Below are positions 1 through 61,942 of a stretch of 61,942 bases of DNA, piece after piece. Made by a program: the position numbers and the translations under genes. Source of the DNA: a bacterium (GTDB lineage: Bacteria > CLD3 > SB21); the NCBI GenBank assembly GCA_013360215.1, contig JABWCP010000022.1:1-61942 (forward strand), in the 5' to 3' direction. Under the pieces are notes generated by a model. It was not told the DNA's origin. It saw only the letters and a list, made by a program, of their open reading frames with translations, and did no database searches. The first letter of the stretch is position 1; every line of letters begins with the position of its first letter.

Positions 1-1505
1 GTTAACACACTCAGCGTATCATAACGCAAACCCCCGTTATTCGCCTGGCTGCGAAGCACCGCAAACGAAGTGTCACCCAAAGCCACCGTTATAAGACCGG
101 TTTGATCATGAAAACCGGCGGAATCTGCAGAAATATAACCACTGCTTACACGGCGACCATGAAACGAAACACTATCGGATCCGCTTGTTGAGCCTGCTAA
201 AAAACCCATCACGCCGGAACTTGACCAAGTGACTTTAACGCGGCGCAAAAAATTGCCGTTCCGATCATAACCATATGCAAAAACACGTAGCGAATCATCA
301 GCCGAAATCGTGGTATCGACAGCAAGCCCTGACGGTTCTTGGTTGTACCATTTGACAGATAGGGTGTATAGCGTGTCTGGAATTACTGAAACCGTAGGGC
401 TTCCGCTAACCGACAATCGCGCCGCACTGACCAAAGGCGCAAGTACCGATGAAGGAAAACTGACATTACCTAGAATATTTTCAGCATCAACGGTGAATGT
501 AACTTTGATAGAGTCTCTGATTCCAAATACATTGGTACGAACGCTGATCGAATCATTCGTTGTATTATAACTCCATGTGGCGAAGTCATACGATGAAAGG
601 CCAAGCGCCGACGGCCGTGAGGACGAATTGATGAAGAACTTGGATGAGCCGTCGACGGATATATCCGTTACTGTGGCTGATTTAGAAGTAAACGGATTGC
701 GAATTAACACCGAATCTATTCGCGCAAGAGAATCTGTTGACCCATTCACATAAATCGAATACGTAAACGAATTCAACGATGTATTGGTTCGAACGCTTGA
801 CGGAGAAATCGTAGCACTCGCTGTAGCAGATGAGTTAGTGTGAAACAAAATAGCCAAGCCATCCTCTAAAGAAGCCGAATTAAAACTGTACTGCGAAGCC
901 GTGCCATTTGAACTGTCAACACCTACAGATACTGTAGCGCCTGTAGCGGTACCAAGTGTCTGATACTGAAATTTTATTAAATTTGTTGTTTCATATAGAA
1001 TAGCTTGAAACGTTATTACACTTCCTCCAGATAGAAAATTAGACCATGTAACAACAAATTGTCGATTAGGCGAAGTTCCTTGGGTTTGATAATGTATCCT
1101 CGTTGCAACGGGATTAGTAGTAATTAGATCCCAGTACGGCGCTATAACACTATCGGGCCCACCTGCGAGAGTAAGATCGTTATTAGCACTGAAGTCCGTA
1201 CCTAATAAGTCCTGAAAACTGAGGAAACCGCGAGAACTAATGTCGACCTGAGAGTAGGTGTTCCCGTAAAAAACAAAATTGAATCCGATATTGACCAAAC
1301 CTGTGGTTGAGCCCGTCGTCGGAGTGATTACAGAGCCGGCTGATGCGTCTACCCACTGATATGTAGCGTAAGGCGCAGCGGTTGAAGTTTTGCTGTCCGT
1401 CCACATATAGGCACGGTTTGAACCACCCTGTCCCGCTGACACAACAAACGAGAAAAAAGAGAATACTAAAAAACTATATTTGGTTGTACGTATCAAGGAA
1501 TGCAT
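1..1505 (-). CDS. Large secreted Ser/Thr-rich surface protein with N-terminal nidogen(NIDO)-like region (3' end outside window)
   Basis: Not in the ORF track because it has no stop in the window. The frame starts at ATG 1505 (TGATG overlap with the upstream stop). It reads MHSLIRTTKYSFLVFSFFSFVVSAG (signal-like)...IGFNFVFYGNTYSQVDISSRGFLSF...QFVVTWSNF...TFQAILYE and stays open to position 1. Confidence 0.7.
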   Translation of the reverse strand, partial: MHSLIRTTKYSFLVFSFFSFVVSAGQGGSNRAYMWTDSKTSTAAPYATYQWVDASAGSVITPTTGSTTGLVNIGFNFVFYGNTYSQVDISSRGFLSFQDLLGTDFSANNDLTLAGGPDSVIAPYWDLITTNPVATRIHYQTQGTSPNRQFVVTWSNFLSGGSVITFQAILYETTNLIKFQYQTLGTATGATVSVGVDSSNGTASQYSFNSASLEDGLAILFHTNSSATASATISPSSVRTNTSLNSFTYSIYVNGSTDSLARIDSVLIRNPFTSKSATVTDISVDGSSKFFINSSSRPSALGLSSYDFATWSYNTTNDSISVRTNVFGIRDSIKVTFTVDAENILGNVSFPSSVLAPLVSAARLSVSGSPTVSVIPDTLYTLSVKWYNQEPSGLAVDTTISADDSLRVFAYGYDRNGNFLRRVKVTWSSSGVMGFLAGSTSGSDSVSFHGRRVSSGYISADSAGFHDQTGLITVALGDTSFAVLRSQANNGGLRYDTLSVL

Positions 1506-2023
1506 CAAGGCGCGTCAGCTTTAACTTTAATTGTTTGCGAATTGGTTAATTTCACAGGGTTGGAATTATGATCTTTGCGTACGGTAACGTCTAAATTATA
1601 TTTTTTTTCCGGTAGTAATTTTAACGCTTGTGCTGTAGGTACAGCCAATGCTAATTTAACGATAAGTTTATCGCCTGATTTTAAAACATCATTAAATTCG
1701 ATCTTAGCTCGTTTATCAACAATCTGAACAAAAACCGTACCCGAAACTTTTTTTTCGAATAACGCCTGATTTGTAGTCATCCACAGGGGAACGGCATTGT
1801 GCTCGATTGAAACAATTCGAATTTCTTCGTTCAGCACATTTCCAATCTCAATGATTTTACCAACTCCATTTTGAATTGAAATAGTCAATTTCGATTCCGC
1901 ACTCTCTCCTTCGGTCCATTCGATTTGATCTATAACATAACTTCCACTTTGTGAATACACACTAAGCGGAATAATCCAACTAAAAACAAAAATCAGAAGT
2001 GAAAAATGGAAAAATGACTTCAT
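1505..2023 (-). CDS. Hypothetical secreted protein
   Basis: 172-aa ORF with signal peptide (MKSFFHFSLLIFVFSWIIPLSVYS/Q); its stop overlaps the start of the next gene. Confidence 0.7.
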   Translation of the reverse strand: MKSFFHFSLLIFVFSWIIPLSVYSQSGSYVIDQIEWTEGESAESKLTISIQNGVGKIIEIGNVLNEEIRIVSIEHNAVPLWMTTNQALFEKKVSGTVFVQIVDKRAKIEFNDVLKSGDKLIVKLALAVPTAQALKLLPEKKYNLDVTVRKDHNSNPVKLTNSQTIKVKADAP

Positions 2024-2197
2024 TCTTCTCTCGTTTCGAAAAAAGCAATTAGAAAAATATGAAACACTCTACACTGACTTGATCTGTTGAAATGCAGTAC
2101 AAATCACACGAAAAAGTGTCGAACCGATATATCAAGAAAAAAATAGTAAAAACGCATCGTCTTTGCAAACAAATTCAATAAAATGATAATGATAGAC

Positions 2198-2240
2198 AAA
2201 AATAAAGCCGTTGCGATATATCACAGCGGCTTATAAAAAA
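2198..2240 (-). terminator. Probable intrinsic terminator
   Basis: AAGCCG-TTGCGA..TCACAG-CGGCTT hairpin with flanking A runs downstream of the LOG gene. Confidence 0.5.
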
Positions 2241-2266
2241 GCAATAAAAAACAAGTTCAATTTTTT

Positions 2267-3115
2267 TTATTTTAAATAATAACGTTCCAATTTTTCTTTC
2301 AGGTATTCAAAGGCCTCTTCAGGCTTGTCGGCATACGCAAAAAGCTTCAAGTCCTCCGGACTAATCATGTGATGCTTGGCCATCGCTTCAAAATCAACAA
2401 TCTCATCCCAATACGTTTTACCGTAAATAAGTATCGCTAACGGTTTTTCTATCTTTTTGGTTTGGACTAAAGTCAGTAATTCGAACAATTCGTCTAGCGT
2501 ACCATAACCGCCCGGAAAAACGACAAGTGCTTTAGCAAGGTAGGCAAACCAAAACTTTCTCATAAAAAAATAATGAAATTCAAAATTTAATTCGGGCGAA
2601 ATATAGGGATTGGGAATTTGCTCAAAAGGTAAACTGATATTAAGTCCGATGGTTGGGCCACCGGCCTTTTTTGCTCCTCGATTCGCTGCTTCCATTATAC
2701 CAGGGCCGCCGCCACTGCATACGATAAAACGTTTACCACCGTCCAGTTTGGATGACCATCGTGTCATCATTTCAGCAAGCTTCATAGCGTCGCGGTAATA
2801 CACGGACATATCTAAATCCGATTGGGCCCATTGAAGTTTACGACGAAGAGATGCCGACGGTGTTGATTGATTTTTCGCTTCTTTTTGTAGGGCTTGTAAT
2901 TTGATTTTGGCATCTTTTGGATCTAGGATACGAGCCGAACCGTAAAATACGATCGTATCACGGATCCCATACCTCTTGAAGCGCGCATACGGTTCATGCA
3001 TTTCACTAATAACACGCAAAGTTCGTCCGTCAGGGCTATGCAAAAAAGCACCGTTATCGTATGCTTTGAGCGGAATTCCAGTTTCATCCAAATGCGGCAA
3101 ACGAGATTTGGGCAT
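2267..3115 (-). CDS. LOG family nucleotide 5'-monophosphate nucleosidase (TIGR00730-like)
   Basis: Motifs FYGSAR, SGGGPGIMEAANRGA, FHYFFMRK, PGGYGTLDE. Confidence 0.9.
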   Translation of the reverse strand: MPKSRLPHLDETGIPLKAYDNGAFLHSPDGRTLRVISEMHEPYARFKRYGIRDTIVFYGSARILDPKDAKIKLQALQKEAKNQSTPSASLRRKLQWAQSDLDMSVYYRDAMKLAEMMTRWSSKLDGGKRFIVCSGGGPGIMEAANRGAKKAGGPTIGLNISLPFEQIPNPYISPELNFEFHYFFMRKFWFAYLAKALVVFPGGYGTLDELFELLTLVQTKKIEKPLAILIYGKTYWDEIVDFEAMAKHHMISPEDLKLFAYADKPEEAFEYLKEKLERYYLK

Positions 3116-3148
3116 ATTTTTTCCTAATTTTATGTAGCGGTAGTCTGG

Positions 3149-4939
3149 TCAGATATTGGCTACTTCCGCTTCCAGAAGTTGGCGTTCATACATCACGGCA
3201 TAGGTACCTTTTTGTTCGACTAATTCTTCGTGCGTACCTGTTTCAATAATTGCACCGTCTTTCAATACAATGATACTGTCCGCATGCTTTACCGTTTGAA
3301 TGCGATGACTGACAAGTAATGTTGTACGATCTTCCATTAAGACTTTCAGGCGCTTCAGTATTTCGTCCTCCGTGTGGGTATCCACGCTCGAAAGAGCATC
3401 ATCCAGTATGAGTATTTTAGGCTGGCGAATCACGGCGCGCGCGATGGCCAAGCGCTGTTTTTGTCCTCCCGATAAAGTGATACCGCGTTCTCCTATAATC
3501 GTTTCATACTTTTCCGGAAAATCCTCAATATTGCCTCGTAACTGAGCCGTATCAACGGCCCAAATGACTTGATCCGTCGGCGGATTATCAACGCCAAAAA
3601 CTATGTTTTGATAAATTGTATCGGAAAACAGAAAATTATCTTGTGTAACCATGCCGATATGTTGACGCAAAACAGATACCGGAATCGTATTGATATCACG
3701 ATCGTCAATGAATAGCATTCCGTCCGGAATAGCATACAAACGCGGAATCAGATTGACCAACGTGCTCTTCCCGGAACCTGTCGCGCCGACGATGCCCAAG
3801 GTCATTCCGGGTTGGATGCAAATTGAAATATTTTTCAAAACAGGTATATCGCGATATGAAAAATTAAGATTACGAAATTCTATCTTACCCGCAATGTCAG
3901 AGTGCCCGTTATTTTGACTGTTTTTATCACTGATTGCGGGCTGTTCATCAAATATGGCATTCATTCGTTTCATGGAAGCCGACCCGCGTTGAAAAATATT
4001 AATCACCCATCCGACGGCTACCATCGGCCAGATCAGCATCGCCAGATAAAAATTGAAAGCCGTAAACTCTCCAATGGTCATTACACCGTCTATCACTAAA
4101 CTTCCGCCGTACCACAGCAAAACAGCAACACTCAGCCCGATGGTCAAAATCACGCTGGACATCATGATCCCGCGAATTCGAACCATGGACATATTGAGCT
4201 GAATATACTCATGACTGAGATTTTCAAACTTCTTAATCTCCGTGGCTTCTTGGACAAATGATTTTACTACACGGATACCTGAAAAATTTTCCTGCGCCGC
4301 CGAGCTGATATCGGAAAGTTTTTCCTGAACTTTTTGCGAGCGCGTCATGATCACTCCGGATAATCGACCAACCGCAAACGAAAGTAAGAATAAGGGCAGG
4401 AAAGCCAGTAACGTAAGCATCGGACTGATATGTATCATCATCGGTACGACGTAAATAAACGCTACAATCGTATTGGCGGTGTACATAATGCCGGGTCCAA
4501 GCACTTCGCGTACATTGGCGAGATCGTTGGTCAGGCGGCTCATCAGGTCACCCGTTTTGGCATACTGAAAAAACTGAACGTGTAATTTTTGCAAATGCGA
4601 AAAAAAATCACTACGCAGGTCATACTCGATCTTTCGTGACATGACGATGAGCGTTTGTCGCATCAGATAAAGAAAAATGCCGTGTAACAATTCGACAAAA
4701 AGGTACGCCGCAATGTATGCCACAACGATGGCCACACCAAGTTGTAACTCGACGGAATGGATGATTTGATTGTATAAAGGAAATGTTGAAGGATCCGTGC
4801 CGGGCGCCAATGTGTCAATAGCTTCACGCACCAACTGAGGGCCCGTTGACTGAAATAAATTTTTTAAAATAACCAGCACAAATCCGCTAATCCAATAAAC
4901 GCGGTATTTCCAAAGGTACGGCTTCAGGCGCTTAAACAT
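3149..4939 (-). CDS. ABC exporter, fused permease/ATPase (MdlA/MsbA-like)
   Basis: TM domain plus Walker A GATGSGKST, signature LSGGQKQR, Walker B ILILDD. Confidence 0.92.
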   Translation of the reverse strand: MFKRLKPYLWKYRVYWISGFVLVILKNLFQSTGPQLVREAIDTLAPGTDPSTFPLYNQIIHSVELQLGVAIVVAYIAAYLFVELLHGIFLYLMRQTLIVMSRKIEYDLRSDFFSHLQKLHVQFFQYAKTGDLMSRLTNDLANVREVLGPGIMYTANTIVAFIYVVPMMIHISPMLTLLAFLPLFLLSFAVGRLSGVIMTRSQKVQEKLSDISSAAQENFSGIRVVKSFVQEATEIKKFENLSHEYIQLNMSMVRIRGIMMSSVILTIGLSVAVLLWYGGSLVIDGVMTIGEFTAFNFYLAMLIWPMVAVGWVINIFQRGSASMKRMNAIFDEQPAISDKNSQNNGHSDIAGKIEFRNLNFSYRDIPVLKNISICIQPGMTLGIVGATGSGKSTLVNLIPRLYAIPDGMLFIDDRDINTIPVSVLRQHIGMVTQDNFLFSDTIYQNIVFGVDNPPTDQVIWAVDTAQLRGNIEDFPEKYETIIGERGITLSGGQKQRLAIARAVIRQPKILILDDALSSVDTHTEDEILKRLKVLMEDRTTLLVSHRIQTVKHADSIIVLKDGAIIETGTHEELVEQKGTYAVMYERQLLEAEVANI

Positions 4940-4945
4940 AGAATC

Positions 4946-5533
4946 TTATTCTTTGGTATAAAGATTGTTTTTTTTGATATACGATAATACTGCATTCGGT
5001 ACGATATAGCGAACCGATTGATTTCGTAAAAGTCGTTCACGCACCCATGAAGAAGCAATCTCAATCACAGGTTTATCAATACATATCGCTTCTTTTGTGA
5101 ATCGCAATTCGCCTTTATCGAAGTCAAAACCCATACGCGGATATACGACGATTTTAGCAAGTTCAGTCAACCTCTCCGGTGTTTTCCAATTAGGTAGATC
5201 AAGTAACGAATCCGATCCGATCATCAGAAAATATTCGTTTTTAGGATTCTCTTTTCGTAAAAACTCCAACGTATGAACCGTATACGAGAGACCGGATAGT
5301 TTTTCTTCAATGTCAGAGCATTGGAAATACTCATTTTGTTCAATGGCTAAATCCACCATCGTTTTGCGATGATGAAATGAGATTACGTTTTCAGAAGCTT
5401 TATGCGGTGGCCGGGCTGAGGGAATAAATACCACTTTGGACAAACCGAGATGATCGCGAATAATCTCAGCGATGATCAGATGACCTGCGTGGATGGGGTT
5501 AAATGTTCCCCCAAATAAACCGATCTTTTCCAA
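4946..5533 (-). CDS. nadD: Nicotinate-nucleotide adenylyltransferase
   Basis: GLFGGTFNPIHAGH, PPHK, SYTVHTL, IGSDS, IASSWVR. Confidence 0.93.
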   Translation of the reverse strand: MEKIGLFGGTFNPIHAGHLIIAEIIRDHLGLSKVVFIPSARPPHKASENVISFHHRKTMVDLAIEQNEYFQCSDIEEKLSGLSYTVHTLEFLRKENPKNEYFLMIGSDSLLDLPNWKTPERLTELAKIVVYPRMGFDFDKGELRFTKEAICIDKPVIEIASSWVRERLLRNQSVRYIVPNAVLSYIKKNNLYTKE

Positions 5534-5542
5534 ATGGTGTAT

Positions 5543-6379
5543 TTAATTTGCCGATTTGACAGAAGTGGACTCTTCAGGCTTCACTAATTTAGCCTCTTTG
5601 GCCGCTTTGGCTTGGGCCTTGAGTTCATCCTTCTTTATATCTTCCAGTGTTTCGAGGGCATCCGTTACCCACTCTTTTTCTAACGGGTATTCATCAATGA
5701 ATTTTTTTAATAATATCTGAGCTTTTTGAAATTCCTCGATTTTATAGTTGCAGTATCCTTTCCAATACTTGGCTTGCATAGCATACGGCGAGTCATAATA
5801 ATCGGTAATAACCTGATCATAGTAAACGATGGCGGCTTCAAACTCACTGATTTTACGGTAAATCTGTGCGCTTTCAAAATGTTTACGCGCCAATTTGTCT
5901 TTTACCGATTTATAATGTTTATCCATCTCAGTACGCAGTTCGCTGCGCGGGAACAAATCAATAAAATTCTGAATAGCATTTTGCGCCTGATAGGTAAACT
6001 TCTGATCCAAGGCAAATCCCGGCGAGAGTTCGATATAGCACAACGCTAACTGATACATACTTTTTTCAATAAATTCGCTTTTGGGATAACTTGATACCAT
6101 ACGTTCAAATTCTGACGATGCCGAAACCCAATCTTTTTGACGATAATAGCTTTCAGCCAAATAAAACTGCGCATCGTCGGCGATGTCCGAACCGCTGTAT
6201 TTATAGGTTATCAACGAAAACTGTTCCTGTGCCGAAGTCCAATTTTTTTTATTAAAAAACTTCATCGCGTATTCAAAATGTTCCCGCGATGTCATGTACT
6301 GTGTAACATCTTTTTTGCTGCATCCGGTAGACAGTAAAAACGAACAAGCCATCGCTAAAACAAATATCTTTCTCAACAT
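5543..6379 (-). CDS. bamD: Outer membrane protein assembly factor BamD (TPR lipoprotein)
   Basis: Lipobox STGC, TPR helices, ELSPGFALDQ..T..A...Q.FID.FP.S pattern. Confidence 0.85.
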   Translation of the reverse strand: MLRKIFVLAMACSFLLSTGCSKKDVTQYMTSREHFEYAMKFFNKKNWTSAQEQFSLITYKYSGSDIADDAQFYLAESYYRQKDWVSASSEFERMVSSYPKSEFIEKSMYQLALCYIELSPGFALDQKFTYQAQNAIQNFIDLFPRSELRTEMDKHYKSVKDKLARKHFESAQIYRKISEFEAAIVYYDQVITDYYDSPYAMQAKYWKGYCNYKIEEFQKAQILLKKFIDEYPLEKEWVTDALETLEDIKKDELKAQAKAAKEAKLVKPEESTSVKSAN

Positions 6380-6431
6380 GAGATATCCTTTACAAAATGA
6401 TATATATCGTTATGAATAAAATTTCAAAAAA

Positions 6432-7205
6432 TCAAATATCATATAACGCATAGTCACCGTTGCGCGAAACAACGATCATAGTTTCTTCTTTCATTGGCGT
6501 CCATCCGTCATTGTTGTCTAAGGCCTCCGAAGTGACCAGTGTGCCGCCTTGATATGAAGTATAATAACCCAAACTATGCATTACTTTAGTAGCGATCAGG
6601 TAGTCCCGCGTAAGCATCATAAAATTTAATTGCGGTTTTCGCGATGCGTCCGCACGGCGACTGATTTCTCTAAGATCGGCTATGGTATGCTGCAATGCCG
6701 TACGTACGAAATGGATGTCCAGCGTTTGCGCTGGATTATATTTACGAAGATACGTCAGAAAAAGATGCATGGCATATTCGGAATCCGTATTTCCCGTAAT
6801 ATGTCCGCTAAGCGCGGGATCAATTTTGGCTAATGCCGAATCCATAACGTTTTCAATTCCGTAAACCGATCCGTTGTGAGCAAAAATAATGTCCTGATGA
6901 TATATCCAGGGATGTGTATTGACCTTGGATGCACCGCCTACCGATGCCCGGCGTATATGCAACATGACACGTTTGAACGGCCGATGGGCTGTTTCCAAAA
7001 AAAGTTTATCGTTACGGGGCGCCGAAGCTTCCTTTATAACGTGGAATTGTCCATTTTCTTCGAAACCAAATCCCCATCCGTCGTCGTTGGGTTTACAACT
7101 GTCACGATCGCATACGCTTTGCCGGAGAATTCCGTTAGGCGCATCAAGAATTACGTTTTGTAATGATACCGGATTCGGCCCGGCATACCCCATGAGTCTG
7201 CACAT
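6432..7205 (-). CDS. Class II (Ntn) glutamine amidotransferase, YafJ/EgtC-like
   Basis: N-terminal MCRL (catalytic Cys2), DGWG, HIRRAS, NTHP, FAHNG, GNTDSE, TSEAL. Confidence 0.88.
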   Translation of the reverse strand: MCRLMGYAGPNPVSLQNVILDAPNGILRQSVCDRDSCKPNDDGWGFGFEENGQFHVIKEASAPRNDKLFLETAHRPFKRVMLHIRRASVGGASKVNTHPWIYHQDIIFAHNGSVYGIENVMDSALAKIDPALSGHITGNTDSEYAMHLFLTYLRKYNPAQTLDIHFVRTALQHTIADLREISRRADASRKPQLNFMMLTRDYLIATKVMHSLGYYTSYQGGTLVTSEALDNNDGWTPMKEETMIVVSRNGDYALYDI

Positions 7206-9800
7206 CAGTGTTTTATCAATTCAAAACAATGTTTAAGATAGACTTTAAATTTTTCAGAGTTAGCCAAACGATCATATTCAATTTTCAAAATCGTTGCCGG
7301 TTTTTTATTTTGATCAAGTTGATACTGCATTCGTTTAAAGGAATCTAAATATTTTCCTTGCAAAGTTTCAATAAACGGGCGGAACCTATCAGCGTTTTTG
7401 GAATCACCCGATAACTGTTGTACGACCCCCTCAATGACCGTCCGATAACTGTTGTACGACCCCCTCAATGACCGTAACCGTTTTACCGATATGACTATTG
7501 AGATCACTTTTGATTGTTTCCAAAGCGCTTTTATAAATAATCCAATCTTTGTGCGTGGATGTCTCGGCATAACCCATCGCCTGTGAAACATAATTTTGAA
7601 ACCGCTCATCATTCATCAACGTCATAAACTCGGCTTTGACTTGAGGCGCTGATTTTTTTCCGGCTTCGATGGAATCTTTATTATCATTCACCGCAAAATA
7701 ATCATCATCACGGAGCTTGCCTATCACTTCTTCATGCTCTGCATTTTTATCATCATCTAGCGCATCAAGCAGCTTACCAAGAAAACGATGGTATTCGTCG
7801 ATCAAAGGCACGACTTCTTGTTTAGCGCGAATTTGTGTATTTTCAAAATGACGCCAACCGATCGCATCCTGCAAAAGCGCTAAAATCAGATTGACCGCAC
7901 GTTGGGTATGACGAGGATATTCAGGACGATCCAAACGACGCGTCATGAGGTACGTGCCATAATTTTTTATATCCAAAAGCGTCTCTTCAAACGTCCCTTC
8001 TTCTTCCGCTTTAGCTAAAACGGACTCCGGAATAATATTTTTCTTCACTGCATCGGATTCGATTGCACGAATGGATTCCTCTTTGAATACGGCCTTTACC
8101 TTGGCCTCAACGTATTTGACATTAAACGCATCACCGTCATCCGAACCCTTAGTGATCGTGCCGACACGAACATAATCTGCAACAGCTAATCCCAGTTCCG
8201 CATCGTTGATTTGATCTAGTATTCTATGGACACCGGGTTTATCAAGCGTGAGACGTTCTTTATCAATAAAATCGGCAACTTGGTTGATTGCATTAAACGC
8301 GCGTTCGGCACTGTTAAAAAAACCAAGCCGTTTACGTATTTCATGAAAATGACTGATGCGTTGATTGAGTTCGTCTTCATCCACGGTCATATCCGGCGGC
8401 ATTTTAGTCAGATCTAAACCAATGTAATCGGTAGATAATTTCAGATAGCTAGGATCAATATCAAATTTGGACATAAGCCGCGCTGAAAGGTATCGAGCGG
8501 CCAAGGCTGCTTTTTTGATATCAGAATCTTCTTCTTTCATCACGCCTTTATCAATATGCGGCAATTCGTATTTAAAATATTCGACGACGCGACGATAATC
8601 ATCTTTTTTGGCGTCCAGTTCTCCGATGAGTTCGACGAATTCGTATACTTCTTTGATTTGGAAACCTTTAATCTTAAAAATCATTGATGTGAGGTACTGC
8701 GTTTCCGCGGCGATCTCGACCAATTTGGCCGGATCGTGTAATGATTCATCGGGGTTATCAAGACGCCGCGCAAAGGAAATAGCCGCTATCGTCTGATCGG
8801 CGATATTATCTGCGGCCAGAACGCGGCGAATTTCTTCTTTGATTTCATCGTCAAGTGTCGGAAAATTATCCTGAGCTAGTTTCTCTTCGTATTGCTCCAA
8901 AGCAACATTAATTTCGAGCGAATTGATAAGTTGTAACCATTCTAATTTTTCAGTTTTTGAACCGAGTTCAATATTCAAGTCACCGGATAATGTCGTTTCG
9001 ATAATGTGGTCCAGTATACGAAATTGACGTTTGATATTATTCGATTGCCCCAAACGATTGATGATAATGCCTTCCAGCGTATCGTTAGGATAATTGTATT
9101 CCGCTAAACGCATCTGCAATTTGGATAAAAGATAATTATTGATCATATCCTTCATCGTTATGGACTCGCTTTTACGCATGGTTTCTTCGCGCTTCATGGC
9201 TTCAGCAACCAGATTGACCACAAAAACACACTTCATCGTCGCGTCGTTATTGAGGTCGACATTATCAATTATATGAATCAAATGCGTTAGCGTCTCCGTA
9301 TCGCGAATTTTCTTCTCAAAAAGTTCTTTGAGTTCTTTTCCCTTTCCACTTTTATCGCCTTTAGTTCGTTCGGAGGCTGCCTTTTCCAAAACGATATTGA
9401 GTACGGCATTTTCGATGGAATCGTTGATAAATTCTTCCATCTTACCGTCAAAAATCGGAGTGCCGAAATTTGAGGACTTGTTGACTAAAAGCGTCAACAA
9501 CAAATTGATCATGTGTGAAGGTACTTTATGCTCGGCAAGAACCAGCTCCATCTTCGTTAAAGCCGCGACATCTTCAAGCTTGCTGACCAATAAAGTTTTA
9601 TTAGATGACCGCTTTTTTTCAATTTCCTCTTGTATTCGCTCGGTCACCGCATTGATTTCTGTTTCCGAAAAGCGTTCAAGACGCGAACGAAATTGCGTGA
9701 CATGTTCAGGAACCAGTTTGCCCGGAAAATCCGGAGCTTGAACAAGTTCCATCAACTGGTTCAGTGCAATTTGTTGTTGTTGCTGGTCTTGCGTTGCCAT
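7205..9800 (-). pseudogene. Large acidic helical protein of unknown function (~853 aa if intact), split by a 34-bp tandem duplication (real mutation or assembly error)
   Basis: ORFs 7431-9800 and 7205-7612 both encode VIEGVVQQLS. Removing one 34-bp copy gives a 2562-nt frame whose stop overlaps the GATase start (TGATG). Confidence 0.75.
7408..7475. repeat. Exact 34-bp tandem duplication
   Basis: CCGATAACTGTTGTACGACCCCCTCAATGACCGT at 7408-7441 and 7442-7475. Confidence 0.97.
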
Positions 9801-9971
9801 AGGTTATTCCATGGTATCGGTGATTTTAATCATTTAAAAAGTTAACACAATCCCGAATACATAGCAAGCAAATTAGCTATAAGCCTGACATTGCGGATGA
9901 TCTCTGCATCCGATGAGCAGACTCTAAAATTTCAAATTAATTCCTTGTGTTTAGATTAAATCATCATATAT

Positions 9972-9987
9972 TTGACCAATCAGTCAA
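9972..9987. promoter_or_regulatory. Putative TetR operator 1
   Basis: Palindrome TTGACCAATCAGTCAA just upstream of the tetR ATG. Confidence 0.65.
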
Positions 9988-10004
9988 TTTTTATATTTAA
10001 TAAT

Positions 10005-10601
10005 ATGTCAGTAATATTCAGTGAAAAAGAGCTCGAAAAACGTAAGGCCCTAATTAAGGTAACATATAAGTTAATTGCTGAGCATGGATTTACAAGTATT
10101 ACTCTTCAAGATGTGGCCGATCGTGCAGATGTGAGTAAAGGCATAATTTTGTACTATTTTGAAAATAAAGAAGCTTTATTTGAAGCCGTACTTGAATGGT
10201 TGGTCAAAAGAATCGAATTACACATACGCGCCGAAGTTTCGCGTGCCGAAGATCCTATTTCCAAAATTAAAGCATTTAACGATGCTACTTTTTTAGGAAT
10301 TAAAGAAAATCGAGAATTTTACTTAGTATATCTGGATTTTCTAGCACAAAGCAGCCATACCGAACGTCTTCGCAATGTCAACCTTGCCTTCTATAATCAA
10401 TGCTCACAAGTACAATCTCAAATTTTACGCGATGGCATTGAAAAAGGAATCTTTCGCGAAGTAAGCATCAGTGAATATTGTATTATTTCACGTGCTTTGA
10501 TCGATGGTCTTTGTATTCGATGGTTATTTGATACACCGGAGCGATTTACTTTTTATAAACAAACTGCACTTCAAATAACTCTCGACTATCTTAAGAAATA
10601 A
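10005..10601 (+). CDS. TetR/AcrR family transcriptional regulator
   Basis: HTH GFTSITLQDVADRADVSKGIILYYFENKEAL; ATG 10005 preferred over TTG 9972, which lies within the operator. Confidence 0.92.
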   Translation: MSVIFSEKELEKRKALIKVTYKLIAEHGFTSITLQDVADRADVSKGIILYYFENKEALFEAVLEWLVKRIELHIRAEVSRAEDPISKIKAFNDATFLGIKENREFYLVYLDFLAQSSHTERLRNVNLAFYNQCSQVQSQILRDGIEKGIFREVSISEYCIISRALIDGLCIRWLFDTPERFTFYKQTALQITLDYLKK

Positions 10602-10618
10602 TTTTTTTTACTCAAAAA

Positions 10619-10634
10619 CTGACCATTAGGTCAA
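10619..10634. promoter_or_regulatory. Putative TetR operator 2
   Basis: CTGACCATTAGGTCAA, same TGACC-N4-RGTCA pattern as 9972-9987, upstream of the hydrolase RBS. Confidence 0.65.
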
Positions 10635-10654
10635 ATATTAAAAACGGAGATTGC

Positions 10655-11575
10655 ATGACGGTCATCATAACAACTTTAGGAATTATTTTATTAATTATAA
10701 TTGCTATGTTACTTCTCACACGTTACATGGCTTACAAATTCCTGGCAGTTAAACTACGCCCCAAAACCAAAACACCGGCGGATTTTCAACTGCCGTATGA
10801 ATCCGTGCAATTTGAAAGCGAAGGACGTTTACTCAACGGTTGGATAATTCGTAATAATCCTCAAATGCCATTGGTTATTTTAGTTCATGGCTGGGAATCC
10901 AATGCTCAAGGCATGCTCCCCCACGCACAATATTTAACAACGGCCGGTTTTAACTTGTTTCTATATGACGCACGCGGGCATGGAGATTCGCAACCCGAAG
11001 ATTACATGTCGCTTGTTCGATTTACCGAAGACCTGGAAAACGCTTACCGTTTTGTGAGACACAAAACAGAATTTAATAACCATCCTGTGATGTTACTCGG
11101 ACATTCGATGGGCGGTGCAACCGTATGTCTGTTTACAGCGCGACACCCTGAAATAATCGCTGTTGTCGTTAGCTCAGCATTTGCGCGTTTTGATCTCATG
11201 ATTCGTGATATGTTTAAAACTCATACCATACTTTTTAACTTACTTTACCCGGTTTTGGTTTCTCATTGGGAACGTATGCTTAAAGTTAAAATGGAAAATT
11301 GGCACCCTGCCGATCATTTGGCGCGCGTCCAATGTCCTGTATTTGTAGCTTTCGGAGGACAAGATGAAATGTTTACGGCTAAGCACTTTGAAACCTTTAC
11401 CGGCGTCGCTACTAACGAACGTGATGAAAAACTTTGGTTGCCCGAGGGGCATCATCGCAATTTATATGAATTTGAATTGTATCGCACATCGGTCACAAAT
11501 TTTTTGGTCCGATATGCAAAAGCCAATTTATATACATTAATGACTGGAGAAAGAACATATGCATCTTTGCCTTAA
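10655..11575 (+). CDS. Membrane-anchored alpha/beta hydrolase
   Basis: N-terminal TM, VHGW, DARGHGDS, nucleophile elbow GHSMG, Asp (GGQDE) and His (GHH). Confidence 0.9.
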   Translation: MTVIITTLGIILLIIIAMLLLTRYMAYKFLAVKLRPKTKTPADFQLPYESVQFESEGRLLNGWIIRNNPQMPLVILVHGWESNAQGMLPHAQYLTTAGFNLFLYDARGHGDSQPEDYMSLVRFTEDLENAYRFVRHKTEFNNHPVMLLGHSMGGATVCLFTARHPEIIAVVVSSAFARFDLMIRDMFKTHTILFNLLYPVLVSHWERMLKVKMENWHPADHLARVQCPVFVAFGGQDEMFTAKHFETFTGVATNERDEKLWLPEGHHRNLYEFELYRTSVTNFLVRYAKANLYTLMTGERTYASLP

Positions 11576-11681
11576 GCGCTGGTTAAAACGCTGGTTTGGC
11601 AATATCTTCAGTTGGTCTTTTTCGCAGAATGATATTGAAGACGGATTACCTAATCTGCATTGGCGTACGCCGAAAAGCTGA
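11559..11681 (+). CDS. Putative 40-aa Trp-rich small protein
   Basis: GGAGA RBS then MHLCLKRWLKRWFGNIFSWSFSQNDIEDGLPNLHWRTPKS*; overlaps the hydrolase stop. Confidence 0.35.
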   Translation: MHLCLKRWLKRWFGNIFSWSFSQNDIEDGLPNLHWRTPKS

Positions 11682-11767
11682 GTTTTTAGCTTGATTTTTT
11701 AGGCTTCGATCAATACTTTGGGCGCGTCATTTGAACATTATCCGCACGTCAAATTCTGAGGTTTTTT

Positions 11768-12466
11768 TTGAGTTTTATGCTTCCCAAAGCGGTGGCTGAC
11801 GGTTTTACTCGCCTTTTGCAGCCATTGATTGCATTTTCAAGCCGCACCCGAATTAATCCCAATTGGTTCACCACATTAGGACTTTTGCTCAATGCAGTTG
11901 CTGCACTTATATTCGTAGCCGGTTCAATGTATGGAACACGCAGTGATTTACATTATATTGGATGGGGTGGTTTTTTTGTTTTGATGGGCGGCATTTGCGA
12001 TATCTTGGATGGCAAAGTGGCCCGCTCTACGGGACTTTCATCGCGATTTGGTGCATTATATGATTCAGTGATTGATCGCTATAGTGAAGTGATCATGTTT
12101 CTCGGTATGGGATATTACCTGATCGGACATAATTATTTTTATGAATCAGTTTTTTGTTTTGTAGCTTTGGGCGGTTCGACGATGGTCAGCTATATTCGTG
12201 CACGATCGGAAGGCTTGCAACTTGAATGTAAAGTCGGACTTATGCAACGGCCCGAGCGAGTGGTTTGGTTAGGTTTTGGCGCTTTATTTTGTGGCCTTTC
12301 TCAGTACTTTGTTTCACCGGATTTTATTTTTTCGATTGGGAGTACACACGTTTTTAAACCCATTTATATTTTCACCGGCCCTATTGTCATAGTCGCCGTG
12401 TTGTCCAATTATACGTCCGTACAACGTATGATTCACAGTTATCATCAAAGCAAAACATCAAACTGA
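11768..12466 (+). CDS. CDP-alcohol phosphatidyltransferase, probable phosphatidylinositol-phosphate synthase
   Basis: Signature DILDGKVAR..G..YDSVIDR; multiple TMs; adjacent to ino1. Confidence 0.85.
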   Translation: MSFMLPKAVADGFTRLLQPLIAFSSRTRINPNWFTTLGLLLNAVAALIFVAGSMYGTRSDLHYIGWGGFFVLMGGICDILDGKVARSTGLSSRFGALYDSVIDRYSEVIMFLGMGYYLIGHNYFYESVFCFVALGGSTMVSYIRARSEGLQLECKVGLMQRPERVVWLGFGALFCGLSQYFVSPDFIFSIGSTHVFKPIYIFTGPIVIVAVLSNYTSVQRMIHSYHQSKTSN

Positions 12467-12506
12467 ATTTGATATTTGTTTTAGCATAATAAGAAGGAGT
12501 CTTGCA

Positions 12507-13823
12507 TTGGAAAAAAAGTCTTTGGATATCAAGCCCGCATCGGGAAAACTGGGAGTCTTATTACCGGGCATGGGCGCTGTGGCTACGACAATGGTCGCAG
12601 GCGTCATTGCCGTTCGTAAAGGTCTCGCTCAACCAGTCGGATCGCTGACCCAACTTGGAACGATACGCCTCGGCAAACGTACCGAAAAACGAATACCTAA
12701 AATCAACGAATTTGTACCGCTTAGCAGTTTGGAACAGATCGCTTTCGGCGGTTGGGATATTTTTGAAGACAACGCCTATCAAGCAGCGATCAAAGCGGGT
12801 GTTATCGAAAAAGATTTGCTCAATCAGATCAAACCGGAGTTAGAAGCGGTAAAACCGATGAAAGCCGTTTTTGATCAACGTTATGTCAAACGCCTCAATG
12901 GTACACATGTCAAGCAAGGCGCCAATAAAATGGAATTAGCCGACATGCTTCGTAAAGACATCCAAGACTTTAAAAAAACAAACGGCTGCGATCGCCTCGT
13001 AATGGTATGGTGCGGTTCTACGGAAGTTTTTATCAAGCCTACCGATGTACATCAGACCATCGAAGCGTTTGAAAAAGGATTACGAGAAAACGATGTCAAT
13101 ATTCCCTCCAGCATGATATACGCTTACGCGGCGATCATGGAAGGCGTCCCTTATGCCAATGGCGCCCCCAATCTATCAGCTGATGTTCCGGCATTGGTGG
13201 ATCTTGCACAGAAAAAAAATGTTCCCATCTGCGGAAAAGATTTCAAAACCGGTCAAACGCTGATGAAGACCATTCTTGCACCAGGATTCAAAGCCCGTCT
13301 GCTTGGAATGAACGGCTGGTATTCAACAAATATTCTCGGAAATCGCGATGGCGAAGTACTTGATGATCCGGAATCCTTCAAAACTAAAGAAGAAAGTAAA
13401 TTATCCGTACTTGAGCACATTTTGCAACCGGAAGTGTATCCGGATCTTTACGGAAAAATTTCACACGTTGTACGAATCAACTATTATCCCCCACGCGGCG
13501 ATAATAAAGAAGGTTGGGACAACATTGATATCTTTGGCTGGCTCGGATATCCGATGCAAATCAAAGTGGACTTTTTGTGCCGTGACTCCATATTAGCTGC
13601 ACCCATCGTCTTAGATCTTGCTTTATTTCTTGATCTGGCATCTCGCTCCGGATTCAAAGGTATTCAAGAATGGCTTTCGTTTTATTTTAAAAGCCCTCAA
13701 CACGCCACGGCAGTTTATCCAGAACATGATCTCTTTATCCAACTGATGAAACTCAAAAACACATTGCGTTGGATGCGCGGCGAAGAACTCATCACGCATT
13801 TGGGATTAGAATATTACGATTAA
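12507..13823 (+). CDS. ino1: myo-Inositol-1(3)-phosphate synthase
   Basis: GMGAVATT, FGGWD, GKDFKTGQT, NILGNRDG, CRDSILAAP, SFYFKSP; AAGGAG RBS before TTG. Confidence 0.95.
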   Translation: MEKKSLDIKPASGKLGVLLPGMGAVATTMVAGVIAVRKGLAQPVGSLTQLGTIRLGKRTEKRIPKINEFVPLSSLEQIAFGGWDIFEDNAYQAAIKAGVIEKDLLNQIKPELEAVKPMKAVFDQRYVKRLNGTHVKQGANKMELADMLRKDIQDFKKTNGCDRLVMVWCGSTEVFIKPTDVHQTIEAFEKGLRENDVNIPSSMIYAYAAIMEGVPYANGAPNLSADVPALVDLAQKKNVPICGKDFKTGQTLMKTILAPGFKARLLGMNGWYSTNILGNRDGEVLDDPESFKTKEESKLSVLEHILQPEVYPDLYGKISHVVRINYYPPRGDNKEGWDNIDIFGWLGYPMQIKVDFLCRDSILAAPIVLDLALFLDLASRSGFKGIQEWLSFYFKSPQHATAVYPEHDLFIQLMKLKNTLRWMRGEELITHLGLEYYD

Positions 13824-13841
13824 TCGAAGATTGTTCACATC

Positions 13842-13872
13842 AAAAAAGGGAGCGTTTTGCGCTCCCTTTTTT
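13842..13872. terminator. Bidirectional intrinsic terminator
   Basis: AAAAAAGGGAGCG-tttt-GCGCTCCCTTTTTT between convergent genes. Confidence 0.85.
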
Positions 13873-13891
13873 ATTTCTATCGTCTGAGATT

Positions 13892-15136
13892 TCACTTTAT
13901 CGCCGGCTTAAATACTTTGATATCGCCGTCATTGGCCGAAGGCGATATTCCAAGTATATGACACACCAATGCATAGATATGAATGTTTTCAAACGATGGG
14001 ATCATCTTTCCTTTTTCAAACACTGGGCCTGACGCGATAAATAAGCCGCCCATCTCTTTGATTTCCGGATCAAAACCATGTGAACCATAAAGCCATCGGT
14101 CTTTATACCGTCTGGCATAATCACGCGTTGTGATAGACCACGGCGGCTCCGTCAGACATATGATTTCAGGAATTCTCGGATTTCCTTTAAATTTAAAACG
14201 CGCCGGAACGTTTTCCCGTGTATAAACCTGCATCCTCGGATGTTTATTGACCAAGGTTTTATAAACCTCATCCACATTTCCGTTTTTTGTCCAGATACCC
14301 ACAAACGGAGTTTCATTTAAAATGCGTACGGAGTTAACATCTATCATATCATCGAGAAATATAAGGCTATCCGGCAAAACAGTAGCCATACCGTGATCGG
14401 ACACCAAAATTATATTTACCTGTTCACTCAATCCCATTTGATCAATACCTTCGACCAACGAACCGATGACGGAATCTACATGCATTACAGCTCGATGTAT
14501 TTCCTGAGATTCCGGACCAAATTCATGTCCGACTTCATCGGTAATGCTAAAATAGGTTGCAATAAATCGAGGCTTTAAATTTTGAGGCAGGGTAAGCCAG
14601 GAAAGCACGGTATCAATTCGGTCATAGTTTCGCACAGCACCGTTATATCGCTTCCATAAACTGGCACGATGACCTTGAATTAGCGCTTCGGATCCCGGCC
14701 AAAAGAAAGAAGCTGCTTTTATATTTTGTTTTTCCACTGTATTCCACAAGGGTTCGCCACCCCACCAATGCGAGTCCTTATTGGCGTTAGAATCTTTGTA
14801 TGAAAAAGCCTTTTGATATTCCGGATCCCAGAATTGATTAGAAATTATCCCATGATGTGCCGGATATAAACCCGTAATTATCGAATAATGATTAGCGAAA
14901 GTTTTAGACGGAAAAACGGATATTAACGCCTCGGAACGGACGCCGCGTTTGGCCAAAGCCGTCAAATTTGGAGCCGTATATTTTTCCAAATAATCATACC
15001 GAAATCCATCCAATGAAATCAAAATAACGGATGATTTGCTTGCGTCGGATTGTGCGGTAGTATGATTAGCTTGGCATCCCGCTAAGCTAAAGATGATGCT
15101 TAAAAGAATAGTTGGTAAAATGTTACGTAGTATCAC
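13892..15136 (-). CDS. Nucleotide pyrophosphatase/phosphodiesterase (alkaline phosphatase superfamily) lipoprotein
   Basis: Lipobox LAGC; ISLDGFRYDY, PSKTFANH (catalytic Thr), DEVGH, VSDHGM, GSHGFD. Confidence 0.92.
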   Translation of the reverse strand: MILRNILPTILLSIIFSLAGCQANHTTAQSDASKSSVILISLDGFRYDYLEKYTAPNLTALAKRGVRSEALISVFPSKTFANHYSIITGLYPAHHGIISNQFWDPEYQKAFSYKDSNANKDSHWWGGEPLWNTVEKQNIKAASFFWPGSEALIQGHRASLWKRYNGAVRNYDRIDTVLSWLTLPQNLKPRFIATYFSITDEVGHEFGPESQEIHRAVMHVDSVIGSLVEGIDQMGLSEQVNIILVSDHGMATVLPDSLIFLDDMIDVNSVRILNETPFVGIWTKNGNVDEVYKTLVNKHPRMQVYTRENVPARFKFKGNPRIPEIICLTEPPWSITTRDYARRYKDRWLYGSHGFDPEIKEMGGLFIASGPVFEKGKMIPSFENIHIYALVCHILGISPSANDGDIKVFKPAIK

Positions 15137-15262
15137 AAAAGCACTCCCAATAAGGATTTTACAGAGATGCGACTAACATACTCAATGCACAAATAAAAGA
15201 AAATATTTAATTGCAGGTTGTTGCTTTTTTGTCTAATATGCGCGCCGAATTGAAGGAAAACC

Positions 15263-16870
15263 ATGAGCATAATCAACGAAATAAAAAAAAGACGCACGTT
15301 CGCCATTATTTCTCACCCGGACGCCGGTAAGACAACCCTGACAGAGAAATTTTTGTTATATGGCGGCGCTGTACAACTGGCCGGATCGGTTACGGCGCGT
15401 AAAAATCAACGCACGTCTCGTTCTGATTGGATGGAACTCGAAAAGCAACGCGGTATTTCGATATCCTCTACCGTTTTACAATTTGAATATACAGGTTTCA
15501 AGATCAACTTACTTGATACGCCCGGCCATCAAGATTTTTCCGAGGATACTTATCGTGTATTAACAGCCGTGGATGCCGTGGTTATGGTGATTGACGCAGC
15601 CAAAGGTATTGAAGCACAAACGCGTAAACTTTTTGAAGTGTGCCGGCGGCGGCGCGTACCGATTTTCACGTTTATCAATAAATTGGATCGCCCTACACTT
15701 GAGCCTTTAGCACTGATCGATGAAATCGAAAGTATTTTGCAAATCCACGTGTATCCGATGAATTGGCCATTGGGAACCGGCGTGGATTTTCGCGGCGTTT
15801 TAGATCGTCAAGCCAAAGAAGTACATCTTTTTGAACGCACAACCGGCGGCGCGTATCGTGCACCGGTTTCCGTATTTGATGTCAGCGACCCGCTTGTCAA
15901 AAACATGATGAGTCCCAATACTTACGCGACTGTAGTCGAAGAGTTGGAGATGCTGGATGCGGCCGGTGCTTCCTTTGATGTAAAAGCGGTTCATCGAGGT
16001 GAACTCACCCCCGTTTTTTTTGGCAGTGCAATGAATAATTTTGGTGTGCAACTGCTATTGGACGGATTTCTTCGCTACTCCATCGAACCCGCACCGCGCA
16101 TCGTGGACGAACGTATCATCGAACCACAAATGGAAGCCTTTTCCGCTTTTATTTTTAAAATACAAGCCAATATGGATCCTAAACATCGCGATCGTATTGC
16201 CTTTATGCGCGTTTGTTCGGGTAAGTTTTCTCGCGATATGATGGTTACGCATACACGAACCGGAAAAAAAGTACGCCTGTCCAATTCGCATAAATTATTT
16301 GGTCAACAGCGGGAAACCGTAGATGACGCGTATGCCGGTGATATTGTAGGGTTGGTCGGTCACTCCGAATTTGGCATCGGAGATACGCTAACAGAAGATC
16401 AAACAATCGTGTACAAAGAAATACCCCGATTCCCCCCGGAATGCTTTTCGTTCTTACACAATCCCAACCCATCAAAATTTAAACGTTTTCGAGAAGGGCT
16501 AGAACAGCTATTACAGGAAGGCGTGGTACAAGCTTTTTATTTAAAAAATTCTTACGAAAAAGTACCGATTTTGGCCGCCGTCGGACCGTTACAATTTGAA
16601 GTCGTACAATTTCGCCTGGAAAGTGAATACGGAGCAGAATGTCGACTGGAAAGTACAAATTGGAAAGTGGTAAGATGGGTTTCTCCCGAAGCCGATTGGG
16701 AAAATATTTCAAAAATCTACCTTCCGACCGGTGCAGCATACGCCGAAGATATGGCCCACGAAACGGTTATTCTCTTTCCGGATGAGTGGACGTGTAATTA
16801 TTTTATCGAAAAAAATCCGGAAGTGCAGTTATCATCATTTTCTTATAAAGATGCCACCGTACTGGATTAA
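15263..16870 (+). CDS. prfC: Peptide chain release factor 3
   Basis: RRTFAIISHPDAGKTT, DTPGHQDFSEDTYR, NKLD, AVGPLQFEV. Confidence 0.97.
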   Translation: MSIINEIKKRRTFAIISHPDAGKTTLTEKFLLYGGAVQLAGSVTARKNQRTSRSDWMELEKQRGISISSTVLQFEYTGFKINLLDTPGHQDFSEDTYRVLTAVDAVVMVIDAAKGIEAQTRKLFEVCRRRRVPIFTFINKLDRPTLEPLALIDEIESILQIHVYPMNWPLGTGVDFRGVLDRQAKEVHLFERTTGGAYRAPVSVFDVSDPLVKNMMSPNTYATVVEELEMLDAAGASFDVKAVHRGELTPVFFGSAMNNFGVQLLLDGFLRYSIEPAPRIVDERIIEPQMEAFSAFIFKIQANMDPKHRDRIAFMRVCSGKFSRDMMVTHTRTGKKVRLSNSHKLFGQQRETVDDAYAGDIVGLVGHSEFGIGDTLTEDQTIVYKEIPRFPPECFSFLHNPNPSKFKRFREGLEQLLQEGVVQAFYLKNSYEKVPILAAVGPLQFEVVQFRLESEYGAECRLESTNWKVVRWVSPEADWENISKIYLPTGAAYAEDMAHETVILFPDEWTCNYFIEKNPEVQLSSFSYKDATVLD

Positions 16871-17514
16871 ACGCGTTTAAATTTTCGGTCATACGTTTCT
16901 TGCGATGAAATCACCTCATCGCGCGGCATACCCGATTTTTCGAGTACGTCATCCGGCATAAGTTTCAACCACCCAAAAAATTTTTCGGCATCCGAATCTG
17001 CGGCGATGCCGGCTTCCGCCATATCAAATAACCAATCCTCGCCTTTTTCATAACGTCCGGCTCGAGTTAACCATTCCAATACAGTCTGATAATACCCCGG
17101 ATTTCCTGCGTACAGTATATCATGGGTTATACAAAAATCCATTTTTTCAGATCGTGATTGGAAATCACCTACGTTGAGACTGGCCTCATAAAAACACAGC
17201 CAAGCCTTGCGAAAAACACGCGCCGCTTCCATTTCTTTGTTTTCACTTTTCAGAATGCGCCCTTGTTGTAATAACAGTTCACCGACGCTATCAAAAAGTT
17301 CGGCTGTCCACTCCGATTTCCTCAGCAAAGTGATCAAATCCATTTCCGTCATACTATCCAGAAGATCCGGTGAAACGGAAACAGCCTGTGCTAAAGTAGA
17401 ACGAATGTCTTCCAGCGCTTGTTGTTGTTCCTGCGGTTGCGGCATATTCATAACGCGTGCCAAAGCTTTGGCGCAGAGATCAACTAAGCGCATGATATAA
17501 TCGCGATGTATCAT
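16867..17514 (-). CDS. Hypothetical protein (DUF6483-like)
   Basis: N-terminal MIHRDYIMRLV..., helical TPR-like body, C-terminal L..SGMPRDEV pattern. Confidence 0.6.
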   Translation of the reverse strand: MIHRDYIMRLVDLCAKALARVMNMPQPQEQQQALEDIRSTLAQAVSVSPDLLDSMTEMDLITLLRKSEWTAELFDSVGELLLQQGRILKSENKEMEAARVFRKAWLCFYEASLNVGDFQSRSEKMDFCITHDILYAGNPGYYQTVLEWLTRAGRYEKGEDWLFDMAEAGIAADSDAEKFFGWLKLMPDDVLEKSGMPRDEVISSQETYDRKFKRV

Positions 17515-17537
17515 AGTTTGTCTAACACTTTAAACAT

Positions 17538-17562
17538 AAAAAAAGCCGCGTGATGCGGCTTT
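17538..17562 (-). terminator. Intrinsic terminator after adk
   Basis: AAAAAAAGCCGC-gtgat-GCGGCTTT. Confidence 0.7.
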
Positions 17563-17581
17563 ATTACTTTGGGATCAAATT

Positions 17582-18232
17582 TCATTTTTCAACTTCTAAA
17601 ATGGCGAGTATTTTTTTATACACGACACCCATCGGTAATTGTCCGTCTATAGCATGGAGTTTGCCGCGTTTACGGTAATATTCACGAAGCGGAGCCGTCT
17701 CTTTTTCATAAACCTTGAGCCGGTTCTCTATGGCTTCCTTTTTATCATCGGATCGCTGATATATTTCTCCACCGTCTTTATCGCATACACCTTCGACTTT
17801 GGGCGGATTGGTCACTTTATTGTAAACGGCTCCGCAGCTACGGCAGATAATACGGTGCGAAAGGCGGTTCACGAGTTCTTCGGAATCCACATTGATGTCA
17901 ATCACCGCGTCAATCTGGATGCTCATACGCGATAACAAGGCATCTAACGCCTCTGCCTGCGGGATAGTCCGAGGATATCCGTCAAGAATGAAACCGTAAT
18001 GCGCATCATCAAGGCGCAAGCGTTCCTCGACAAGGCCAATGATGATTTCATCAGGTACTAATTGGCCTTGATCCATGTAGGATTTGGCTTTAAGACCGAG
18101 CGGCGTATTATTCCGAATGGCTTCGCGCAACATATCACCGGTGGAAATTTGCGGAATTTTAAATTCCTCCACCAATAATTTGGATTGCGTGCCTTTACCG
18201 ACACCGGGGGCGCCCAGCAACAATAAACGCAT
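17582..18232 (-). CDS. adk: Adenylate kinase (Zn-lid type)
   Basis: GAPGVGKGTQ, ISTGDMLR, LDGYPRT, lid CRSC...CDKD. Confidence 0.97.
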   Translation of the reverse strand: MRLLLLGAPGVGKGTQSKLLVEEFKIPQISTGDMLREAIRNNTPLGLKAKSYMDQGQLVPDEIIIGLVEERLRLDDAHYGFILDGYPRTIPQAEALDALLSRMSIQIDAVIDINVDSEELVNRLSHRIICRSCGAVYNKVTNPPKVEGVCDKDGGEIYQRSDDKKEAIENRLKVYEKETAPLREYYRKRGKLHAIDGQLPMGVVYKKILAILEVEK

Positions 18233-18246
18233 GCGAATGATTCCTC

Positions 18247-18963
18247 CTATAATTCAACAATATCAGATTGTAGTTCTTCGGCATATTTCCGCAGTGGAAA
18301 CTGCAAATTCTGCTCAGTAATATAATGATCCATCGAAAAAACCGGATTGGTTGTTTTCCGGTAACGCATATAATAACAGGGTTTACCCATCGCCTTCCAT
18401 TTGCGTTCGTATTTTGTTTGAATGTAGCCTTCTAACTGTGAAGAAAAACCTTCGGGTATCAGTGATTCCCAACAACCGGAATCACCAATCGCTTCAAACA
18501 CCCAATCTCTATAGTCTGCATCATCCGTCGCTATCGTCAGCACTCCGGTCATGCGCGTCGCCAACATCTGAAGCATCAACGTATTAATCACGCGGCGCTT
18601 GAGGCGTCGTTTTTTGAACCAAGGATCCGGGTAATTGATATATACATCGGCTATGGTCTCTTTGCCAAATAAGCGCCAGGTGAACAGCTTAGCATCCCCG
18701 ATCAATAGTCTGCCATTGGTCAAACCGGTTTGATGTAGCTTTCGATCGGCTTTTTTTAGATAAAAACCGTCTATTTCAATTCCGACCATATTGCGCAATT
18801 TGTTCTGCGCACAAAAAGGAACCAGGAAACTTCCGTTACCAATACCGATTTCCAGATCAATCGGATTCATATTACCAAAGATCGTTGGCCAATCAAGCGG
18901 ATCATCTTCGATAAGACGTCGTTTGATTGCCGGCGTTCGCCAATCAATTATCGCTGTTTCCAT
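18247..18963 (-). CDS. trmB: tRNA (guanine-N7)-methyltransferase
   Basis: LEIGIGNG, GIE, NYPDPWFKKR, IATD, TKYE. Confidence 0.9.
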   Translation of the reverse strand: METAIIDWRTPAIKRRLIEDDPLDWPTIFGNMNPIDLEIGIGNGSFLVPFCAQNKLRNMVGIEIDGFYLKKADRKLHQTGLTNGRLLIGDAKLFTWRLFGKETIADVYINYPDPWFKKRRLKRRVINTLMLQMLATRMTGVLTIATDDADYRDWVFEAIGDSGCWESLIPEGFSSQLEGYIQTKYERKWKAMGKPCYYMRYRKTTNPVFSMDHYITEQNLQFPLRKYAEELQSDIVEL

Positions 18964-18970
18964 AATTCGA

Positions 18971-19753
18971 TCAGCGATCCTGAAAATTGGGCTTGCGCTT
19001 TTCGAGAAATGCGGATACCCCTTCTTTCATATCGGCTGAGTTATATAACTCTGCAAAACAGGATGACTCGACTTCCATCGAAGCCGCCATTTCGAGACTG
19101 GCGCCCTGTTTCATTGACTTCAAAGCTTGTTTGATTGCTACCGCGCTTTTACTAGTCATCTTGGCTGCCAGTTTTTTGACATCATCAAGCAGCGTATCCT
19201 TAGAAACAACCATGTTTACCAAACCGATAGCCAACGCTTCTTCCGAGCGCACTTGATCACCGGACAAAATCATTTGTGAAGCTTTGCTTAAACCAACAAT
19301 GCGGGGCAAGCGCTGCGTACCACCGAATCCGGGTATAATACCCAGTGTGATTTCAGGCAACCCCATAAAAGAACGATCCGAAGCAACACGCATGTGGCAA
19401 CTCATGGCTAATTCCAATCCACCGCCGAGGCAAAACCCGTTAATCGCAGCGATCACAGGTTTTGGACCGTTTTCTATTTTTAAAAACACCTTTTGACCGA
19501 ACGCCGACATTTCTTTTGCTTGCTGCTGGGATGTCAATTTTGAAATTTCTTCGATATCCGCACCGCTTGCAAACGTTTTTCCCGCACCGGTAATAACGAT
19601 GACCTTGACCTCCGGATTGGCATGCAATTCATCCATCATACGATCGAGTTCTTGCAACAAAGGCATCTTAAGGCTGTTGCCCGGAGGATTATTCAATCCC
19701 ACAATAGCAATTTTCTCTGCAATCTCAAGCGTCAGATACTGAAATGTTGACAT
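18971..19753 (-). CDS. Enoyl-CoA hydratase/crotonase
   Basis: FASGADI, AAINGFCLGGGLELAMSC, PEITLGIIPGFGGTQRL. Confidence 0.93.
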   Translation of the reverse strand: MSTFQYLTLEIAEKIAIVGLNNPPGNSLKMPLLQELDRMMDELHANPEVKVIVITGAGKTFASGADIEEISKLTSQQQAKEMSAFGQKVFLKIENGPKPVIAAINGFCLGGGLELAMSCHMRVASDRSFMGLPEITLGIIPGFGGTQRLPRIVGLSKASQMILSGDQVRSEEALAIGLVNMVVSKDTLLDDVKKLAAKMTSKSAVAIKQALKSMKQGASLEMAASMEVESSCFAELYNSADMKEGVSAFLEKRKPNFQDR

Positions 19754-19813
19754 TGGCGCTTCCTTTTTTGGTTCAGAATATATTATTCAGAGCGGACAAT
19801 TCAAACTGTAAAA

Positions 19814-20371
19814 TCAAGGTTGGGCAAGTAGGGTCAGAATTTGCTCTTCTATCTTTATTTCATCGCCTGCCGTGTACCCTTTTTTGTAAAAATGCACGGT
19901 ACCGTCCTTACGGATCATTACCAGCGTTGGCAGAACAGTCATGGATAAACCTTTATCTTTGACATCAAATTTTTCGGCTGTCTTACCGTAAATATCCATC
20001 AGAACCGGAAGTGTCACAGGGTTTTCTGCAAGAAAACTCAGCACTTTATCTTGCGTCTCAGCGACGTTAATCAAAAATATACGTACATCGGCGTATTTGG
20101 ACTGTAACTTTTCGAGTTCCGGTATTTCTTTACGGCATGGTCCGCACCAACTCGCAAAGAAACTAAGAATCACTGTATTTCGTTCTTTCTTAGCCTTAGG
20201 CAGCGAGCGCGGTTCGCCATAATAATCTTTGGAATAAAACTCGCTTTGATCCAAATATTTCAGAAAAAAATTCGGCGCCATTGAGCCGGGTTGCAAAGCG
20301 TTTTCACTTTGCGCCGTCAATGACGTCAATGGGGCTATCCATAATAACAAAAAAAAATTACGCACACGCAT
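19814..20371 (-). CDS. TlpA/ResA-like exported thiol-disulfide oxidoreductase
   Basis: Signal peptide, FFASWCGPCRKE, cis-Pro LPT. Confidence 0.88.
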   Translation of the reverse strand: MRVRNFFLLLWIAPLTSLTAQSENALQPGSMAPNFFLKYLDQSEFYSKDYYGEPRSLPKAKKERNTVILSFFASWCGPCRKEIPELEKLQSKYADVRIFLINVAETQDKVLSFLAENPVTLPVLMDIYGKTAEKFDVKDKGLSMTVLPTLVMIRKDGTVHFYKKGYTAGDEIKIEEQILTLLAQP

Positions 20372-20429
20372 TATCGGTTATTCTGTTAAATCTAAATAAT
20401 GTAAGCGGTTCGAATAACAAATAAAACAG

Positions 20430-20460
20430 AAAAGGTAACCTGTAGAACAGGTTACCTTTT
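20430..20460 (-). terminator. Terminator after rplI
   Basis: AAAAGGTAACCTGT-aga-ACAGGTTACCTTTT perfect hairpin. Confidence 0.85.
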
Positions 20461-20484
20461 CACAAACAAGTACCTGGCGTTGTG

Positions 20485-20928
20485 TTATTTTTTTACAACC
20501 CAAACTTTAATTTTTCCGATCACATCCGTAAACAGCTTAACATCCACATTGTACAAACCGAGCGCTTTGATCGGTTCGTCCAACAGAATCTTTCGCTTGT
20601 CAATATCATGCCCTTGCTGCGCAAGATATTCGGCGATATCCTGAGAGGTTACAGAACCGAAGAGCTTGTCTTCTTCGCCCGTAGCCACGGGAATCGTAAC
20701 GGAAATGGCTTCAAGTTTTTGAACCATTTCTTGTGCCAACGCTTTTTCGCGCGCGAGGCGTGCTGCGATCATGCGTTTTTCATTTTCAAAAGCCGCTTCG
20801 TTGGCTTTGGTCGCCACCATAGCAAAACCTTTGGGCACAAGAAAATTACGGGCATAACCCGGTTTTACATCGACGATTTCGCCGGCTTGTCCGAGCGTAT
20901 CGACGTTTTGCTTTAATATCACTTTCAT
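20485..20928 (-). CDS. rplI: 50S ribosomal protein L9
   Basis: MKVIL...LG..G..V.VKPGYARNFL; KLFGSVT. Confidence 0.98.
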   Translation of the reverse strand: MKVILKQNVDTLGQAGEIVDVKPGYARNFLVPKGFAMVATKANEAAFENEKRMIAARLAREKALAQEMVQKLEAISVTIPVATGEEDKLFGSVTSQDIAEYLAQQGHDIDKRKILLDEPIKALGLYNVDVKLFTDVIGKIKVWVVKK

Positions 20929-20964
20929 AGAAAAATCTCCAGAGTTTCTTCGTTGTTACCGATT

Positions 20965-21231
20965 TTAACGAGCCATATCACTGACGAAAGGAATCATCGC
21001 CAGGTGACGTGCATATTTGACTGCGCTGACCAACTGACGCTGGTGTGTAGCGCATACGCCGGAAGTGCGGCGCGCCAAAATTTTGCCTTGTTCAGAAGTG
21101 AACTTCATAATTCGTTTGGTATCACGGTAATCAACATACAGCGCTTTTTCTTCGCAGAACGGACAATGTTTGGGTTTGTTCATGCCGCCGCGCGGTTCTC
21201 TGCGTTTCTTTTCAAATTTTTTCTCTGCCAT
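20965..21231 (-). CDS. rpsR: 30S ribosomal protein S18 (Zn-binding type)
   Basis: CPFC...VDYRD...GKILARRTSGVCATHQR. Confidence 0.97.
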   Translation of the reverse strand: MAEKKFEKKRREPRGGMNKPKHCPFCEEKALYVDYRDTKRIMKFTSEQGKILARRTSGVCATHQRQLVSAVKYARHLAMIPFVSDMAR

Positions 21232-21264
21232 GGTCGTATCGTTCCTTACGTTTTCGTTAAATGA

Positions 21265-21660
21265 TTAAATCGCGGCTTCATCGGCAACGGCCTCTTTAGG
21301 CATCGCCGTTTTTTCACGTTTACGTTCGGCACGTAAACGGCTGTCCACCAACATGGTCATGTGACGCATGATCTGTTCGGTGATGTGATAATAATCATTC
21401 AACGCTTGGAGAGCCGACCCCGGCGCTTCAAACTCGACGCACACATAGTGGCCGTATGTTTTTTTGTTGATCACATACGCCAGCTTGCGCTTGCCCCATT
21501 CGTCTACGGCAACATTGACGGCACCGTGACTCGTGAGCACTTCTTTGATTTTGTCAACGATGCCTTTGATCACATCGTCACCGGTCTGCGCGTCAAATAC
21601 AACAACGGTTTCATAAAACCGTGATTGTCCTGCCGAGCCTTTGCGGGTTTTTTTGGACAT
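21265..21660 (-). CDS. rpsF: 30S ribosomal protein S6
   Basis: [22 protein letters not shown]. Confidence 0.96.
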
Positions 21661-21734
21661 GGAGTCTCCTTTGGACTATGTTCGGCGTCAGCGTTTGTTA
21701 ACACAACTTACGTTAGCAATTCTGACGCAGGATT
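21661..21734 (-). promoter_or_regulatory. Probable S6:S18-binding ribosomal leader
   Basis: Minus strand: TCCT-GCGTCAG...CTGACGC-CG...AGGAG-ATG; stem followed by CCG, and TCCT can pair with the SD. Confidence 0.55.
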
Positions 21735-21753
21735 ATGATGATTCTAATCTATT

Positions 21754-21788
21754 AAAAGGGATTCATACATACGAAGTACGAATCCCTT
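21754..21788 (-). terminator. Terminator after pyrophosphatase gene
   Basis: Minus strand AAGGGATTCGTAC...GTATGAATCCCTTTT. Confidence 0.7.
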
Positions 21789-21798
21789 CGAAATTCAC

Positions 21799-23895
21799 TT
21801 ACTTAAGCAACGGTGCAATCACCAGCGCCACAACCGACATCAGTTTGATGAGGATGTTAAGCGAAGGACCGGCTGTATCTTTGAACGGATCGCCTACGGT
21901 ATCACCCACGACGGCCGCCTTGTGCGCGTCGGAGCCTTTTTTAACAACCGTACCGTCTTTGAGCGTGTAGCCGCCTTCAAACGATTTTTTAGCATTGTCC
22001 CAAGCGCCGCCGGAGTTAGCCATAAATATAGCCATACATACGCCGGTCACGGTACAACCTGCGAGCAAACCGCCCAAAGCTTCTTTACCTAAACCGGGAA
22101 TAAAAGCGATCGCAACCGGTACAAAAATAGCCATAAGACCGGGCACAACCATCTCGCGGATCGCGGCCTGAGTAGAAATTTCCACACAACGTTTATAATC
22201 CGGTTTGGCTTCCGGTTTACCTTCGAGAAGACCTGGGATTTCTTTGAATTGACGACGCACTTCTTTGACCATGTCCATTGCAGCTTTGCCGACCGCGCTC
22301 ATCGCCATGGATGAGAAAAGGAACGGGAGCATACCGCCGACAAATAAACCGGCCATAATTTTCGGATTGGCCACATCCAGTGTTTTCATGCCGACTTGGC
22401 TCATATAGGCCGTAAATAAAGCTAACGCTGTCAAAGCCGCTGACGCAATGGCAAAACCTTTACCGATCGCAGCTGTTGTGTTACCGACAGAATCTAATTT
22501 ATCCGTACGACCGCGAACCTCTTCCGGAAGATGCGACATTTCGGCGATACCGCCTGAGTTGTCAGCGATAGGACCGTACGCATCTACAGCAAGCTGGATA
22601 CCTAACGTAGAAAGCATACCAAGCGCGGCGACAGCAATACCATACAAACCAGCAAAATAATAGGAACCGATAATACCAACCGCAATCAATACAACGGGAA
22701 TAGCCGTAGATTCCATACCGACAGCCAGACCGGAGATGATGTTAGTCGCAGGACCCGTGACTGATTGTTCGACGATACGATTGACATGCGAACGCCCACT
22801 GCCCGTGTACAGTTCGGTTACAATACCGACCAAAACACCGACGACCAAACCGAATACCGTAGCCAAGAATACATCGTTAGCCGTAACTAACTTGGCCGTA
22901 TCCATCGTATCGTATAAATCTACCGATGGCCAAAGTTTATGGATGGCAAAGTACGAAGCAACGACCATAGCGCCGGCTGCAACAAAAGTACCCGTATTCA
23001 ACGCTACTTGGGGATCACCACCTTCTTTCGTGCGAACAAAAAATGTACCGACGATGGAGGCAATAATACCTACGCCTGCTAAAAGAATCGGTAACAATAC
23101 CGGCACCATACCGGCATTGGTGCCAACGATCATCGCCGCACCCAAAATCATCGTACCGACGATAGAGCCGACATACGACTCAAAAAGATCAGCGCCCATA
23201 CCGGCCACGTCGCCTACATTATCACCGACATTGTCAGCGATAACGGCAGGATTACGCGGATCATCTTCGGGAATACCCGCTTCTACTTTACCGACAAGGT
23301 CAGCGCCTACGTCTGCAGCTTTGGTATAGATACCGCCGCCGACACGCGCAAAAAGAGCAATCGAAGACGCACCGAGTGAATAACCTGAAATGACATTCAG
23401 AACCTTAGCCGTATCCGTAAACATGTTTGAATATACGAAGTACAATACCGTCAGACCGATGACACCGAGACCGACAACGCACATACCCATCACCGATCCG
23501 CCGCTGAATGCGATTTGAAGCGCATTCTGAAGACCGGTACGCGCTGCATTGGTCGTACGAACATTAGCTTTGGTAGCCACCTTCATACCGAAAAATCCGG
23601 CTAATGCGGAACAAAATGCCCCGACAGCGAAGGAAACACCGACAAGCCAACTGGAGTGTTCTTCCATTGATCCGGAAATCGCCAGTAAGGCCCCGGCAAC
23701 AATCACGAAGATCACAAGCACTTTGTATTCACGCATCAAAAAGGCCATCGCACCTTCGGCAATAGCGGCGGCAATTTCTTTCATGCGGTCATTGCCCGCA
23801 TCTTGTTTGGATATCCACATCGCTTTGTAAGCAGCAAAGGCCAAAGCCAAAAAGCCGCTCGCCAATGCGATGTAGAGCAACATTTGATCGTTCAC
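21799..23895 (-). CDS. hppA: Membrane-integral ion-pumping pyrophosphatase, probably K+-dependent Na+-PPase
   Basis: [52 protein letters not shown]. Confidence 0.96.
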
Positions 23896-23957
23896 AGGGT
23901 TTTTCTCCTCAGATAATTTTATTAAAACGAAAATCCGTATTAACAGCCTAAATTTTA

Positions 23958-24533
23958 CTACGTCGGTAAACCGCCGTTGTATTGATTCATTGCCCGCGTT
24001 ACGCCATGTTGGACGAAACTCTCAGCCGCTAAGGTTGCGCGATCCATCACAAGGTTAAGAACCGCCATTTCATCTTCCAAAAATCGTGATAAAACAAAAT
24101 CCGAAAGACTCATTTTACTGCGTAAAGGATGATCTACGCCGATCCGTAGTCGGGCAATCTGGTCGGTTGCCAATTGGTAAATAACCGATTTTAAACCGTT
24201 TTGACCGCCATCACTACCTTCTTTACGCATGCGTATCGTTCCCAAAGGCAAAACAACATCGTCACAGGCGATCAGCACATCCGATACAGGTATTTTGAAG
24301 AATGCCATAAAAGGACGTACAGCCAAACCGCTGTTGTTCATATACGTCGTCGGCTTCATCAGAAACGTACGCTCGTCACCGATCATACATTCGCCGATAA
24401 AATACTCACCTTTACCTTCGCGCATTGGGACCGAGTGTTTGCGAGCAAGCTTGTCAATGAGCATAAACCCGACATTGTGTCGGGTTGATTCGTAACGCGA
24501 ACCGGGATTTCCTAATCCTACTATTAGCTTCAT
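23958..24533 (-). CDS. pth: Peptidyl-tRNA hydrolase
   Basis: [37 protein letters not shown]. Confidence 0.96.
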
Positions 24534-24610
24534 AATGTTTCGGCCACACATACGGCAAATTTGTTAATTTGCCGTAGTATGCCCGCAATGCAGATTTCAG
24601 AAATTCCGAA

Positions 24611-25261
24611 TTACTTTTTCTCGGGTGCTTTTTCACCCTCGCCGGCAACTTCTTTACCTTTAGCGATAACTTCAGGTTCCGTCGGAGCGGCTTGTGCTTC
24701 TGCAAGAACGGATTCAAGAGCTTTCGGAATAACAACCGTACAAACGGATTCGGAAGCCGGGTTGAGGATAGTAATATTGGGATAATTCAGATCGCGAATG
24801 TGAACCGCATGGTTGAGGTCCAAATCGTCAATTTTCACTTCAAGGTGAGCCGGGATATCATTGGGCAGACATTTGATGTGAAATTCCGTCATATCGTGTT
24901 GGAAAATACCGCCCTTGGTACGAACACCGATGGGCGAACCGATGAAAACGATCGGTACGTACACGTCAATCGGACGATCCATACGAACCGCCATGACGTC
25001 CACATGCACTAAACGACCGGTTACGGGATCTTTGTCAAAATCACGAACAATGACGCGGTGTTCCTTGCCATCGATCGTAATCGTGGCGAGCGTGTGTTCT
25101 GTCATCAAAAATTTAGCGAGCGACATCGCATCAAGCTGGATCGAGACATTTTCTTGGCCGTAGCCATAAAAAACGCCGGGTACTTTTCCCTGCTTGCGGG
25201 CATGCTTCGCACTGTGCTTTCCGGCCGGACGCCGTTCCGCTGTCAGAGTGGTTTCTTGCAT
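24611..25261 (-). CDS. rplY: 50S ribosomal protein L25/Ctc
   Basis: RKQGKVPGVFYG, DPVTGRLVHVD, long Ctc C-domain; between prs and pth. Confidence 0.93.
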   Translation of the reverse strand: MQETTLTAERRPAGKHSAKHARKQGKVPGVFYGYGQENVSIQLDAMSLAKFLMTEHTLATITIDGKEHRVIVRDFDKDPVTGRLVHVDVMAVRMDRPIDVYVPIVFIGSPIGVRTKGGIFQHDMTEFHIKCLPNDIPAHLEVKIDDLDLNHAVHIRDLNYPNITILNPASESVCTVVIPKALESVLAEAQAAPTEPEVIAKGKEVAGEGEKAPEKK

Positions 25262-25328
25262 GGTATCATCCCCTGTTTTTTAGGTGATTATTAGATAATC
25301 CGTACAACCGTTGTACGAACTGAATTTT

Positions 25329-26267
25329 TTAATTAAACAAAACGCTGATGGATTCCGCTTTATGAATTCGCGAAATCGCTTCGGCAAACACGTGTGTTAC
25401 CGAGAGAATTTCAATTTTTTCGCAGCTTGCCCGCATCGGAATGGTATCGGTTGCAACGACCTTTTTGATGGGCGAACGCATGATTTTTTCGATGGCGTTA
25501 CCGGAAAGGATCGGATGCGTACAAGCGGCATATATATCTTGCGCGCCGTGTTCTTTGAGAGCCGAAGCCGCTTGAGTCAATGTCCCCGCGGTGTCAATCA
25601 TATCATCGATAAGCAATACATCACGCCCTTCGACGTGGCCGATGATATTCATGATTTCAACCGAATTGGCTTTCGGACGACGCTTATCTATGATGGAAAA
25701 ATCCAATTCCAATCGTTTGGCATAAGCGCGAGCCAGTTTGACGCCGCCCATATCCGGTGAAACAATGACAGCATCTTTTTTCAAGATCCCGCGCCAGTAT
25801 TCCGTCAATACCGCCGAGGAATACAAGTGATCCATCGGAATATCAAAAAAACCTTGAATTTGTGCGCTATGCAAATCCATCGTCAAAATACGATCCACAC
25901 CGGCCGTTGTAAGCAGATTGGCAACGAGCTTCGCCGTGATCGGCACCCGAGGTTGATCTTTACGGTCTTGACGCGCGTAACCAAAATATGGAATGACAGC
26001 TGTGATACGAGCCGCCGACGAACGTTTGGCGGCATCAATCATGATCAGAAGTTCCATCAAATTATCGGAATTGGGAAATGTAGGCTGAACAATAAAAAGA
26101 TCTTTACCGCGCACGTTTTCATCATACTTTACAAAAATCTCACCGTCACTGAAGTTGACGATTTCGACTTTGCCGAGGTAGATATTGAGTCGTTTGGCGA
26201 TACCTTCTGCAAATACACGATTGGCACGGCCGGAGACCAGCATGATGTCGTACTTCATCTCAACCAT
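25329..26267 (-). CDS. prs: Ribose-phosphate pyrophosphokinase
   Basis: FSDGE, PYFGYARQDRK, DLHSAQIQGFF, DDMIDTAGT. Confidence 0.98.
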   Translation of the reverse strand: MVEMKYDIMLVSGRANRVFAEGIAKRLNIYLGKVEIVNFSDGEIFVKYDENVRGKDLFIVQPTFPNSDNLMELLIMIDAAKRSSAARITAVIPYFGYARQDRKDQPRVPITAKLVANLLTTAGVDRILTMDLHSAQIQGFFDIPMDHLYSSAVLTEYWRGILKKDAVIVSPDMGGVKLARAYAKRLELDFSIIDKRRPKANSVEIMNIIGHVEGRDVLLIDDMIDTAGTLTQAASALKEHGAQDIYAACTHPILSGNAIEKIMRSPIKKVVATDTIPMRASCEKIEILSVTHVFAEAISRIHKAESISVLFN

Positions 26268-26295
26268 AACACGCCTTTTCTACTGCTTAAAAATC

Positions 26296-26318
26296 AAAAA
26301 GCCCAGAGTTCCGGGCTT
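26296..26318 (-). terminator. Hairpin/terminator between tRNA-Gln and prs
   Basis: Minus strand AAGCCCGG-aact-CTGGGCTTTTT. Confidence 0.55.
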
Positions 26319-26328
26319 ATGTATCATG

Positions 26329-26400
26329 CTGGGGTGCAAGGACTCGAACCTCGGAATGGATGGACCAAAACCATCTGCCTTACCACTTGGCTACACCCCA
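26329..26400 (-). tRNA. tRNA-Gln(UUG)
   Basis: TGGGGTGTAGCCAAGTGGTAAGGCAGATGGTTTTGGTCCATCCATTCCGAGGTTCGAGTCCTTGCACCCCAG; U1-A72 pair, anticodon TTG, CCA not encoded; usual ispE-tRNA-Gln-prs position. Confidence 0.96.
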
Positions 26401-26427
26401 GTTATAAAAGAACAAAATCCAGAATTT

Positions 26428-27327
26428 CTACTTTACCGAATCAATGAAACGGCACCGAAAAATCGCCGCATCACCTAAGCGTTCGCGCAACGTTTCAAAC
26501 TCCGGCACAGTATCAAAAAGCCCGTACAACGTTGAGCCGCTTCCGGACATACGAGCCACTTTTGCGCCTAAATCAACCAAAACGCCTTGAGCAGTGCGTA
26601 TCCACGGATACTCGCGAAACACTAAATATTCAAAATCATTATCAAAAAACAGGCCTTTTTCCAAAGGCGCGGAAAGTATAGCCGATTCGATCCTTTTTGT
26701 CAAGTTAAATCTTTCATTTTCAGTATCTACCGTAGAAGGCATTGCGGTTCTAAAATTTTGATACGCCCATGGGGTCGAAACATGTACGTTCGGATAAACA
26801 ACTACCACATGTTCCGTCAACGGCCAGCGAAAATATGATAATACCTCACCGCGCCCTTGTCCTTTTGCAGTGGCGCCGTGGCCAAGATAAAATCCAACAA
26901 AAAACGGAACATCTGAACCCAAAGACGCACCAAGATGCATTAATTCCTCATCTGTCAGCGATAAACCCAATAAGCGTGAGAGCGCGACTAAAACAGCCGC
27001 CGCATCGGAGCTACCTCCGCCAAGGCCGGCGCCCATGGGAATATGTTTTTCCAAATGAATATCGGTATGAATTGGCCGACCGGATTTTTTTTCCAGGCTA
27101 CGTACAGCTTTCATCATAATATTGGATTCGTCCGTAGGCACGCCGGCGAGCCCGCATGTCAGACGTGCGCCACCTCTATCATTCAACCGAATCGCGACGC
27201 GGTCGTGAAGGCTTATAATTTTAAAAACGGTTTCGATGTTGTGATAACCATCGTCTCGTTTTTCATGAATACGCAAACCGAGATTGATTTTGGCATAGGC
27301 GTTGAGTTGAACTTCGTTAACTGACAT
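26428..27327 (-). CDS. ispE: 4-diphosphocytidyl-2-C-methyl-D-erythritol kinase
   Basis: AKINLGL..KRDDGYH, IPMGAGLGGGSSDAA, LGSDVPFF, MSGSGS. Confidence 0.96.
   Translation of the reverse strand: MSVNEVQLNAYAKINLGLRIHEKRDDGYHNIETVFKIISLHDRVAIRLNDRGGARLTCGLAGVPTDESNIMMKAVRSLEKKSGRPIHTDIHLEKHIPMGAGLGGGSSDAAAVLVALSRLLGLSLTDEELMHLGASLGSDVPFFVGFYLGHGATAKGQGRGEVLSYFRWPLTEHVVVVYPNVHVSTPWAYQNFRTAMPSTVDTENERFNLTKRIESAILSAPLEKGLFFDNDFEYLVFREYPWIRTAQGVLVDLGAKVARMSGSGSTLYGLFDTVPEFETLRERLGDAAIFRCRFIDSVK
26675..26703 (-). promoter_or_regulatory. Consensus sigma70 promoter inside ispE, pointing at tRNA-Gln/prs
   Basis: TTGACA-17 nt-TATACT followed by GC-rich discriminator TTCCGCGCC. Confidence 0.7.
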
Positions 27328-27332
27328 TGATC

Positions 27333-29606
27333 TTAATATCCCCGCCCTTTTTTCTTTTTGCCTACTGTTGTTTTGTGTACCGCACAGGGATCTGTAGGTT
27401 GAAACTTGGCATTAAAAACTTCTTTGTATTTTTTAGGACATGCAGTGATCGCAAGTTGACCCGAATCCTCGCATATTTCCAAACGAACAACCCCTGCCGG
27501 CATTTCAAAATCTGCTTCCGGTAACCCCATCGTTTCGTGCGCATCCAACATAAATCTTCCCCACATCGGCGCGGCTATCACTTCGCCGGGATTACGCGCA
27601 CTGAGATTGAGTTCATACGTATCATAGCCCACCCAAACACCGGCGACAATTTGCGGAGTATACCCGATGTACCATCCGTCGGACCATTTTTGCGTTGTAC
27701 CGGTCTTTACTCCTGCCGGACGCTTAAACCCGAATCGCCGTGCTAATCGCCCCGACCCGCGTTCACTATCAATACTGGACTTCATCATTTCCGCCATGAT
27801 GTAGGCCGTCTCCGCGCTCAAAACTTCTTTATATTTGGGAATATGCTGATACAAAAGATTACCATCTTTATCTGTGATGCGCGTAATAAAAACCGGATCA
27901 ACACGGATGCCTTTGTTGGCAAAAACACCATATGCTGATACGATCTGCATCGGTACCACATCAAAAACACCGAGAGCAAGTGCATCGACAGGCTGCAACG
28001 TCGTCTGAATACCCATTTTTTGCGCATACGTGATCACTGTGGCCGGAGGAACAACCTCTTGCATAAGCCGTATGGCGACAAGATTGAGTGAAGTTGCTAG
28101 AGCATCTCTCAGCGTGGTCGGGCCACCCCGGCCTCCGTCATAGTTTTGAGGTGTCCATCGTTTACCGTCTTCCGTAATAATCACCACGTCTTGATTGAGC
28201 AATTTAAAATTTGGCGAATATCCGTTGTCTATGGCTGCCGTGTATAAAAAAGGCTTGAACGTAGAACCGGGTTGACGCGCAATCTGCGTTACGTGATTGA
28301 GTTTGTATTTTTTAAAATCACGCCCCCCGATCAAAGCCAACACATGCCCATTGGAAGGATCAACGGCTACAAAACCGGACTGCACCGTGCCGTAGAAGCG
28401 ACTGAGAGAATCCACCGCTCGGGGGCTGGCGAGCAATCGTTCGATGTGCTCAGGCGAAACGCCTTCGCGACGCATATATTTAGGTAAATACTGTTGCGCA
28501 TTAGCAGCCAGATACTCCGCGCCAAATTTATCTAAAGGTCCGAACCGTTCTTTTACATTTTCCTCATAGGCTTTTTCAGCCGCAGCCTGCGCGCGCGTAT
28601 CCAATGTCGTAAAAACATTGAGACCGTCTTCGTACACATTAAAATGCAAACTGTCGGACAAATACTCTAATTCACGACGAACATTTTCAGCAAAATATGG
28701 AGCATATCCGATCACGTCCTCGTCACGGCGTGGAAAGGGCTGAATCATTTGCTGGCGTGCCTCCGAAAATTCACCCTCGGTGATATAGCCAACCTCTCTC
28801 ATACGATAAAGTACCGTGTTTTTGCGTGCATTGGCCGCCTGGATATTATTCATATAAAATGAAGGGGCCTGCAAATGGCCGACCAGGTATGCAGATTCCG
28901 CTAAAGTCAGTTCCCGTACATCTTTGTGAAAAAAAATCTTGGCGGCCGCATGTATCCCATACGCATCATGACCGAAATACATGTGCGTGAGGTACATTTC
29001 CATAATCTCGTTTTTGGAATATGTTTTTTCGATCTGAATGGCGGTCAATACTTCTTTGAATTTCCGGGAGAGCGTTTTTTCTTTGCTCAGATAGAGATTT
29101 CGCGCGAGTTGTTGCGTGAGTGAGCTAAATCCTTCACTGGAGCTCAGTGTCAACGTATTGACCATCGCCGACTTAACGAAACGAATAATATCCATACCCC
29201 AATGATCGTAAAAACGATGATCTTCCGTCGCAAGCAAAGCTTCGGTAATGGATTGGGGGATTTCCTGAATCGGAATGCGCGTACGACGTTCCCGAAAAAA
29301 CTCCTTGATGACTTTCCCGTCCGCTGAATATACTTTTGTGGAAAGTTTGGGTTCGTACACTTCGAGCTGTTCGATAGAAGGCAGATCGTCGCGAAAATAA
29401 TAAGCAAAAAAGATCACCGCCGTCAAAAGTAAAAACATGACCCCCGAAAACAACTTTAAAGCCAATATCCATGCGGAAGAGTGATTGATTTTATTCGGGC
29501 CTGATTTCTTGGGCTCGTGACCCGGCTTGACCGGGATTCGGATTTCTTTGGCGTGGTCATCGGATGACTCCGGCATATCATCGTCTTCTCTGCGTTTTCT
29601 TTGCAT
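27333..29606 (-). CDS. mrcA: Penicillin-binding protein 1A (class A PBP)
   Basis: TM anchor; transglycosylase ATEDHRF, SSLTQQLARN, RKFKE; transpeptidase STFK, SLN, KTGT; start uncertain (29606 chosen). Confidence 0.92.
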   Translation of the reverse strand: MQRKRREDDDMPESSDDHAKEIRIPVKPGHEPKKSGPNKINHSSAWILALKLFSGVMFLLLTAVIFFAYYFRDDLPSIEQLEVYEPKLSTKVYSADGKVIKEFFRERRTRIPIQEIPQSITEALLATEDHRFYDHWGMDIIRFVKSAMVNTLTLSSSEGFSSLTQQLARNLYLSKEKTLSRKFKEVLTAIQIEKTYSKNEIMEMYLTHMYFGHDAYGIHAAAKIFFHKDVRELTLAESAYLVGHLQAPSFYMNNIQAANARKNTVLYRMREVGYITEGEFSEARQQMIQPFPRRDEDVIGYAPYFAENVRRELEYLSDSLHFNVYEDGLNVFTTLDTRAQAAAEKAYEENVKERFGPLDKFGAEYLAANAQQYLPKYMRREGVSPEHIERLLASPRAVDSLSRFYGTVQSGFVAVDPSNGHVLALIGGRDFKKYKLNHVTQIARQPGSTFKPFLYTAAIDNGYSPNFKLLNQDVVIITEDGKRWTPQNYDGGRGGPTTLRDALATSLNLVAIRLMQEVVPPATVITYAQKMGIQTTLQPVDALALGVFDVVPMQIVSAYGVFANKGIRVDPVFITRITDKDGNLLYQHIPKYKEVLSAETAYIMAEMMKSSIDSERGSGRLARRFGFKRPAGVKTGTTQKWSDGWYIGYTPQIVAGVWVGYDTYELNLSARNPGEVIAAPMWGRFMLDAHETMGLPEADFEMPAGVVRLEICEDSGQLAITACPKKYKEVFNAKFQPTDPCAVHKTTVGKKKKGRGY

Positions 29607-29610
29607 GCGG

Positions 29611-30216
29611 TTAACCACCCCATGGCTGAAAAAGCTCATGATCGTCAATGCCGAGCATATGCAAAATTCGAGCTACTATAAAATCAGCGATATCATCTAT
29701 AGATTGTGGTTTTTGATAAAAGGCGGGCATGGCCGGTACGATCCGCGCTCCGGCTTTGGACAGTGTCAACATGTTTTCGATTTGGATACTATTCATCGGC
29801 GTTTCACGCGGCACGATGATCAACGGAAAATTTTCTTTGAGCGCCACATCGGCAGCACGTTCGATAAGATTCGTAGATGCGCCATGCGCAATACCCGACA
29901 GCGTTTTCATGGAGCAAGGAACTACGACCATACCCAGGCGTCGCATGGAGCCGCTCGCCATCGGCGCGGCTATCGCCTGCACCGGCCATTCGCGCAGTTT
30001 GCCCTTGTCTATGTCGTGGCCAAATTTGTTTTTTAAAAATTCGACAACCCCTTTTTTATCTAAATCCCAATCCATCTCGACTTTGAAATTAATTTTACCG
30101 GCATCCGATATGATAAAATCCACTTCGTAAGCATGCGTTAGAAAATATCGTAGAAGACGAACGGCATAAATAACACCGCTTGCCCCGGTGATAGCTACAG
30201 TTACGCGTCGGTTCAC
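29611..30216 (-). CDS. ubiX: Flavin prenyltransferase UbiX
   Basis: VAITGASG, ASGS, PCSMKTL, RAADVALKE, PRETP, PAMPAFY; GTG start overlaps upstream stop (GTGA). Confidence 0.94.
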   Translation of the reverse strand: MNRRVTVAITGASGVIYAVRLLRYFLTHAYEVDFIISDAGKINFKVEMDWDLDKKGVVEFLKNKFGHDIDKGKLREWPVQAIAAPMASGSMRRLGMVVVPCSMKTLSGIAHGASTNLIERAADVALKENFPLIIVPRETPMNSIQIENMLTLSKAGARIVPAMPAFYQKPQSIDDIADFIVARILHMLGIDDHELFQPWGG

Positions 30217-31109
30217 TTTGTTTCCTTTTTTTCGATGGATGTTAATATCCAGATCCGCCACAATCCCAATAATGTACAGATGAGGCCGCCCATACTAACC
30301 CATGGAAATACATGATGTTCATCGCCATACCATAATAAGGCTGACGGTTCAAGATTATTAAAAATGAGAACGGTAAAATTATTGACACTATGAAAAACAA
30401 TCGTCGGTAATATACTTTGCGTCCGCCAAGCTACGGCACCGAGTACGATCGCTATTATAAAAATCTGTATGCCGCCCCAGGGATTAAAATGAATCAACGC
30501 GAATACAAGACTGGAAATGGCTACCGATATCAATACAGGATAATGCGCTTCAAGAGATCGCTGCAAAAGTCCCCGTAATAATATTTCTTCACAGACTCCC
30601 GCAGCGATTACTGCGCCAACGATCAAAAGAAACCCATCCATAAAAGAATGAATCTTCATTTCTGCGGCCAACTGTTCTAAAATCCGTTCCGACATAAGCT
30701 CCGGACTGAGTAAACCTATCGTCGAATCCAACCAGGTATTAATAGCCGGTGCCATCCAGCGATCCAAAGTATCCGTAACCACGACAAGCCCCAATGCAGT
30801 TACGGCGGAAATAATCATAACCGATAGATTTACTCTTCGCATACGAAAAAGCAGAAGGATGTCCAGCTTATGAATACGCGCATAAATCAATGCCGGCAGA
30901 ACAAATAACATCGTGCCAAGAACTAATCCAATTTTATTTAAAACGGGTACCGATTCTGCAGGTACAATAAATTTACCTATAACGACGAAAATCCCCATAA
31001 ATACGAATCCCGTCATTACTCCCAAAATTAGAATAAAAAATGAAGTACCTATACCGGGTAACTGCGGTTTCGCTTCAAACGATATATCTGGTTTATTTTC
31101 AGATTCCAT
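30213..31109 (-). CDS. CPBP (CAAX/Abi) intramembrane metalloprotease
   Basis: EEILLRG, FALIH, HSVNN; multiple TMs; start uncertain. Confidence 0.9.
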   Translation of the reverse strand: MESENKPDISFEAKPQLPGIGTSFFILILGVMTGFVFMGIFVVIGKFIVPAESVPVLNKIGLVLGTMLFVLPALIYARIHKLDILLLFRMRRVNLSVMIISAVTALGLVVVTDTLDRWMAPAINTWLDSTIGLLSPELMSERILEQLAAEMKIHSFMDGFLLIVGAVIAAGVCEEILLRGLLQRSLEAHYPVLISVAISSLVFALIHFNPWGGIQIFIIAIVLGAVAWRTQSILPTIVFHSVNNFTVLIFNNLEPSALLWYGDEHHVFPWVSMGGLICTLLGLWRIWILTSIEKKETK

Positions 31110-31251
31110 GGAGCCCAATATGAAAAAAAACTTCACTAAGGGCAAACTGAAATTTAACTGAGGAATGAATTATATATTGAAAAATATCCGATAGAAGATT
31201 GAGACAAGAGAAAATTCGCAAACTCAACCGATACACAAACTCATCCGATGA

Positions 31252-31353
31252 TTACCGCCGAACTATGACGGCAACCATCGTCACTAATACCGCTACTAAA
31301 CCTAAAACTATCAGGCGTGTGGTATAGCGCACATATAGTGGTATCGTATTCAT
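31252..31353 (-). CDS. Putative 33-aa single-TM small protein
   Basis: AAGGAGGTG SD, then MNTIPLYVRYTTRLIVLGLVAVLVTMVAVIVRR*. Confidence 0.6.
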   Translation of the reverse strand: MNTIPLYVRYTTRLIVLGLVAVLVTMVAVIVRR

Positions 31354-31511
31354 ATTATCACCTCCTTCTATTCCAAGATAACTGTGTTTTATTATGCAAT
31401 TATTAGTGTTTTGTTAGAGTTTTATGATCTTGTAGCAATAAAAAACTTGCATTCGTTGTTTTTTTTCACACCACAAATTTAAAAAAACCTTATAAATGCA
31501 TGACTTACGCA

Positions 31512-31528
31512 TTGGCATCGCATTTGCA
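31512..31528 (+). promoter_or_regulatory. Sigma54 (-24/-12) promoter
   Basis: TTGGCATCGCATTTGCA; GG and GC at canonical spacing, ~60 nt before the start codon at 31591. Confidence 0.65.
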
Positions 31529-31590
31529 TCAATTCATGCGAATATGAAACTAAATCAAATTCATACATTAAAACTAAATCGGAGGGAAAA

Positions 31591-32256
31591 GTGAAAAAGA
31601 TACTATTAACCGTTGCGCTAATTCTCAAATTAGGCAATATCTCATCGCTCGTTGGTCAGGAAAATCAAGCTCGTATTGAAAGTAAGATTGATACACTCAT
31701 GAGCTACCAAAAAATGATCTACAGTGAAGTAAAAAAAGAAGATCCGTTAGCCACACGTGGTGCTGGGTTTGAAATAAATCCGGCACGTCTTCTTGTAATG
31801 TCAGACGATCGCCTTTCGATCAGCGGAACCTATTCTATGTTTGCCATAGATCGTCGCGCTGAAATCGCATTCCCTTTTCTTTACGAACAAGGTGACAAAC
31901 GTCACGGCTCGACACGCCTTATAAATTTAGATGCACAATATCGTCGTTTCCTCGGTGATCGCCAAGGCGGTCTTTATTTTAGCGGCGGCTTGCGTTTCAC
32001 AAGCCTCAAGGGATATGAGGGCGATGATTGGGCTTGGGACGACGTAGGAACAACAAATAAAGTCACGGAAAATAAACTGGGCGTTTTATGCGGCGTCGGT
32101 TATCGCTACTTTACGAAAAGTGGTTTCTTCTGGGGTACATCGCTCAGTGTCGGTCGTTATTTCAAATACAACGACAAATCCATTCAAGATAATGTCCTTG
32201 ATGACGGAAAGGTCATCGTTGACTTTGAAATTCTAAAATTCGGTTTTGCATTCTAA
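31591..32256 (+). CDS. Small outer-membrane beta-barrel protein
   Basis: GGAGGG RBS, signal peptide, alternating aromatic/Gly strands (GVGYRYF, GTSLSVGRYF), C-terminal KFGFAF. Confidence 0.75.
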   Translation: MKKILLTVALILKLGNISSLVGQENQARIESKIDTLMSYQKMIYSEVKKEDPLATRGAGFEINPARLLVMSDDRLSISGTYSMFAIDRRAEIAFPFLYEQGDKRHGSTRLINLDAQYRRFLGDRQGGLYFSGGLRFTSLKGYEGDDWAWDDVGTTNKVTENKLGVLCGVGYRYFTKSGFFWGTSLSVGRYFKYNDKSIQDNVLDDGKVIVDFEILKFGFAF

Positions 32257-32307
32257 ACTATATCATGTACGCTAAGATCAAAAGTATACTCTAAAAGGAG
32301 ACACATC

Positions 32308-32409
32308 ATGAATAATTCCGTTCAAAAATTAGAGTTGTATCCCCCTTTGATCATAGGATACATAACATTGAAAATAATTATCCTGACACTTTATCTCATA
32401 AGCTTGTAA
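32308..32409 (+). CDS. Putative 33-aa hydrophobic small protein
   Basis: AAAAGGAG RBS; MNNSVQKLELYPPLIIGYITLKIIILTLYLISL*; followed by terminator. Confidence 0.55.
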   Translation: MNNSVQKLELYPPLIIGYITLKIIILTLYLISL

Positions 32410-32435
32410 AATTTCCGGTTATCGCGTGATACGAC

Positions 32436-32470
32436 AAAAAAAGCGTCCTGCCTTTCGGTGGGACGCTTTT
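32436..32470. terminator. Bidirectional terminator
   Basis: AAAAAAAGCGTCCTGCC-tttc-GGTGGGACGCTTTT between convergent small ORFs. Confidence 0.8.
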
Positions 32471-32495
32471 ACCATTTTATTTTTTATTTAAATTT

Positions 32496-32648
32496 TCACT
32501 TATCCAAAAACGGTAACACACCTGCGGCTAAAGCTATGCCTCCCATGACAAAATGAATACCGTCAAATTTCAATCCAAGAATACTTATCAAACCTTCTCC
32601 GATCAGAAAAATACACAAAAGCAGCTGACTAAGCTTCATGCCTTTCAT
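32496..32648 (-). CDS. Putative 50-aa two-TM membrane protein
   Basis: GGAGAG RBS; MKGMKLSQLLLCIFLIGEGLISILGLKFDGIHFVMGGIALAAGVLPFLDK*. Confidence 0.65.
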   Translation of the reverse strand: MKGMKLSQLLLCIFLIGEGLISILGLKFDGIHFVMGGIALAAGVLPFLDK

Positions 32649-32693
32649 GGTGCTCTCCTAATGATTGGTTAATTCTATAAGAATGGATGATTG

Positions 32694-32719
32694 AATCTAA
32701 TGTACGAACGCATTAGATT
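32694..32719. promoter_or_regulatory. Inverted repeat between divergent genes (candidate operator)
   Basis: AATCTAATG-8 nt-CATTAGATT. Confidence 0.4.
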
Positions 32720-32740
32720 GCAACTTTAAATTGAAAAAAC

Positions 32741-33691
32741 ATGAATCGTACCGACCGACTTATAGCCATAGTGCTTTTACTGCACAGCCGTAAAATTATT
32801 CGTGCAAAAGATATTGCCGAACATTTTGATATTACGCTACGCACGGTGTATCGTGATATGAAAGCGCTCAACGAAGCCGGTGTCCCTATCGCAGCCGAAG
32901 CCGGCGAAGGTTATAGTTTGGTTGAGGGTTACCACCTTCCTCCCGTTATGTTTACTCACGAAGAGGCCGCCGCGCTTTTAGTCGGCTCTGAACTCACACG
33001 TTCTTTGACTGATGCTTCGCTTCAAACCCATATCACATCCGCATTGCATAAAATCCAGGCCGTTTTACCTCAGGATCGCAAAAACTATCTTGATAATCTT
33101 CGCGATGCTCTGCATATCGTAACTTATCCTTCACGTTTCAAAGAAGGTTTTCGGGATGATGTATTAAAAACCATACAAGATGCTATCGTTCACCGGCGTA
33201 TCTTAACGATCGAATATATCACCAATCGTGATGACCGTCAGTCCAAGCGAAATGTCGAGCCTTTAGGGTTGGTATATTATTCCAATTTTTGGCATCTGAT
33301 CGCCTATTGCCGCTTGCGCAAAGATTATCGCGATTTCCGCACCGACCGGATTACGGCAATTCAAGTCAAAGACGAATCGTTTGCTTCACGCGATGATTTT
33401 TCTTTAACCCAGTACCTTTCGCAAAGCCGTCCTGTTGAAAACTTGATCCAGGTTCGAGTCAAATTTACATACGAAGTAGTGTCATACGTGCGGGATCGAA
33501 ATTATTTCGGTATCGTGTCGGAAGAAAAAACCGAAGGCGGTGTTATTTTTACATTTCTCACTCCGGAGCTAAAATATTTATCCGGATGGCTTTTGGGTTA
33601 TGGTGAACACGCCGAAATACTCGAGCCGAAAGCACTGAAACAAATCATGTATGATGAAGCGGTCAAATTAACTCAAATGTATAAACCTTAA
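32741..33691 (+). CDS. YafY-family wHTH-WYL-WCX transcriptional regulator
   Basis: MNRTDRL...LRTVYRDM..L..AGVPI; WYL core RNVEPLGL..WHLIAYCRLRKDYRDFRTDRI; WCX WLLGYG..AEILEP. Confidence 0.93.
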   Translation: MNRTDRLIAIVLLLHSRKIIRAKDIAEHFDITLRTVYRDMKALNEAGVPIAAEAGEGYSLVEGYHLPPVMFTHEEAAALLVGSELTRSLTDASLQTHITSALHKIQAVLPQDRKNYLDNLRDALHIVTYPSRFKEGFRDDVLKTIQDAIVHRRILTIEYITNRDDRQSKRNVEPLGLVYYSNFWHLIAYCRLRKDYRDFRTDRITAIQVKDESFASRDDFSLTQYLSQSRPVENLIQVRVKFTYEVVSYVRDRNYFGIVSEEKTEGGVIFTFLTPELKYLSGWLLGYGEHAEILEPKALKQIMYDEAVKLTQMYKP

Positions 33692-33709
33692 AATTAAGAA
33701 CTACACTCC

Positions 33710-35134
33710 ATGGAATACATCAGCGTATTTGATATTTTCAAAATCGGCGTAGGTCCTTCCAGTTCGCATACGATGGGCCCTTGGCGCGCAGCGCAGCGTT
33801 TTTTGCGTGAATTGGATGATACCAATCGACTTTGCGATGTGACCCGTGTGCAGGCTCATCTTTATGGTTCATTGGCTAAAACCGGCAAGGGTCACGGCAC
33901 GGATATGGCTATCCTGCTTGGCCTTAGCGGCGAAGACCCCGTTACCACAGAAGTCGAATCCATCCCGTCGCGCATTGCTAAAATACGATCATCGCACAAT
34001 CTAGGTTTATTGGGCCAGCATCCTATACCTTTTGATACGGATCATGACATCGTTTTCCATTACGACGCTTCACTTCCCTTTCATGCCAACGGATTGCGAT
34101 TTGTCGCTCATTTTAAGGATGGAGCATTATTTGAAGAAATATACTATTCCGTCGGCGGCGGATTTGTCGTACGCGAAAATGATACTGAACACGATCCTTC
34201 CGGAATGCAAACCGTTCCTTTTCCGATCAATAACGGCGACGAACTTTTGCAGTGGTGCCGGGAAAAACGTTGGCCGATTTCTAAAATTGTTTTTGAAAAT
34301 GAAAAGGTTTTTCGCCGCGAAGATGCCATACACAGCGCGCTTTTGCGTATTTGGAAAGTCATGACCGAGTGTGTTTTCCGGGGTTGCCACACCGAAGGCG
34401 ATCTTCCGGGAGGACTCAAAGTTCAGCGCCGAGCCAGCGCGATGAATCGCCGATTGCTCAATAATCAGGATTATCCCACTCAGGAAGACTGGATTTCTGC
34501 CGTACAATCGGTTCCCAAATCGTTTCAGGATATGCTCAACTGGGTCAGTTGTTTTGCACTAGCCGTAAATGAAGAAAACGCAAGTTATGGCCGCGTCGTC
34601 ACGGCTCCCACGAATGGCGCGGCGGGCGTAATACCGGCTGTTTTACATTACTACCGTTATCTATGCCCTAATGTCCACGATCAAAGTGTCATACGTTTTT
34701 TGCTCACCGCAGGTGAACTCGGAAGTATATTCAAAAAAGGTTCCACGATTTCTGCCGCGATGGGCGGTTGTCAGGCGGAAATCGGCGTTTCTTCCGCCAT
34801 GGCGGCGGGCGCCCTCACCGAATGTATGGGCGGTAATCCTGATCAGGTATTGATGGCGGCCGAAATCGCGATGGAACACCACCTTGGTCTTACCTGTGAT
34901 CCGATCGGAGGCTTAGTGCAAATACCATGCATCGAACGCAATACGATGGGCGCGATCAAAGCCATTACAGCTAGTCAAATAGCTCTCAATAGCGATCCGA
35001 AAATGGCTAAAGTTTCCCTGGATGCAGTTATAAAGACGATGTGGCAAACTGCTAAAGATATGGATAACCGTTATAAAGAAACATCCGAAGGCGGATTAGC
35101 TACCAACGTCCCCGTCAATTTGCCGGAATGCTGA
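33710..35134 (+). CDS. sdaA: L-serine ammonia-lyase, Fe-S dependent, single chain
   Basis: [57 protein letters not shown]. Confidence 0.96.
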
Positions 35135-35153
35135 TAGTTGGTATTATATATGT

Positions 35154-35188
35154 AAAAAAACCCCTCCACATCCTGCAGAGGGGTTTTT
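35154..35188. terminator. Bidirectional terminator
   Basis: AAAAAAACCCCTC...GAGGGGTTTTT between convergent sdaA and the redox operon. Confidence 0.8.
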
Positions 35189-35238
35189 CATTAACTTAGA
35201 AATCAACCTACCGGGTATTGGCCGGCAAACCTGAAATA

Positions 35239-36414
35239 TCAGGAAACCAATTCGCGCTCAAAGAAATGTCCGGTAACCAAAGCCCAATCCTTATCTTCGA
35301 GTTGCTGCATTTCTCCGGTATATATATCACCCGGTTTGCCGTGGCCATTACCCTTTACCATCGTTTTTACTTCATTCTGATAATTCTGTAAATCTTCCTG
35401 ATAGAACTGCACCGCTGATTTTCCGATTTTGAGATGGCGAATGTCATCGTCCACGCGATCCGGATCAATAATGCAAATCCAGTTATTGTCATAAGGCGTT
35501 ACCAAAATACGGTCCGGATCTTTGACCAGTGCATGATTGATCTCTGTCACTTTACCGCTGACAGGCGACTTGAAATGAATAATGCGGTTGCCCTGCTTAA
35601 CACTAAATAGCGGTTGACCAACTTGAATATTCATTCCGCGATTTGGAAATTCGAATCCGTCAATTTTTCCTATCAGTTTTTTCGCAAAATCATCCATACC
35701 AACTTTGACATCGCCTTCGGTTTCCATACTGACCCAGCAATGATTGCGAGCGATGAACATACCGCCGGGAATCGTAAACTCTTTGGTCATAAATTGTTCG
35801 GCCCCATGCACGTGCGTGATATGCACTTTGGGCATCAATTGCTTTTGAATCCGATCTTGACGTTTGATAAGCGTTTTTCTCGTAAAATTGAGTAACTCCT
35901 CTTCCGTGAAAGGCTTCTGGATATAATCCATTGCACCAAATTTCATACATTCGACCGCCGACTCTACCGTAGCGTAGCCTGTAATGACAATAACATCCAT
36001 ATCAGGGCGCATTTCTTTGACGGATTTGACTACGTCCACACCATCCATAGCCGGCATTTTGAGATCGGTGAAAACGAAATCATAATGATGGGCTTGTACC
36101 AGTCCGAGCGCTTCCTGTCCCGTTTCGACGGTATCCACATTGTATCCGTCAATAACGAGTATTTTGCGAAAACTGTCTAAAATAACGGTTTCGTCATCCA
36201 CGCAGAGTATCCGCGCTTTGGGTGCAGGCACTTCGGCCCGCTTGAGGGTTTTTGCCTCTCGGCTGTAATCCATTCTGAGACTCACGGCAAGTGCTTCTTC
36301 CCGGAGTTTGCGCTGCTTTTCATCTTGCATTCGACGTACGATCATCCGTATCGCAATATCAAGTATGACGAAAAGAACTAAAGCAACAATGAGTAACGGC
36401 ATAGAAGCCTCCAT
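35239..36414 (-). CDS. Membrane-anchored response regulator: TM + REC + GcvH-like domain lacking lipoyl Lys
   Basis: N-terminal TM; REC ILCVDDE/FTDLKMP/ITGY/YIQKPF; H-protein fold HCWV..VKVGMDDFA..SPVSGKVTEIN..PYDNNWI. Confidence 0.85.
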   Translation of the reverse strand: MEASMPLLIVALVLFVILDIAIRMIVRRMQDEKQRKLREEALAVSLRMDYSREAKTLKRAEVPAPKARILCVDDETVILDSFRKILVIDGYNVDTVETGQEALGLVQAHHYDFVFTDLKMPAMDGVDVVKSVKEMRPDMDVIVITGYATVESAVECMKFGAMDYIQKPFTEEELLNFTRKTLIKRQDRIQKQLMPKVHITHVHGAEQFMTKEFTIPGGMFIARNHCWVSMETEGDVKVGMDDFAKKLIGKIDGFEFPNRGMNIQVGQPLFSVKQGNRIIHFKSPVSGKVTEINHALVKDPDRILVTPYDNNWICIIDPDRVDDDIRHLKIGKSAVQFYQEDLQNYQNEVKTMVKGNGHGKPGDIYTGEMQQLEDKDWALVTGHFFERELVS

Positions 36415-36450
36415 TCGTAGGTGATTGCTTTTAATGAAAATCGTATCCTT

Positions 36451-37242
36451 TTATAAACGATCCGAACTGCAGGATACCAATTTCGGCAGTTCGTATTCCA
36501 AATCCGTAGGAATGATTCGGTAAAACCATCCCTCGAAAAACGGATCTTTTTCAATTTGACTGGGTGCCTCGGTCAATTCTTCATTGACCTGAATAACCTG
36601 CCCGCTGAGCGGGCACATCACAGCATGCATCAATCCCCTCGCATCACGCATCTGTGCGCAGGAATTACCTTGATAAATATCGGACAGCATCGGCGTCAAT
36701 TCGATCGCCGTAAGGTTTTCCATTGCCTTAACAAATAAATCGGTTACACCGATTTTTGCCGTGCCGTCGCGCTCAGGATAGACCCAACTGCCGTAACCAA
36801 GACGATAATACCGTGAAGGACACGGGACGTACGGTAAAATATTCCCCGATTTATTTTCCGATGAAACGATCGTACCATAACGTAACCCGCGATACAAAGC
36901 CGATAATAGTTCGTCCGCAGTAAACGGTTTGGGTATAAAATCAATTGCACCTTCAGACAACGCATGTACGGCATTCTCGACGGTGGCGTATCCTGTGGAA
37001 ATAATTACACCCGATGTAATACCGCGTTTTTTTACTTCTGCCAAAAGTTGAAATCCGTCCATTTCGGGCATTTTGATATCACTGATGATCAGGCGATAAT
37101 CCTGTGACTCCATACGCTTTAACGCCTCGGCCGCCGATTCGGCACAGTCCACTTTCAGTCGCTCGGATGTACATGTTTTGTTGATCGCCGTCAAAACGAC
37201 GGGTTCATCATCGACAGCCAATATGTCTTTGATACTGCTCAT
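36451..37242 (-). CDS. Response regulator: REC + GcvH-like domain lacking lipoyl Lys
   Basis: REC ILAVDDEP/ISDIKMP/STGY/FIPKPF; H-protein fold GSWV..AKIGVTD..CPLSGQVIQVNEEL..P..IEKDPFFEGWF. Confidence 0.85.
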   Translation of the reverse strand: MSSIKDILAVDDEPVVLTAINKTCTSERLKVDCAESAAEALKRMESQDYRLIISDIKMPEMDGFQLLAEVKKRGITSGVIISTGYATVENAVHALSEGAIDFIPKPFTADELLSALYRGLRYGTIVSSENKSGNILPYVPCPSRYYRLGYGSWVYPERDGTAKIGVTDLFVKAMENLTAIELTPMLSDIYQGNSCAQMRDARGLMHAVMCPLSGQVIQVNEELTEAPSQIEKDPFFEGWFYRIIPTDLEYELPKLVSCSSDRL

Positions 37243-39113
37243 GATTTTACCGGTATACGTATCGTAAACGTCGTTCCCAGACCGGGAATACTTTCGACCG
37301 TTATTTTCCCGTCGTGGTTATCTATAATGCCCCAAATCACCGATAGGCCAAGCCCGGTTCCTTTTTGCCCTTTGGTAGTAAAAAACGGTTCAAAAATTCG
37401 ACTCATATCTTCGGGTGGAATTCCGATACCGTTATCGCGCACTTTGATTTCGACGAATTCACGGACACCGGCTTCATCCATGATCGGCCACTGCTGCCAA
37501 TCGCATCCGTTTCGCGTGCATCCCCTAAAGACACCTTTACCGGCGACCTCGAAACTATATGTCAACGCATTGCATTTAGGGCAACGTACGGATTCATTGA
37601 TGACGGACGTGAGGCATTGTGGGCATTGCAAACTCATTATATTTCCCGATAAAATACCATATTCGTGTTGATGGCTTCCGTAAATCGGATCAAGGTATAA
37701 AAAACCTTCCGCCCCTTCGCTTTTAGCCTTGAGGCGTATGGTCGGTAACCCGTTGATCTTAATATCAGGACTCATCAGGTTGTGATTTTTATTGCACAGT
37801 GCTTTACGAATTTGTGTTGTGCCGTAAGGCGAAAGATTGATTCGTGCAAGATGAATATGGATCGTACCGCCCGATTCGCTCATTGCGTCAGCCGCATTGA
37901 CCAAAAGGTTGATAAATACCTGCTGCATTTGATTGCTATCCACAACCACATGCGGCATATCCTCATTAAAGTTAGTTTCGACTTTGACGCGATGCAGACG
38001 CAATTGATTTTCGGTGACACTCAATGACCGGCGAATGATCTCACATATATCCGCCGCGCTTTTTTTGGGAACGGATTGCCGTGCAAAATCTAAAAGACTT
38101 TTGACGATTTCGCGGCTGCGAAGGGTTTCGCGAACGATGACTTTGAGGTCTTCCTGTATATCCGGTTGTGAAGCCGTGCGCTTCATCAAATAACTGCTGT
38201 ATGTCAAAACACCGGTGAGAGGATTATTGATCTCGTGCGCGACACCGGCGGCCAATCGTCCGAGCGAAGCCATCTTATCAGATTGGAAAAGCTGTAACCG
38301 CGCTTCCGCCATTTTTCGTGTCATGTGATTAAATGCCCGAGCCAATTGGCCTAATTCGTCGCTTCGGTTTTCAGGTAATGCATGATTGAGATTCCCGCCG
38401 GCGATTTCATGCGTCGCCGTAACCATCGTATGCACAGGGATTTCTACCCATCGGTACACAAAAATGCCGATGATACAACTGAGCGCGACAAAGGATACCA
38501 AAGCAAAAATCGTCATCTCCAAACGGCTCGACTGAACTTGTGCATCCACATCAGCTAAAGGAATCGTCACATCCAAAACACCGAGCACTTTTTGTTCGGG
38601 TTCATGCACGTGGCACGACGCTTCCCAGCACGACGCTTCGTTGTATATCGGATTGATAATACCCATAATCCGTACCGAATCCGGATGTAATCGGAAAACA
38701 CGCGTACGTTCACTGATCGTAAGACGTTCGATCGGTTTTTGATCCGAATGACACACAAAACAACTTTCCGCATTTTTATCCACCATCTTACCGATATCAT
38801 CCGGTTTGGATGAATAAACTATTTCGCCGGTTTTATTAAGCAGCCGGATGCGGTTAATACCGGGTTGTTCGCCAATGTCCCGAATCTGGCGATGAATGCG
38901 TTCACGTTGATTAAAAAGCATATCATGCCGCGTGCTGTACTTGACCGTTTCACTCAGTTGATTGGCGCGGCGTTCTACTTCGGCGAGCAGTACTTCGGTG
39001 TGCGAACGAATATTGAAATATGAAAAAACTCCGATGATGAGTATCGCCGTCACACCCACAACCAAAATGAGTCTGAATCCTATTTTATCCAGCCATGCCG
39101 GCATATTTACCAC
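37239..39113 (-). CDS. Sensor histidine kinase with periplasmic heme-c motifs, HAMP, HisKA and Cys-rich insert in HATPase
   Basis: 2 TMs; CFVCH and CWEASCH; HAMP; AAGVAHEINNPL; N-box QVFINLLVNA; insert with CPQC/CPKC/CTRNGC; DNGIGI, FEPFFTTK, GTGLGL. Confidence 0.92.
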   Translation of the reverse strand: MVNMPAWLDKIGFRLILVVGVTAILIIGVFSYFNIRSHTEVLLAEVERRANQLSETVKYSTRHDMLFNQRERIHRQIRDIGEQPGINRIRLLNKTGEIVYSSKPDDIGKMVDKNAESCFVCHSDQKPIERLTISERTRVFRLHPDSVRIMGIINPIYNEASCWEASCHVHEPEQKVLGVLDVTIPLADVDAQVQSSRLEMTIFALVSFVALSCIIGIFVYRWVEIPVHTMVTATHEIAGGNLNHALPENRSDELGQLARAFNHMTRKMAEARLQLFQSDKMASLGRLAAGVAHEINNPLTGVLTYSSYLMKRTASQPDIQEDLKVIVRETLRSREIVKSLLDFARQSVPKKSAADICEIIRRSLSVTENQLRLHRVKVETNFNEDMPHVVVDSNQMQQVFINLLVNAADAMSESGGTIHIHLARINLSPYGTTQIRKALCNKNHNLMSPDIKINGLPTIRLKAKSEGAEGFLYLDPIYGSHQHEYGILSGNIMSLQCPQCLTSVINESVRCPKCNALTYSFEVAGKGVFRGCTRNGCDWQQWPIMDEAGVREFVEIKVRDNGIGIPPEDMSRIFEPFFTTKGQKGTGLGLSVIWGIIDNHDGKITVESIPGLGTTFTIRIPVKS

Positions 39114-40246
39114 AACTTTCTCCCGGGTAAATCATTGGGATACATTTTATCATCATGACAAGGCGTGCATACAGGTTTTGCGGTATACTTATTTTTTGGA
39201 TGACAATCTTTGCACGACAATTCCAAATGATCTTCACTCAAAACCAATCCCGTGACCGCATGACGAAACGTCGTCATTGTCCACGCCGTGTGGCATGTGT
39301 TGCATTCGCGCGATAGACTTTTAAAGTTTTTGTTTGCCCCGTGACAATCCGAACAAATCAATCGTGTATGATAATTGGCCAAGGCCCAACCCGTACGCGT
39401 TCCGTGATCAAACGGCTGCAATTCTTTATTGCTATGACATTTGGTACAGTTGTCATCTTTATGACAATTAAAACAAGCGGCATGTTTTTCTTCTTCAGTT
39501 TTATGTACGACGTTTTGCACGAGCGGCTCGTTCATCGAACGTTTCTGATCATGGCACTTCACGCATGAGAGCTGTGAATGACACTGCCCGCAAGACACAC
39601 CGAATAACTGAGTATGATCTTTATGATAAAATGTAGCTACGCGCCCTTTCTCCGTATCGGTTTCATACACGATTTTCTCAGGTTCTTTGCGGGTGCGATG
39701 ACTTATGGCTAAAAGCGAATCTTTTTTATTTTTTTCACTTTGGCTTACGGCTGACTTTTTCAAATCATGACAGGAATTGCAACCCGCTTCCGCACTCCAC
39801 GTTTTATGACACGTGATGCACTGGCGATGATAAGCGGCTTGTAAAGCCGGTGTTGATTCCGGTTTATCTCGTTTGTCCTCTTTTTTTAAAGCATGGCAGG
39901 CCGCACACGATTGTACCGGGCCGGATGTATTGTAGTGATGGCAGCCGCCACACCCGCCCGACATGTCGTACATTTCGGCATGTCTTTTATGTGAAAAACG
40001 TACACCGGTGTATCGGTCACTGAGCCGATTGAGTTGAATAAATTCAGGAGCCGAATGTACGGACGCACGAATAGTGATCAGGTCTTCCCGAGGACAGTCG
40101 ATGAGGCATGGATCTTTGATTGTCGGAAATTCACACGTATGGCATGTTTTGCAAGGTAAGTTCGTTTTGTTATGCAACGGATTGCTTTTTTGTCCAAACA
40201 CCATCACAGTCCAAAACATCAGTATGAGGAAAATATTCTTTTTCAT
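39107..40246 (-). CDS. Multiheme cytochrome c (13 CxxCH), cytochrome c3-like domains
   Basis: Signal peptide; CKTCH, CGGCH, CAACH, CITCH, CNSCH, CGQCH, CVKCH, CFNCH, CTKCH, CSDCH, CNTCH, CKDCH, CTPCH; FSHKRH and FYHKDH distal-His motifs. Confidence 0.93.
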   Translation of the reverse strand: MKKNIFLILMFWTVMVFGQKSNPLHNKTNLPCKTCHTCEFPTIKDPCLIDCPREDLITIRASVHSAPEFIQLNRLSDRYTGVRFSHKRHAEMYDMSGGCGGCHHYNTSGPVQSCAACHALKKEDKRDKPESTPALQAAYHRQCITCHKTWSAEAGCNSCHDLKKSAVSQSEKNKKDSLLAISHRTRKEPEKIVYETDTEKGRVATFYHKDHTQLFGVSCGQCHSQLSCVKCHDQKRSMNEPLVQNVVHKTEEEKHAACFNCHKDDNCTKCHSNKELQPFDHGTRTGWALANYHTRLICSDCHGANKNFKSLSRECNTCHTAWTMTTFRHAVTGLVLSEDHLELSCKDCHPKNKYTAKPVCTPCHDDKMYPNDLPGRKLW

Positions 40247-41487
40247 AACGGCAACCCTTTAATCGCATATTTACGGGCCGGGCCTCCATTGGGATCGGGC
40301 TTGCTGATAACTGGAAATACCATTACACAAACACGATAAACCAATACAAGTAACGCTACAAATCCGACGGTAACCGATATTTCTCCAAATGATGGTACAT
40401 ATCGCTCTGTCGCATAGGGCGGCGTATAAGCGACGATAAAATTATTGATGCGATTGATCAGTACACCGAATATTACCAGGCCGGATGCAACGAAAAGCCA
40501 GAGCGGTGAACGGCGCACACCCGGTGAAAGAAACATGCGGAGCGGAATGATAACGCCTACGACCAACTCGATAACAAACATCATACTTTCAAGGGTCGGC
40601 TCATTGAGATACACAAATGTTTCGCGGATAAACATATCTCCGATTTTAAACGCCAGATAGATCGCTAGCAACGGGCCGACGATACGAGCAAGCCTTGAAA
40701 GCACCGCCATTTCCGGTTTCAGACCAAAAGAACGTGACGCTAACAATGATTCAAAAATAACCATCGGAAACCCCACAGATACGGCTGACAATAAAAACAA
40801 CAAAGGCAGTATCGGCGTTTGCCACAGCGGATGCATCTTAACACCGGCGATAACCATCAGAGTTCCTAATGAGGACTGATGAAGCGTAGATAACACGACG
40901 CCCATGATAATAAATACAAACATGGATTTGCTCAGCCCGCGATCCAGTAATCTCAAAAAACGATCCAGTGGTTTATTAAGCGCCCTCAAGACTCCGGGTA
41001 GTGTCACACGCCCGATAAAGCGTTCCGTCACAATGGGTAAAAACTCGATATATAGCACGCTCATATAAATCATCACGCACATACCCACTTCAAAAAGCGC
41101 GGAAGTGCCATTCCACATGATCAAAGGATGCCAGATATAATAATATCGCCCTATATCTATGCACACCCCCATCGCGACAAACGTGTATCCTAACATCGCC
41201 GTGAGCAGGGCCGGACGAATAACTGCGTGGTATTCCTCCCGATGCATGATGTGCCCTAAGGCGGCGCTGGTAAACCCTCCGGCGGCTAAAGCGACTCCGG
41301 CTGCCACATCTACGCCGATCCACAAACCCCATGGATATTGATTGTCCAGATTGGTCACTGCACCCAAACCAAAAAGAAAACGCCCTGCCAGGAATACGAT
41401 TCCATTCAGGGCGAGCAATATCAGTATCATAACACCGACTGTAAAAAACTTCTTTTCGACGGGCGCAGGTTTTTCAAATGCGTTCAT
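40243..41487 (-). CDS. NrfD/PsrC-family membrane subunit (HybB/HmcC-like)
   Basis: GLGAVTNL...PWGLWIGVDV..GVALAAGGF, DIGR, SALFEV, LHQSSLG; ~10 TMs. Confidence 0.9.
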   Translation of the reverse strand: MNAFEKPAPVEKKFFTVGVMILILLALNGIVFLAGRFLFGLGAVTNLDNQYPWGLWIGVDVAAGVALAAGGFTSAALGHIMHREEYHAVIRPALLTAMLGYTFVAMGVCIDIGRYYYIWHPLIMWNGTSALFEVGMCVMIYMSVLYIEFLPIVTERFIGRVTLPGVLRALNKPLDRFLRLLDRGLSKSMFVFIIMGVVLSTLHQSSLGTLMVIAGVKMHPLWQTPILPLLFLLSAVSVGFPMVIFESLLASRSFGLKPEMAVLSRLARIVGPLLAIYLAFKIGDMFIRETFVYLNEPTLESMMFVIELVVGVIIPLRMFLSPGVRRSPLWLFVASGLVIFGVLINRINNFIVAYTPPYATERYVPSFGEISVTVGFVALLVLVYRVCVMVFPVISKPDPNGGPARKYAIKGLPL

Positions 41488-41496
41488 ATTCTTCTC

Positions 41497-42381
41497 CTAA
41501 TCATCCGGTTCTTCCCGATGCTTCATGAGCCACATAATGCCGCCCAACAGGGCGTAAAGTGATACCGGCGGCACAAAATAGGCGAAGATACCATGCTGAA
41601 TAGATTCCGAAACGCCCGGCGCCGGATTGCGACCGAGTTTGGGAAATCCGATTTCAGCAAAATCGCGTTCGGCTAAATACAACCACGCCGTGCCTCCGAC
41701 TTCCGTTTCGCCAAAAATATGATCTTTATATTTTTCAGGATGACGGCGTATACGATCTTTTGCGATTTGTAATAATTCAGCACGTGTACCGAATATCATA
41801 GCTTCTACCGGACATTCCGTAACGCACGCCGGACGCTCTCCCTTATCGGTACGTTGTTTGCAAAAATCACATTTGATAATATCGGGACGAAACGCTTTTT
41901 CATATTCAAACGCCGGTACTTGAAAGGGACATGCTACCATACAGTATCGGCAACCGATACATTTGTCCGTATCCCACAAAACACTACCCTTTTCTTCTTT
42001 GTGAAACGCGCCGACAATACACGCAGAAACGCATGCCGGTTCATCACAGTGCATGCATTGAAATTTCACAAAAGTTTCAGTTTGTCGTTGAGAATACTGA
42101 TTGATGACAGTCAGGCGGGTTTCATCAGGGCGGCGTACTTTCTTAAATACATCCGTGCTTTGATAGTTCTCCAGCTTTTCATCGTCGTACCCGTGCGCTT
42201 TGCGGCAAGCCCATTCACAAGTCCGGCAACCGATACATACGGTAGTGTCAACCAAAACACCCCGGCGATCCGGAGAAAGCTCATTGCGCGAAGCCGCTTG
42301 TACGGGTTTACCGCTTCCTGAAGCGGCTGCACCTAGCAGCGCTGCCGCAGCGATAAACCTTCGGCGACTGTGGTTTATCAT
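41497..42381 (-). CDS. Tat-exported 4x[4Fe-4S] ferredoxin subunit (HybA/HmcB-like) with C-terminal TM
   Basis: SRRRFI Tat motif; CIGCRTCEWAC, CMHCDEPACVSAC, CIGCRYCMVACP, KCDFC..PACVTECP; GETEVGGT. Confidence 0.92.
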   Translation of the reverse strand: MINHSRRRFIAAAALLGAAASGSGKPVQAASRNELSPDRRGVLVDTTVCIGCRTCEWACRKAHGYDDEKLENYQSTDVFKKVRRPDETRLTVINQYSQRQTETFVKFQCMHCDEPACVSACIVGAFHKEEKGSVLWDTDKCIGCRYCMVACPFQVPAFEYEKAFRPDIIKCDFCKQRTDKGERPACVTECPVEAMIFGTRAELLQIAKDRIRRHPEKYKDHIFGETEVGGTAWLYLAERDFAEIGFPKLGRNPAPGVSESIQHGIFAYFVPPVSLYALLGGIMWLMKHREEPDD

Positions 42382-42700
42382 AATTTGCCTCGCAGCATGA
42401 AGAAGTAACTATTGCAATTCCAATTGTTTCAAAAAACAATTTCAACAATGCACATACAACATACGTTTGAAGGCGTTTTACTACAATGATACCGGTCAGC
42501 GATGATCAAACTTTTTCGCTTAAAAAATAACCGCATTAAATCATGTTAACACGTGACCCGTGAGATCAAATAGAGCAAACGCATTAAAAGGCATTTATAA
42601 AATTTGATTTCTGGCGCTAATTTTGAGATTTCATGATAAAAGGAAGGAAAAAATAATTCAGATTATGGAGTCTGTTGTTATAAATTAGATTGTGTGAAAT

Positions 42701-42730
42701 AAAAAACCGGTGAAATTTTACATTCACCGG
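42701..42730 (-). terminator. Terminator after DUF3857 genes
   Basis: AAAAAACCGGTGAA-ttttaca-TTCACCGG. Confidence 0.7.
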
Positions 42731-42765
42731 CTCTATAGACTCACATGGGTTGTTACTAGTTGTTG

Positions 42766-44745
42766 CTAATTATTAACTTTGAAAATAAGGTTTGGTAATT
42801 GAAGTCTTGACGATTTGCCGGCAACGCGCCAAAGATCATCAACGGTTTCTTTGGGTTGTAACGTCTTTATTAATCGCAGCGACTGTTCTGCTTTGAGTGT
42901 ACCCTTGCTAATAGCATAGTTCCCTGAAATCGAACCGAAATTATTTTGAAACTGAACATCCTGCATAGTCGATGCCAACTCCCATGTTTGAGGATATTGG
43001 ATCGTTATTTTTTTTATAAATGCTTCATCATTAAAAATTCGAATTGGATTTTTTCTTTCTTTACTGTCACTTTTAAATTTGATGCGCGAAGTCGGTGAAA
43101 AAAGCCCGCCGGTCTGAAAAATCACTTCTTCCGGTGTGACGGTAACAAGATTGTCTATGGTATATCGCAAACGAATGATAAGCGGTTTGCGATGATCCGA
43201 CAGATTTTCGATAGAAGACGAAGTGATCGTAGTGTGCCCGTCACTATAGGTCATCATTTTTTTCAAACTTTGGTCGCGTTCTTCATTATTCATACGCGCC
43301 ATGTTACGACGGACTCCATACGCTTCCGATCCGTGTAAAGTTTTCAGTTCCTCTACTTCGACTGCCCCGTCTTCAGCAATATTTAATTGATACGCTTCTT
43401 CCGTTATGTTATCCGAGCCGACCCCGTCCGGTACCTTATAAAAGCCATCATAACCCTGGTTTGTAATTTTTATAGCTTCTTGTCCTTGGTACAATTCAGG
43501 TATATAGGTAATCGGTAAGAACTCGATATATGGAAAAACGACATATGATTTTTCATTGATCACGGCTAGCACGGCGGGCGTATACATTTCTGAAGCAGAA
43601 AAATATTGTTTATCAAAATAACCATCCTGAGCGCTGTGAATAAGAAGATATTTAGCATCAATCCTGGCTTTCAAAAGCATGGCTTGTGCAAGCCCTGTGA
43701 TCAGATAAGCATTGCCTTTCTTTTTGATCAGTAATTCATCAAAATCACTCGCGCCTTGCCCGACATCCATTTGGGTCTGAAGATACGTGATGATCGAATC
43801 CAGTTTTTGTTCAGACGTTTTACACGACGCAACGACTTTATCCGTAGTGCGCCCCACATTATTTGCCAATAACTTGGAGAAAAACGACGTTCTATCAATC
43901 GCATAATTTTTATAAATATTGGCCACCTCGCTCCAACCGGATGCGCCTTTATAATTAATATTCCCCATATTGAGTTTGGTGATCATAAATGCCGCATAAT
44001 CGGCCAGTTCTTTAAAAAATGGCGAAAACGGTTCGTCATGAACAGCCGCGATATCACGCGCTGCATACATCAAAACCCGTTTTCGATTTTTGGCGTCCAA
44101 TTGTGTGGTGTATTTGAGTTTACGCGTATCGCTTATATTTTTTTGGCGAATCTCCCACCAATCCGGATACGCATAGCGAAAAGTAAGCTTTTCAACAGGC
44201 ATACTGTACTGCAATGCAACATTGTGTTGCAGCGGCGGATTGTTCAAAAGGTTAACATATTCTATTTCATACCCTTCTTCTACGATGGTACCTTTGACCA
44301 CGTCGGGATAAACAAACCGGTAGGTCTGTGAATGGTCCGAATTTTTTTCCGATTTGAGGTGCAGCATGTTAAAACGCGTGATTTTTCCGTCGGGTGAAAT
44401 CGTACGCATGAATGCGTTTTTCAATACTTGATTGGCTTCGACGTGCACCGAAAAAGTGCTCAACCTTTGATTGTCGGGATTGAGAATAACGTAACGGACT
44501 TTACGAATATAGAAAAATGACCATTCGTTGAGTCCCATCATCAAGTCCGATGCATTGTGCTCCATGGATTCGTCGATTTCAAGAAACACACCATCATACT
44601 CCGAATATTTTGAAGCATACGACGGAAGATTGATCGTATCGTTAATACTCAGTTTTAATGAGGTCGGTGCGAGGGCAATGGTCTTATTGGAGATCGAACA
44701 GGATGCCAGGGTTATCGTAAAGACCAGTGTTAGTATTATTCTCAT
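42766..44745 (-). CDS. DUF3857-like lipoprotein with degenerate transglutaminase-like domain
   Basis: Lipobox LASC; RFVYPDVVKGTIVE; transglutaminase-like core reads KKGNAYLIT (no Cys). Confidence 0.7.
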   Translation of the reverse strand: MRIILTLVFTITLASCSISNKTIALAPTSLKLSINDTINLPSYASKYSEYDGVFLEIDESMEHNASDLMMGLNEWSFFYIRKVRYVILNPDNQRLSTFSVHVEANQVLKNAFMRTISPDGKITRFNMLHLKSEKNSDHSQTYRFVYPDVVKGTIVEEGYEIEYVNLLNNPPLQHNVALQYSMPVEKLTFRYAYPDWWEIRQKNISDTRKLKYTTQLDAKNRKRVLMYAARDIAAVHDEPFSPFFKELADYAAFMITKLNMGNINYKGASGWSEVANIYKNYAIDRTSFFSKLLANNVGRTTDKVVASCKTSEQKLDSIITYLQTQMDVGQGASDFDELLIKKKGNAYLITGLAQAMLLKARIDAKYLLIHSAQDGYFDKQYFSASEMYTPAVLAVINEKSYVVFPYIEFLPITYIPELYQGQEAIKITNQGYDGFYKVPDGVGSDNITEEAYQLNIAEDGAVEVEELKTLHGSEAYGVRRNMARMNNEERDQSLKKMMTYSDGHTTITSSSIENLSDHRKPLIIRLRYTIDNLVTVTPEEVIFQTGGLFSPTSRIKFKSDSKERKNPIRIFNDEAFIKKITIQYPQTWELASTMQDVQFQNNFGSISGNYAISKGTLKAEQSLRLIKTLQPKETVDDLWRVAGKSSRLQLPNLIFKVNN

Positions 44746-46595
44746 GGGGTGTTTCCGGTTATAGTAATAAGCGACGTTTTAAGCTTCAGATATTGTTTGC
44801 AAAATTCGAGATACGACAGCCGTTCAACCCCGTCATACCACAGGGATTGCTGGACAAACTCATAGCGTGTTTCTAACATTCCGCGCGACGCATCCAATGA
44901 AGTTTGATTACTAAACCAAGCAACCTCTTTGTCGCCGAGCGCGATATCTTTATAATTCACCTTTGCATCGCCTATTTTCAATCGCAGTATCATACCGAGC
45001 AATTCAGGGTTTTTCATGTACACCGGCCACGTGTCTTTTATTCGTTCACCTGTTTGGGATGAAACGGATTGAAACGGAGCTTGCGGGATATATTTGCGCG
45101 TTGCAGTTTGAATAATAAATTCCGACAAATCCGCTTTAGCACTAAATGTCATTGTCGAGTCTGACTCGCTTTCAAAATGGAATTGATCCATGCTTATTTT
45201 ACTGAAATTGGAGTTGATCATCCGGGATAAATAATTTTCAAGCGCCTGTCCGGAGAGTTCATGCCGTGCATGACGGGCCGACGATAAATATTCATTACGG
45301 AGCTTGATACTGGCTTTCGCTGCGCGCAAACTGTCCATTTCTCCGTTTACTTCCACTTCGATGGATAATTTTCGCGGCAAAGGCGGCTCGTCGGTATAAA
45401 CCGGATTCGCCTCGTTGAGAATCAATACTCGTCCGTTGAAATCCGTCGGAGGAAGATTGCCAAATTCACAATATTTAGCCGTAGGATCAAAATAAAAACG
45501 TTTCCCGTCGGCTTCATAGACATTGATCACATGATTAAAAAACGAAGTATGGACGCCGTCAAAACGAAGTCTGGGTGTGGTCGAAACGAGCGCCATACGA
45601 ACAGGTATACCTGCAGAACGCGCCAAAAGCATCAGCAACAATGCCCGGTCTTTACAATCACCGTAGTTTAATTCGAGTACTTTTTTGGAGCGATGCGGTA
45701 TGATCGCATGAAAGGAATCCGCCACAGCGATGTATCGAATACGATTTTTGACGTGATTATGGATTGCTCTGAGTTTATCCATAGGCTCCTCTAATCCTCG
45801 CGTGATAGCCTGCGCCAGAGAGTCATGGCGATCATCAATCAAACCGTTTTGAGCGAGCTTTCCGTTGTACCACGATGTAAATGAGGCCGGTGTGTAGGGA
45901 TTGATCGGTTCGCGTTTTGCATTTTGCAGTTTGGTCAAAATTACGGCACGAATGCGTTCAAACGGGTTATGAGCCAAGGGTGTACGGTAGTTGATATTTC
46001 TAAACGTCAATGTTGTTTTTTCACTCTGACGATCGATACGGCAGTCCAGTGTATCTGTCGTATAGCGTATTTCAAAATCAACATACGTATCGCGCGGATG
46101 GTCAATCTTTATTTGTAGATATTCCACATAATCCACATTAGGCACCTCGATCAAAGGCATGTATGCCGCTTCAGTGAAAGTTTCCTGATATGAATATTGT
46201 ATGGAATCTTTGACCTTTAACGGTTTATCAAATGTTATACTGTGGATTTTGTAATTGCCGATAAACACGTCTTCCGGTTTTGCATAATAAAAACCAATTT
46301 GCGGGGCACCAAAACCTTCTTTTTTAATATACGAACCGTTCAGCTTGTTTACTTTGGCTGAAAATTCCTCGGTTACGTAAAACGTGTTGTTCTTCAACGC
46401 GCGTTCGGACAAATACCGAATTTTAGTTTTGATTTCAGATTTTAATTGATAGTTCCCCTTGTCATTTTTACTTAGCGCATAATGCATCGTACGTGAAAAC
46501 GCCATAGTATGCGAGTTGTCTTCATACTGTGCCGTCAATGGGAAAGTACAGACTACGATAATGATGAAAATCAACTTGATAATAGAAGCTAACAT
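44742..46595 (-). CDS. Secreted transglutaminase-like cysteine protein (DUF3857-type)
   Basis: Signal peptide; IRYIA, YGDCKDRA (Cys), FNHVI (His), FDPT (Asp). Confidence 0.82.
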   Translation of the reverse strand: MLASIIKLIFIIIVVCTFPLTAQYEDNSHTMAFSRTMHYALSKNDKGNYQLKSEIKTKIRYLSERALKNNTFYVTEEFSAKVNKLNGSYIKKEGFGAPQIGFYYAKPEDVFIGNYKIHSITFDKPLKVKDSIQYSYQETFTEAAYMPLIEVPNVDYVEYLQIKIDHPRDTYVDFEIRYTTDTLDCRIDRQSEKTTLTFRNINYRTPLAHNPFERIRAVILTKLQNAKREPINPYTPASFTSWYNGKLAQNGLIDDRHDSLAQAITRGLEEPMDKLRAIHNHVKNRIRYIAVADSFHAIIPHRSKKVLELNYGDCKDRALLLMLLARSAGIPVRMALVSTTPRLRFDGVHTSFFNHVINVYEADGKRFYFDPTAKYCEFGNLPPTDFNGRVLILNEANPVYTDEPPLPRKLSIEVEVNGEMDSLRAAKASIKLRNEYLSSARHARHELSGQALENYLSRMINSNFSKISMDQFHFESESDSTMTFSAKADLSEFIIQTATRKYIPQAPFQSVSSQTGERIKDTWPVYMKNPELLGMILRLKIGDAKVNYKDIALGDKEVAWFSNQTSLDASRGMLETRYEFVQQSLWYDGVERLSYLEFCKQYLKLKTSLITITGNTP

Positions 46596-46926
46596 CCTAG
46601 CATATTCCCTTTTTTTAAACCCATTTAAACGGGATAACGTTAAAACAGCATCGCGCCAAATTCAATAAAAATCAAATCTAGATACAATGCCCAACCAGTA
46701 AAAAAAGTTTGCACTTATGCGCATAAATTCTTTACATTACAGATGTTAACTCTTCATTGGATTATTATGGTAACCGGCATTAATTATACGAATGCCACGT
46801 GTTTCATCGGGATAGGATCTGACCTGTCTGCAATTAATTTGGTGTAAAGTCATCTGCACCAATGTCTTTTAATTAAAATCAACTTTGACTGTTTTATTGA
46901 ATGCGGTTCTAAATTTAGGAGGAATT

Positions 46927-49632
46927 ATGCAGTTGATCCCCAATTCGAGTCGGCGAGGCCTTATGGCTACGCTGTTTTTTTTCGCAAGTTTTGTGCTTCA
47001 AAGCAATGCATTTGCCGGCGGTGAGATTCTCCATACACCGCTAACGAGTCTTCCCGAAGGTCAACCGGTATATTTTGAAACTGCCTTTACTGTGCCGGTA
47101 GAACACGCTTACTTAAACTATCGTCGTCCGGGTCAAGCTAATTTTACCAACTTTGAAATGAGCCAAAAAGTCAATGGTAGTTTCGGCGCGTATATTCGTG
47201 AGCTCAACGGATTAAAAAACGGCGACCAAATCGAGTATTACATTTCCGCCGAAACACGCTCGGGTCAGACAATTACTTTGCCCGCTGAAAATCCGATGTA
47301 TATGCCGTTTCAAATGATCATCAGCAAACGTTCTGTGTTTCAAGAAACCGGTATTGAAGTGGTTGTTTTATCACCGGAACCCGATGAAAAGATCAATAAA
47401 AAAGACGTTGTTATAGCTATTTCTTTATTTTCAGACAATGCTATTGATGTAAAAAATCTTCGCCTCAAACTAGACGGTGACGACATTACGGCTAAAGCCG
47501 ATGTGACGCCGGAACTGATTACCTACTCCCCCAAAGACCTTGGTGTGGGTCAACACGTAGCGCGTTTGATGTATATTTCAGGTGAGAGCGAAACACAAAT
47601 ATTAACCGAATTTACATTTGAAGTGGTACTAAGCGGCGGTGAAGACATTTTAGCTTCCAAAGGTTTCCGTGCCTCTTCAGATTTGACCTCGGGGGGATCC
47701 GAAACCGCTTTTGAAGACGGAACTTTCCGTTTATCCGGACGTGCGGAACATCGTGCACAGCAGAATCTTGGCGAAACCACCGTATTTGATCGCGTGGGTG
47801 GCGATATTTCGTATGAAAAGAAGTGGTTCCAGGTAGGCGCGACGTTCGATTGGGACTCTGAAGACGATCCTAAGAAAAATCAACCCATTTCACGTTATTT
47901 GGTGACGGCCAATGTTGATAATCTAGTGATTTTAAACTACGGCGATACCTACCCCACTTTCAGCCCTGTTACGCTCAATGGAACGCGTGTACGCGGTTTT
48001 AGCGGGGGCGTTTATCTTGGCGTGTTCAATTTTGAGTACGTCACCGGTGAAGTTAACCGTAAAGTATTGAGTGATCAAAATAAAAAGAACAAAAGCAAAA
48101 TAGATTCTATTTTCCACAATACGGACACTTCTGTTACATCATACGCCGATGCTTATCAGGCTTATTTTGAAAGCAACCCCAATGGTTATTTTTCAGGCGA
48201 TTTCAAACGTAATATGACCGCCGGACGCTTCTCTGTAGGCCCCCAGTCATTCCAATTCGGAGTAAGTTTTGTAAAAACCAAAGATCAAGTTAGCTCACTC
48301 CTCATGAATCCTATAACGGCTGTGGGCTATAACGGCTTGACCCCGCAAGAAAATTTGGTTGCCGGTGCTGATTTTCGAGCAAGCATGTTCAATAAGCGTT
48401 TGAACTTTGATGCATCGGTCGCCAGCGCTATCAGTAACACCGATATTACATCCGGTTCAATTTCTCATGCCGATCTAGACTCAGCAGATATTGACCTGAC
48501 TAAAAGTCAATACGATTTAGTAAAGAAGTTTATTACGCTAAACGCTAATCTCGATCCACTAATAACTGAATTCGATAAAAACTTACTCGCATATACTGTT
48601 GGTAGTTCAATATCTGCATATAATAACAATCTGAGTGTGCGTTATCGTTTTAACGGTGCGTTTTTCCAATCGTACGGGGCATCTGTAGCTAGAGATCAAG
48701 AGTCGTTTGAGATCGTCGACCGCATGCGGTTTTGGCAAAACCGCATATTCCTTACAATCAACTATGCGACGATGAAGAATAATCTTGCCAAAACAGCGGC
48801 CAATACGCCTAAAACCAATACGCTTGGATTTAACATGTCATTTTTCTTACCTAATAAATTACCATCGGTAACATTGGGTTATCAAACTATGAGTCGTAAG
48901 AATGGTTTTGATTACGATGGATCAGCAATAAGAGAAAACACAACACAAAAATATCGTGATCAAATACGCGCCGGTGCGCGTCCTGAAGACAATACAACCA
49001 ATACATTCAGTTTTAACACGACGTACGGTTTTACGTTTAATGAACTGCGTAACTCGGCGTCGTTTAGTTTATCCAACAGCACGCGTAAAGATAACAGTAA
49101 AGATATCAATACGGCATATTCGTTCGACTCAGACACTGCCGTTACCTCTGTTATAGCCAATGAAACCATTACAGACTATCATAAAGCCGCCTCCGGATCC
49201 AAGATAAATACCATCGGCTTGAGTCTTTCGACGGACTGGAAGTTTCCATTACGTACTTCGATCGGATTTAACAATTCGAACAGCGAAACAAAATCCGTCA
49301 TTAAAACATCTGACAATAAACGGGATTCTATGACAGTCACAAATAAAACCAGTTCATTCAGTCTTAACGTCAATGCCGACTACCTCGTATTTCAAAATGA
49401 TGACGTACGTATTAATTCGACAGCCGGATACAATTTAGCAGCTGTAACCTTGCCCAACGTTCCCGATATAACTCTTAACACGATTTCTTTGGGTTCACGA
49501 ATCAATTTCTTTGAAAAAAACAATGTGACGCTGACTTACAGCATCACCTCCGGACTCAAAATTCCTACGGCTTCTGGTTCCAAATCGGTAACCAACAGCC
49601 TATTCTTAGCACGATACGAATACATTTTCTAA
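46927..49632 (+). CDS. Large outer-membrane protein: N-terminal Ig-like domains plus C-terminal beta-barrel
   Basis: GGAGGA RBS; signal ending AFA/G; ILHTP..IEYYISAE Ig-like region; amphipathic strands; terminal RYEYIF. Confidence 0.7.
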   Translation: MQLIPNSSRRGLMATLFFFASFVLQSNAFAGGEILHTPLTSLPEGQPVYFETAFTVPVEHAYLNYRRPGQANFTNFEMSQKVNGSFGAYIRELNGLKNGDQIEYYISAETRSGQTITLPAENPMYMPFQMIISKRSVFQETGIEVVVLSPEPDEKINKKDVVIAISLFSDNAIDVKNLRLKLDGDDITAKADVTPELITYSPKDLGVGQHVARLMYISGESETQILTEFTFEVVLSGGEDILASKGFRASSDLTSGGSETAFEDGTFRLSGRAEHRAQQNLGETTVFDRVGGDISYEKKWFQVGATFDWDSEDDPKKNQPISRYLVTANVDNLVILNYGDTYPTFSPVTLNGTRVRGFSGGVYLGVFNFEYVTGEVNRKVLSDQNKKNKSKIDSIFHNTDTSVTSYADAYQAYFESNPNGYFSGDFKRNMTAGRFSVGPQSFQFGVSFVKTKDQVSSLLMNPITAVGYNGLTPQENLVAGADFRASMFNKRLNFDASVASAISNTDITSGSISHADLDSADIDLTKSQYDLVKKFITLNANLDPLITEFDKNLLAYTVGSSISAYNNNLSVRYRFNGAFFQSYGASVARDQESFEIVDRMRFWQNRIFLTINYATMKNNLAKTAANTPKTNTLGFNMSFFLPNKLPSVTLGYQTMSRKNGFDYDGSAIRENTTQKYRDQIRAGARPEDNTTNTFSFNTTYGFTFNELRNSASFSLSNSTRKDNSKDINTAYSFDSDTAVTSVIANETITDYHKAASGSKINTIGLSLSTDWKFPLRTSIGFNNSNSETKSVIKTSDNKRDSMTVTNKTSSFSLNVNADYLVFQNDDVRINSTAGYNLAAVTLPNVPDITLNTISLGSRINFFEKNNVTLTYSITSGLKIPTASGSKSVTNSLFLARYEYIF

Positions 49633-49647
49633 TTCGATCTTATCCGC

Positions 49648-49684
49648 GAGAGCCTGATTTGATTATAAATCAGGCTCTCTTTTT
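49648..49684 (+). terminator. Intrinsic terminator
   Basis: GAGAGCCTGATTT-gattat-AAATCAGGCTCTC-TTTTT. Confidence 0.85.
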
Positions 49685-49715
49685 ATCCACTCTACTATCT
49701 TTATGACGAGGCATT

Positions 49716-52112
49716 ATGGCAAAAGGTGATTTTTTCAAAAACCTCCGAGCCAATACCGGTGCATTGATTTGTTTGATCATCAGTTTATTGGTATTTATTC
49801 CGGGCTTGGTTTTAAAAGTACTCCCCGATTTGAGCGATAATCTTATCGCATTTTACCTGTTAAATATCGGGCTCACTTTTGCCTCATTGCTTGCTTCCGT
49901 TATCGGTATATATCTTGCCGGTTTTCAAAATAAGACATTATCCGGTATTTTTATAACTCTACTAGCTGTTTGGCTTGGTAGTTTTCTCGTCAATGTCAAA
50001 GCCATCGAAAGTGTTGAACTAAAAACCTTGGATCAGAGATTTAGTTTTCGATACCAATACGTTGACCTAGAAAAAAGATTAACCCCTGAAGAATCTCCCA
50101 TCATCATCGTTGATGTGAGCGATCAAGCCGGTGAAGAAGTTCGTGATCGCTATCCTTGGCCGCGTACGTATTACGCCCATTTTATCCGTAATATGAAACG
50201 CGCCGGCGCTAAAGTGGTCGGAATAGATATTGTGTTTGATGCCCCGGATTATAATGGTCCCGAAAAGGATGATGATCTCGCGGCGGCTATCAAAGAATGC
50301 GGCAACGTCGTATTGGCCGGTAAAGTCATTAAAGGCGATGTAGCTTCCGGCGGCGGAAGTATCGGCACAACAGCCAAGCCGCTTCCTAAATTTCTGGATG
50401 AAGGAATCGGAAAATGGGGTTTTGTCGGTGTAACCAATGATATTGACGGTTTTTGGCGGCAATATCTGGTTGAAGAAAAAACGGGTGATGATGAACACGA
50501 GCAGGTTTTTCACTCGTTTGGCGTCGAAGTTTTACGCAAATATTATGATATCCCTGATTCTGCAAAATTCATCAACAATGAACAATTTTTTCAATTCGGC
50601 GACAAAGTTATACGCAAGTATAAACCCTACTCTTTTTTGATCAACTTCGCCGGTCCTAAAGCTACATTCCCCTATAAATCGTTCGAACTTACGGTGGATG
50701 ATGCCGCATTTGATCTCAAAGAAGGGCGCGATCTGGATTCGTTTGATGATGAAGGCGATCCCGATCTAGGGATCCCCCCCGGCCTGCTTAAATCCGGTTT
50801 CTTTAAGGACAAAATCGTTCTTCTCGGTGCGACGATGGAAGAGTTGCACGACGTGTTTTCCGTACCGATCAGTGAAGTGCGCACTTCCGATGGAAAAAAA
50901 CTAGAAACCCTGATGCCCGGAGTTGAAATCCACGCCAACGCAATTTATACCATTATCAAAGATAACTATGTTACCATACAGGCGGATTGGATTCGTGTTT
51001 TAATTGTAACGTTGAGCGCATTTGTTGTGTTTCTCTTGGTCAGTCGCCTTAATAAACCGTTACTGGCATTGCCGATTTTGTTACTGATCATTGCATCGGT
51101 TATCGCCTTAGCATTCTATTTATTTGCAAAACATAACATTCACATGCAACTCGTGACGCCGGTATTGGCGATCATGTTTACCTATGTCGGTAATGTGATC
51201 TTTCAATATCTCGGCGAGCGTAAAGAAAAAGCACAGATTCGTAATGCATTCGGTCGTTACTTGCCTGAAAAAGTAGTTGCGCAGCTTGTCGAGAATCCCG
51301 GTTTGCTCAAGCTCGGCGGTGAAGAACGTGTTCTTTCCATTCTATTCTCCGACGTGGCGGGTTTTACCACGATTTCCGAAAAATTGACACCGGTCGAGTT
51401 GGTACACTTGCTTAATGAATACCTGACGGCAATGACCAATATTATTTCCAAATACGACGGCATCATTGATAAATATGAAGGCGATGCGATCATGGCGGAG
51501 TTTGGCGCACCTTTGCAAGACGATGAACACGCCGCCAAAGCATGTTATGCGGCGTTAGAAATGCAGGAGAAACTCGTCGAAATGCGCGTCAAATGGAAAC
51601 GTGAAGGCCGCCCTGAACTTAAAGCGCGTGCCGGCATCAATTCCGGTAACGTCGTACTCGGTAACATGGGTTCCGAATCCGTTTTCGATTATACCGTTAT
51701 GGGTGATAATGTGAACCTCGCTTCCCGTCTCGAAGGCGCCAATAAAGAGTACGGCACATATATTATGATCAGCGAAATGACGCGCGAATTTGTCAAAGAA
51801 CAAGTCATCACCCGCGAACTTGATATTCTACGCGTCAAAGGTAAAGCCAAAGGCGTGAAAGTATTTGAGGTTATCGCCCGCACCTCAACGGGTATTACGG
51901 CGAATATGAAAAAAACTATCGAAAACTATAATAAAGGCCTCGAATTATATCGTCAACAGCGTTGGGACGAAGCTATGGTGCTTTTCAAAACGGCACTCAC
52001 TACCAATCCGGACGACGGTCCTTCGCAGACCTATATCGAACGCTGTGAAGAGTTCAAACTCAATCCGCCGCCGGAAAATTGGGACGGTATTTTTGAAATG
52101 AAGACGAAATAA
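49716..52112 (+). CDS. CHASE2-domain class III adenylate cyclase with C-terminal TPR-like tail
   Basis: PWPR..GAKVVGIDIVF..MPGVEIHAN (CHASE2); 3 TMs; FSDVAGFT, DKYEGDA, DYTVMGDNVNLASRLE (Lys/Asp, ATP-specific). Confidence 0.94.
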   Translation: MAKGDFFKNLRANTGALICLIISLLVFIPGLVLKVLPDLSDNLIAFYLLNIGLTFASLLASVIGIYLAGFQNKTLSGIFITLLAVWLGSFLVNVKAIESVELKTLDQRFSFRYQYVDLEKRLTPEESPIIIVDVSDQAGEEVRDRYPWPRTYYAHFIRNMKRAGAKVVGIDIVFDAPDYNGPEKDDDLAAAIKECGNVVLAGKVIKGDVASGGGSIGTTAKPLPKFLDEGIGKWGFVGVTNDIDGFWRQYLVEEKTGDDEHEQVFHSFGVEVLRKYYDIPDSAKFINNEQFFQFGDKVIRKYKPYSFLINFAGPKATFPYKSFELTVDDAAFDLKEGRDLDSFDDEGDPDLGIPPGLLKSGFFKDKIVLLGATMEELHDVFSVPISEVRTSDGKKLETLMPGVEIHANAIYTIIKDNYVTIQADWIRVLIVTLSAFVVFLLVSRLNKPLLALPILLLIIASVIALAFYLFAKHNIHMQLVTPVLAIMFTYVGNVIFQYLGERKEKAQIRNAFGRYLPEKVVAQLVENPGLLKLGGEERVLSILFSDVAGFTTISEKLTPVELVHLLNEYLTAMTNIISKYDGIIDKYEGDAIMAEFGAPLQDDEHAAKACYAALEMQEKLVEMRVKWKREGRPELKARAGINSGNVVLGNMGSESVFDYTVMGDNVNLASRLEGANKEYGTYIMISEMTREFVKEQVITRELDILRVKGKAKGVKVFEVIARTSTGITANMKKTIENYNKGLELYRQQRWDEAMVLFKTALTTNPDDGPSQTYIERCEEFKLNPPPENWDGIFEMKTK

Positions 52113-52141
52113 TTGACAATAGTTTTTAGATTGATTATTAT
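52113..52141 (+). promoter_or_regulatory. Sigma70 promoter
   Basis: TTGACA-17 nt-TATTAT upstream of 52211. Confidence 0.6.
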
Positions 52142-52210
52142 GGGTCGTCCAAAAGCCCAATCTGAAATTTCTATTTCTAAATTCATATATCGCATTATGA
52201 GGAGTTATCC

Positions 52211-53044
52211 ATGATCGAACGGAGCAATTTTTCAAAGGACAAGTCTATTGATCTTGATCAACCCGAAAGTATCATTGATTGGTTTTGGGTTTTCTGGGGT
52301 TGCGTGATAGGTATTGTTATCATCGGCGCTTTCACATTTATCACATCTACTAAATACAATCCGGACGTTGTAAAAGCCGTACCGATGTTGATCGGCGGGC
52401 TTGCTTTTGCCGTTACCGGCATGATTTTAGGTCATTACTCACCCGGTCATACGGTCAAAGAAGCTGCTGTAGCCGGATTAGTTATTCCCATCATCGGCTT
52501 TGTGCTCTCGGGTATGGGATACGGCCCCACATTTATAGCTGAACTCGGCATATTTGAAAAAATCGGTGTCGCACTGGCCGGCATGTTGATCTGCCAGCTC
52601 GGCGGCTGGGTTGGCGAAGAATTGGAAGGATACGACCATCCCACAAAATGGCTGCAATGGCATTGGATTATCGTTGCCGTTGTGATCGGCTTTATGCTCA
52701 ATAGTTTTGTGATTTTCTTCGTCGGTTTGATTTCTCTTACACCGGTACCTGTTTTTATGGCATTGAGCGTATTTGCAGCCGGAATTGTAGCGGGTTATAA
52801 GTCACCAGGGCATACTGAAAAGGAATGCAGTATTGCAGGCGCTTTAACGATTCTTTTGGATTACTTATTTATCACTTTCGCTTTAGGTATCGAAGCAAAA
52901 GATTTCGGTATCGAATCTGGCACTATGGCTTTCATCCTATTAGTCGCACTTGCTGTTGCAGGCGGGTTAGGCCTTTTGGGCGGATGGATCGGTGAACGTA
53001 TGCAGATTCAAGAAAAAGAAGAAGAAAAAGAACTGAACAACTGA
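52211..53044 (+). CDS. Polytopic membrane protein with internal two-fold repeat
   Basis: GAGGAG RBS; ~8 TMs; repeats GHYSPGHTVKEAAVAG/GYKSPGHTEKECSIAG and LGGWVGE/LGGWIGE. Confidence 0.8.
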   Translation: MIERSNFSKDKSIDLDQPESIIDWFWVFWGCVIGIVIIGAFTFITSTKYNPDVVKAVPMLIGGLAFAVTGMILGHYSPGHTVKEAAVAGLVIPIIGFVLSGMGYGPTFIAELGIFEKIGVALAGMLICQLGGWVGEELEGYDHPTKWLQWHWIIVAVVIGFMLNSFVIFFVGLISLTPVPVFMALSVFAAGIVAGYKSPGHTEKECSIAGALTILLDYLFITFALGIEAKDFGIESGTMAFILLVALAVAGGLGLLGGWIGERMQIQEKEEEKELNN

Positions 53045-53066
53045 TAGCTAAAATTATAGTTCCAAT

Positions 53067-53098
53067 AAAAAAACCGAATGACAACATTCGGTTTTTTT
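53067..53098. terminator. Bidirectional terminator
   Basis: AAAAAAACCGAATG-acaa-CATTCGGTTTTTTT. Confidence 0.85.
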
Positions 53099-53125
53099 AT
53101 TTTATATACATACTTCTACTCTACA

Positions 53126-53878
53126 CTATTTCCCTTTTCGTCTTTGTCGCATGACATCAAAAAAGACAATGCCCGCAGCCACCGAAGCATTGAGCGATTG
53201 GATTTGGCCGCTCATCGGGATGCGAATCAAAAAATCACAATGTTCAGCTACCATTTTACGCATCCCTTTACCTTCACTACCTATAACAATACCGACAGCA
53301 TCACGCGCATCAATCGCATCATAATCGCGATCTCCGTCAAGACTTGTTCCGTAAATCCAAACCCCGCGTTCCTGTAATTCTTCAAGCGCTTGTGTAAGAT
53401 TAGTTACTTGTACGACGGGAATATACGCCGTGGCGCCCGCAGACGTTTTTACAACGGTTGCGTTAACTTCTGCCGAACGGTGTTTAGGGATGACTATACC
53501 GTGAAAACCGGCGCATTCGGCACTGCGAATAATAGCTCCGAGATTATGCGGGTCGGTTATTTCATCCAAAATAGCAACGAGCGGCTTCTCTCCGGCAGCA
53601 ACGGCACGATCAAATATAACGTCCATTTCCACGTATTGGAATTCTTTTTGATCAAGCAATACCATGGCGCCTTGATGATTATTTTTTCCGCCGATCATAT
53701 CTGAAAAATACCGCGCATCCATGGTTCGAACACGAATTTGTTTTCTTTTGCAGACGTTGATAATTTCATCAATGGCGTCGCCATGAGCGCCGATTTGCAG
53801 TATTACTTCTTTTACAGGAATTCCAGATTTAAGCGCTTCGAAAACAGGTTGTCTTCCGAAAATAATATTAGTTTTCAT
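53126..53878 (-). CDS. rlmB: 23S rRNA (G2251-2'-O)-methyltransferase
   Basis: FGRQPVFEAL, NHQG, ITDPHNLGAIIRSAE, IGSEGKG, SLNASVA. Confidence 0.95.
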   Translation of the reverse strand: MKTNIIFGRQPVFEALKSGIPVKEVILQIGAHGDAIDEIINVCKRKQIRVRTMDARYFSDMIGGKNNHQGAMVLLDQKEFQYVEMDVIFDRAVAAGEKPLVAILDEITDPHNLGAIIRSAECAGFHGIVIPKHRSAEVNATVVKTSAGATAYIPVVQVTNLTQALEELQERGVWIYGTSLDGDRDYDAIDARDAVGIVIGSEGKGMRKMVAEHCDFLIRIPMSGQIQSLNASVAAGIVFFDVMRQRRKGK

Positions 53879-55490
53879 TATTTTTCCGTTTAAAACTATT
53901 CTTCATTGTTAAGTTCAACGAATGGAAAAAGGATCGGATGGTCAACCAACCCATCGTTTTTTCAGTTACGGTTTGATATATCAAGACACACCCAAGTATG
54001 CCTAAAAAGAAATTCATAAACCACATTGCAAAAAAAGGATTCATTAGCCCGCGATCCGCCAGATCCTCTCCGAGTATTAAACAGAAATAATATGCGATAA
54101 AGAAAAACAAACTAATCCCTGCGGCGAGACCCAAATTACCGCGTTTGGCTTTCACACCGATAGGCGCACCCAATAACACAAAAATCAAACATGCCATCGG
54201 TATCGAATATTTTTTATTCACCTCGACCATACTCTGATCCATCAGCCGCTGATAGCTCGAAACGGTACTGATATTTCCGGAAACCTGATTGCTGATCGCG
54301 GTTAACGGCATTTCTACAGAATCGACCGGTATTGCAGACTTGCTCATATTGGGTCGTCGCCCCAAACTCGGATCTAAACTGCGTAAAGCCGATGGTTGTG
54401 ATTCAGCCACCGGTACCGTATGTTTCAGAGTGTCTTTCAAATAAGTTTGTATAGTTTGTTTAAGAGAATCCGATAAAACATAATCCGTATATGGGACATA
54501 CGCCGTATCCAACGCCAGGCGTAGATTCCAATCCATGAAATAATCATTGATCGCATCTAGCCAACTGAACTCCACACAATATTTTTCGACTAATTTGCGA
54601 GCGCGGGGATCCAATTGCGTAACGGATTCCGGTTTTTTTTCTATATTTTTTAAAACCAACCCCATCTGCCTTTCACGTTCTTTGCGATGACGTGCTACTT
54701 CTTCCATGAGTTGATCTATATTCTTTTCGCGATCGTTTCTAAAGGTCTCATCACTTGTTTTTAACGATAGGTTTTCAACGGCAACGATCACTTTGTATTT
54801 TTGAAAAGTTATGCGCTGATATTGATCATTTTTGCCCTGATGGTATTCGTGTATTTCACCCTCTTCCAACTCCAATATCATATTATCGTTGGATTCTTCG
54901 ATCGCTATAGATCCGCGTTTGGCTGTTATGGTTCGTTGTGCATTGCGGTCGGATTTATCAAATATCGTTACACCATAAATTGTGGAGCCGAGTTCATCTT
55001 TGTTTTCAACGATCATGCTAAAATTTTCAATGCCCTCCAAGAACACACCCGGCTCAATGGAAAGTGTCGGTCTTTTAGCCTGGATATTTTTTTTTAGAAC
55101 GCGTGCATTGTGATTAGCCAATGGCAACACTTCATCATTAAACCAAAAAACACCGTAGGTAATAACGCACGCAACGAGAATGACAGGAAATATCAATTTA
55201 AAAAAATTAATACCCCCGGCCTTAAGGGCCGTCACTTCATTGTCGGAGGCGAGACGACCAAACGCCATGATCGTAGCGACGAGAATAGACATCGGAACGA
55301 CCAATACGATAATTCCCGCAAGATTGTATGCAATGAACTCTAAAATCACCGTCATGCTGATGCCTTTGCCTATAATATAACGCATCGCTTGCAGTACAAA
55401 ATTGAGCAAAAGCATGGATGTGATAAGCGCAAGCGCAAAGAAAAACGGTCCGATGTGTTCGCGGATCACATAGCGGGAAACGATAAACAT
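53868..55490 (-). CDS. LptF/LptG family LPS export permease
   Basis: RYVIRE, GRLASDNEVTALKAGG, beta-jellyroll periplasmic domain, KYSIPMACLIFVLLGAPIG. Confidence 0.9.
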   Translation of the reverse strand: MFIVSRYVIREHIGPFFFALALITSMLLLNFVLQAMRYIIGKGISMTVILEFIAYNLAGIIVLVVPMSILVATIMAFGRLASDNEVTALKAGGINFFKLIFPVILVACVITYGVFWFNDEVLPLANHNARVLKKNIQAKRPTLSIEPGVFLEGIENFSMIVENKDELGSTIYGVTIFDKSDRNAQRTITAKRGSIAIEESNDNMILELEEGEIHEYHQGKNDQYQRITFQKYKVIVAVENLSLKTSDETFRNDREKNIDQLMEEVARHRKERERQMGLVLKNIEKKPESVTQLDPRARKLVEKYCVEFSWLDAINDYFMDWNLRLALDTAYVPYTDYVLSDSLKQTIQTYLKDTLKHTVPVAESQPSALRSLDPSLGRRPNMSKSAIPVDSVEMPLTAISNQVSGNISTVSSYQRLMDQSMVEVNKKYSIPMACLIFVLLGAPIGVKAKRGNLGLAAGISLFFFIAYYFCLILGEDLADRGLMNPFFAMWFMNFFLGILGCVLIYQTVTEKTMGWLTIRSFFHSLNLTMKNSFKRKNNEN

Positions 55491-55507
55491 GCCGTGACGT
55501 TTCGGTA

Positions 55508-56092
55508 TTAAGATTTGAGGAGATTTATCTGATCGCGGAGCTTAGCGGCCAACTCATAGTTTTCAGACTCAACGGCCTTTTGAAGGTCTTTTTCCAGTTT
55601 TTCAAGCGGTGTCATGGAAAGTTCGGATGCTTCCGAAGCCGGAACTTTGTTTGTTTGTTTGACATACGCACCGGATTGGACGTCCACATCCAATCCCGCA
55701 GCTTCCATCACTTTTTCTTCTACAAAGATCGGAGAGCCGACGCGTATCGCTATTGCAATCGCATCCGACGGGCGCGAATCAATCACTTGTTCCCCGACAG
55801 AATTACTGTGGATATGAATCGAAGCAAAAAAAGTATTTTTATTTAATTCGGTAATGACAACTTTGTCAACTTCAGCATCCAAGGCGTCTAAAATCTGGAC
55901 GGCTAAATCATGAGTAAACGGGCGAAAAGGTTTGATACCCTGAAGTTCCAGTGCGATCGAATGCGCTTCCGGCGCGCCGATAACAACCGGTAACATGCGA
56001 CCTTTTTCAAGTCCGGTTTCTACCAATTGCAGGATATAGCCATTACTCTGCTCATCCTCAATAATCCATTTTATTTCGACCTGCAATTCCAT
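55508..56092 (-). CDS. Bifunctional nuclease (DUF151) with C-terminal UVR domain
   Basis: LPVVIGAPEAHSI, RPFTHDL, IDSRPSDAIAIA; AVESENYELAAKLRD. Confidence 0.92.
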   Translation of the reverse strand: MELQVEIKWIIEDEQSNGYILQLVETGLEKGRMLPVVIGAPEAHSIALELQGIKPFRPFTHDLAVQILDALDAEVDKVVITELNKNTFFASIHIHSNSVGEQVIDSRPSDAIAIAIRVGSPIFVEEKVMEAAGLDVDVQSGAYVKQTNKVPASEASELSMTPLEKLEKDLQKAVESENYELAAKLRDQINLLKS

Positions 56093-56143
56093 TACAATTT
56101 CCGTTTCAGTTCTAGAATAAGTTAATATACGACTTAAGGAAAA

Positions 56144-56989
56144 TCAATTATTTTTAACGGTGAAATCGGATTCGTTTTCTTGCCCGACAAACAACAGATC
56201 GGGTATTTCATCGATGATACCGTAATAAAAACAATAAGAATAATATTCCTTCAGCCCTTCAAGTTCCGCTTTCCCAAGTTTGTATTGTATGTTCTCCGTG
56301 AGGTAATTGGCATAAAAATCAGGTTCAAAACCTCGCGCGCGTTCTTGGCTGTAAACTCGTGAAATCTCCGTAATATGATCCAGGCCCGCATCGCGAGAAG
56401 CCGTTAGTGTAAGAATATCTTCCGTATTCAATGCGTCTTCAGCAGCAGCCCAAAACGAATACACAAATGGCAATCCGTCTGTCATATCACCCCACTCTTC
56501 TCCCAGATCAATTTTGTTATCCCATGTATCGTATAACTCAAGTGCATTATCACCGATGATCAAGGCCGCATCGGCCTTTGACAGCATAACTTCGACTTGC
56601 GGTGGCATTGGAATAAACTCAGGGTGAATATCAAATTTTTCGCGTAGAATAATATCTAGCAATCCCACCGATGTACGGCTGCTGATATCGACGGCAACGG
56701 TGTTAATATTCTCAAGATTTCGATTAAAAAAAAGCTCCACGCTTTTCACAAATTGATGTGAAATAACACCGATGTCGGGCACGATCCGAAGGTTTCGATG
56801 ACCGCGAATACGCGAATATTCGATCGACGGTATCAATGCGAGATCAACTTCTTTGTTTTTAAGTTTATCCGCACAGACCGAAGGAATAGCGTATTGAAGT
56901 TCAAACCGCGCTGCGGCGGCTTGCTGCAAACCATAAACGATAGGTCTTGTATTTAGATACTCTACAGCACAGGTTTTAATTTTTTGCAA
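56144..56989 (-). CDS. mqnA: Chorismate dehydratase (futalosine pathway)
   Basis: YLNTRP, SRTSV, LIIGDNAL, DLGEEW..T.GLPFVYSFW. Confidence 0.88.
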   Translation of the reverse strand: MQKIKTCAVEYLNTRPIVYGLQQAAAARFELQYAIPSVCADKLKNKEVDLALIPSIEYSRIRGHRNLRIVPDIGVISHQFVKSVELFFNRNLENINTVAVDISSRTSVGLLDIILREKFDIHPEFIPMPPQVEVMLSKADAALIIGDNALELYDTWDNKIDLGEEWGDMTDGLPFVYSFWAAAEDALNTEDILTLTASRDAGLDHITEISRVYSQERARGFEPDFYANYLTENIQYKLGKAELEGLKEYYSYCFYYGIIDEIPDLLFVGQENESDFTVKNN

Positions 56990-56994
56990 ACGTC

Positions 56995-57297
56995 TTATTC
57001 CTCATTTTCATCACGATCTTCATCTTCTTCTGACGCACCGACATCGGCGTCCTCTGACAGCTCCATATCAGGTAATTCGATGTCTTTACAAACATCCAAA
57101 GCTTCCTGCAATTTATCTTGAGGAACGAGGATTTTGATCTCCGATAAGTCTCCTACCCACACCGTATTGACACTGTCTTTTTGACTGAACACAGTATTTT
57201 CTATGCCGGCCGACTGTAGCTGGTCACTGATCAGCTCCGCTTGATGTTCATAGGAAACCGTTTTAACAACGGCCCAACCTTCGATTAATTCACTCAT
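56995..57297 (-). CDS. DUF2007-like putative signal-transducing protein
   Basis: GGAGG RBS; W..V...AELI..L.SAGI...ILVP....EA pattern; acidic tail. Confidence 0.7.
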   Translation of the reverse strand: MSELIEGWAVVKTVSYEHQAELISDQLQSAGIENTVFSQKDSVNTVWVGDLSEIKILVPQDKLQEALDVCKDIELPDMELSEDADVGASEEDEDRDENEE

Positions 57298-57310
57298 AAC
57301 AACCTCCGAT

Positions 57311-58165
57311 TTATTTGGGTTGCAGTACTCCGATCCAGTATTCCGCGCTTTCTTTCCATCGTTTATCGTTGGCAGCTTTCCGATAATCCGCTAACGCTTC
57401 CTCGGTTCTATTCAAAAGTCGTAACGCCTCAGCCCGTTCAAAAAGAATTCCGTACTTCCATTTTTCTTCTTCTATGTTTCCGGCTTGGTTTATCAATCGT
57501 AATGTTCGCTCCGGTTCTTTGGCTTCATTGTAACAATTAGATAGTTCATACACGGAAGCGGCATGCGCCGGATGATGATTAACTATCTGCTCTAAAATTG
57601 CCACGGCTTCATCCGTTCGATTTAGTTGATCCTTTAGAAGCTTCGCTTTAATGTAAGAAATTTCAGGATGAACCGCATTATTTTTCAAAAAATCATTACA
57701 AGTTTCAATAGCTAGCGAATAATTTTTAACATCCGAAAGAAGCCATACTTTGTATTGAACAGCTTTTGCTGTTATATTTGTATTTCCATTCGGAAGATGA
57801 ATGGCTAAATCATAATACACCATAGCGCGGTTGATTTCACCGGTACGCCGGTAAGCCACGCCGAGATTAACGTAAACTTTTTGGTAAGACGAGTCGGCGG
57901 TAATCGCTTTATGATAAATGGATATAGCTTCGTTCCAACGTTTAGCTTTACTTAATCTATTCCCTTCTTTGTAATAACCCCGTGCCTGTTCCCGGGCTGC
58001 ACGACGGGATTGATTGAGGCTATCGGTTTCTTTCCTCTTTTGTTTCCAATTTTCAAGCTGCACGGTATAATCATCACCATCGTCATCCTGTTCTTGCGCA
58101 AAAGCGATGGGGAACGTGCTAAACAGCAAAATAATATAAAACAAAAAAGGCGCCGACTTTGTCAT
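57311..58165 (-). CDS. Secreted TPR protein
   Basis: Signal MTKSAPFLFYIILLFSTFPIAFA/Q; TPRs (YVNLGVAY..G...A); start moved downstream of the tRNA. Confidence 0.8.
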   Translation of the reverse strand: MTKSAPFLFYIILLFSTFPIAFAQEQDDDGDDYTVQLENWKQKRKETDSLNQSRRAAREQARGYYKEGNRLSKAKRWNEAISIYHKAITADSSYQKVYVNLGVAYRRTGEINRAMVYYDLAIHLPNGNTNITAKAVQYKVWLLSDVKNYSLAIETCNDFLKNNAVHPEISYIKAKLLKDQLNRTDEAVAILEQIVNHHPAHAASVYELSNCYNEAKEPERTLRLINQAGNIEEEKWKYGILFERAEALRLLNRTEEALADYRKAANDKRWKESAEYWIGVLQPK

Positions 58166-58198
58166 CGAATCGCCTTTTAAAAAATTTGGATTCATAAG

Positions 58199-58280
58199 TG
58201 CGGAAGGCGGGATTTGAACCCGCACGCCTACCGGCGCCACCCCCTCAAGATGGTGCGTCTGCCAATTTCGCCACTTCCGC
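58199..58280 (-). tRNA. tRNA-Leu(GAG)
   Basis: GCGGAAGTGGCGAAATTGGCAGACGCACCATCTTGAGGGGGTGGCGCCGGTAGGCGTGCGGGTTCAAATCCCGCCTTCCGCA; long variable arm; follows secG. Confidence 0.96.
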
Positions 58281-58371
58281 ATAAATTAGCGCACGAAATA
58301 TACGCTAATTTTATTTTTTTGCAATAAAAAAAGCTGCAAAATCCGTAAATCTTACGAATGTATTGCGGTTC

Positions 58372-58683
58372 TTAGTTTTGCGGTGTAGGAAGCGCAGGCG
58401 CAGACTGTCCGCCACCTTGTTCCAGTTCTTTTTCTATAATACCCTGCTCGGCACCACCATCACGCAATCCTTTGATATTAAGGCTCACACTGAGTACGGC
58501 GAACAAAATGGCAAGTACAACCGTAGCTTTGACAAGGGTATCTGCAGCTTGACGTCCGCTAAGAATAGTTGAAGCGCCACCACCGAGACCTGCAAGTCCG
58601 CCGCCTTTGCTGGATTGCATAAGAATCGCACCGATCAACAAAATGCTGACAATGATGTGTAAAACAACAAGAAACGCAAACAT
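58372..58683 (-). CDS. secG: Preprotein translocase subunit SecG
   Basis: ILMQSSKGGGLAG.GG..., 2 TMs, after tpiA. Confidence 0.93.
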   Translation of the reverse strand: MFAFLVVLHIIVSILLIGAILMQSSKGGGLAGLGGGASTILSGRQAADTLVKATVVLAILFAVLSVSLNIKGLRDGGAEQGIIEKELEQGGGQSAPALPTPQN

Positions 58684-58719
58684 GGATTTACTCCTGAGTA
58701 ATGATGAATTATAATTGAA

Positions 58720-59481
58720 TTATATTTTTTCAGCTGCATGTATGATCGCGGCAAACGACTCGGCTTCGAGGCTGGCGCCGCCTACGAGGGCGCCGTCAAT
58801 ATCCGCACAACCTAATAAGGCGGCAGCATTATCGGGTTTCACGCTCCCGCCATATTGAATGATCATTTTATCTGATATTGTTTTTCCAAATGAATCCCGC
58901 GCTAAGTCGCGTATAAACTTATGTACCGCTTCGGCTTCGGCAACCGTAGCATTTTTGCCCGTTCCAATGGCCCAAACCGGCTCGTATGCAATAATTATTT
59001 TGGCTGCTTTATCTGAATCCAGATTTTTCATCGCACCGAGGTATTGCTGACGAATAACCGATTCGGTATGTCCTTCCTGGCGTTGTTCAAGCGTCTCACC
59101 GACGCATACGATCGGCGTAAGTGATTCCAGCAAAGCAAATTCGATTTTATGATTTACCATCGTATCGGTTTCAAAAAAATGTTGCCGCCTTTCCGAGTGG
59201 CCGATGATCACATATTCGCAGCCGGATTCTTTGATCATTTCGGCAGAAATCTCACCGGTATAGGCTCCGTATTTATGCAAATACATATTCTGCGCGCCGA
59301 CTTTGATTTTAGTATCTTTCAAAACATCACGCACCGCGGCAATACTGATGGACGGAGGGCAAACAGCCATCTCCGTTTTACGGATATCGGTTAATTTCAG
59401 TTTGAGCGATTTGGCTAAGTGCAGGGCCGCATTCGGGCCTTTATGCATTTTCCAATTTCCGACGATTACCTTTTTACGCAT
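58720..59481 (-). CDS. tpiA: Triosephosphate isomerase
   Basis: [34 protein letters not shown]. Confidence 0.98.
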
Positions 59482-60673
59482 GGGTCAAAGCTTCCACACC
59501 GGGCAAAATTTTTCCTTCGAGAAATTCGAGAGACGCACCGCCGCCCGTGGACACGTGCGTGACTTGTTTTTCAAGACCCAATTCCGTTATCGCGGCCGCC
59601 GAATCACCGCCGCCGACAATGGTCACCCCGCCTTTTCGTGTTGTTTCGACCAAACTTTCGGCAATGGCTTTTGTGCCTTTAGCAAAATTGGGCATCTCAA
59701 AAACACCCATCGGCCCATTCCACACAACCGTTCCTGCAGAATTAATCTCTTTACGAAACATATCGATCGTAGCCGGGCCGATGTCTAAACCCATCCAGCC
59801 AGACGGTATTTTATCCATCGAAACGGTTTTAATTTCGGTTTCATTTTTAAACTCCGTAGCGACAACGGCATCGACCGGAAACAAAACGCGCGTAGTACCG
59901 CTTTTCGCTCTTTCGATTATAGACTTTGCTAAATCAGCTTTTTCGGCCTCAAAAAGCGAATTACCGATTTCATACCCCATGACTTTGGCAAAAGTAAACG
60001 CCATACCGCCGCCGATAATGATGGTATCCACTTTTTTCATTAGGTTTTCGATCACATCTATTTTACCGGAAATTTTGGCACCGCCGATGATGGCAACAAA
60101 AGGCCGTTTGGGGTTTTGAACCGCATTACCGAGATAACGCAATTCTTTTTCCATAAGGTAACCCGCGATATTTTGTTTGAAATACCGCGTAACGCCCTCG
60201 GTAGATGCATGTGCACGATGTGCTGTGCCAAACGCATCATTGACATAAATGTCGCCAAGCTTGGCCAGTTTTTCAGCAAAAGCGTTATCGTTGGCTTCTT
60301 CTTCATTATAATATCGGAGATTTTCAAGCAACAATACTTGACCTTTGGATAAACCCGCCGCTTGTTTTTCGACGGTATCTCCGATACAATCTTCCGCCAT
60401 TATTACGGGTTGTCCCAAAAGTTCTGAAAGCCTCACTGCGCAAGGTTTTAGAGACATTGCAGGATTTTTTTTACCTTTTGGCCGTCCCAAATGACTCATC
60501 AAAACCGGAATACCGCCATCGCTCAATATCTTCTTTATTGTCGGCAAAGATTCACGAATGCGTGTATCGTCCGTAATGCGGAGTGTGTCGTCCAACGGAA
60601 CATTAAAATCAACCCGTACAAGCACCTTTTTTCCGGCGACATGGACTTGATCCATCGTAAGCTTATTCATCAT
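59474..60673 (-). CDS. pgk: Phosphoglycerate kinase
   Basis: [43 protein letters not shown]. Confidence 0.98.
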
Positions 60674-60685
60674 CGTTTCGTCCGT

Positions 60686-61826
<1,141 letters not shown>

Positions 61827-61942
61827 CCGAAAATAAGGAAGGCAATGGGAAACGGAAGCAACATCGTACCCCCCTTTGGATAGAAGGGAAAGAAGGATTG
61901 AGATTGGTGATAGAACATTGCAGGAAGTCTTGCGAGCGTAGC

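Follow-up and report, generated by a model that had tools for sequence, protein, structure and literature searches.

An FeS-NrfD-cytochrome module encoded with a haem-motif sensor kinase and two REC-GcvH regulators suggests control of electron flow by protein contact

HybA/HybB and NrfC/NrfD pairs normally serve a catalytic partner, NhcABCD is listed among the NrfD complexes, and the functional residues of HybB have been given as R89, Y99, D109, S129, E148, H184 and R329 (PMC8076601). In Desulfovibrio vulgaris, the hmc operon is followed by the genes for a stand-alone receiver, Rrf1, and for Rrf2; the two are termed regulators of hmc expression, with Rrf1 regarded as a single-domain receiver of CheY type. 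A published three-gene module comprises an iron-sulfur (FeS) protein with a Tat signal and a C-terminal tail anchor, a HybB-like quinol oxidase, whose gene the FeS gene directly precedes, and a c-type cytochrome (10.1101/2023.11.02.564894). Here we describe a six-gene cluster within a window of 61,942 nucleotides, the whole stretch of DNA analysed. Its redox half is of an already known kind; for its signalling half, a dihaem-type kinase with REC-GcvH regulators, a literature search found no description.

All six genes are co-oriented and lie exactly where the earlier note had placed them (Table 1). Overlaps occur at 40243-40246, 39107-39113 and 37239-37242, with gaps of 9 nt and 36 nt elsewhere, and the genes for the cytochrome, the kinase and the soluble regulator (RR1) are joined by translationally coupled overlaps. 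The terminator comprises an A-run, a 16-bp GC-rich stem and a T-run; the 104-nt spacer folds at -33.8 kcal/mol (z -3.26), a value that none of 200 shuffles equalled, and the hairpin is missing from the output of a simple terminator scan. That scan does give a terminator-like site for the preceding gene, at 42734-42703. No promoter was found in the upstream intergenic region, where no sigma-54 -24/-12 match was seen by eye. Open reading frames, Pfam matches, translations and folding together bear out the layout, terminator and protein types that the note had claimed.

Table 1. Positions of the features discussed, numbered from the first letter of the window.
Feature	Position	Strand	Remarks
Six-gene cluster	35239..42381	-	all genes co-oriented
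Two-way intrinsic terminator	35154..35188	.	common to the cluster and a convergent serine dehydratase gene
RR2: N-terminal TM helix, REC, lysine-less GcvH-fold domain, helical C-extension, 391 aa	35239..36414	-	Pfam Response_reg + GCV_H
RR1: soluble REC + lysine-less GcvH-fold domain, 263 aa	36451..37242	-	Pfam Response_reg + GCV_H
Sensor histidine kinase, 624 aa: TM, periplasmic domain, TM, HAMP, HisKA, split HATPase_c	37239..39113	-	Pfam
Cys/His-rich insert, about 125 aa, between N box and G1 box of the ATPase domain	37464..37835	-	
Periplasmic sensor domain of the kinase, residues about 35-200	38514..39011	-	two haem-c motifs
Periplasmic 13-haem c-type cytochrome, HmcA/c3 family, 379 aa	39107..40246	-	Pfam Cytochrom_CIII 1e-15, Cytochrome_C7 4.3e-14
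NrfD-family quinone-interacting membrane subunit (HybB/HmcC-like), 414 aa	40243..41487	-	Pfam NrfD 1.2e-20
Tat-exported, C-tail-anchored 4x[4Fe-4S] protein (HmcB/HybA-like), 294 aa	41497..42381	-	Pfam Fer4_11 7e-20
Upstream intergenic region	42382..42765	-	terminator of the preceding gene and presumed promoter region

In the translated FeS protein we read a twin-arginine signal (SRRRF), four groups totalling 16 Cys and a C-terminal hydrophobic helix; because the Tat signal is clear, we place the protein in the periplasm. HmcB and HmcC rank with the best NCBIfam matches of the redox proteins. The NCBIfam scores of the FeS protein fall below the cut-offs of HmcB (321 bits against 420) and HybA (256.6 against 263), as do those of the NrfD subunit for HybB (349.8 against 450) and HmcC (277.5 against 550). 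The seven functional residues of HybB align, in order, with R91, Y101, D111, S129, E148, H203 and R346 of the NrfD subunit, all invariant among 25 sequences. A 19-residue cytoplasmic loop insertion in this subunit was considered as a docking site and rejected, since the NrfDs of four other clusters with RR2-type or TM-GcvH proteins do not have it. The cytochrome has 13 CxxCH motifs, as do 30 of 31 orthologues (the remaining one has 12), and its best solved relatives are chains of the 16-haem HmcA (1h29, 1z1n, 2e84; E 1.4e-12 to 9e-9, one domain covered). The trio thus matches Hmc/Nhc-type complexes and the published FeS/HybB-like/cytochrome c module. The earlier note had presented the catalytic-subunit-free module, coupled to its kinase and regulators, as a candidate undescribed system; no catalytic subunit is encoded in the window, but complexes of this type have already been published.

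In the kinase, H293 and the residues of the N, G1 and G2 boxes are invariant among 24 sequences. The sensor domain holds the motifs C118xxC121H122 and C162x4C167H168, which are kept together with H170 in 40/40 kinase sequences. Its model, a helix and a beta-sheet resembling PAS/Cache domains, has moderate confidence (pLDDT about 60-85), and the domain has no sequence match in the PDB. The ATPase domain is split by the Cys/His-rich insert, in which C440, H444, C497, C500, C511, C514 and C532 are kept in 40/40 sequences and C537 in 72%. The insert is modelled as beta-rich (pLDDT about 80-88), has no significant match in the PDB or the Atlas, and is missing from the kinases of loci L167, L177 and L080.

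Both regulators match GCV_H above the family cut-off (E 6.5e-17 and 2.3e-18). The AlphaFold2 model of RR1 (pLDDT 90.8) places its C-terminal half close to the E. coli H-protein (3a7a_B; TM 0.86, rmsd 1.6 A). The lipoyl Lys position is occupied by Arg in RR1 and Asn in RR2 (replacements seen are Arg, Asn or Asp), a separate canonical gcvH is present in the genome, and neither gcvT nor gcvP neighbours the REC-GcvH genes of the cluster. As the earlier note had stated, neither regulator has a DNA-binding domain, no such Pfam family being matched at E<=0.01. The GcvH-fold outputs are accordingly predicted, from sequence, to be incapable of lipoylation and not to bind DNA. Invariant residues in the receivers (D11, D12, D55, T83 and K105 in close RR1 orthologues; D73, D74, D117, T145 and K167 in 25 RR2 sequences), together with those of the kinase, predict that all three proteins are competent for signalling.

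In a correction to the interpretation given in the note, the two regulators are not equivalent. GcvH-fold outputs form two subfamilies, a soluble one (RR1) and a membrane-anchored one (RR2): in the tree, the RR2 type groups with a REC-less form (support 96/87), and the RR1 type is separate (94/94). The C-terminal half of RR2 is homologous to one such REC-less TM protein, P0125 (hhalign 99%, E 1.9e-18). F15, D19 and R23 of the RR2 membrane helix are invariant (n=25), and the pattern of an Asp with an Arg or Lys 4-5 positions further on is present in 25/25 close RR2 sequences, in six of the seven RR2-type N-termini read (the RR2 of the window included; Asn replaces Asp in one of the seven) and in 6/6 REC-less forms.

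It is only the membrane-anchored subfamily that tracks the FeS-NrfD pair; soluble REC-GcvH proteins make up a general family. Of 55 related loci, part of which were picked as best matches to RR1 and are therefore kin rather than independent, 30 keep all six genes in this order and L081 has the order in frameshifted pieces. Contig ends cut 13; six are variants in which the cytochrome is small and of c7 type and a second TM-REC-GcvH protein is encoded, two are rearranged with FeS-NrfD kept, and three hold only the kinase and RR1, two of these being cut. Within the family to which this genome belongs, 12 of the 14 genomes have the regulator pair, and the gene order at their loci is identical as far as the contigs extend (10 complete, 2 cut). 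The wider survey covered 401 sampled genomes, 381 of them outside the phylum. Outside the phylum the RR2 type was found in three unrelated genomes (G137, G292, G241), each with FeS and NrfD genes adjoining in a rearranged order, and in the two whose NrfD ORF was scanned, G137 and G292, NrfD is fused to a c7-type cytochrome domain. The RR2 type adjoins an FeS-NrfD pair wherever the contig extends far enough, and the REC-less paralogue (TM, GcvH fold, same C-extension) lies within a second FeS-NrfD-kinase cluster at six loci. By comparison, soluble REC-GcvH proteins lacked NrfD in 11 of the 14 sampled extra-phylum genomes holding REC-GcvH, where they accompany PAS kinases or kinases of other types, next to neighbours that differ from genome to genome, so that a GcvH-fold output is in general not bound to this module. 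The neighbour survey that the note had proposed thus found a conserved association, neither hydrogenase or formate dehydrogenase genes nor a DNA-binding regulator occurred inside the cluster in annotated loci, and no description of the signalling half or of a REC-GcvH regulator was found in the literature searched; the interpretation given in the note is supported in part.

The operon would encode an Hmc/Nhc-type menaquinol:periplasmic-cytochrome oxidoreductase that has no catalytic subunit, as well as a two-component system dedicated to it. The HybB-type NrfD subunit would hold the quinone site and proton path, and many other multihaem ORFs in the genome are potential partners of the module. 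The kinase would carry two c-type haems in its periplasmic PAS/Cache-like domain. It may sense the periplasmic haem pool fed or drained by the module, reading either the redox state or the ligand state of that pool, and would then phosphorylate both receivers. From the co-occurrence we infer that RR2, with its buried Asp in the TM helix, REC, GcvH fold and helical tail, contacts NrfD and the FeS protein. Our tentative reading, which falls a little short of probable, is that RR2 serves the quinol:cytochrome module as an accessory subunit under phosphorylation control, its phosphorylation state tuning electron or proton flow post-translationally. RR1, from the wider family, may serve as a second output or a phosphate sink. 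In several bacterial lineages an enzyme-less module is encoded with a haem-motif kinase and H-protein-like, non-DNA-binding regulators, a combination which suggests that protein contact may control electron flow.

It is possible, if unlikely, that the receivers instead regulate transcription of the operon or of respiratory genes indirectly, by binding or releasing a transcription or sigma factor as Rrf1/Rrf2 may do at hmc. Rrf1 has no DNA-binding domain and lies beside hmc, and is therefore a precedent for such a role; NtrB/ZraS/AtoS-type kinases are the nearest to the kinase core, and soluble REC-GcvH proteins are seen in many unrelated contexts. Directly downstream of the cluster, four genomes of one genus encode a paralogous kinase that shares its sensor type, and in L030, the only one of the four annotated, a sigma-54 NtrC-type regulator follows it. 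Against this, no transcription factor gene is kept in or beside the cluster in annotated loci, the genome of the window has no paralogue of the sensor domain, and both the RR2 anchor with its conserved Asp and the REC-less paralogue in another FeS-NrfD cluster fit a purely transcriptional switch poorly.

We consider it improbable that the trio is the membrane anchor of a hydrogenase, molybdoenzyme or haem reductase encoded elsewhere, with the two-component system sensing the substrate of that enzyme. Such service is the normal role of HybA/HybB and NrfC/NrfD, and the genome has several other multihaem cytochromes, including a putative nitrite reductase pair. Nevertheless, a [NiFe] hydrogenase large subunit is missing from the genome (100% complete), each of the three remaining NrfD genes adjoins a molybdopterin subunit, so that those enzymes have their own copy, no catalytic gene is kept beside the cluster in any annotated locus, and free-standing FeS/HybB-like/cytochrome c modules are already known.

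There is very little likelihood that the neighbourhood has no functional meaning and that the two-component system, sharing no more than a transcript with the redox genes, controls something unrelated, motility for example: CheY and CheA follow the cluster in L177 and soluble REC-GcvH has no constant neighbour elsewhere, but the coupled overlaps join cytochrome, kinase and RR1, and the linkage withstands changes of gene order and cytochrome type and NrfD-cytochrome fusion in distant genomes. Least credible is that the GcvH-fold domains are substrates rather than regulators, carrying a covalent lipoyl-like, sulfur or acyl group and receiving electrons or sulfur from the module: the fold is a true GcvH fold, lipoate-binding GcvH-like carriers occur in sulfur-oxidising Hdr-like systems, Cys141, Cys195, His206 and a C-terminal Cys are near-invariant in close RR1 orthologues, and some FeS relatives without a Tat signal (P0126, L167) could in principle face the cytoplasm, but other residues stand in place of the lipoyl Lys, conservation of the Cys residues does not extend across the wider family (n=46), the FeS protein is periplasmic and the receivers must be cytoplasmic, and lipoate or sulfur-transfer genes are absent beside the cluster.

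The redox half is nearest to Hmc (HmcABCDEF) and Nhc (NhcABCD) of sulfate reducers, with which it shares a multihaem c3-type cytochrome, a 4x[4Fe-4S] protein, an NrfD subunit and the absence of a catalytic subunit; it differs in having 13 haems rather than 16 or 9, in having no HmcD, HmcE or HmcF, and in scoring below the NCBIfam equivalog cut-offs, and the host has no traits of a sulfate reducer within what was examined. A receiver without a DNA-binding domain follows hmc as well, but here the regulators are a dihaem-type kinase and REC-GcvH proteins rather than Rrf1/Rrf2. E. coli hydrogenase-2 shares 33% (HybB) and 35% (HybA) full-length identity and the quinone-site and proton-path residues, but here neither operon nor genome has a hydrogenase and the NrfD subunit has the extra cytoplasmic loop. 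The GcvH domain of RR1 has the fold of GcvH itself, but is fused to a receiver and lacks the lipoyl lysine and gcvT/gcvP neighbours. Geobacter GSU0582/GSU0935 PAS sensors and Cache_haem receptors likewise have CxxCH in a periplasmic PAS/Cache-like domain of a TM signalling protein; they have one haem motif where the protein here has two (CxxCH and Cx4CH), its output being a kinase with an unusual Cys-rich insert, and the likeness in fold would rest on the moderate-confidence model, not on a PDB sequence match. The three-gene module has the same three parts and predicted topology; in this cluster they are flanked by conserved kinase and REC-GcvH genes.

An earlier note had described six co-oriented genes with overlaps of 4, 7, and 4 nt and gaps of 9 and 36 nt, and the six minus-strand ORFs of the operon match its coordinates exactly. 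Pfam assigns to them a 4Fe-4S dicluster protein (FeS protein), an NrfD subunit, a class III/c7-type cytochrome, a HAMP-HisKA-HATPase_c kinase, and two response regulators with Response_reg followed by GCV_H (RR1, soluble; RR2, with a membrane helix at its N-terminus). No DNA-binding family is found in either regulator (Pfam, E ≤ 0.01), as had been claimed. The terminator proposed for the end of the operon is supported by the spacer toward the convergent serine dehydratase gene, where an A run, a 16-bp stem, and a T run give -33.8 kcal/mol (z -3.26), and a terminator-like hairpin also ends the gene upstream of the operon. Because hairpins bound both ends, the six genes look like one transcription unit. 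Upstream of it no sigma-54 promoter was seen by eye, and a sigma-70 promoter scan performed no better than on shuffles. The stretch is found in activated-sludge metagenomes, and short RNA-library contigs from two studies (95-100% identity) cover parts of the RR2, kinase, NrfD, and FeS genes. Since DNA carry-over is possible, this partial cover of four genes out of six is a weak hint of transcription, and gene parts without contigs are uninformative. Neighboring genes are unrelated housekeeping and signaling genes. A DUF3857-like and transglutaminase-like gene pair lies directly upstream (window 42766-46595), with the terminator-like hairpin between, and an ORF of 915 aa without a Pfam family (E ≤ 1e-4; window 46885-49632) adjoins a CHASE2-adenylate cyclase-TPR protein (49716-52112).

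The co-occurrence of redox and signaling genes, on which the earlier note had staked its proposal, is conserved. In the 20 genomes of the window's phylum in the collection, the regulator pair occurs in 12 of the 14 other genomes of the window's family and in none of the five genomes of the phylum's other two families; the two family members lacking it, 100% and 91% complete, share a genus. Among the loci of those 12 genomes, 10 are complete and 2 cut, and gene order does not differ within the extent of the contigs. A scan with one genome per species gave 42 loci with a full-length RR1 relative, mostly labeled Ignavibacteria and a few with other labels, and the operon is carried by loci labeled Melioribacter roseus (L058) and Ignavibacterium sp. 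(L079), both from metagenome-assembled genomes. Thirty of 55 related loci hold the complete six genes in the window's order, one more (L081) holds that order in frameshifted pieces, and in 13 a contig end cuts the cluster. A variant arrangement of TM-REC-GcvH, small c7-type cytochrome, FeS, NrfD, kinase, and REC-GcvH (annotated in L055) is found in six loci, three of which have a further TM-REC-GcvH. Two loci are rearranged with FeS-NrfD retained, and three hold the kinase and RR1 only, two of these being cut. The 55 loci were chosen by similarity and, being relatives, are not independent.

The output domain of the regulators has an H-protein fold. An AlphaFold2 model of RR1 (pLDDT 90.8) consists of a receiver and a C-terminal domain that superposes on E. 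coli H-protein with a TM score of 0.86 and an rmsd of 1.6 Å; the top Foldseek matches of this domain are H-proteins (TM 0.82-0.86). It shares the fold of the glycine cleavage H protein but lacks the lipoyl-lysine of the hairpin. The window's genome has one other GCV_H gene, a canonical gcvH (126 aa), and at the position of the lipoyl Lys of its product, RR1 has Arg, RR2 has Asn, and P0125, a receiver-less (REC-less) protein of related loci, has Asp. Lipoylation of the GcvH-fold outputs is therefore unlikely. The receiver Asp-Asp, phospho-Asp, Thr, and Lys are invariant in the RR1 and RR2 alignments. In an Atlas search, the C-terminal half of RR2 reached GCV_H clusters at 0.81-0.85, below the level that the tool treats as more than a lead. 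A Cys/His metal site considered in RR1 (C141, C195, H206, and a C-terminal Cys) was set aside, as it is confined to close orthologues and missing from a 46-sequence alignment. Clusters (50% identity) that carry the lysine-less GcvH fold number at least about a hundred, which makes it a sizeable response-regulator output, and one undescribed as far as literature searches reach: no description of a REC-GcvH regulator was found in the main text of openly available papers, and a multi-omics paper on Melioribacter roseus (PMC5492636) contains no mention of NrfD, HybA, or Hmc.

Two subfamilies of the GcvH-fold output can be told apart, and their genomic neighbors differ. In a maximum-likelihood tree of 41 domain sequences, a branch (94/94) sets the RR1 type apart; the RR2 type forms a group (96/87) with the REC-less form, which is nested inside (90/86). 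REC-less forms come from a second, divergent cluster that six Ignavibacteria loci (L044, L042, L046, L047, L049, and L053) carry upstream of the operon and that is missing from the window's genome. In L044 this cluster encodes P0125, with a TM helix, the GcvH fold, and an RR2-type C-extension and without a receiver, together with an FeS protein without a Tat signal, a 462-aa NrfD, a kinase with a related sensor region, and P0127, a Cys-rich 246-aa protein of no Pfam family. The C-terminal half of RR2 and P0125 are homologous (hhalign 99%, E 1.9e-18); P0127, considered as a further GcvH-like protein, gives an hhalign probability of 12.9%. The membrane helix of the RR2 type and the REC-less form carries an Asp followed 4-5 residues on by Arg/Lys in 25/25 close RR2 sequences, in six of seven RR2-type N-termini read (the window's own included), and in all six REC-less forms.

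For an independent sample, a profile built from 46 diverse REC-GcvH proteins was run against 401 genomes (381 outside the phylum), and about 17 kb around each match, or less at contig ends, was fetched. Among the matches listed, both domains are matched in 14 of the 381 out-of-phylum genomes; two further genomes have long profile matches in which Pfam finds no GCV_H. The earlier note had proposed tabulating the neighbors of REC-GCV_H fusions. FeS and NrfD genes adjoin the membrane-anchored type in all three genomes that have it (G137, G292, and G241); the other 11 genomes have the soluble type only, with no NrfD within the fetched stretch. One subfamily is membrane-anchored and specific to FeS-NrfD modules. 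In G137 and G292, NrfD carries a fused c7-type cytochrome domain, and the sensor region of the kinase is of the operon kinase's type. Kinases near the soluble-only type are PAS-containing in the one annotated (L034) and otherwise have only the kinase core in common with the operon kinase. Other neighbors of the soluble type vary, including Ser/Thr kinases, a glycyl-radical enzyme, aldehyde dehydrogenases, methylmalonyl-CoA mutase, and a HEAT/WD40 protein. This last, of 1050-1100 aa, directly follows the soluble REC-GcvH gene in four distant genomes (with WD40 repeats in two of them) and is possibly a conserved partner of the soluble subfamily. Another receiver with a redox-protein-fold output was seen in genome G316 (L180:7353-8213, minus strand), where a receiver is fused to a thioredoxin-like [2Fe-2S] (NuoE-like) domain and adjoins a NuoF-like protein of 628 aa.

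Coordinates of the operon, its signaling genes, and features of related loci (L numbers) and of the window's genome (G000)
Feature	Location	Strand	Remarks
Operon	window 35239-42381	minus	six genes
Kinase	window 37239-39113	minus	
Kinase insert	window 37464-37835		~125 residues between N box and G1 box; seven invariant Cys/His, including a CxxC...CxxC pair
RR1	window 36451-37242	minus	263 aa
RR2	window 35239-36414	minus	391 aa
Second cluster	L044:1-4207	minus	annotated in L044
NrfD with C-terminal c7-type multiheme fusion	L167:10205-11749; L177:5652-7274		
HEAT(/WD40) protein	L168:9479-12646; L169:5291-8593; L173:2-3190; L174:5763-8948		
Multiheme ORF cluster	G000 contig C19 19133-23245		10, 20, 9 CxxCH
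Multiheme ORF cluster	G000 contig C32 218541-222320		6, 13 CxxCH
Multiheme ORF cluster	G000 contig C36 79544-83727		5, 12 CxxCH

The kinase has intact H, N, G1, and G2 boxes, invariant in the alignment, and carries a CxxCH and a Cx4CH motif between its two membrane helices. Cx4CH is a heme motif in c3 cytochromes, and both putative heme motifs with the following His are kept in 40/40 kinase sequences. Heme-c sensor domains are known from Geobacter PAS sensors and Cache_haem receptors, which have one CxxCH, in contrast to the two putative motifs of this kinase; a text search of a further paper (PMC12889525) gave no matching term. The sensor has a PAS/Cache fold in the model only (pLDDT about 60-85) and no significant match among PDB sequences. 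The ATPase domain of the kinase contains a Cys/His insert, modeled as beta-rich with pLDDT 80-88 (whole kinase pLDDT 75, pTM 0.42), for which PDB sequences gave no significant match and the Atlas no usable one. Kinases of G137, G292, and a Rhodothermales-labeled locus lack the insert and still pair with REC-GcvH, so the insert is not needed for this pairing. One genus carries, just downstream of the operon, a paralogous kinase that has this sensor type and lacks the insert (L030:13194-16001; also L029, L032, and L033); in L030, the one of these four loci that was annotated, a sigma-54 NtrC-type regulator follows it.

In the redox half, the FeS protein carries a twin-arginine signal (SRRRF), four Cys groups with 16 Cys in all, and a hydrophobic C-tail; its best NCBIfam models, HmcB (321.3 bits, cut-off 420) and HybA (257 bits), are both sub-equivalog. 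The NrfD subunit scores 74.8 bits against Pfam NrfD (gathering score 25.8) and reaches neither of its best NCBIfam equivalogs, HybB (349.8 bits, cut-off 450) and HmcC (277.5, cut-off 550). Over the whole length it shares 33% identity with E. coli HybB, and its R91, Y101, D111, S129, E148, H203, and R346, invariant in 25 sequences, align with all the functional residues named for HybB in one study, a quinone-site Asp and Ser, a proton path of Arg, Tyr, Glu, and His, and a gate Arg (PMC8076601). A 19-residue cytoplasmic loop insertion of NrfD was rejected as a docking site, since four other NrfDs linked to RR2-type or TM-GcvH proteins do not have it. The best solved relatives of the cytochrome (13 CxxCH) are 16-heme HmcA proteins, over one domain. 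The claim that no catalytic subunit is encoded held: the neighbors are unrelated, the 100% complete genome has no match to the [NiFe] hydrogenase large subunit (PF00374), and its three other NrfD genes each adjoin a molybdopterin subunit of their own. At least 12 other ORFs of the genome have three or more CxxCH, in clusters that include 20, 13, 12, 10, and 9 motifs; these are possible donors or acceptors for the 13-heme protein, as periplasmic or extracellular electron-transfer partners.

On sequence grounds, RR2 would be an accessory subunit of the membrane module, given the conserved charged pair in its single-pass helix, the REC-less paralogue in another FeS-NrfD cluster, and a co-occurrence that survives rearrangement and fusion. 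The chance that the redox module is controlled by protein contact in a phosphorylation-dependent way is, in our view, a little short of even. Appreciably less probable is a fuller reading, that of a conduit gated post-translationally by its own two-component system. The putative diheme kinase would read the periplasmic heme pool, and the membrane-anchored, phosphorylatable GcvH-fold protein would dock on the membrane part of NrfD/FeS via the conserved helix Asp and open or close electron or proton flow. Were this gating real, REC-GcvH proteins would form a novel class of response regulators that act by protein contact. Control of NrfD-family respiratory quinol:cytochrome modules is usually thought to act via gene expression; a dedicated kinase and an anchored receiver subunit traveling with the module across lineages would be an example of rapid, protein-level control of electron flow. 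The Melioribacter and Ignavibacterium groups have cultured members, and these ideas could be taken to the bench if cultured strains also carry the operon.

Compared with known systems, the redox half departs from the Hmc complex in having 13 CxxCH where HmcA has 16 hemes (HmcA model 38.7 bits, cut-off 400), in an FeS protein under the HmcB equivalog cut-off, and in lacking HmcD (small membrane protein), HmcE (cytochrome b), and HmcF (cytoplasmic FeS) in the operon. It differs likewise from the Nhc complex, counted as NhcABCD among NrfD complexes in PMC8076601, whose NhcA has nine hemes (nine-heme model 22.9 bits, cut-off 640), and from the HybB type, whose known partner is the [NiFe] hydrogenase. 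A three- to four-gene module of a tail-anchored Tat FeS protein, a HybB-like quinol oxidase, and a c-type cytochrome has been published in a preprint, with flanks that are stated to show no conserved pattern (10.1101/2023.11.02.564894). The operon fits its definition, having a Tat signal, a C-tail, the FeS gene directly upstream of the HybB-like gene, and a cytochrome c alongside. Geobacter Cbc complexes have the same build. Since Nhc and the published module are already known, the lack of a catalytic subunit is not novel in itself, and this redox module is unremarkable within an established type. Among regulators linked to modules of this type, rrf1 and rrf2 of the hmc operon come closest as a precedent in the literature searched; a REC-GcvH identity for Rrf1 is unsupported, and it is treated as a CheY-like single-domain receiver in published work. 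Of the "undescribed system" proposed earlier, the redox half is accounted for by published modules, whereas no description was found, in the literature searched, of its coupling to the kinase and GcvH-fold regulators. What is new, relative to Hmc, Nhc, and the published module, is this conserved coupling to a putative diheme kinase and lysine-less GcvH-fold response regulators.
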